Assembly: GCA_031316235.1 (NCBI GenBank)
Contig: JALDRA010000001.1
Coordinates: 360,001-392,000 of the forward strand
Reading direction: 5' to 3'
Source of the DNA: Candidatus Scalindua sp.
Lineage (GTDB): Bacteria > Planctomycetota > Brocadiia > Brocadiales > Scalinduaceae
DNA length: 32,000 nucleotides
A program made the position numbers and the translations under genes. Under the pieces are notes generated by a model. That model was given only the letters and a program-made list of their open reading frames with translations, did no database searches and was not told the DNA's origin. Shown in pieces: positions 1-32,000 of the stretch (its first letter is position 1; each line of letters opens with the position of its first letter).

Positions 1-645
1 GAAAAAGCTGTTTATGGTCTTCCCGAGTTATTTCGTGACAAGATTAAGGAAGCAGCTCTTGTAGCAAATCCCGGGTGCTATCCGACATCAGCGCTTATTG
101 GTTTAGCCCCCTTGATCCAGAAAGATCTTATTTATACTGATGATATCATTATCGATGCTAAATCCGGAATTTCGGGAAGCGGACGTGAACCAAAAGAGTC
201 AACACATTATTGTGAGAGAAATGAAAATTTAGAAGCGTATAATGTTGGGGTTCACAGGCATACACCAGAGATTGAAGGTATTCTTTCCTTGTTGGGGAAT
301 TCTGACACATTCGTATATTTTACCCCGCATTTGATTCCCATGACACGGGGTCTTTTGTGTTCAATGTACGTTCGGTTAAAGAAACAGGTTACGAATGAGG
401 AGATCAGGGGTTTGTTCAATGATCTGTATGGAGGAGAACCGTTTATTCGACTCAGCACTGAGGGAACGTTTCCCAAGACCAGGGATGTAACAGATACAAA
501 CATGTGTGAAATTTCTGTTCAAACTGTTGGCAAACGTGCGGTTATTTTCTCCAGCATAGACAATTTAATCAAAGGTGCATCAGGACAAGCGGTACAAAAT
601 ATGAATATCATGTGCGGTCATAACGAGACGATGGGTCTCTTTTAA
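1..645 (+). CDS. argC: N-acetyl-gamma-glutamyl-phosphate reductase, C-terminal part (5' end lies outside the window)
   Basis: Frame 1 is open from base 1. The translation EKAVYGLPELFRDKIKEAALVANPGCYPTSALIG carries the ArgC active-site motif ANPGCYPT. The C-terminal block DNLIKGASGQAVQNMN is typical of the family. The start at 112 in the ORF track is an artefact of the window edge. Confidence 0.9.
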   Translation, partial: EKAVYGLPELFRDKIKEAALVANPGCYPTSALIGLAPLIQKDLIYTDDIIIDAKSGISGSGREPKESTHYCERNENLEAYNVGVHRHTPEIEGILSLLGNSDTFVYFTPHLIPMTRGLLCSMYVRLKKQVTNEEIRGLFNDLYGGEPFIRLSTEGTFPKTRDVTDTNMCEISVQTVGKRAVIFSSIDNLIKGASGQAVQNMNIMCGHNETMGLF

Positions 646-726
646 TCTGTTTCAAATGAAAGCAACTGTCCTAACCCGAATAAATGCTCTCATAGAGAGT
701 ATTTGTGTTGTCAAAGAGGTAAATGA

Positions 727-2040
727 ATGAGAGAAAAAGTAAAGGTAAGGTTTCCTCCCAGTCCTACCGGTTTCCTGCATATCGGTGGAGCAAGAACAGC
801 CCTTTACAACTGGCTTTTTGCAAGAAATCACGAGGGGAGCCTGGTATTGAGGATCGAGGACACAGATCAAATACGTTCCACAGATGCGGCAACGCAGTCG
901 ATATTGGAGAGTTTAACCTGGTTGGGATTGGATTGGGATGAGGGCCCTTATTATCAAAGCCAGAGGCTTTCTATCTATCAGGAATATGTTGATAAACTCT
1001 TGAAGCAGGGAGACGCTACGTACATTGATGACCCTGAAAAAGGCAGAGCCGTCCGCTTTAAGATTAAGGATGTGCCAACTGATATTAATGATCTGATACA
1101 TGGTACAATCAAATTTGACACTGCCCTTCTCGAAGATTTTATCATACAAAAGGGAGACGGTTTTCCTACCTATAATTTTGCCTGTGTCGTTGATGATGGG
1201 TTGATGGAAATCACCCACATCATTCGTGGAGACGATCATATATCAAATACACCAAGACAAATCGCATTATACCATGCCCTGGGTTTTGATTTACCCAAAT
1301 TTGCTCACATCCCCATGATCCTCGGGGAAGATGGTACCCGTTTAAGTAAACGCCATGGTGCAACTTCGACAGTTGAATACCGTGAAATGGGCTATCTGCC
1401 TGAAGCCATAATCAATTTTATTGCCCTTCTTGGTTGGTCTCCGGGACACGATCAGGAATTTATGACAAAGCAAGAGATGATTGAAAAATTCTCTTTAAAA
1501 CGGGTCAATAAAGCAAGCGCCAGGTTTGACACCGTTAAACTTGATTGGATGAATAGTAAATATATTCGAGAATTATCTGCGGAATCGCTCGCAAAAAAAC
1601 TGCATAGCTATATCGAAAAGGCAGGATTTGATACCACTCATCTTTCGGATGTCTGGCTGCAGAAACTTATAGAATTGTACAAAGAGAGATTTAAGACGTT
1701 ATCTGAATTCATGACACAAACGTATCCTTTCTTTCCAGATGAGATCGAATATGACAATAAAGAAGTTGAAAAATTTCTTAAAAAAGATGGTGCCTCTGCC
1801 TTGATAAGTGATACGTATGCAAGACTGAAAGAACTTGAGACATTCTCAATTAAAGAAATTGAGGAGTGTCTGCGCAAGATAACAACGCATCACGGGATTA
1901 GTTTTGGAAAATTGGCGCAACCGTTAAGAGTGTCAATTGTTGGGAAAAGTGCGAGCGCCGGGATCTTTGAGACATTGGAACTCTTAGGCAAGCAAAAGAC
2001 ACTGAATCGCCTTGAATATGTTATGAAAACATTTTTGTAA
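727..2040 (+). CDS. gltX: glutamate--tRNA ligase (GluRS)
   Basis: 437 aa. The N-terminus VRFPPSPTGFLHIGGARTALYNWLFAR carries the HIGH-type motif, LSKRHG is the KMSKS-type motif, and IIRGDDHISNTPRQ is a class I Glx block. Confidence 0.95.
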   Translation: MREKVKVRFPPSPTGFLHIGGARTALYNWLFARNHEGSLVLRIEDTDQIRSTDAATQSILESLTWLGLDWDEGPYYQSQRLSIYQEYVDKLLKQGDATYIDDPEKGRAVRFKIKDVPTDINDLIHGTIKFDTALLEDFIIQKGDGFPTYNFACVVDDGLMEITHIIRGDDHISNTPRQIALYHALGFDLPKFAHIPMILGEDGTRLSKRHGATSTVEYREMGYLPEAIINFIALLGWSPGHDQEFMTKQEMIEKFSLKRVNKASARFDTVKLDWMNSKYIRELSAESLAKKLHSYIEKAGFDTTHLSDVWLQKLIELYKERFKTLSEFMTQTYPFFPDEIEYDNKEVEKFLKKDGASALISDTYARLKELETFSIKEIEECLRKITTHHGISFGKLAQPLRVSIVGKSASAGIFETLELLGKQKTLNRLEYVMKTFL

Positions 2041-2088
2041 ACCAAATCCAATGCTGTGCCTTAAGACATTATCTATGGTCAAGCTGAA

Positions 2089-2673
2089 ATGTCTGTCAGA
2101 CTATTTGTAGCAATTGAAATTGAAAAAAGAATAAAAGAGCGTATACTTGAGCTTCTTGAAAATCTCAAAAGAACTGGTGCTGATATACGATGGGTAGCTT
2201 CTGAAAACCTGCACGTAACCGTTAAATTTATCGGAGATTCAGATCCAGTTATACTGCCATCATTGGCCAAATCTCTTGAGAATGTTGCGTCGGGTTTCAA
2301 CCCTTTTAGAATAGAGATAGAAAATTTCGCTGTTTTTCCAACGGCAAAAAAACCACGCATCGTGTTTGTTGGCCTAAGAGACAAAGAAAACAATCTGACA
2401 AAAATTTTTGAAGCGGTGGAGACAGAAACAGAGAAATTTGGTATAAAACGTGAATCGAGAAAATACTTTGGTCATATTACAGTCGGCAGAACAAAAACAG
2501 AGAAAAACATTCATAAGCTTATTGAGATTTTACGCACTGATTCAAATCATTTTTTTGGACAGGAAAACGTCAGGCATATTTCTCTGATACAAAGTGAATT
2601 AACACCGAAAGGTCCTATTTACACAACAATAAAAAAATTTATTCTAAACAAAAATGAGCACAGGAACCATTAA
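2089..2673 (+). CDS. thpR: RNA 2',3'-cyclic phosphodiesterase / 2'-5' RNA ligase family (2H phosphoesterase)
   Basis: 194 aa with two H-x-T/S-x motifs (HVTVKF and HITVGR) at the spacing typical of LigT/ThpR. The N-terminus is RLFVAIEI. Confidence 0.85.
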   Translation: MSVRLFVAIEIEKRIKERILELLENLKRTGADIRWVASENLHVTVKFIGDSDPVILPSLAKSLENVASGFNPFRIEIENFAVFPTAKKPRIVFVGLRDKENNLTKIFEAVETETEKFGIKRESRKYFGHITVGRTKTEKNIHKLIEILRTDSNHFFGQENVRHISLIQSELTPKGPIYTTIKKFILNKNEHRNH

Positions 2674-3055
2674 ATTTACCGCATCACACAATTGGATCAA
2701 TTTAAAAAGGAAGTTTGTAACCATTGGGATAACAGATTTCCTGTTGAGTGAAATGGGTGATCTCATATCCATCAGTTTGCCAAGGGCTAGCGACGAAATT
2801 GTTTCCGGTATCGCCTACGGAGAAATTGAATCAATTACCGAACTGAGGGATTTAGTAGTACCCATCGACGGGGAAGTAATTAAAATCAATACTGATCTCT
2901 ATACCAATCTCAAAAAATTGCAGAGTTCCCCTTATGAGGATGGGTGGTTTGTAACGGTCAGAATACTTGAACCTGAAAAACTTGATCTGCTTATGGATGA
3001 GCCTGAATACAAAGCTTATACAAAAAGCCTCAAGAAAAAACGAAAGAAACCATGA
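2654..3055 (+). CDS. glycine cleavage system H-like protein lacking the canonical lipoyl-lysine
   Basis: 133 aa that aligns by eye along the whole length of GcvH (HNWINL..VTIGITDF, PIDGEVIKIN, SPYEDGWF). The position of the E-S-V-K lipoyl-lysine reads E-S-I-T. The gene overlaps thpR by 20 nt and the next gene by 4 nt (ATGA). Confidence 0.8.
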   Translation: MSTGTIKFTASHNWINLKRKFVTIGITDFLLSEMGDLISISLPRASDEIVSGIAYGEIESITELRDLVVPIDGEVIKINTDLYTNLKKLQSSPYEDGWFVTVRILEPEKLDLLMDEPEYKAYTKSLKKKRKKP

Positions 3056-3453
3056 AACATACATTCAAAGTGAAAACCCGTTCACAGACTGAATTGATAG
3101 ATATAACGGGAGAAATTCAAAATATCGTGAAAAATTCGAGATTGGATCAGGGCATGTGCACCGTCTTTTCTCCTCACACAACATCCGGAATAACTATCAA
3201 CGAAAATGCTGACCCCTCGGTCAAAGCAGACATTTTACAGGGACTGAACAAACTGATACCCATGGATGATAATTACGCGCATGCTGAGGGCAATTCCGCA
3301 GCTCACATTAAGACTTCTCTCGTTGGGTCATCTGAAGCCGTCCCGATCTCCGGGGGAGCCCTTGCCCTCGGTAGATGGCAGGGTATTTTTCTCTGTGAAT
3401 TTGATGGGCCTCGAACGAGAGATGTACAGGTTCAATTGTCGGGAAACCCGTAG
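3052..3453 (+). CDS. YjbQ/UPF0047 family protein (secondary thiamine-phosphate synthase family)
   Basis: 133 aa with family blocks HTTSGITINENADPSV, HAEGNSAAHIK and LGRWQGIFLCEFDGPR. Confidence 0.85.
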   Translation: MKHTFKVKTRSQTELIDITGEIQNIVKNSRLDQGMCTVFSPHTTSGITINENADPSVKADILQGLNKLIPMDDNYAHAEGNSAAHIKTSLVGSSEAVPISGGALALGRWQGIFLCEFDGPRTRDVQVQLSGNP

Positions 3454-3546
3454 GGTTTGAGATAAAGTACCATTCTTCTTAGTTCGTCAGAGATCATTCC
3501 TGACAATTGATGCTTACGAATAGCAGACAGAGAGGTAACCGCTGAA

Positions 3547-3657
3547 TATACTCATTGTATAAAGGTTTTCTGATAAAATCCGGGAAAAAAGGAGCGAGTC
3601 TACCATTAACCAGGCTTTGGTTTTAGAAAAATATAAAACCAGATCGTTTTTAGTATA
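3547..3657 (+). repeat. R1 intergenic mosaic repeat, copy 1 (beta subfamily, short form, 111 bp)
   Basis: The left end is TATACTCATTGTATAAAGGTTTTCTGATAAAATCCGGG. The right arm is AACCAGGCTTTGGTTTTAGAAAAATATAAAACCAGATCGTTTTTAGTATA. It shares both ends and the internal order with 9 other copies in the window. Confidence 0.85.
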
Positions 3658-3771
3658 TTCGGCGAAATGAGTATGGATTTAAGGATTACCTCCGACATCT
3701 TTAATGAAAAATTGGTCTTCAAAATTTTTTATTTGTGCTCAGGAGTACCCGTGATCACAAATAGCTGATTC

Positions 3772-3914
3772 GTGCTTGAACGAAAACTGCCCATCTGCTA
3801 CACTGCTGTAATAATTCCGCAATCCTCAAGTATCTTGCTGTATACCGGTTACGAGATTTGCGCACCTTATGTCTGAGCAGTTTTGATTCAAGCACAGGAT
3901 TTCCGTTCAAGCAC
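3772..3914 (+). repeat. R2 inverted-repeat element, copy a (MITE-like)
   Basis: The 5' arm GTGCTTGAACGAAAACTGCCCA faces the 3' arm GAGCAGTTTTGATTCAAGCAC, an imperfect terminal inverted repeat. The core ..CTGCTGTAATAATTCCGCAATCCTCA..CCGGTTACGA.. aligns with copies at 6992 and 10911. There is a 3' tail AGGATTTCCGTTCAAGCAC. Confidence 0.75.
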
Positions 3915-3945
3915 TACTTAGTTGCTTACATTCGTCTTACACAAG

Positions 3946-4683
3946 ATGCACGATGATGGCCGTTGGAAATTAAGAGATTTGTTCAAGGTATTTCTTTTCT
4001 ATTTTCTCATGATGATGGGAATACCGGTTCTTTTACAAATTGTAAAAAAACTTTTCGGACTTGATATATCTGAATTTATCAGACAAAATGTTACACTTCT
4101 CAGTATCTCCCTGGTTGTTAATATTCTCACTTGCCTCTATGTGTTTTATACCGTCCGTGTAGGTTACAATCAACCGTTGCGGGTGCTGGGCTTGACAGCC
4201 GATAACTGGAAATCCGATGCCTGGAAGGGCCTTAAACATTACATTGTGGTTCTCCCTGTCATTCTTTTCGCAGGTTATGTGGTAAATTATGTCTCAGAAT
4301 TATTTGGTGTTCCACCTGACAATCAGGAAATTATTACAAAATTTTTAGAAGAAGAGTCGATACCCGTACTCGTTTTTATGGTACTTTTTGGAACATTGGC
4401 AGCACCTATTGTTGAAGAAATTCTTTTTCGAGGTTTCCTTCAGCCGGTAATTAGGCCTGCCCTTGGCAAAACAGGCACAATTATTGTCAGCGGCGGGATC
4501 TTTGCGCTGGTACATTTGAATGCACATGTTTTTCTTCAAATTTTTATTTTAGGATTGTTATTGGCCTATTTATTTGAGCAAACAAAGTCATTGATAGCAC
4601 CGATAACCGTTCATCTGTTGCATAATTCTATTACATTAGTTTTTCTCTTATCATATAAGCAATTTTTAAAAGGCCATGTTTAA
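3946..4683 (+). CDS. CPBP family intramembrane glutamic endopeptidase (CAAX protease/Abi family)
   Basis: Multi-pass membrane protein with motif 1 EEILFRG, FALVH and HLLHN. The ORF opens at a TTG at 3922 and the first ATG is at 3946, so the start is uncertain. The 3' end overlaps tyrS by 8 nt. Confidence 0.8.
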   Translation: MHDDGRWKLRDLFKVFLFYFLMMMGIPVLLQIVKKLFGLDISEFIRQNVTLLSISLVVNILTCLYVFYTVRVGYNQPLRVLGLTADNWKSDAWKGLKHYIVVLPVILFAGYVVNYVSELFGVPPDNQEIITKFLEEESIPVLVFMVLFGTLAAPIVEEILFRGFLQPVIRPALGKTGTIIVSGGIFALVHLNAHVFLQIFILGLLLAYLFEQTKSLIAPITVHLLHNSITLVFLLSYKQFLKGHV

Positions 4684-5887
4684 GAACATTGAAGAACAGT
4701 TAGAGATCATCAGGCGGGGCAGCGTCGACATCGTTCGGGAAGAAGAGCTTGTTGAGAAACTCAGGAGATCAATAAAAACACACACTCCTCTGCGTATAAA
4801 GCTGGGCCTTGATCCCACCGCACCAGATATACATATTGGAAACGCAGTACCGATCCATAAGTTACGCCATTTTCAGCAACTGGGGCATACCGCAATACTT
4901 ATCATCGGGGACTATACGGCTCTGGTAGGTGACCCTACCGGGGTAAACAGGACAAGACCTCAGCTGACTCACAAAGAAATAAAAGAAAACACAAAAACTT
5001 ATTTAAACCAGCTGGGGAAGATATTAAATTTAGAAAAAACAGAAATCCATTACAACAGTAAGTGGTTTAGTAAAATGAAATTTATGGAAGTAATCTCGCT
5101 GGCCTCAAAGATGACGGTAGCAAGGATGTTAGAACGGGATGATTTCACAAAAAGATACAATTCCGGAGTCCCCATAAGCCTTCATGAATTCATTTACCCG
5201 TTAATGCAGGGATATGATTCTATAATGATTAGAAGTGACGTAGAGATAGGAGGTACCGATCAGACATTTAGTTTACTCGTGGGTCGTGATCTGCAGAGAG
5301 ATAAGAACATGGAGCCACAGGTTGCTCTTACCACTCCACTGCTCGAAGGAATCGATGGTAATAAAAAAATGAGCAAGAGTCTTGGCAACTATATTGGAAT
5401 ATGTGATGAACCAAAAGAGATTTTCGGTAAAGCAATGTCCATTCCCGACAATCTCATGCGTAAATATTTTGAATTAGCTACAGATGCCACATTCGATGAA
5501 ATAGACCGCTGCTTAAGTGACCATCCGCGGCAGGCGAAAGTCAATCTGGGGAAAGCCATTATCCGTCGTTATCACACTGAAGAAACAACTGAAAGGGTAG
5601 CAGAAGAATTTGACAGGATTTTTAAAGAACGGAAGCTCCCAGATGATATCCCGCAAATTACCCTTTCTCAAGAAGCGGTTGCTGATCAAAAACTGTGGCT
5701 GGTAAAACTGCTGGTGTTAACCGGTTTCGCAAATACAAACGGAGAAGCAAGAAGATTGATAACTCAGGGTGGTGTAAGTATTGACGACAAGACTTTAACC
5801 GATCCGTCTCTTGAGGTTTTCATAAAAACAGGAATGATCCTCAAGGTAGGAAAACGTCGTTTCGCAAAAATTATACTCATCTCATAA
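4676..5887 (+). CDS. tyrS: tyrosine--tRNA ligase
   Basis: 403 aa with HIGN (HIGH motif), an exact KMSKS, and a C-terminal S4-like block GEARRLITQGGVSIDD. The last five codons and the TAA stop lie inside R1 copy 2. Confidence 0.95.
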   Translation: MFKNIEEQLEIIRRGSVDIVREEELVEKLRRSIKTHTPLRIKLGLDPTAPDIHIGNAVPIHKLRHFQQLGHTAILIIGDYTALVGDPTGVNRTRPQLTHKEIKENTKTYLNQLGKILNLEKTEIHYNSKWFSKMKFMEVISLASKMTVARMLERDDFTKRYNSGVPISLHEFIYPLMQGYDSIMIRSDVEIGGTDQTFSLLVGRDLQRDKNMEPQVALTTPLLEGIDGNKKMSKSLGNYIGICDEPKEIFGKAMSIPDNLMRKYFELATDATFDEIDRCLSDHPRQAKVNLGKAIIRRYHTEETTERVAEEFDRIFKERKLPDDIPQITLSQEAVADQKLWLVKLLVLTGFANTNGEARRLITQGGVSIDDKTLTDPSLEVFIKTGMILKVGKRRFAKIILIS

Positions 5888-5983
5888 TGGTTTTCGGATA
5901 AAATCCGAGATAAATTTGAGCGAGTATACCTTCACCAGGATTTGGTTTCCAGTAAAACCGAAAACCAAATCGGTTTTAGTATA
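5872..5983 (+). repeat. R1 intergenic mosaic repeat, copy 2 (alpha subfamily, short form, 112 bp)
   Basis: The sequence is TATACTCATCTCATAATGGTTTTCGGATAAAATCCGAGATAAATTTGAGCGAGTATACCTTCACCAGGATTTGGTTTCCAGTAAAACCGAAAACCAAATCGGTTTTAGTATA. It spans the entire gap between the convergent tyrS and SurA-like genes. Confidence 0.9.
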
Positions 5984-5986
5984 TCA

Positions 5987-6958
5987 TCAATAGAACCTCT
6001 TGATTACCACATTTTTTTTAAGTTTTTGCAGGTATTCCCTCTTCTTTTTAAGAAACTCATCACGGAAAAGTATCTGATAAATTTTGTCTTGCGCCTCTTC
6101 AAAAGAGAGAGTTTTGGCGTGGATAATATCCTCAACTTTAAAGATGTGGTATCCGATGGCTGTCTCGACAACCTTGCTGATTTCATCTTTCCTGAGCTTC
6201 ATAATATCTTCGACAAGGTCTTTCCTGAAATCCTTTACTTCATCAAACCCCCACAAACCACCCTTGTATGAGTGTGGACCTTCAGAAAATTCCTTGGCAA
6301 TATCAGCAAATATTTCGCCATCCTCCAGTTTTTTCAGGAGCGTTTCAGCAAACGTTTTTGCCTCTTCACGTGAATCATAACTCGAAAATCTCACCAATAT
6401 CTGCCGGAAACTCAGGCTCCCCTCTTCTGAATAATCATCAATATGCTCTTCATAATAACGTTTCATTCTTCTGGGAGTGACGATTATCTTTCTGTACACA
6501 TTCTCACGTAGAATTTCATCAACCATTATGTCTTTCTTTAACTCAGCTCTCTTTTTCATGGGATTAATACCCTGTTTGTGAGCCAAATCATAAAATTTAA
6601 AAAGTGAGCCGACTTCATCGATGGCTCCTTTTACAAATGACTCTAATTGTTTTTCAACCGATTCAGATTTTGCGGGATCAGAAAGAATGGTCTTCTCTGC
6701 TTCCTGTACGAGGATTCTTCTGTCAATTAATTCTTCAACAGCGTTATAAATCAATTCTTGCTTCTTTCGTAACAGCTCTTCTCCGGTATAGTTCTCTTCT
6801 GCGAGATAAAAGGCCTCGGCTACACGGCTTCTCACTTCAAATTCTGTAATTATCTCACCATTGACAATGACTCGTACTGCTTTCAGGTTATCGGCATTCA
6901 CGTGGTATAAACAAAAAAACTGGAGAAGTATAAATACGGATAATCTTAAAGATTTCAT
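5987..6958 (-). CDS. SurA/PrsA-like periplasmic peptidyl-prolyl isomerase (parvulin type)
   Basis: 323 aa with an N-terminal signal peptide MKSLRLSVFILLQFFCLYHVNA, a SurA-N-like helical region, and a parvulin block FSEGPHSYKGGLWGF...IGYHIFKVE. Confidence 0.75.
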   Translation of the reverse strand: MKSLRLSVFILLQFFCLYHVNADNLKAVRVIVNGEIITEFEVRSRVAEAFYLAEENYTGEELLRKKQELIYNAVEELIDRRILVQEAEKTILSDPAKSESVEKQLESFVKGAIDEVGSLFKFYDLAHKQGINPMKKRAELKKDIMVDEILRENVYRKIIVTPRRMKRYYEEHIDDYSEEGSLSFRQILVRFSSYDSREEAKTFAETLLKKLEDGEIFADIAKEFSEGPHSYKGGLWGFDEVKDFRKDLVEDIMKLRKDEISKVVETAIGYHIFKVEDIIHAKTLSFEEAQDKIYQILFRDEFLKKKREYLQKLKKNVVIKRFY

Positions 6959-6991
6959 GCAGTTCCCTCCGGAAACAATTTTACTTTTTAA

Positions 6992-7136
6992 GTGGATGAA
7001 CGAAAGCTACCCATCTACTGCGTTGCTGTAAAAATTCCTTAATCCTCACGTACTTGAGTACGCTCCGGTTACGAAATTTTTACGCGTCTTGTATCTGGGC
7101 AGTTTTCGTTCATCCACTGGAGCTCTGTGCAAACAT
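6992..7136 (+). repeat. R2 inverted-repeat element, copy b (best preserved)
   Basis: A perfect 14-bp terminal inverted repeat, GTGGATGAACGAAA (6992-7005) against TTTCGTTCATCCAC (7104-7117), extends imperfectly to about 27 bp. Inner pairs are GTAAAAATT/AATTTTTAC and CGTACT/AGTACG. The tail to about 7136 aligns with the other copies. Confidence 0.8.
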
Positions 7137-7284
7137 TATTTAGACGAACTTTCCCTTTTATTGTATGGAAGCATATCTAAACTTATTAATTATAACATTT
7201 ATGGATTGAAAAGCAAATTTGTTCGAGATACATTTACAATACATTTCCTGTCTAATAGACGAGACTGCCCACAGCATGAAACGG

Positions 7285-10200
7285 CTATGGGTTGAGCAAC
7301 CTTTTTACGAAACCGGCAATGTCTTCAGAAGACATACTCTTTCCGGGCAATCTAAGATATAATTCATTATTGTCCAGCACCTTCACCTCTCCTTGCGAAT
7401 TGTTGAAAAGAGATTCAGCCTTCTTCATGTTTTCGAAGAAGAAGATAATTGCACCATTGACTCTTTTCAGAGAACGGATGTGATTATTTTGCGCTCCTAT
7501 CCTGATCTCACTTTCTGTAAAAAGATTTTTCACTGGTTTCGGAATACGACCAAACCTGTCACTCACCTCTTTTTCCAATTCAATAACTCCCTGAAGAGAA
7601 GATAAACGGTTTATCTTCCGGTAGATGCCTATCCGCAATTTGAGGTCGGAAATATAAAAAACGGGAATATATGCTTCCAGGTGTAAATGTATGTGTACAT
7701 CAGCATATACAGAAACAGATTCGTTCTTCGCCTTGCGAATGGCTATTTCCAGGAGCCGGCAAAACATTTCATATCCAACCGCTTCTATATGTCCGTGTTG
7801 CTGTACACCGATGATATTGCCGGCACCACGGATCTCAAGATCGCGCATCGCTATCTTAAAACCGGCCCCCAGTTCTGAAAAGTCAACGATGGCTTTTAAC
7901 CTCTTTTCAGCCTCGGGAGTAATTGGCCTGTTTTGAGGCAGTATAAGATACGTATAAGCTCGATGTTTATACCTTCCCACTCTCCCACGCAGCTGATGCA
8001 GATCGGCCAGGCCGAAAGCATCTGCACGATTGATAAAGATCGTGTTCACATTCGGGATGTCAAGACCTGATTCAATTATAGTAGTTGAAACGAGAATATC
8101 AGATTTGCGATTAACAAACTCAACCATTATCTTTTCCAGTTCTCTTTCCGACATCTGACCATGGCCTACCGAAATTCTTGCTTCAGGTACTATTCTTTTC
8201 AAGAGTGAGGCAACAGCATGAATATTTTTTACTCGATTGTGGACAAAATAAATTTGACCGTCACGATTCAACTCACGGACTATTGCTTTCCTGATCAAGG
8301 TTGTATCAAATCGGATTAACTGTGTTTTAATCGATTGCCGTGCCTGCGGCGGGGTGTTTAACGAAGATATATCTCTGGCACCCAACAGGGACATATGCAA
8401 GGTGCGCGGGATTGGCGTTGCGGTTAATGTGAGAACATCAACCGTCTCTCGAAATCTTTTTAATCTTTCTTTGTGTTGGACACCAAATCTCTGCTCTTCA
8501 TCAATAATGACCAGGCCTATATCTCTGAAGATGACATCTTTTTGTACCAACCGATGTGTCCCGATAACAATATCCAACCTTCCGTTTTCCAGCTCTTCCA
8601 GGATGCTCTTCTGCTCTTTGCGGGTTTTAAATCTGCACAACATATCAATCCGAATCGGATAGTCCGCCATCCTTTCAGAAAAAGTTCGATAATGTTGTTG
8701 TGCCAGAAGGGTTGTAGGTACCAAAACAGCAACCTGCTTACCATACATAACCACTTTGAACGCTGCCCTGATTGCTATCTCAGTCTTTCCATATCCTACA
8801 TCACCGCAGATAAGCCTGTCCATAGGCCTTGATGATCTCATATCCTGCTTGATCTCATCTATCACCTTCAGCTGGTCTTCTGTCTCCTGGAAAATAAACT
8901 CCGATTCGAATTCTCTTTGCCACTCATTATCTTCAGGGTACACAATACCCTGTTTCGCATCCCTTATAGCCTGAAGTGAGAGAAGTTCGCTTGCAACGTC
9001 CTGTACAGCAGACTCGGCCATCTCCTTCTTCCTTTTCCATGTTTGTTTCCCTAATTTACTTAATTTGGGAATATGGTCAAAACCACTGATATATTTCTGT
9101 ACCAATTCAATCTTTGTTACCGGAACATACACCCTGGCACCTTCATCAAATTCAAGAACGAGAAACTCACCTACACTCTCAAAATCGCCATCATCCTGAA
9201 GCATCTGCATTCCCAGGAATCGTGCGATTCCATAACCGGCATGCACAACATAATCACCAACCTCCAGGTCGAGAAATGAATCAATGGCCCTCGTTTTTAC
9301 TATTTCCCTGGAATCTCTTCTCTGCTGGTAACGACTGAATATCTCATGGTGAGTAAGTATTGCGAGAGAAATCTCCTCAAAAATAAACCCATGGTTAAGA
9401 TGACCGGTATGAAACTTCACATGATCAAAAGATATATGATCCTGGGCTGTTTTCTTTTTCCTGCATCGTGTTTTCTGAGATGGTTTTATGAGTGAATCAG
9501 AACCTGTTAAAAGTTCGCGAAGCCGCTGTTCCTCAGCCTCATTGCTGCAGAATATCAAGGTGTTATTCTGAGAAAGAGTTATTTCTTTAACCTGTTTTAT
9601 CGAAGCGTCAATTTCTTTGTCAAAATGGTCTGTGACCTTTATGCTGAAAGAGTGAACGTCTTCCCGTTCAAAGGGCAGCCGGGAAACATACACTTTTTTT
9701 AGACCGCAGCATGACTCCATTATGGTGTCCATGGAAATTGCATTCGTTTGAGATCTCAGATTCGTATGGATACTCATAATCTTGTTTTCAATATCAGCCA
9801 GCTCCTTGAAAACAATCCAGGAACCTTCGGGTAAGTATTCGAAAAGAGACACACGTCCGCCATTATGTATGCTCCCTCGTGCCGACTCGCCGTCAGCCTT
9901 ATCGTCCAGGCCTTTCTCTGCTGAAAAGTCTGTGGTCCGGAAAGAGAGACTGTTGACAGGATCTGTCTGCACACCAAGAAGTTCACACTCTTCAACCGTC
10001 CTCTCCGTCAACTGAGTTTCAGGATGAAACGTGCGAATTGAGTCTACTTCATCTCCAAAGAATTCAATACGATGGGGAATTTCTGAAAAATGGGGAAAAA
10101 TATCCAGGATACCGCCTCTCAGACTGAATTCACCAGGTAATTCAACCATTCGTGTCCGTTCAAACCCACCATTTATGAGCCATCTTTCAAGAAATTCCTG

Positions 10201-10656
10201 CTTATGCTCCTGGCCTGTCTTAATGGTAAGGGTGTTTCCCTCGATAATCTCGGGTGACGGGACCTGGTGCAAAAGTGCTTGAATGGGTGTTACGATAATC
10301 TGGTTTACAGGTGTCTTGCTCTCGGTATGCTGCACTATCCTGTGTAAGATGCTCGCCTGCCGTACAACCGTCTCGTTATCACCTGGAAACTCATCTGAAA
10401 CAGGAAAGTAGAGGACTTCACCGGAAAAAAAGATGCTACAATCCTCAAAGACATCTTCCGCATCTTCTATTTTTGGAGTTACGAAGAGTATCTTTCTTTT
10501 TTTGATCGATTTCGTGGTATCTGCCAGGCTCGATAGTAAAAAAGCGGAAGATGACCCCCATAGACCCTGAATACGTGGCTCTTTTCCTGCCCGCAGATCA
10601 TTGACTATATTCTGATACGTTACATTCTTTTCAAGTGCCCGAAAGAACTTCTTCAT
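7285..10656 (-). CDS. mfd: transcription-repair coupling factor
   Basis: Helicase motifs GDVGYGKTE, IIDEEQRFG, LTATPIPRT and QLRGRVGR are present, with a CarD-like region GDYVVHAGYGIARF and a TRCF C-terminal domain. I place the start at the ATG at 10656 (MKKFFRALEKN). The 41 upstream codons in the ORF track are read-through of R1 copy 3. Confidence 0.95.
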   Translation of the reverse strand: MKKFFRALEKNVTYQNIVNDLRAGKEPRIQGLWGSSSAFLLSSLADTTKSIKKRKILFVTPKIEDAEDVFEDCSIFFSGEVLYFPVSDEFPGDNETVVRQASILHRIVQHTESKTPVNQIIVTPIQALLHQVPSPEIIEGNTLTIKTGQEHKQEFLERWLINGGFERTRMVELPGEFSLRGGILDIFPHFSEIPHRIEFFGDEVDSIRTFHPETQLTERTVEECELLGVQTDPVNSLSFRTTDFSAEKGLDDKADGESARGSIHNGGRVSLFEYLPEGSWIVFKELADIENKIMSIHTNLRSQTNAISMDTIMESCCGLKKVYVSRLPFEREDVHSFSIKVTDHFDKEIDASIKQVKEITLSQNNTLIFCSNEAEEQRLRELLTGSDSLIKPSQKTRCRKKKTAQDHISFDHVKFHTGHLNHGFIFEEISLAILTHHEIFSRYQQRRDSREIVKTRAIDSFLDLEVGDYVVHAGYGIARFLGMQMLQDDGDFESVGEFLVLEFDEGARVYVPVTKIELVQKYISGFDHIPKLSKLGKQTWKRKKEMAESAVQDVASELLSLQAIRDAKQGIVYPEDNEWQREFESEFIFQETEDQLKVIDEIKQDMRSSRPMDRLICGDVGYGKTEIAIRAAFKVVMYGKQVAVLVPTTLLAQQHYRTFSERMADYPIRIDMLCRFKTRKEQKSILEELENGRLDIVIGTHRLVQKDVIFRDIGLVIIDEEQRFGVQHKERLKRFRETVDVLTLTATPIPRTLHMSLLGARDISSLNTPPQARQSIKTQLIRFDTTLIRKAIVRELNRDGQIYFVHNRVKNIHAVASLLKRIVPEARISVGHGQMSERELEKIMVEFVNRKSDILVSTTIIESGLDIPNVNTIFINRADAFGLADLHQLRGRVGRYKHRAYTYLILPQNRPITPEAEKRLKAIVDFSELGAGFKIAMRDLEIRGAGNIIGVQQHGHIEAVGYEMFCRLLEIAIRKAKNESVSVYADVHIHLHLEAYIPVFYISDLKLRIGIYRKINRLSSLQGVIELEKEVSDRFGRIPKPVKNLFTESEIRIGAQNNHIRSLKRVNGAIIFFFENMKKAESLFNNSQGEVKVLDNNELYLRLPGKSMSSEDIAGFVKRLLNP

Positions 10657-10703
10657 GGAAAAAATAATTCCTGTACCCAGTTGGCGGCCTGATATACCGA
10701 TCT

Positions 10704-10831
10704 TATACTGGATTTCGGATAAAATCCGGAAAAAACGGAGCAGGTAAAGTCCTCGACGTTTATTGTCCGGGGATACCATTAACCAGGCTGTGGTTTTTAG
10801 AAAAATCTAAAACCAGATCGGTTTTAGTATA
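10704..10831 (+). repeat. R1 intergenic mosaic repeat, copy 3 (beta subfamily, long form with M hairpin module, left arm shortened, 128 bp)
   Basis: The sequence is TATACTGGATTTCGGATAAAATCCGGAAAAAACGGAGCAGGTAAAGTCCTCGACGTTTATTGTCCGGGGATACCATTAACCAGGCTGTGGTTTTTAGAAAAATCTAAAACCAGATCGGTTTTAGTATA. Confidence 0.9.
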
Positions 10832-10910
10832 CTCTATGCCTTACCTGACGATTTGGCTGAAGCCGATCATAATTATACTTCCCCCACAATGCCTGGGCAA
10901 GAATTATCTA

Positions 10911-11053
10911 GTGGCTGGGCCAACACTACCCACCTGCTGCCATCCTGCAGTAATTCCTTAATCCTCATGAACATGAGTACCTCACGGCTATGAAATCATC
11001 ACCCCTTCTATCCGGGCTGTTTTGTTTCAACCAGAGGATTTTCGTTCAAACAT
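10911..11053 (+). repeat. R2 inverted-repeat element, copy c (degenerate)
   Basis: The core ..CTACCCACCTGCTG..GTAATTCCTTAATCCTCATGAACATGAGTAC.. and the tail CTGTTTTGTTTCAACCAGAGGATTTTCGTTCAAACAT align with copies a and b. The terminal inverted repeat is only partly retained. Confidence 0.65.
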
Positions 11054-11165
11054 AAATTTAAATATCCGCAAATCTCAAATCCTTAATCATGATTCCGGGT
11101 CTTTCTTTCAAGAAACTGCTTAACATTGTCACTCTTCAATGTTATAATTTTTCCAATGTTTTAAA

Positions 11166-11304
11166 TATACTCATCATACAATGGTTTTCGGATAAAATCC
11201 GAGATAAAATTGAGCGAGTAAGGTCCTCGGCGCTTTTTGTCCGGGGATACCTTCACCAGGATTTGGTTTCCGGTAAAACCGAAAACCAAATCGGTTTTAG
11301 TATA
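11166..11304 (+). repeat. R1 intergenic mosaic repeat, copy 4 (alpha subfamily, long form, 139 bp)
   Basis: Matches copy 2 with a few substitutions and small length differences, plus a 27-nt insert AGGTCCTCGGCGCTTTTTGTCCGGGGA between GAGCGAGTA and TACCTTCACCAGG. Confidence 0.9.
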
Positions 11305-11338
11305 CTGTATTTCCCAGTGTAAGAAAATTCCAATCCCT

Positions 11339-12412
11339 ATGAAAAGTAACGTCTTTTTTTCGCAGACAAAAGAGGGTGAATCACATCCTTCAATAGCCAA
11401 TAAAATAGCGATTCTTTTTGACGCAGCGGAGGTGAAAAGTGTCATCAATCGAGGGGATATGGTCGGCATTAAGACCAGTTTTGGTGAAAAGGGGAACATT
11501 GGCCACATTAGACCTCCCTTAATAAAGGCCTTTGTAGATAAGGTGAAGGTAAGTGGTGGCAAACCATTTCTCTTTGAAACCAATACCCTGTATGTAGGAA
11601 AACGCTCAAATGCAATTGATCATTTAATGCTTGCCCATGAACACGGTTTTACCATTGAGAACACCGGCGCTCCCGTCATTATCGGAGACGGTCTCTTCGG
11701 GGAGCATGATTACACGGTCAGGCTTGATCAAAAGTTATGTAAGAATGCGCATATTGCAGGAGTAGCAAAGGCTTCAAATGCTCTCATATCAGTTGCCCAT
11801 GTTACCGGGCATCTTGCCACGGGTATGGGTGGAACTTTTAAAAACATTGGTATGGGTCTCTCTTCACGAGGTGGTAAGCTTGCTCAACATTCCGGGGTAC
11901 TGCCACAAATAATCAAAAAAAAGTGTAAAATATGCAAGATTTGTCAGGTATGGTGTCCAGTGGATGCAATCACAATGGGTGAGGAAGCCGCCATTATTAA
12001 CCCAGAAAAATGTATTGGTTGTGGTGAATGCCTTGCCGTCTGCCAATTTGATGCAGTCAAGATTGCATGGGATGAAGATACGGTAAATCTGCAGAAAAAA
12101 ATTGCTGAATACAGCCTTGCCGTCTTAGAAGAAAAGCGGGACAAAGCTGCATTCTTTAATTTCCTGACCCACATGACTGCACATTGTGACTGCATGGATA
12201 AACCTTACAAACCCGATATCCCCGATATTGGCATCATGGCATCTAAAGATCCTGTCGCTCTTGAAAAGGCTACCATTGATATGATAAATGATCGCACAGG
12301 AAAAGATTTTTTCCGATCTATTTGGCCAGAGATTGATTACACCGTCCAGCTTCAGCATGCACATGAGATAGGACTGGGAAATCTGGAATACCATTTGCGG
12401 ACATTACAGTAG
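11339..12412 (+). CDS. DUF362 domain protein with 2x[4Fe-4S] ferredoxin insert
   Basis: Two ferredoxin-type cysteine motifs, CKICKICQVWCPVDAI and CIGCGECLAVCQFDAV, sit inside a DUF362-like body. I place the start at the ATG at 11339 (MKSNVFF). The upstream 34 codons in the track are R1 copy 4 read-through. Confidence 0.8.
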   Translation: MKSNVFFSQTKEGESHPSIANKIAILFDAAEVKSVINRGDMVGIKTSFGEKGNIGHIRPPLIKAFVDKVKVSGGKPFLFETNTLYVGKRSNAIDHLMLAHEHGFTIENTGAPVIIGDGLFGEHDYTVRLDQKLCKNAHIAGVAKASNALISVAHVTGHLATGMGGTFKNIGMGLSSRGGKLAQHSGVLPQIIKKKCKICKICQVWCPVDAITMGEEAAIINPEKCIGCGECLAVCQFDAVKIAWDEDTVNLQKKIAEYSLAVLEEKRDKAAFFNFLTHMTAHCDCMDKPYKPDIPDIGIMASKDPVALEKATIDMINDRTGKDFFRSIWPEIDYTVQLQHAHEIGLGNLEYHLRTLQ

Positions 12413-12431
12413 GTTGCAGATCTGACCTGTT

Positions 12432-12536
12432 TATACTAAAACCGATCTGGTTTTAGATTCTTCTAATAACCAAAGCCTGGTTAATATACTCATCTTACAA
12501 TGGTTTTCGGATAAAATCCAGTATAAGATGAGTATA
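12432..12536. repeat. R1 copy 5, rearranged or chimeric (inverted right arm joined to a self-closed left arm)
   Basis: 12432-12484 is a beta right arm in reverse orientation (TATACTAAAACCGATCTGGTTTTAGATTCTTCTAATAACCAAAGCCTGGTTAA). 12485-12536 is a forward left arm closed by a perfect 13-bp inverted repeat, TATACTCATCTTA...TAAGATGAGTATA. Confidence 0.8.
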
Positions 12537-12619
12537 GAACAAACTCACTTGATAGAGTAGAATTCTCTGCCGGATGTATACCGGAAAAAGATACCGATTA
12601 CAGCGAGGGATTTTTTATT

Positions 12620-14023
12620 ATGACTTCACTGAAACAAAAAGTTGCAATTATTGGTCTCGATTCAGCACCACCTGAGTTGGTTTTTGACAGGTGGATTGAC
12701 TATCTCCCCAACATTAAACACCTCATCTCAAATGGGATCTATGGCAAACTGGAGAGTACAATTCCGGCAATTACCTGTCCCGCCTGGGCATCAATGGTAA
12801 CCAGCACTAGTCCCGGGAGGCTTGGTATATACGGCTTCAGGAATAGAAATCACTACAACTATGATAGTCTGGAGTTTGTTGATTCAAACACCATTAATGA
12901 AGAAACCATATGGAGTTTACTCTCAAGGCATGGCAAACGTTCTATCGTTATCGGCGTACCTCAGACATATCCTCCCAAGCCTTTTAACAATGGATATCTG
13001 GTAACCTGCTTTCTTACCCCTAATAAAGATTGTCAGTATACCTATCCTGATGAACTCAAGTATGAAGTGGAACGGGTATCAGGCGGATACATCATGGATG
13101 TGAGTAATTTCAGGAGTAACGAAAAGGAGCAGATTCTCCATACGACTTATGAAATGACTGAAAAAAGATTTAAGCTTGCAAGGCACTTTCTCCAGAATGA
13201 GGATTGGGATTTCTTTATGATGGTAGAAATGGGAACTGACCGGATACAGCATGCCTTCTGGGAATTTTTTGATGAGAGACACCGCTCCTATTCAGCCGGT
13301 AATAAATACGAAAATGTGATATTTGATTATTACCGGTATGTGGACGGTGAAATAGGCAAGATTCTCACTCTGTTAGGCAGCAATACTACCACCTTACTCG
13401 TTTCAGACCATGGTGCAAAAATGATGGAAGGCGGAATCTGCATAAATGAATGGCTCATTAACAACGGATACCTCAAGCTCACCCATTATCCTGAAAACAT
13501 TACTCAGATAAGCAAAGATTTAATTGACTGGAACAAAACAATGGTTTGGGGTGAAGGCGGTTATTACGGACGATTATTTTTCAACATAAAGGGCCGGGAA
13601 CCAAGAGGGATCATTCCCCATCAACAGTACGAAATCGTGAGAAATGAATTGAAATCGGTACTCGAAGATTTGAGGGACCAGAATGGGAAAAAAATCAATA
13701 CGAAAGTATTTAAACCAAATGAAATTTACTCAGAGTGCAGGAATATCCCGCCGGATCTGCTTGTCTATTACGGAAACCTGTCCTGGCGATCCGTGGGTAG
13801 TGTTGGTCATTCTACCATCTGGACAGACGAAAACGACACAGGCCCCGACTCCGCAAATCATGCCCAGCACGGGATTTTCGTAATGTCAGACGTCAACCAG
13901 CATCTCTCTGAAAAAAGGAGCGGTTTACACATTATGGATGTAACACCTACAGTATTAAATATCATGCAATTAGAAATTCCATGGTATATGGAAGGAAATG
14001 TTATCCGCTGGACAGTAAAATGA
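12620..14023 (+). CDS. alkaline phosphatase superfamily protein (type I phosphodiesterase/nucleotide pyrophosphatase-like)
   Basis: 467 aa with an N-terminal metal/nucleophile region IIGLDSAPPEL...PAITCPAWASMVTSTSPGRLGIYGF and a distal VSDHGA motif. Confidence 0.8.
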   Translation: MTSLKQKVAIIGLDSAPPELVFDRWIDYLPNIKHLISNGIYGKLESTIPAITCPAWASMVTSTSPGRLGIYGFRNRNHYNYDSLEFVDSNTINEETIWSLLSRHGKRSIVIGVPQTYPPKPFNNGYLVTCFLTPNKDCQYTYPDELKYEVERVSGGYIMDVSNFRSNEKEQILHTTYEMTEKRFKLARHFLQNEDWDFFMMVEMGTDRIQHAFWEFFDERHRSYSAGNKYENVIFDYYRYVDGEIGKILTLLGSNTTTLLVSDHGAKMMEGGICINEWLINNGYLKLTHYPENITQISKDLIDWNKTMVWGEGGYYGRLFFNIKGREPRGIIPHQQYEIVRNELKSVLEDLRDQNGKKINTKVFKPNEIYSECRNIPPDLLVYYGNLSWRSVGSVGHSTIWTDENDTGPDSANHAQHGIFVMSDVNQHLSEKRSGLHIMDVTPTVLNIMQLEIPWYMEGNVIRWTVK

Positions 14024-14054
14024 AACAGAGATGCATAGTCTGCTCATGAATAAT

Positions 14055-14095
14055 GGGAGAGGTGCCTTGCGACGACAATCCTTACCCATTTTTTT
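14055..14095 (+). terminator. candidate rho-independent terminator after the phosphatase-family gene
   Basis: The stem GGGAGAGG (14055-14062) pairs with CCTTACCC (14080-14087) in 7 of 8 positions including one G-T. A run of 7 T follows at 14089-14095. Confidence 0.5.
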
Positions 14096-14141
14096 CCATT
14101 ACCCCTATTAAAAAAAGTCTTCAAAATACCAGAAAATCGCA

Positions 14142-14170
14142 TTGACATAAGGACTTATACTTGATAGCAT
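14142..14170 (+). promoter_or_regulatory. candidate sigma70-type promoter for the HU/IHF gene
   Basis: TTGACA (14142-14147), a 17-nt spacer, then TAGCAT (14165-14170). The site is about 60 nt upstream of the ATG, which is preceded by GGAGG. Confidence 0.4.
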
Positions 14171-14231
14171 GTTTCCACAGACATAAGGGAGTTGCTAAAT
14201 CTATTTTAATACATGAAGGAGGAGTTAATTA

Positions 14232-14534
14232 ATGCAAACTACGACGAAAAGAGATTTGTGTGAAAAGATTGTAAGAAAAACGGACAACTCACAACTACTG
14301 GTCAAAGAAACAATTCAGATGTTTTTGGATAAGATTGTACAGGAATTAGCTCAGGGAAACAGAATAGAGCTCAGAGATTTCGGTGTTTTTGAAGTTAAAC
14401 AACGAGCTGCCAGGAAGGCGAGAAACCCCCGGACCGGAGAAGAGGCTTTTGTACCAGCCAAAAAAGTCGTGGTTTTTAAGGTTGGAAAGCTCATGAAAGA
14501 AAAGGTGAACACTTCGCACTCAGCAGACAAATAA
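14232..14534 (+). CDS. HU/IHF family DNA-binding protein
   Basis: 100 aa with the arm region FGVFEVKQRAARKARNPRTGEEAFVPAKKVVVFKVGKLMKE (the R-N-P-x-T-G motif). A strong SD GGAGG is present. Confidence 0.85.
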   Translation: MQTTTKRDLCEKIVRKTDNSQLLVKETIQMFLDKIVQELAQGNRIELRDFGVFEVKQRAARKARNPRTGEEAFVPAKKVVVFKVGKLMKEKVNTSHSADK

Positions 14535-14717
14535 TAATATTATTACAATTTCTTTCTGATCAGGAATTTGAAAAATTTTATTATCTGATATTGCGACAGG
14601 AATTTCCCTTTAACCCACGAATGTTACAGATATCCTATCAATAATACATATCATGCTTGACAAAATTTCCAAAAACAATTAAGCATCTATTTTTTCACAA
14701 AAAAAACAACAATCACC

Positions 14718-14745
14718 TTGACTTTGTTTCATCGAAAGGTATAAT
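14718..14745 (+). promoter_or_regulatory. near-consensus sigma70-type promoter in an AT-rich gap
   Basis: TTGACT (14718-14723), a 16-nt spacer, then TATAAT (14740-14745). The site is about 120 nt upstream of the small ORF at 14866. Confidence 0.4.
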
Positions 14746-14865
14746 TCATCCACTATACTTTTTCATAAAAAAGGGTTGGAAACCTTTTGTCTATAAGTTT
14801 TTTTACCTTAAACTTCTACTTTTCTTAAAGCTAATTCTCTGAACGCTTAAAAAGTGAGGTGTGTC

Positions 14866-15012
14866 ATGGTTTCTGATTTTAAGGTATCTATAGATAGAAA
14901 TCGTACGAAGAAAAAGAAGCAGATGCAGAGGCTGAACTTAATTAAAGAGAGATATGAAAAACTGATATTAAAACCAAAAAAAGAGATTGAATTTGAGATA
15001 GAAAGAGATTGA
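14866..15012 (+). CDS. candidate small basic protein (48 aa), unannotated by the 60-aa ORF track
   Basis: The ATG is preceded by GTGAGGTG at SD distance. The translation is MVSDFKVSIDRNRTKKKKQMQRLNLIKERYEKLILKPKKEIEFEIERD. I recognise no homology. Confidence 0.3.
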   Translation: MVSDFKVSIDRNRTKKKKQMQRLNLIKERYEKLILKPKKEIEFEIERD

Positions 15013-15245
15013 CTATCATGAAGAAGGCTTAAAGGTCTGTTCATGATATAAATGAGTCAGTGTGTGTGTGTTTATACCGGTATACAACATTTCCAAAAAT
15101 CTTCAAATTAAGTACAGTTTCTATTGCAGCTCCTCCCGTTAGCAATAAAACTGTTTCAATACAATCTCCTTTCTTCATGAAAAAATTTATCACCAGGATT
15201 TAAGAAATCTCTTTTATGATACCTTTTAAATAAAGAGAAACTATT

Positions 15246-15324
<79 letters not shown>

Positions 15325-15325
15325 T

Positions 15326-15548
15326 TCATATCAGGAACTTACGACATCCTGATCGATCCCCTTTTTTTCCCATTATCGCCAAATTGTCGCAAGAATTTAA
15401 TTTCTGGATCGTAGACCGTAGTTTTTCAGGTCTCAGATGAGCATACCTTCGAGTGGTTTTGATATCGTTATGCCCGGGCAAACCCTGCAACTGAACAAAA
15501 ATCCGCTCCTCTTTGAACAAGCCCGGAACAGAAATCATGCCTGAGATC
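15326..15548 (-). pseudogene. tyrosine recombinase (phage-type integrase) 3' remnant with one frameshift
   Basis: Two frames together give DLRHDFCSGLVQRGAD / VQLQGLPGHNDIKTTRRYAHLRPEKL, which is the box II region with the catalytic Tyr. The frames switch in a T5 run. The N-terminal two-thirds of the protein is absent. The stop lies 2 nt from the tRNA-Pro 3' end. Confidence 0.7.
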
Positions 15549-15955
15549 AGTACCGGAACCAAAAGTTCCCCTTGCAAGTATACCGCCATCATTATCGAGT
15601 GAGAGCTTGAATTGAGGTCTGGACATGCCTATTCCCACATTATCTTGAAGGTAATAGGTGTTTAACCCGTCAAGCAGCCAGTGTGAATCACCTTCAGGCC
15701 CCCGTGGGCCTCTGGCACCGGCATTACCTGCCGGCCATGCCGCCCCTTGAGGCCCCGGAATACCTTGCAGGCCCTGCAGGGCCTGCAATAACAAGGTCGC
15801 CGATATCTGCAGCGTGCCGTCACGGGAACATGATGCCATCAGTCAGTGCCCGGGATATCTTCACCGGAAACACCTGTCTTTACCGGAGAAAAACATACAC
15901 TTACTAACAAGAGAAATGCTGCTATAACTATAATTCTTCCTGATCTTGATACCAT
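15549..15955 (-). pseudogene. collagen-like repeat protein gene fragment (signal peptide, stop/frameshift, G-X-Y repeats, 3' truncated)
   Basis: The ATG at 15955 gives MVSRSGRIIVIAAFLLLVSVCFSPVKTGVSGEDIPGTD followed by a stop. The shifted frame continues GLQGIPGPQGAAWPAGNAGARGPRGPEG, then W..NTYYLQDNVGIGMSRPQFKLSL, and then runs directly into integrase sequence. Confidence 0.55.
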
Positions 15956-15983
15956 GTTATTACCCTCCCACCTGTTTCCTCAT

Positions 15984-18764
15984 TCACTGAGTCTGATACG
16001 TATAATCCACATATTTCCATGTACCGCTCTTAAACCAGAGGCGGACATACAGATTCTCTCCATTCAGGGGTATTCCCGATACGGTTGCTGATGTATTGAG
16101 ATACTGATTTCGGCTGTAAACATCTCCATATGGTGTCCTATCGAGTGATTCATACGTTGTCCCAACTGCCAGCCAGTACTGACTAATCCAGATATCGGTA
16201 CTCCACTCAAAGGTAACAGCTGCTGCCGTTAATGTTGATCCAGGTATTGGACTCGTCATCTCTGGAGGTTTTATGACAACTTCCGGCCATCTCCCGGATA
16301 ATTCATAGTCACTTATATAAATGACTGGCCCGACAACCTTTATTCGATAGGTACCGATGGTAGTGGTATCGTAATTTAATGTCCCTGTTTTGCAGCTATT
16401 AAATTGGACAGAATCAACCGTTACTCCACCTGGGTCGTAAAGTTCCAGCACATTTGAATAATTACAGGATAACTGTCCTTTAACATCGAGTGTGATTGTT
16501 CCTGCGCTTCCTACATCTATCTTATACCAGTCTTCATTATCACGGCATAAAATTGATTTATAACTCTTACCTGAGATTAAAGACCCGTAGGCCTGAGCTG
16601 CAGTATCATTCGGTTCATATGAGTCATTATTACATCCTATATTTGTATATGTTTCGTACGTATAATCCACATAATTCCATGTCCCGTTATTAAACCACAA
16701 CCTTACATACAGATTCTCTCCATTGAGGGGTATTCCTGATACAGTTGCTGAAGTATTGAGATACTGGTTTCGGCTGTAAATATCTCCGTATGGTGTTCTA
16801 TCGAGTGAAGCCAGGCTTGTCCCGACTGAGAGCCAATGCTGGCTGACAGCGCTTCCGGCAACCCACTCAAATTCCACCGTAGGTGTCGTTAATGTTGTAT
16901 TAAATCTCGGATCCGCATATCTTGATCCAGGTCTCGGACTCCTGATATAAGAATTTTCAGGGTACTCGAACTCGATCGCACCAATATCACATGAAGCAGT
17001 TCCATCACCATTGCCATCTACCGGACGACTCTTGCCAAGTTGATCTTTTTGAGGACATGCAGAGTTGTTCCCGGCATCTATAGCAGGGCTATCGGGTAGT
17101 AACTGAACATGTCCGTGCCCTGGTAAACCATCATCGATGAATTCCCGCAGACGCGGGTCACCGGTACTATCACTCTCAAGGAGGGTGATAGTGCAATTCA
17201 CCGGATCACCAATATCACCAATAATATTATATCCGAGTGAAGTTATGGGGCCCTCACATTCACTCGGATAGTCAACGTCAGCAGAATTATATGCAAGAAT
17301 AGTGTTTTTCAGTTCAACTGTTCCCGCTACTTGAGGACCACCGGATGAATGAGGGGTTTCATTAGAAATGGCAGGTCCATATCCATGATTGTCAGAAATA
17401 GTACTGTTGGTGATACTCACCATACCGAAAAGATTATAAATTCCAACGCCCCAATACGCCCTAGCATTATGAGCGATTGTGCTGTTTTCAACAGTCACTA
17501 TTCCTTCATAGTTATTTATACCACAACCCATATCACCTCTATTAAGCGAAATAGTACTATTCATTATATTCATCAAACCATTAAAATTAGCGATACCACC
17601 TCCAATGATTGCTCTATTATCAGTAATGGTACTGTTGGTGATAGTCACAATACCACTACTTGAAACATCTTCTGAAACCGCACTCGTAAGCACCTCCGGG
17701 CTGGATTCAGCTCTTGTTCTGGCTATTTTTCCCCGATAGGCCTTAAACGTAAAACGAATGTCAAGATCGTGTATGATTTTCCTATCCATACTCATCTCAC
17801 TGTTTTTCCCTTCTGTATCATTGATCCCGGTTCTGTTATTTGTTTCGGTATTGTCAATAAAAGTTCTACTGAGTATCCCTCCACCAGAACCAGCAATACT
17901 ATCAGCCATGTTATTTTTTAAAATGCTGTTTGTGATAGTAATGGTGCCACCATAGTTAAGGATACCGCCACCTCTCCCAGAATCTGCTGCCAAGTTATCA
18001 GAGACAGTGGTGTCAGTGATAGTAACTGAGCCACGATTGTTACATAAACCGCCGCCTGCACCATCACCCTCTTTTATTCCTGCTATGTTGCTAGATATAG
18101 AACCGTTTGTGATTTTGACTGTACCTCCTGAGTTATCTATACCACCACCAGAAGTACGAAAACCATTAGTCACATTATTCTTTACACTGCTGTCTGTGAT
18201 AGTAATGGTACCGATATTAGCGATACCACCGCCATTATGCGCTTCGTTATCTAAGATACTGCTGTTTCTTATGGTAACCGTGCCAATGTTATACATTCCC
18301 CCGCCGTCAAAGGTTTCAGTTTGGTCACGAGAAATCCGGTGAGGAGCAATACCTCCTCTAATAGTTAAACTGTCTATCTGCAAAACACCTGTATCAGCAA
18401 CATGAAAGATACGAAAGAGCGGCGCATCTCTTTCCCGTTGGATGATTGTTGAATCGGTGCCAGTACCTTTAAGGGTGATACTACTCGTTACAGAGGGAAG
18501 GCCGTTAGGTCCATTGGTATCGTTGTCCATTCTGGTCAGGGTATACGTACCGCCTTGCAGGTTAATGGTATCGTCTTCATTGCTGCTGTTCGCAGTATTG
18601 ATTGCATCGATAAGGGCAGCTGCATCACCTGACGGTATGGTAAATTCCGCGGCATGCAGATTATCCAAACGATCCAGGTTAAAGAAACTATATGAAATGA
18701 ATAGAACACTCAACATTAAATTAAATGTCCACGTTCCTCTTTTTTTTATAGCTCTATTGCTCAT
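15984..18764 (-). CDS. large secreted right-handed beta-helix protein (choice-of-anchor Q / Pmp-like repeats) with a PPC domain flanked by a duplicated ~94-aa domain
   Basis: 926 aa with an N-terminal signal/anchor. It starts AALIDAINTANSS..INLQGGTYTL and has many GGGI.N.G..TITNS..S.N repeats. The beta-helix ends DQLGKSRPVDGNGDGTASCDIGAIEFE. A pre-peptidase C-terminal-like block follows (NDSYEPNDTAAQAY..EDWYKIDV). Two copies of ..FEW....Q.WL.VGT...SLDRTPYGD.YSRNQYLNTSATVSGIPLNGENLYVRLWF are present. Confidence 0.8.
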   Translation of the reverse strand: MSNRAIKKRGTWTFNLMLSVLFISYSFFNLDRLDNLHAAEFTIPSGDAAALIDAINTANSSNEDDTINLQGGTYTLTRMDNDTNGPNGLPSVTSSITLKGTGTDSTIIQRERDAPLFRIFHVADTGVLQIDSLTIRGGIAPHRISRDQTETFDGGGMYNIGTVTIRNSSILDNEAHNGGGIANIGTITITDSSVKNNVTNGFRTSGGGIDNSGGTVKITNGSISSNIAGIKEGDGAGGGLCNNRGSVTITDTTVSDNLAADSGRGGGILNYGGTITITNSILKNNMADSIAGSGGGILSRTFIDNTETNNRTGINDTEGKNSEMSMDRKIIHDLDIRFTFKAYRGKIARTRAESSPEVLTSAVSEDVSSSGIVTITNSTITDNRAIIGGGIANFNGLMNIMNSTISLNRGDMGCGINNYEGIVTVENSTIAHNARAYWGVGIYNLFGMVSITNSTISDNHGYGPAISNETPHSSGGPQVAGTVELKNTILAYNSADVDYPSECEGPITSLGYNIIGDIGDPVNCTITLLESDSTGDPRLREFIDDGLPGHGHVQLLPDSPAIDAGNNSACPQKDQLGKSRPVDGNGDGTASCDIGAIEFEYPENSYIRSPRPGSRYADPRFNTTLTTPTVEFEWVAGSAVSQHWLSVGTSLASLDRTPYGDIYSRNQYLNTSATVSGIPLNGENLYVRLWFNNGTWNYVDYTYETYTNIGCNNDSYEPNDTAAQAYGSLISGKSYKSILCRDNEDWYKIDVGSAGTITLDVKGQLSCNYSNVLELYDPGGVTVDSVQFNSCKTGTLNYDTTTIGTYRIKVVGPVIYISDYELSGRWPEVVIKPPEMTSPIPGSTLTAAAVTFEWSTDIWISQYWLAVGTTYESLDRTPYGDVYSRNQYLNTSATVSGIPLNGENLYVRLWFKSGTWKYVDYTYQTQ
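15987..16268 (-). repeat. intragenic domain repeat, C-terminal copy
   Basis: Aligns without gaps to 16647-16928 at an offset of exactly 660 nt. In the core 16001-16140 against 16661-16800 I count 17 mismatches in 140 nt. Confidence 0.85.
16647..16928 (-). repeat. intragenic domain repeat, internal copy
   Basis: Partner of 15987-16268. A 36-aa stretch (SLDRTPYGD.YSRNQYLNTSATVSGIPLNGENLYVRLWF) is identical except for one I/V. Confidence 0.85.
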
Positions 18765-19203
18765 TGGTTTATCCGTTGCTATTTTTTACATAATGCTCCA
18801 TAAAGTAAACAACCTTGCTGTCCTGGATTTACAAATCAACTATCCTCGGCAGTTATGCCATCTTTTCTCAGATCAATCATCAGCAGGTAGTTTTAAGACC
18901 CTTTACTTTGCGTCGCCTGGCCACTCAGGGTTTGCCCATTTCTGGTACTCTTAACCTGATCTGATATTATAGCGGAAGCATAGACAAAGCTGGTGCATTT
19001 GTCAATAGGACAGAGTAGGACACGTCAATTATAACGAACTGAGAATGGGTGTATTATCCCCAATTTCTCACCAATTCTTTTTCTAAAACTCTACAGCAAT
19101 TCATGGAGGGTAGGCATTGCCTACCGTCATTTATAGTAATACGAGAAATTGTAAGTTCAAACTGTTTTCAGTGATCAAACTTTTTAGGTTATCTACCCTC
19201 TTT

Positions 19204-19283
19204 TGTCATGCCCGAATGCCTTTATCGGGCATCCAGAATTGTCGTCACCGCTGGATTCCCGCTTAAAGCATGCGGGAATGACA
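19204..19283. repeat. compound palindromic REP-like element (two 8-bp-stem hairpins inside an outer inverted repeat)
   Basis: The sequence is TGTCAT-GCCCGA atgccttta TCGGGC-ATCCAG ... CTGGAT-TCCCGC ttaaagcat GCGGGA-ATGACA. ATGCCCGA/TCGGGCAT and ATTCCCGC/GCGGGAAT are perfect stems. The outer TGTCAT/ATGACA and TCCAG/CTGGA also pair. A further hairpin GGTAGGC att GCCTACC lies at 19108-19124. Confidence 0.75.
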
Positions 19284-19549
19284 GTTTTAGGGCAATAAAT
19301 TAAAAATGCAAAAATCTAACCGGACACTACTGATTCTGAGTATAATTATTTTACCATTAACAAAATAGAGCGATTACGATTGCAGAGTTATTCTTACCAG
19401 CTACGCTGACTATATAAACGTAACTGAGCGGGTCAAGTGGCTTTGAAAAACTGTAAATGAAATTCAACCACCAAATAAAACTCTGTTCTCATTGCATCGG
19501 TATTAAATGAAAATATACGATTAACATTATTACAAGGAGGATATTTACC

Positions 19550-20623
<1,074 letters not shown>

Positions 20624-20780
20624 TGACAGCCACTATGATTCAGGTAAATAATTAATTCTGGTTAAGGAGTGTATGAGGCAAAATGGCCGATTGTATTTCT
20701 GAACAGTTTGTAGGGTGGGGAATTATAGGTGAAAAAATTTAAGAGTCAGTATTCCCCATTTTTGTCCGTTGCCGCCAGAA

Positions 20781-21947
20781 TTAAATGTCCGATGGCGAGA
20801 GTTTTCTATAGTTATCCATAATTGAAGAAATAATCCTTTCACCAGCCTTTCCATCCCAAAATGGCGGAATAGTGGATTTTTTACCTCTTTTCGAAAGAAT
20901 CAGATCCACCGTTTCAATTATATTCACGGGATTCGTACCCGTCAGATAATTTGATCCTTTAGTAACCGTTACCGGCCTTTCTGTGTTTTCCCGTAACGTT
21001 ACACACGGAATACCCAAAACAGTTGTCTCCTCTTGTATTCCACCTGAATCGGTCAAAACCAATGTTGCACCTTTAACCAAACTCAAGAAGTCCAGGTATC
21101 CCAGAGGTCCTTCCAGAATGATTTTTTCAGATTTCAACCTCTTTAAAAGATCAAATTCTTCCAGATTCTTCCGGGTTCGTGGATGCATGGGAAAAACTAA
21201 TTTTTGCTTATTTGAAATATTTACCAGGCAGTCAACAAGCTGCCTCATGAGTTCCTGATTATCAACATTTGACGGGCGATGTAATGTGACCAGCCCATAC
21301 GGGACATTTAATCCCAAATCTCTTTTAATGTGAGACCCTTCTGCCTTCTCCAGGTGACTTTTCAGGGTATCTATCATTACGTTACCTGCAAAATGAATTT
21401 TCTCCTCATTTACCCCTTCACGTTTCAGGTTTTTAACAGCTTCCTCTTCAGTCACAAATAATAGATCTGATAAAGAGTCTGTCAATATTCGATTTATCTC
21501 TTCAGGCATATTCCGGTCAAATGAACGAAGTCCCGCCTCAACATGTACGATGACAGGACGTATTGTCCTTTGACCGGCAGGATAGTGGATTTTTGATGCT
21601 ACCAGGGTACATGCAATTGTAGAATTTACGTCTCCTACCACTAACAGTACATCAGGCATCTCTTTTAATACTATTGGTTCAAAACGTCTCATTATCTCGG
21701 CTGTTTGCTGGGCATGAGACAATGACCCTACCTCCAAATTGACGTCTGGTTTCGGAATACCCAGTTCATCAAAAAACCAGTGAGACATGCTTTTATCATA
21801 ATGCTGCCCGGTATGGACTATAATGTGTTCTATGTTTTCTCTGGCTGATTGATGTAACGCATCATTGTTATGCTTCTTCACCGCAGATGCAATTGAGGCA
21901 AGTTTCATAAAATTGGGGCGAGCCCCTGCAACAGATAATAGTTTCAT
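20781..21947 (-). CDS. wecB: UDP-N-acetylglucosamine 2-epimerase (non-hydrolysing)
   Basis: 388 aa with family blocks GARPNFMKL, HTGQHYD, VVGDVNST, HVEAGLRSFDR.MPEEINR, LTDSGGIQEE and ERP. Confidence 0.9.
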   Translation of the reverse strand: MKLLSVAGARPNFMKLASIASAVKKHNNDALHQSARENIEHIIVHTGQHYDKSMSHWFFDELGIPKPDVNLEVGSLSHAQQTAEIMRRFEPIVLKEMPDVLLVVGDVNSTIACTLVASKIHYPAGQRTIRPVIVHVEAGLRSFDRNMPEEINRILTDSLSDLLFVTEEEAVKNLKREGVNEEKIHFAGNVMIDTLKSHLEKAEGSHIKRDLGLNVPYGLVTLHRPSNVDNQELMRQLVDCLVNISNKQKLVFPMHPRTRKNLEEFDLLKRLKSEKIILEGPLGYLDFLSLVKGATLVLTDSGGIQEETTVLGIPCVTLRENTERPVTVTKGSNYLTGTNPVNIIETVDLILSKRGKKSTIPPFWDGKAGERIISSIMDNYRKLSPSDI

Positions 21948-21997
21948 ATTTACTCCCCTTGAGATCGTATTAATTTTTCACAGACCAGGTTAACAGA

Positions 21998-22137
21998 TAT
22001 ACTAAAACCGATTTGGTTTTCGGTTTTACCGGAAACCAAATCTTGGTGAAGGTATCCCCGGACAAAAAACGCTGAGGACTTGTACTCGCTCAATTTTATC
22101 TCGGATTTTATCCGAAATCCAGCATGAGATGAGTATA
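21998..22137 (-). repeat. R1 intergenic mosaic repeat, copy 6 (alpha subfamily, long form, 140 bp, reverse orientation)
   Basis: The top strand reads TATACTAAAACCGATTTGGTTTTCGGTTTTACCGGAAACCAAATCTTGGTGAAGGTATCCCCGGACAAAAAACGCTGAGGACTTGTACTCGCTCAATTTTATCTCGGATTTTATCCGAAATCCAGCATGAGATGAGTATA. This is the reverse complement of the copy-4 type. Confidence 0.9.
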
Positions 22138-22160
22138 TCGCACCGGTTAAACGCAGTCAG

Positions 22161-22742
22161 GTGCAATTCTTTCAGAATGGCTACCTTATTTCAACCAGAA
22201 TCTTTAACATCCCACCGTGCGGGAACAAAGTTGGAGACTGGCCAACGGCCTCAAGGACGGATAGCCCGAATCGGAACGGATTCATCCGGGCGGGCGGGAC
22301 ATTACTCTTCCTGCCCCACGCTCTTTTGGATATGGACTCGACAGAGCATAGCGATGTTCACAAAAGCAGACTAAGATATTTTCTTATTGCAGCAAATTAT
22401 CTGCCTAAAACCTCTTCTCATTGTTTTTACTACAGAGCAAAGGCTATAAAATATGATTTTGCAGAACAGCAGATAACTCTGAAAGTAATCGAAGTACCCT
22501 TCCAGAAATCCGACTGTTTATTAAATCGACTTACCCTATATAAATATTCAACACATTTTCATGTTCCCGAACGATATCATTTGGAGAAGATCTCTTCTAG
22601 AAATCAGATGGCAAACCCTCTTATGGTAATTTTTCTCTTAGGTACAATACTTGCTTCTCAGATACCGGGATGCATTCCGCTTATTTACGAAGATATCTAC
22701 ACTGCTTCAACCATCAGGCAAGCTGCCGGCAATAGCGTATGA
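22161..22742 (+). CDS. doubtful ORF in the exosortase leader (hypothetical, possibly non-coding)
   Basis: A 193-codon open frame with no motif I recognise. The 5' part crosses a GC-rich patch. Only the last 44 codons (ATG at 22608, MANPLMVIFLLGTILASQIPGC...) look like a possible small membrane or lipoprotein-like peptide. Confidence 0.2.
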   Translation: MQFFQNGYLISTRIFNIPPCGNKVGDWPTASRTDSPNRNGFIRAGGTLLFLPHALLDMDSTEHSDVHKSRLRYFLIAANYLPKTSSHCFYYRAKAIKYDFAEQQITLKVIEVPFQKSDCLLNRLTLYKYSTHFHVPERYHLEKISSRNQMANPLMVIFLLGTILASQIPGCIPLIYEDIYTASTIRQAAGNSV

Positions 22743-22764
22743 GCCTCATTTAAGGGGATAGAAA

Positions 22765-23673
22765 ATGACGAAAACAGGTAACCAAAAAGTGTATGAGTAT
22801 TTGAAAATCTCCTTAATTATTACCTTAATGATTTGTACCTATTATAAGACATTTGTGTGGATGGAAGACAGATGGGGGAGTGAGAGTTCATATTACTCAC
22901 ACGGTTATCTCATTCCATTTGTAACGGTTTTTCTGATCTGGAGAAAAAGGGACTGTTTCCATGATATGGTATACTGTCCCTCCAATTGGGGTCTACCACT
23001 CTTTATTACCGGTATCCTCTTACAAATTTCAAGCGCTTTCCTACGCGTACACTTTTTGTCAGGATTTTCCTGTATTCTGGTTTTGTCAGGTATCGTCTTT
23101 TATCTTTTCGGTAAAAGCGTAGGGAACAAATTACTTTTCCCCATTCTGTTTCTCATAACGCTCATACCATTACCCCTATCTGTCATAGCAGGATTGAGTC
23201 TGAATATGAAGCTCTTTGCTGCTGCATGCGCGGTCAAGATTATTGATCTTATCGGTATAACTGTTATACAGGATGGAAGCAAGATATTTTTCAGTAACTG
23301 TACCCTGGTAGTAGGCGATGTCTGCAGTGGTCTCAAATCATTGATCGCCTTAATTTCTTTCGGGGCATTGTACGCATATACCTCCAGTGGAACATTTTAC
23401 ATGAAACCGTTTCTTTTTTTCGCTTCCATACCGGCAGCAATAGTGGCTAATATCATCAGGATTTTGATACTCTGCCTGGTAGCCCGGAATTGGGGAAGTG
23501 AAATTGCCTCAGGAATAGTTCATGATATAACCGGTATTCTCATCTTTGCGATAGCATTTATCCCACTCTATTTCCTGGCCGCAGTTCTGCAAAAGTTTGA
23601 ACGGCTGATCCTGTACAAAAATACCGGACACTCCCAGAGAAATAGTTTAACTCTTACTACTCATAACGTTTAG
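22765..23673 (+). CDS. exosortase (EpsH/Xrt family)
   Basis: 302 aa polytopic membrane protein. The N-terminal signature is W..DRWGSESSYYSHGYLIPFV, followed by a C.GL.S-type region (VCSGLKSLIAL) and the conserved arginine region ANIIRI. Confidence 0.85.
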   Translation: MTKTGNQKVYEYLKISLIITLMICTYYKTFVWMEDRWGSESSYYSHGYLIPFVTVFLIWRKRDCFHDMVYCPSNWGLPLFITGILLQISSAFLRVHFLSGFSCILVLSGIVFYLFGKSVGNKLLFPILFLITLIPLPLSVIAGLSLNMKLFAAACAVKIIDLIGITVIQDGSKIFFSNCTLVVGDVCSGLKSLIALISFGALYAYTSSGTFYMKPFLFFASIPAAIVANIIRILILCLVARNWGSEIASGIVHDITGILIFAIAFIPLYFLAAVLQKFERLILYKNTGHSQRNSLTLTTHNV

Positions 23674-23694
23674 CTACTTCTGGATTTTTCTACC

Positions 23695-24324
23695 ATGAAC
23701 AAACGATACGGCACTATAATCGGTCTACTTTTTGTGACTGCAATTAGTACCTTCTTCCTCTCCATGAATGTTCAACCAGGGCAAATTACCTCTTATGCCA
23801 AACAGCTTCCTTTAGATTTTAATGGTTGGCACGGGCAAGAGATTGCAGTAGACAAAAGAACACTGGAGATTCTCGAAACAAGTGATGTATTGATGCGCAA
23901 CTACAAAAGAGAAGAAAACACCCCCGTTCAGCTCTGTATCGTGTACGCGAGTAACAACAGGAAGGTCTCCCACCCCCCGGAAGTCTGCTACATAGGTTCA
24001 GGATGGTCATTAGAGGAGAAGGGTTCTTTGTTACTTTCCACACAGCCTGGAAACAAACCAGCATTTAAAGTTGTGAAACTCGTCATTGAGAGAGGCGGGG
24101 AAAAAAACCTGGTGCTCTATTGGTACAAGTGCAACGATGAATTTACAGCAAACTATTACTGGCAGCAAATTACTATTGTAAGAAAAGGGATACTGAATGG
24201 GAAGAGTACAAGTGGCCTGATAAGAGTTTCAACACAAATCGACGATAACGAAGATGTGTCCAGAGCACGAATTCAGGATTTCCTCATGGATCTTTTACCA
24301 TTAATGACAGAATATCTCCCATAA
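23695..24324 (+). CDS. exosortase-associated EpsI family protein
   Basis: 209 aa with one N-terminal TM segment. LP..F.GW.G.E...D.......L...D.L.R.Y and VSHPPEVCY.GSGW are typical of EpsI. The gene sits immediately downstream of the exosortase. Confidence 0.8.
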   Translation: MNKRYGTIIGLLFVTAISTFFLSMNVQPGQITSYAKQLPLDFNGWHGQEIAVDKRTLEILETSDVLMRNYKREENTPVQLCIVYASNNRKVSHPPEVCYIGSGWSLEEKGSLLLSTQPGNKPAFKVVKLVIERGGEKNLVLYWYKCNDEFTANYYWQQITIVRKGILNGKSTSGLIRVSTQIDDNEDVSRARIQDFLMDLLPLMTEYLP

Positions 24325-24409
24325 AGTGATCGTATCATACAATGTCTTTTTTGGTTGACTATTAAAACGTTTTTTGTAGAATCACAGGAAAATTTGTACA
24401 TGGGTTACC

Positions 24410-24763
24410 ATGTCAATTGCTATGAAAACTGAGAAAAGAACAAATCCAAGGATAGATGTCAATCTCTCCATTACACGCATAGGTGCCGCACTGAATATCT
24501 CTGAATCAGGAATGTGTGTCCTTTCCGACAAACCACTACCGATTGATTATGAAGTTAAGCTAAATTTAGCATTGCCTGATCCGGATAATGAGAGCAGTGA
24601 GACATCAAAAACTATCCAGATCGAAGGTGTAATCGTATGGATTAAATATTCAGAGCAAATAGACAAATATGAGATTGGAATTAAGTTTACGAAAATTGAA
24701 GGAGCAGGCAGAGTTCAGGTAAAAACCTTTATAGAAAATCATACACTAAATAATCCTCAATAA
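24410..24763 (+). CDS. PilZ domain protein (c-di-GMP binding motifs intact)
   Basis: 117 aa with RTNPR (RxxxR) followed by NISESG (D/NxSxxG) at the usual spacing. Confidence 0.8.
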   Translation: MSIAMKTEKRTNPRIDVNLSITRIGAALNISESGMCVLSDKPLPIDYEVKLNLALPDPDNESSETSKTIQIEGVIVWIKYSEQIDKYEIGIKFTKIEGAGRVQVKTFIENHTLNNPQ

Positions 24764-24838
24764 ACGCCGGTTCGATAAACCCTATCTAATCATTTTATAC
24801 CAATTATACCATATATGAAAAATTGAATAGGAGACTCT

Positions 24839-26644
24839 ATGGGCAGCAAAAAACCATTAACAAAAAACACAAAACTTCTCGGATGGGTCAGCGAAATGAC
24901 AAAATTGTGTGCACCAGACCACGTTATCTGGTGCGATGGAAGTAAAGAAGAGTATGATGAATTGGCCCAGATGATGGTTAACAATGGTACGTATGTAAGA
25001 TTAAATGATGCCAAAAGACCTAACAGTTACTGGGTTAAATCTGACCCCGCTGACGTCGCTCGAGTAGAAGATCGAACTTTTGTCTGCACAAAAAACAGAG
25101 AGGATGTAGGTCCTACGAATAATTGGCGCGACACTGATGAAATGAAAGCCGAAATGGGTAAGCTTTATACCAATTGCATGAAGGGGCGTACCATGTACGT
25201 TGTTCCTTTCTCCATGGGACCACTGGGTTCAGAAATTGCACATATCGGTGTTGTGCTAACTGATTCGGTTTATGTGGTAAATAATAAGAGAATCATGACC
25301 CGAATGGGGAAAGCGGTTTTAGATATTTTAGGGGAAGACGGTGTTTTTATTCCCTGCCTCCATTCTGTTGGTAAACCATTAAAAAAAGGAGAGAAGGATG
25401 TACCCTGGCCATGTAACCCGGACAGGAAATATATTACCCATTTTCCTGCTGAAAGGACAATTTGGTCCTATGGATCGGGATATGGGGGAAACGCCCTGGT
25501 AGGAAAAAAATGTTTCGCTTTACGAATTGCCTCTTCAATGGCAAGGGAAGAAGGCTGGCTTGCTGAGCACATGCTGATTCTGGGTATTACTCCCCCTCAA
25601 GGTGAAAAAATTTATATAACCGCGGCTTTTCCAAGCGCGTGCGGCAAAACCAACCTTGCAATGCTGATCCCGACTATCCCCGGCTGGAAAGTAGAATGCG
25701 TTGGTGACGATATTGCCTGGATGAAGTTTGGTGAGGATGGACGTTTATACGCAATTAATCCAGAAGCAGGTTTCTTTGGAGTTGCACCGGGAACATCCAT
25801 GAAAACCAATCCAAACTGCATGCTTACGATTAAGGAAAACTGCATTTTTACAAATGTGGCGTATACTGAGGATGGCGATGTCTGGTGGGAAGAGATGACC
25901 GATGAGCTACCTGCCAGGCTGACCGACTGGAAGGGTAATGCGTGGACACCTGATAAAGGTACCCCAGCCGCACATCCAAATGCACGATTTACCGCACCTG
26001 CGAGCCAATGCCCCGTAATAGATCCTGCATGGCAAGACCCTAAGGGTGTGCCTATATCGGCATTCCTGTTTGGAGGCCGACGCGCAAGCGTCGTCCCATT
26101 GATTCATCAATCTCTCAGCTGGCAGCATGGTACTTTCTTAGGCTCTATTGTCTCTTCTGAAAAAACTGCCGCTGCGGCCGGCAAAGTTGGTGAATTACGC
26201 TATGATCCATTCGCCATGCTGCCTTTCTGTGGCTACCACATGGGAGACTATTTCAATCATTGGCTTACCATTGGAAAGAAGGCTGACAATGACAAGTTAC
26301 CTAAGATATTTTATGTGAATTGGTTTCGTAAAGGCAAAAATGGCAAGTTCCTCTGGCCCGGTTACGGTGAAAACAGCCGTGTTCTGAAATGGGTGGTTGA
26401 GAGAGTCAAAGGAGAAGGAAAGGCTGACAAAACACCAATAGGCTGGGTCCCTGCAAAAGAGGCTTTATATCTTGATGGTCTGAATCTATCACCTGATCAA
26501 TTAGATGAACTGTTAAAAGTAGACACTGAAGAGTGGAAGCAGCAAATCCCCCTTATACAAAAGCACTTCGCACAGTTTGGAAACAGGCTTCCCGCAGAAC
26601 TTCAGGAAGAATTGAATTCCCTTCAAAAGCGCCTGGAGGGTTAA
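24839..26644 (+). CDS. pckG: phosphoenolpyruvate carboxykinase (GTP)
   Basis: 601 aa with the kinase-1a loop [16 protein letters not shown], and the blocks [15 protein letters not shown]-like and NWFRK...FLWPGYGEN. Confidence 0.95.
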
Positions 26645-26796
26645 TATACCCATTGCAGATTACTATGGGATTTTGCGGAACATGGATTCTCCGTCGTAGT
26701 ACTTTCGGTTCCAGCCGCCCCAGGGTACGCTCGGGGCTTACATGACAAACGCACTGGATTATGGATATTGAACCAGGTACCGACACTCAACTGAGA

Positions 26797-26909
26797 TTGA
26801 CTAAATCCGATTTGGTTTTAGATTGTTCTAAAAATCAAGACCTGGCTGCAGCCATATTCGCTCCGTTTTTCCCCGGATTTTATCCGAAAACCACTCTAAG
26901 ATGAATATA
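26797..26909 (-). repeat. R1 intergenic mosaic repeat, copy 7 (beta subfamily, short form, degenerate termini, reverse orientation)
   Basis: The top strand reads TTGACTAAATCCGATTTGGTTTTAGATTGTTCTAAAAATCAAGACCTGG...CGCTCCGTTTTTCCCCGGATTTTATCCGAAAACCACTCTAAGATGAATATA. Confidence 0.75.
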
Positions 26910-27013
26910 CCAGTGATGCCTGCATTTGTTAGCGCCCCGGTGGTTTTCAATCTTCAGGTTTCGCTAACTCTCTCCATAGTATAAAACATACCTTTTTTCT
27001 CAGCTGTACCGCG

Positions 27014-27331
27014 TTATTTTTCTTCAAGCAAATCCTTTACCCACGTCATAGCTGCAACTGCATGGGGTAAGCCAATCGTAGTAATAGAAAGTATACACAC
27101 ATGTATGATTTCCTCTTTTGACAAACCTGTCTTTAACGCATTTCTCGCTGCAGAGTGTACTGCTCCCTCAGAACCGGTACCTATTGCAATCCCCAGCTTT
27201 GCTAATCTTCTTGCCTTTTCATCCAATGGGCCCGCGCTATGGCACTGTTGACCAAGATTATCAAACGCCGTGAAGACATCAGGAAAATTTTTCGCTAAGT
27301 TTTGAAATTCAGTTGGTAATGTATACGACAT
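27014..27331 (-). CDS. carboxymuconolactone decarboxylase (AhpD-like) family protein
   Basis: 105 aa. The size and the helical pattern ..LD.K...L..IA......C..C...H...A...G.S.EEI.. are typical of the CMD family. This is a weak call by eye. Confidence 0.7.
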   Translation of the reverse strand: MSYTLPTEFQNLAKNFPDVFTAFDNLGQQCHSAGPLDEKARRLAKLGIAIGTGSEGAVHSAARNALKTGLSKEEIIHVCILSITTIGLPHAVAAMTWVKDLLEEK

Positions 27332-27456
27332 ACGATACTCCCCTAATTAAGTATTAATAAATACTATTTGTTAAGATTTGCCGGAAGATATTCCAAGGCT
27401 GCCATGAGAAACACTTCTCATGAAAAGCTCGGGATCCACCGATAACAGATAATATT

Positions 27457-27527
27457 GTGAGGTGTACACCCCACCCTATGGTAAGTGTGCGGGGAACGGG
27501 TGGTTTTATTTTACACCTGACCCTCAC
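27457..27527. other. long segmented hairpin downstream of speE
   Basis: GTGAGG..GGTGTA..CCACCC, a 21-nt loop, then GGGTGG..TACACC..CCTCAC, giving 17 paired positions in three segments. A T-rich run follows only on the + strand (TTTTATTTT inside the 3' arm). Function unknown. Confidence 0.3.
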
Positions 27528-27544
27528 TCTGAAGTATAACCCAC

Positions 27545-28483
27545 TTATTCATTACGTCCAGGAAATTTTTCCATAAGCGGGCTGTTATCGAAGTTTATGT
27601 GTGTCTGCATTGAGAGTGCCTTCCTGATATACTTGGGAAGGTTAAAGATTGCCTGATGAGTCGTACCATCATAGAAACGTAACTCCCCCTTAACTCTCTC
27701 AGCAATTCTCTTGTCAATCTCATCACGATTTAACAGGGTAGGATCGAGATTGTCTGTTGCCAGATTAAAACCCCAAAGCATTGCAAAGAATGGAATATGA
27801 GCAGCATAGGGGAACACATTGGCAAAAACCTCTTTCAATGTTCTATTCAGTATTGAATACGTGTGTAAGGCAAGAGGAGAGGTAGTACTGGCCTGGATAG
27901 CAAAAACACCTTGCGGGGTCAGTCTTTTTTTTACCACCTCATAAAATTCCCTGGTGAAGAGCTTATAGGAAGGACCTCCTTCCAGAGGACAGGTAATATC
28001 CATAATTATCACATCAAATTTTTCATCCCCTTCTTCCAGAAACATTCGTCCGTCTTCGAACAAGAGTACCGTTCTCTCATCAGAGTAACTTCCATCATGG
28101 AAGCTAGGCAGGTACTTCTTGGAGCATTCTACAACCTTTTCGTCAATATCCACCATTATTGCCTTATTGATAGATTTATGACGCAGCACTTCTCTTAAGG
28201 CTGCTCCCTCTCCCCCCCCAATAATGGCAACCTTGGTTGGTTCAGGATGCAGTATTAATGCCGGCTGGACAAGCGATTCATGGTAAACATACTCGTCCAA
28301 CTCCGCAGATTGGAATTCATTATCTAGAATCAGACATCGCCCGAAACACTCAGTCTCAGCAACTACGATCTCTTGAAACTCTGATTCTCCATGGTAGAGG
28401 GTTCCTTTGATAGCATGTTTGTGGATTTCAAACTGATTAAAATAGTCGTAAATCCATCGTGAAGGGATATCTTTTTTTGACAT
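27545..28483 (-). CDS. speE: polyamine aminopropyltransferase (spermidine synthase)
   Basis: 312 aa with YHE.L, the IIGGGEGAALREVL SAM-binding loop, DIDE.VV and DVIIMD. Confidence 0.9.
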   Translation of the reverse strand: MSKKDIPSRWIYDYFNQFEIHKHAIKGTLYHGESEFQEIVVAETECFGRCLILDNEFQSAELDEYVYHESLVQPALILHPEPTKVAIIGGGEGAALREVLRHKSINKAIMVDIDEKVVECSKKYLPSFHDGSYSDERTVLLFEDGRMFLEEGDEKFDVIIMDITCPLEGGPSYKLFTREFYEVVKKRLTPQGVFAIQASTTSPLALHTYSILNRTLKEVFANVFPYAAHIPFFAMLWGFNLATDNLDPTLLNRDEIDKRIAERVKGELRFYDGTTHQAIFNLPKYIRKALSMQTHINFDNSPLMEKFPGRNE

Positions 28484-28484
28484 A

Positions 28485-28624
28485 TATATTCATCTTATAA
28501 TGGTTTTCGGATAAAATTAGAGAAAAAACTGAACGGGTAAAGTCCTCGGCGTTTTCTGTCCGGGGATACCAGCAACCAGGATCTGGTATTCAGAAAATAC
28601 CAAATCCTGATCGGTTTTCGTACA
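28485..28624 (+). repeat. R1 intergenic mosaic repeat, copy 8 (gamma hairpin variant, long form, 140 bp)
   Basis: The sequence is TATATTCATCTTATAATGGTTTTCGGATAAAATTAGAG...GTAAAGTCCTCGGCGTTTTCTGTCCGGGGATACCAGCAACCAGGATCTGGTATTCAGAAAATACCAAATCCTGATCGGTTTTCGTACA. It fills the speD-speE gap, starting 1 nt from the speE start codon and ending 4 nt from the speD stop. Confidence 0.85.
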
Positions 28625-28628
28625 CCAC

Positions 28629-29018
28629 CTATGCCGGAACACAAGCTTCAGAAAGTAATGTACCCTTTATCATTGGTGACCCTCTCTTAATCTCCAGGGT
28701 TGTAGATTCTTTGGGAGAAAAACCCTTTATCAGGTAATCAACTGCTAATTGTGGGTCGCATCTCGTTCCGCAGGTAAATACATCAATTGCCACATACCCC
28801 TCTACCGGCCAGGTATGAATTGCAATATGGGACTCAGCGAGAATGGCAACACCCGTTATACCTGATGGAATAAATTCATGGTAAAACTGTTTAAGTACCG
28901 TAGCTCCGGCAATAACGGCCGAATCACCCACAAGTTCAGTTATCTTTTTTGCATCATTAAGTACTGTTCTGTCACAATCCCACATCTCAAGTATTATATG
29001 TCTTCCGTATGCTTCCAT
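28629..29018 (-). CDS. speD: S-adenosylmethionine decarboxylase proenzyme (small pyruvoyl type)
   Basis: 129 aa. GRHIILEMWDCD and the self-cleavage site region LAESHIAIHTWPVEGYVAIDVFTCG match the small bacterial and archaeal SpeD/SpeH enzymes. Confidence 0.9.
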   Translation of the reverse strand: MEAYGRHIILEMWDCDRTVLNDAKKITELVGDSAVIAGATVLKQFYHEFIPSGITGVAILAESHIAIHTWPVEGYVAIDVFTCGTRCDPQLAVDYLIKGFSPKESTTLEIKRGSPMIKGTLLSEACVPA

Positions 29019-29099
29019 CCTCTACCCCCCCTTCATAAAAATATAAAAAAGAAAAGATAAAGAATAATTTATAGTGCTGGTTTCTCTGTAATACGTAAT

Positions 29100-29211
29100 A
29101 ATACTGAAACGAAATCCTTGTTGCTGGTATCCCCGGACAGAAAATGCCGAGGGCTTTCCCCGCTCCGTTTTTTCCCGGAATCTATCCGAAAACCATTACA
29201 GGATCAGTATA
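29100..29211 (-). repeat. R1 intergenic mosaic repeat, copy 9 (beta-like, M module present, right-arm hairpin deleted, reverse orientation)
   Basis: The top strand reads AATACTGAAACGAAATCCTTGTTGCTGGTATCCCCGGACAGAAAATGCCGAGGGCTTTCCCCGCTCCGTTTTTTCCCGGAATCTATCCGAAAACCATTACAGGATCAGTATA. Confidence 0.8.
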
Positions 29212-29378
29212 ATTCAAATAGTATGACAAGAAACCTCTGATTTGCCCAAAAATTACTCTTTTCACTATCCTAATCAAACAAATCTCCAGAGAATAAACAA
29301 AGTTAGCATTCTCATATATTTCCCGTCATTTGTCAAGAAAGAACTGCAGGATACAGGTTATATTTTTCGAAGCGAATC

Positions 29379-30137
29379 TCAGAATCTGTTTAACAATGGC
29401 CTGATCAATCTTCCAACCGGCAGTATCTCGACAAGGCCGAGAGACATCTTCATGAATTTTGAGCGTTCAGGTGAAAGCCTGAGAGCCACCAGCCCTTCAT
29501 CAAATCTCAACTTGTCCAAAGAAACCAGATCCCAGTATTTCATATTGATCATGCCCTTATTAAACAGATCTCTCAACTCAGCTATTTTATTGAGATCGAT
29601 TGTATAAGTACCATCACGATTTGATACTACTGAATCGTAAGACACGAGACAACCTTTTAAACGGTCTCCCTGCCGAATAAATATGTTAAGTATGGATGCC
29701 ATAAACCAGAAGGCAATTTTTGAATAATAATTTCCTGCTTTGTTCACCTTTTTATCACCAAATCGAATAGTGATAGCTTTATTCTTTTTATTGAAAATAA
29801 ACTCTTCTACCGAAATAGGTATCTCCAGTATACCATCAAAAAGGAATTTCTTTATCTCGACAAAGAAAGATGCCCCGGATTCTTTACACGAAATGCGAAT
29901 GGACCGCAGCCCTTTATCATCCAGAGGGATATCTTTCAGATAGTCATTGATAAGTTGTTCCTTTATCTTGATACATCCGTTATCAACATCGAGTGACAGG
30001 TTTTTGCCTATACCGGCAAGTGTTTTTAAAAACTCTGTATAGAGGGGGATTTTCGACCTGATCTCTTCAGAAGCGATCTTTGCCCTTCTTCCCAACTTCT
30101 CCCTGATATCTTTGATCGGTATCTTATTACGTATCAT
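29379..30137 (-). CDS. hypothetical protein (orphan, K/I/N-rich), bracketed by inverted R1 copies
   Basis: A 252-aa uninterrupted ORF with no catalytic or domain motif I recognise. It has one moderately hydrophobic segment (YYSKIAFWFMASILNIFI). Confidence 0.6.
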   Translation of the reverse strand: MIRNKIPIKDIREKLGRRAKIASEEIRSKIPLYTEFLKTLAGIGKNLSLDVDNGCIKIKEQLINDYLKDIPLDDKGLRSIRISCKESGASFFVEIKKFLFDGILEIPISVEEFIFNKKNKAITIRFGDKKVNKAGNYYSKIAFWFMASILNIFIRQGDRLKGCLVSYDSVVSNRDGTYTIDLNKIAELRDLFNKGMINMKYWDLVSLDKLRFDEGLVALRLSPERSKFMKMSLGLVEILPVGRLIRPLLNRF

Positions 30138-30156
30138 TCCAGACTGCCTGTCAATA

Positions 30157-30293
30157 TATACTCATCTTACAATGGTTTTTGGATAGATTCCGGAAAAAAC
30201 GGAGCGGGGAAAGTCCTCGGCGCCTGGTCCGGGGATACCAGCAACCAGGCTTTGGTTTTTAGAAAAATCCAAGGCCAAACCGGTTTTCGTATA
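30157..30293 (+). repeat. R1 intergenic mosaic repeat, copy 10 (beta subfamily, long form, 137 bp)
   Basis: The sequence is TATACTCATCTTACAATGGTTTTTGGATAGATTCCGGAAAAAACGGAGCGGGGAAAGTCCTCGGCGCCTGGTCCGGGGATACCAGCAACCAGGCTTTGGTTTTTAGAAAAATCCAAGGCCAAACCGGTTTTCGTATA. Confidence 0.85.
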
Positions 30294-30333
30294 GTCCCAG
30301 ACTAACGTCCCAACGAAACCAATATCTCAGATG

Positions 30334-31608
30334 CTATCGTTCCTTTATCGCCTTGTAACCAATATCTTTCCGGAAATATACCCCTTCAAATGCTATTTCA
30401 CCAGCAGCGTCATAAGCCTTCTTCTGTGCATCTTGAATATCTTTACCACAGGCAACAATATTGAGAACACGACCGCCGTTGGTCACGATCCTCCCATTCA
30501 TATACTTTGTCCCAGCGTGGAAAACTTGTGTATCAACTCTATCCTTCAGCAGATCCAGCCCAGATATTTCCTTACCATTGGCATAATGTCCCGGATATCC
30601 TCCGGAGGCCATTACCACACACAACGATGAATGGGGATTCCATTCGATATTGACGCCTTCGAGATTACCAGAGATTGTAGCCTGCATAATCGGCACTATA
30701 TCACTTTTCATCCGGCTGAGCACAGCCTGTGCTTCTGGATCACCAAAACGAACATTAAATTCCAATACCTTAGGCCCCAGTTCAGTCATCATCAAACCAA
30801 CATACAAAATTCCCTTATACGGCCTGCCCTCACTATTCATGGCATTAATGGTAGGTATAAGGATCTGCTTCTCCACATGATTACGCAGTTCAGCAGTCAT
30901 AAAGGGAACCGGTGAATATGCCCCCATACCGCCGGTATTCGGCCCTTTATCACCCTCATATACTGTTTTGTGGTCTTGGGATGTTTCCAGGGACAAGAGG
31001 GTTTTCCCATCGGTAAACAAAAGAATTGACACTTCCTCACCGGAAAGGAAATCTTCTATCACGACAGTATCACCTGCATCTCCAAATATCTTATCTTGCA
31101 TTATGGCGTTAAGGGCTTCAAAGGCCTCATCTTCAGTTTTGCAGACAAACACACCCTTCCCCATGCTGAGACCGTCAGCCTTTATTACCATCGGTTTACT
31201 TCTTGATACTATGTGCCTTCTCGCTTCATCATAATCATTAAAATATGTAAAGTCTGCTGAAGGAATGCCGTATTTTTTTAACAGACATTTCGTAAAAACT
31301 TTGCTACTCTCCAGAATGGCGGCGTTTTTATCAGGACCAAATACATCCAGATTATACTTACGAAATTCATCAACTATTCCCGCTACCAACGGAGCTTCCG
31401 GACCAACTACCGTCAGGTCAATTTTCTCTTTTACCGCAAATTCAGTAAGCAGGGGTATCTGTTCAGGCAATATATCTACACATTCAGCAATCTCACCAAT
31501 ACCAGGATTCCCTGGTGCACAAAAGATCTTTCCTACCCGCGGCGATTGAGCTAATTTCCATACGAGACAATGCTCTCTTCCACCACTTCCGATTACCAAT
31601 ACTTTCAT
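30334..31608 (-). CDS. purD: phosphoribosylamine--glycine ligase
   Basis: MKVLVIGSGGREH is the typical N-terminus. ATP-grasp blocks are present (VIKADGL..GKGV, EEFL.GEE.S, GPNTGGMGAYSP). I prefer the ATG at 31608, preceded by AGGA, over the upstream GTG at 31638. Confidence 0.95.
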   Translation of the reverse strand: MKVLVIGSGGREHCLVWKLAQSPRVGKIFCAPGNPGIGEIAECVDILPEQIPLLTEFAVKEKIDLTVVGPEAPLVAGIVDEFRKYNLDVFGPDKNAAILESSKVFTKCLLKKYGIPSADFTYFNDYDEARRHIVSRSKPMVIKADGLSMGKGVFVCKTEDEAFEALNAIMQDKIFGDAGDTVVIEDFLSGEEVSILLFTDGKTLLSLETSQDHKTVYEGDKGPNTGGMGAYSPVPFMTAELRNHVEKQILIPTINAMNSEGRPYKGILYVGLMMTELGPKVLEFNVRFGDPEAQAVLSRMKSDIVPIMQATISGNLEGVNIEWNPHSSLCVVMASGGYPGHYANGKEISGLDLLKDRVDTQVFHAGTKYMNGRIVTNGGRVLNIVACGKDIQDAQKKAYDAAGEIAFEGVYFRKDIGYKAIKER

Positions 31609-31890
31609 TCCTGTATGCTGTCCTTTCGTCCCCACCAAAACGAGGGAGAATAAAGCGCCACAAGGTAAGCCAATCCTGCCTGTGTGTTATCATGAGGACG
31701 GACGTAAATCTTTCAACATTGCTGCAATGAGCAGTCAAGTTTGTTCCCAGATTTATCAGGCTTCCTGATTATTTTGATTTTCTAAACGTTAACGGAGAAT
31801 TTTATAACCAGATTCTAAAGATTACTCTTCAAAAAAGGCTATTTTAGAGACGATCAGCAGTTTCAGCAAGAGAAATGTATAATTTTCTCA

Positions 31891-31919
31891 TTGACAGAAT
31901 ACTTTTTAAATTATACTAT
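31891..31919 (+). promoter_or_regulatory. candidate sigma70-type promoter facing the right window edge
   Basis: TTGACA (31891-31896), then either a 17-nt spacer and TACTAT (31914-31919) or a 15-nt spacer and TATACT (31912-31917). No ORF follows within the window. Confidence 0.3.
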
Positions 31920-32000
31920 GGATACTAATGATCGATAAGGCTACATGATTCCATGAGGGAACAAACGTCTAAAATCATCGGCCACACTATATAGGGTACG

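Follow-up and report, generated by a model that had tools for sequence, protein, structure and literature searches.

An abundant palindromic repeat of Candidatus Scalindua is probably a MITE-like mobile element whose complementary hairpin arms need no RNA function

Known palindromic repeats and the R1 element

The Correia elements (CREE/NEMIS) of Neisseria are non-coding repeats of ~100–155 bp that are dispersed in hundreds of intergenic copies, with terminal inverted repeats of ~26 bp and a TA duplication; an internal segment distinguishes their long forms from their short ones, and once transcribed they can fold over their full length into one long hairpin. RUP of Streptococcus pneumoniae (~107 bp) is also non-coding, is associated with a TA duplication and is thought to be mobilized in trans by a transposase of the IS630 family; RUP and the IS630-derived bacterial MITEs display subfamilies with distinct consensus sequences. 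The BIME/REP elements of enterobacteria and the BOX elements of pneumococcus are intergenic mosaics of palindromic units, into which elements of the IS110 family insert. REPs, which are linked to RAYT genes, have no terminal inverted repeats and make no target duplication.

The repeat described here, R1, is represented by 10 copies in the window, i.e., the whole stretch of 32 kb that was analyzed. It resembles the Correia elements in size, non-coding character, intergenic dispersal, inverted ends of ~26 bp, TA duplication and the presence of long and short forms. However, its terminus is perfect over only 6 bp, supplemented by a subterminal motif; it is built of two tandem palindromic units, with further GC-rich palindromes nested in them, and its host is an anammox planctomycete. 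We know of no sequence relationship between R1 and the Correia elements, and the likeness is one of architecture. With RUP it shares the small size, the absence of coding capacity and the TA duplication, but it is far more modular, and no cognate IS630-like element was found in the ~1 Mb searched. Like BIME/REP and BOX, it is an intergenic mosaic of palindromic modules, one copy of which (in the Scalindua locus L094; loci are given below by their L numbers) has an IS110 element inside it; unlike REPs, it has inverted termini and a TA duplication. By analogy of architecture, Correia/NEMIS and RUP would be the closest known elements.

We regard it as probable that R1 is a non-autonomous, MITE-like mobile DNA repeat, and that the complementarity of its hairpin arms arises through ancestry and palindrome dynamics, with no RNA function needed. 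The description below gives a name and an anatomy to a very abundant repeat of marine anammox genomes, which in these 32 kb occurs alongside a second one, R2.

Anatomy of R1 and its copies in the window

R1 measures 113–145 nt, and up to ~200 nt with nested modules, the short form being ~113 nt and the long form ~140 nt. It contains no ORF, and its copies sit in intergenic DNA; in size (below ~300 bp) and lack of coding capacity it conforms to the MITE type. The boundaries are sharp (TATACT…AGTATA), with no information in the flanks, and the element proper, TACTCATC...GGTTTTAGTA, is bracketed by the duplicated TA. The ends form a bipartite inverted repeat of ~26 bp, composed of TATACT, 10 variable bases and the motif TGGTTTTCGG. 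Taken as 26-mers, the two ends (TATACTCATCTCATAATGGTTTTCGG and, in reverse complement, TATACTAAAACCGATTTGGTTTTCGG) are identical at 18 of the 26 positions and the perfect terminal repeat is only 6 bp long; R1 thus has the terminal inverted repeats of a MITE, in a version that is short and imperfect beside those of the classic MITEs.

The interior is assembled from a left palindromic unit, an optional 28-nt middle hairpin, a right unit and optional GC-rich palindromes, with the left and right units being related to each other. The 3′ arm of the right-unit hairpin (CCGAAAACCA) is simultaneously the right subterminal repeat of the element, presumably a binding site for its transposase, and the 5′ arm repeats the same motif in inverted, inward-facing orientation. 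Each element contains three to four occurrences of the motif TGGTTTTCGG/TGGTTTTAGA, which face both ways. The type of right arm (alpha, beta or gamma; see below), the variant of the left unit and the middle hairpin are found in near-free combination, and this mosaicism points to exchange between copies. We considered the alpha and beta arms as markers of subfamilies of whole elements and rejected this, because the modules combine almost freely.

The 10 copies of the window lie in both orientations, all of them intergenic, and their neighbors are housekeeping genes (gltX, tyrS, mfd, PEPCK, speD/speE and purD). All but copy 5 are matches to a sequence profile. Copy 1 (3546–3657, + strand) is a short form, lacking the middle hairpin, with a beta arm; copy 2 (5871–5983, +), between the convergent tyrS and PPIase genes, is a short form with an alpha arm of the CCAG apex variant. 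Copies 3 and 4 are long forms: the former (10692–10831, +) has a beta arm whose hairpin, recognized by folding, spans ~10791–10815, and the latter (11166–11304, +) an alpha arm with its hairpin at 11260–11292, as indicated by both an inverted-repeat scan and folding. Copy 5 (12432–12536, −) is rearranged, with a beta right unit (12432–12484) joined to a left unit (12485–12536); the arms of this left unit have turned into a nearly perfect palindrome, and its interior has the opposite orientation to the right unit. Copy 6 (21998–22139, −), in an intergenic region between divergent genes, is a long form carrying an alpha arm. Copy 7 (26797–26910, −) is a short form whose beta arm is degenerate; the genes on its two sides, PEPCK and CMD, are convergent. 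Copy 8 (28484–28625, +; nhmmer), a long form that has both the middle hairpin and a right arm of the gamma type, is located between speD and speE, with its left end 2 nt from the start codon of speE. Copy 9 (29103–29212, −) is a long form whose right-arm hairpin has been deleted between GGTTT direct repeats. Finally, copy 10 (30156–30293, +) is a long form with a beta-derived arm that has been re-registered (GGCTTTGG...CCAAGGCC), its stem thereby reaching into the upstream flank.

The position of copy 8 bears on the expression of its neighbor. At the empty speD–speE site of another locus (L126, 3990–4003) a Shine-Dalgarno-like AGGTG precedes the ATG of speE by 8 nt; in the window (28481–28490) the insertion has moved the AGGTG to ~145 nt upstream, and the end of R1 abuts the start codon. 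Hence, the translation signals of speE must differ in this organism. More generally, R1 and R2 part genes from their native ribosome-binding sites, speD/speE being an example.

Distribution of R1

An exact 19-mer of the R1 left hairpin was found in at least 120 genome stretches, nearly all of them in three Candidatus Scalindua/Scalinduaceae MAGs. An nhmmer profile made from the copies in the window recovered 172 R1 copies in 967 kb, solely in Scalindua loci, and none in 13 chance matches from other taxa. Among the sequences searched, R1 is specific to Candidatus Scalindua/Scalinduaceae, a group of anammox Planctomycetota. The organism of the window is a further Scalinduaceae species, whose Logan contigs are short and end inside R1, illustrating how the R1 and R2 repeats break short-read assemblies. 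The R1 pattern had no matches in viral contigs, and among metagenome contigs it identified four with R1, which added one arm variant. Our first idea, that the repeat is the leader of a Bacteroidetes PUL or a small RNA, was abandoned, as the 1164-aa ORF of the window is Mfd and the host a planctomycete.

Across species R1 copies are 93–96% identical, whereas the genes are 66–79% identical. Such identity needs continuing activity of a conserved source, gene conversion or selection on the sequence, which are not separable here. A keyword search of the literature returned no description of this repeat; within that search, R1 is a MITE family with no earlier description. The element is of an ordinary kind, and it is the host that is unusual.

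Insertion sites and target duplication

Comparisons between relatives provide the evidence for mobility. A syntenic 8-kb block, purD-252aa-speD-speE-(CMD)-PEPCK, harbors four R1 copies in the window and none in L126 (from the CBDCUS MAG), L127 and L128, in all three of which the orthologous speD–speE spacer is 7–42 nt long and free of R1. L125 is the closest relative, with a SpeE 96% identical to that of the window; its spacer between purD and the gene for the 252-aa protein has an R1 copy at a different TA site from that in the window, 40 nt away and in the opposite orientation. Each therefore supplies the empty site for the other, and the comparison reads GAGA-TA-TTGGTT for the empty against GAGA-TA-[CACTCATC...TTTCGTA]-TA-TTGGTT for the filled state. 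In four further loci R1 lies inside R2, where the intact sequence CCCAGG-TA-CAAGG contrasts with the filled CCCAGG-TA-[R1]-TA-CAAGG. Both kinds of comparison thus reveal a duplication of the TA target, as in MITEs, and the duplication is also seen at the speD–speE insertion, with one end mutated. R1 further occupies different places in L101 and L113, and its positions differ between the RBC_AMX3 and CBDCUS MAGs in regions that are otherwise alignable, so that the family has the many dispersed copies, and the presence/absence differences between relatives, of a MITE. The spacer of copy 7 and its counterpart in L126 are too diverged for a readable alignment.

Relative to the flanking ORFs, 26 R1 copies are co-directional and 27 anti-directional, while 20 lie in divergent and 12 in convergent arrangements; there is no bias, nor the consistent orientation or position with respect to genes that an orientation-dependent cis-regulatory element would display. 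We also found no consistent prediction of a terminator or a promoter inside the copies. Thus, the sharp ends, terminal inverted repeats, TA duplication, presence/absence differences and unbiased orientation, along with the lack of an Rfam match (below), indicate that R1 behaves as a MITE.

Mobilization of R1

We propose that R1 would be mobilized in trans, and that the enzyme would be a DDE transposase of the IS630/Tc1-mariner type, which duplicates TA and might bind the subterminal TGGTTTTCGG motif. New copies would come from intact source copies, and this would keep their arms complementary. No autonomous element or transposase gene with ends of the R1 type was found in the ~1 Mb of sequence searched, and the loci with split R1 ends contain either an IS110 insertion (L094) or ordinary genes (L076), with no parent element. 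The only multi-copy transposase in an all-against-all clustering of ORFs was an IS5/IS1182-like one (L029/L103), which we rejected as the parent since its ends, AGCNTGTTGCA, are unrelated to those of R1. The insertion in L094 (~4510–6206) is an IS110-family element (DEDD_Tnp_IS110 and Transposase_20 domains, with a frameshifted ORF) situated in the loop of the R1 middle hairpin. IS110 elements are known to target palindromes of the REP type, and this insertion echoes that preference.

The main rival to a DDE transposase is a mechanism like that of REP/REPIN or PATE elements, in which R1 would be moved as single-stranded DNA by an HUH Y1 transposase (RAYT or IS200/IS605 TnpA) that recognizes hairpins, with the hairpin shape being directly selected in the source copies. 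Its appeal is that R1 is built of hairpins, that the central hairpins of the left and right units are similar and in direct orientation (TGGTTTTCGGATAAAATCCGA versus TGGTTTCCGGTAAAACCGA), and that fragments of Y1-transposase genes of the IS200/IS605 type do occur in Scalindua loci. A search with approximate query sequences matched two such fragments only, both degraded, with the HUH motif HVHIF: one in L063 (4176–4574, −) and one in L024 (447–554, +). The L024 fragment comes shortly after an M3-type GC-rich palindrome, and 130 nt downstream of it there is an R1 copy. Moreover, all four R1 insertions into R2 share one orientation. A DDE element that targets TA would not be expected to show this, unless it was the composite that spread. 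However, the filled sites have a TA duplication and R1 has terminal inverted repeats, a combination at odds with REP/REPIN elements; to our knowledge, IS200/IS605 elements and REPs have neither feature. Nor did we see R1 units on either side of an intact Y1 gene, and the Y1 fragments go with the separate GC-rich palindromes rather than with the R1 ends. We therefore deem a Y1-driven origin improbable, and retain the MITE reading.

A related conjecture, to which we give somewhat more room though it too is unlikely, is that the right-arm hairpin may extrude in vivo as single-stranded DNA or a cruciform, and so serve as a structure for the R1 transposase or as a landing pad for other palindromes; at least three different GC-rich, REP-like palindromes of 27–30 nt are inserted precisely at its loop (see below). 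If so, the hairpin shape would be selected in the source copies, and Scalindua would host layered palindromes that target each other's loops.

Versions of the right-arm hairpin

The preliminary description of this DNA distinguished three right-arm versions, alpha, beta and gamma, and all three are indeed present in the window: several distinct sequences occupy one place in the element, each of them self-complementary beyond chance. Its coordinates for beta (10791–10815) hold, and those for alpha (11261–11293) and gamma (28576–28604) are off by 1–3 nt. By inverted-repeat scan the alpha arms of copy 4, 15 nt each and 93% complementary, lie at 11260–11274/11278–11292. Gamma, placed by the scan and by folding (with no strand assigned), is a 14-bp hairpin with the arms 28577–28590/28596–28609 and the loop CAGAA (CAGGATCTGGTATT-cagaa-AATACCAAATCCTG); its arms are 93% complementary, with one C·A mismatch that is G·T on the other strand. 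The 5′ arm of beta is TGGTTTTTAGA, which has one T more than in the earlier reading, the extra T forming a bulge. When folded as single-stranded DNA on both strands, every arm is far more stable than its dinucleotide shuffles (z = −3.2 to −6.1; gamma, −5.2 and −6.1), and hence these palindromes are not due to chance.

The exchange of GGTTT for GGTAT and of AAACC for ATACC between alpha and gamma does, as had been pointed out, affect positions that pair with each other, turning T-A into A-T. Gamma also differs from alpha by an uncompensated T>C, the source of the C·A mismatch, by a 6-nt deletion at the apex, and by a 6-nt insertion at the 3′ base that prolongs the stem into the conserved CAGG flank. 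Between beta and alpha, the apex stem is CGGT/ACCG versus TAGA/TCTA and the register is shifted by one base. The alternative pairing of AAAACC (11282–11287) with GGTTTT (11293–11298) likewise exists, as does a longer alternative stem of 9 bp (11274–11282/11291–11299) in the alpha arm of copy 4. The alternative pairing is the predicted minimum-energy fold of the commonest variants (alpha-CCAG and beta) and is weakened in gamma by an A>T change.

Two independent read-set assemblies carry an identical gamma arm, which is thus no assembly artefact. A gamma-specific pattern that allows for intermediates (TGGTWTTCAGAAAAWACCAAAT) had no matches in metagenome contigs, and gamma accordingly has the appearance of a variant confined to one locus. 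No polarity for the change came from the L125 orthologue, since the interior of that copy has been replaced. By our own estimate, which is not the output of a tool, a single T-A>A-T flip has a chance of ~0.1 in gamma, given the several substitutions in the arm; as a lone copy, the gamma flip is weak evidence.

A separate observation concerns the ‘uncompensated’ C in the 5′ arm of gamma (GATCTGG; gamma at 28577–28609). Three beta copies of the window (10763–10831, 3589–3657 and 12432–12484) carry a 3′ arm with CCAGATC in place of the CCAAATC of other genomes, and the complement of that G is the C in question; both halves of a possible T-A>C-G exchange thus exist in this genome, though never in one copy.

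Remodeling of orthologous copies

Between strains whose SpeE proteins are 96% identical, the flanks of R1 are 91–98% identical and the interiors are drastically remodeled, through differences in the presence of the middle hairpin, deletion of an arm or replacement by a GC-rich hairpin. At the site of copy 9, the window has the middle hairpin and L125 the right arm, neither of them having both. At the speD–speE site, the L125 copy has the same unusual termini as that of the window, and its interior consists of a GC-rich hairpin with no gamma arm. In an R1 copy of L020 the apex is inverted, and in copy 5 of the window the left unit is inverted and its arms are homogenized. In at least two copies of the window, 8 and 10, several changes jointly restore or extend the pairing, and the 3′ arm complements the 5′ arm inclusive of conserved flank bases that lie outside the ancestral stem.

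Replication template switching in inverted repeats leaves characteristic signatures, namely multi-base compensatory change, homogenization of arms and inversion of the spacer (PMC8794818; PMC8604942). Such quasipalindrome mutagenesis accounts for compensatory change, homogenization, stem extension and inversion without selection, and all four patterns occur among the R1 copies. It is a mutational process and not a family of elements, and at R1 it is read from sequence patterns only. Template switching or gene conversion matches the pattern seen in the orthologues, where modules have been gained and lost, arms deleted and loops inverted. In the mechanism that we favor, such events within and between palindromes would rewrite one arm from the other, and a single event could at once extend a stem, invert a loop or introduce ‘compensatory’ changes.

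Tests for selection on secondary structure

From the complementary changes in the arms, the preliminary description had argued for selection on secondary structure, as single-stranded DNA or as RNA. This is not borne out: no significant covariation was found, and disrupted stems far outnumber compensated ones, the two outcomes that the description itself had named as refuting it. In a sequence-only alignment of 54 distinct arms, covariation was 0.092 against 0.098 in shuffled alignments, the main stem was paired at 83.6% against 83.1%, and both alternative stems were equally null. Even an alignment fitted with a covariance model, and so biased toward structure (139 matches, 100 distinct), gave a covariation of 0.077 against 0.078, with 293 of 500 shuffles at or above the observed value, and 6 double-change pairs against 4.7 (103/500); only its percentage of paired positions was marginal, at 85.4 against 84.8 (8/500). 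RNAalifold on 34 long-form copies returned a covariation term of −0.13 and a consensus fold from which the main hairpin is absent.

Nor are broken stems depleted, as such selection had been expected to bring about. Among 61 alpha copies, the main stem comprises 772 Watson-Crick cells, 47 A·C, 22 G·T and 13 other mismatches, i.e., 82 non-Watson-Crick cells versus three compensated ones. Distinct substitutions number 31 at 28 paired positions and 9 at 7 unpaired positions, which makes them equally frequent, and the transitions that give G·T on one strand or on the other amount to 8 versus 9 distinct types. Hence, the arm decays evenly and strand-symmetrically, and the decay of individual copies looks neutral. 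In a simulation, mutated alpha copies were slightly more stable than random mutants (−11.9 versus −10.7 kcal/mol, p ~0.007) on one strand; this excess is inflated by shared variants and is absent on the other strand. There was no Rfam match to R1 at the gathering threshold over the whole window or at E-values up to 1 over 10600–12700, where the relaxed search produced a single miRNA-hairpin match, by chance. R1 thus has neither the match to a curated model nor the significant covariation of a structured RNA family, and selection on RNA structure at its arm is unsupported.

A structured RNA, whether a small RNA or a cis-regulatory or processing element with the hairpin and the alternative stem both kept by selection, could nevertheless draw on several features: the great stability of the hairpins relative to shuffles, the two mutually exclusive folds, the location of several copies inside operons, where they would be transcribed (e.g., speD/speE), the slight stability excess of mutated alpha copies in the + orientation, and the tolerance of the alternative stem, in that orientation, for frequent variants as G·U (21 G·T versus 2 A·C cells). 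However, that last asymmetry is gone when distinct events are counted (the 8 versus 9 above), and to the missing covariation, on 54 or 100 distinct copies, and the RNAalifold result are added the indifference of R1 to gene orientation, with copies in divergent, convergent and tandem spacers alike, the absence of an Rfam match and of consistent promoter or terminator signals, and the loss of arms or swapping of interiors between orthologues of close strains. Taken together, these make an RNA function very unlikely. That R1 is instead a host-domesticated array of protein-binding sites, comparable to the BIMEs bound by IHF or gyrase, with arms that co-vary as copies of one dimer recognition sequence and a hairpin that never forms, is likewise very unlikely, for while the three to four TGGTTTTCGG/TGGTTTTAGA motifs per element in both orientations and the high conservation of R1 relative to genes between species would suit it, the copies decay evenly and lose whole arms, their positions are not conserved between species and the motif positions mirror transposon ends.

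The complementarity of the arms is better explained by the architecture of transposon ends together with DNA-level palindrome dynamics than by selection on structure. By the same token, when the arms of a repeated palindrome change in a complementary fashion, this counts as evidence of selection on RNA only if the shared ancestry of the copies and DNA-level template switching have been controlled for.

Other repeats and features of the window

The second abundant palindromic repeat, R2, measures ~135 nt; its inverted ends (AGTGGATGAACGAAA...TTTCGTTCATCCACT) are long, it gives matches on both strands, and it resembles a classical MITE. It is found in the window at 3771–3890, 6991–7121 and 10910–11039, and ~60 or more copies are present in the Scalindua loci. 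The four R1 copies mentioned above as lying inside it (in L009, L018, L083 and L031) occupy one and the same TA of R2, and their orientation relative to it does not vary.

At least three families of GC-rich palindromes of 27–30 nt (e.g., CCCGCCCGGCCTGTCAGCCGTTCGGACGGG and CCTGCCTGTGCGATGCACGCAGACAGG) are nested in R1, either immediately ahead of the right unit or exactly in the loop of its hairpin (CCAG^TAAAACCG); examples are L034 6183–6215, L037 3536–3570 and L022 5266–5295. Others stand alone (e.g., L010 2966, L084 2462 and L079 552), and the copies found outside R1 amount to 7/31, 2/10 and 4/10. Their occurrence outside R1 marks them as independent, REP-like repeats.

Apart from these repeats, the window has a c-di-GMP-I riboswitch aptamer (18845–18946, −; Rfam RF01051, 36.3 bits against a gathering threshold of 35) upstream of the gene for a 926-aa beta-helix repeat protein (15984–18764, −), with a PilZ-domain gene and exosortase/EpsI genes nearby (22765–24763). 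Its only tRNA gene is that for tRNA-Pro (TGG), at 15246–15321 (+).
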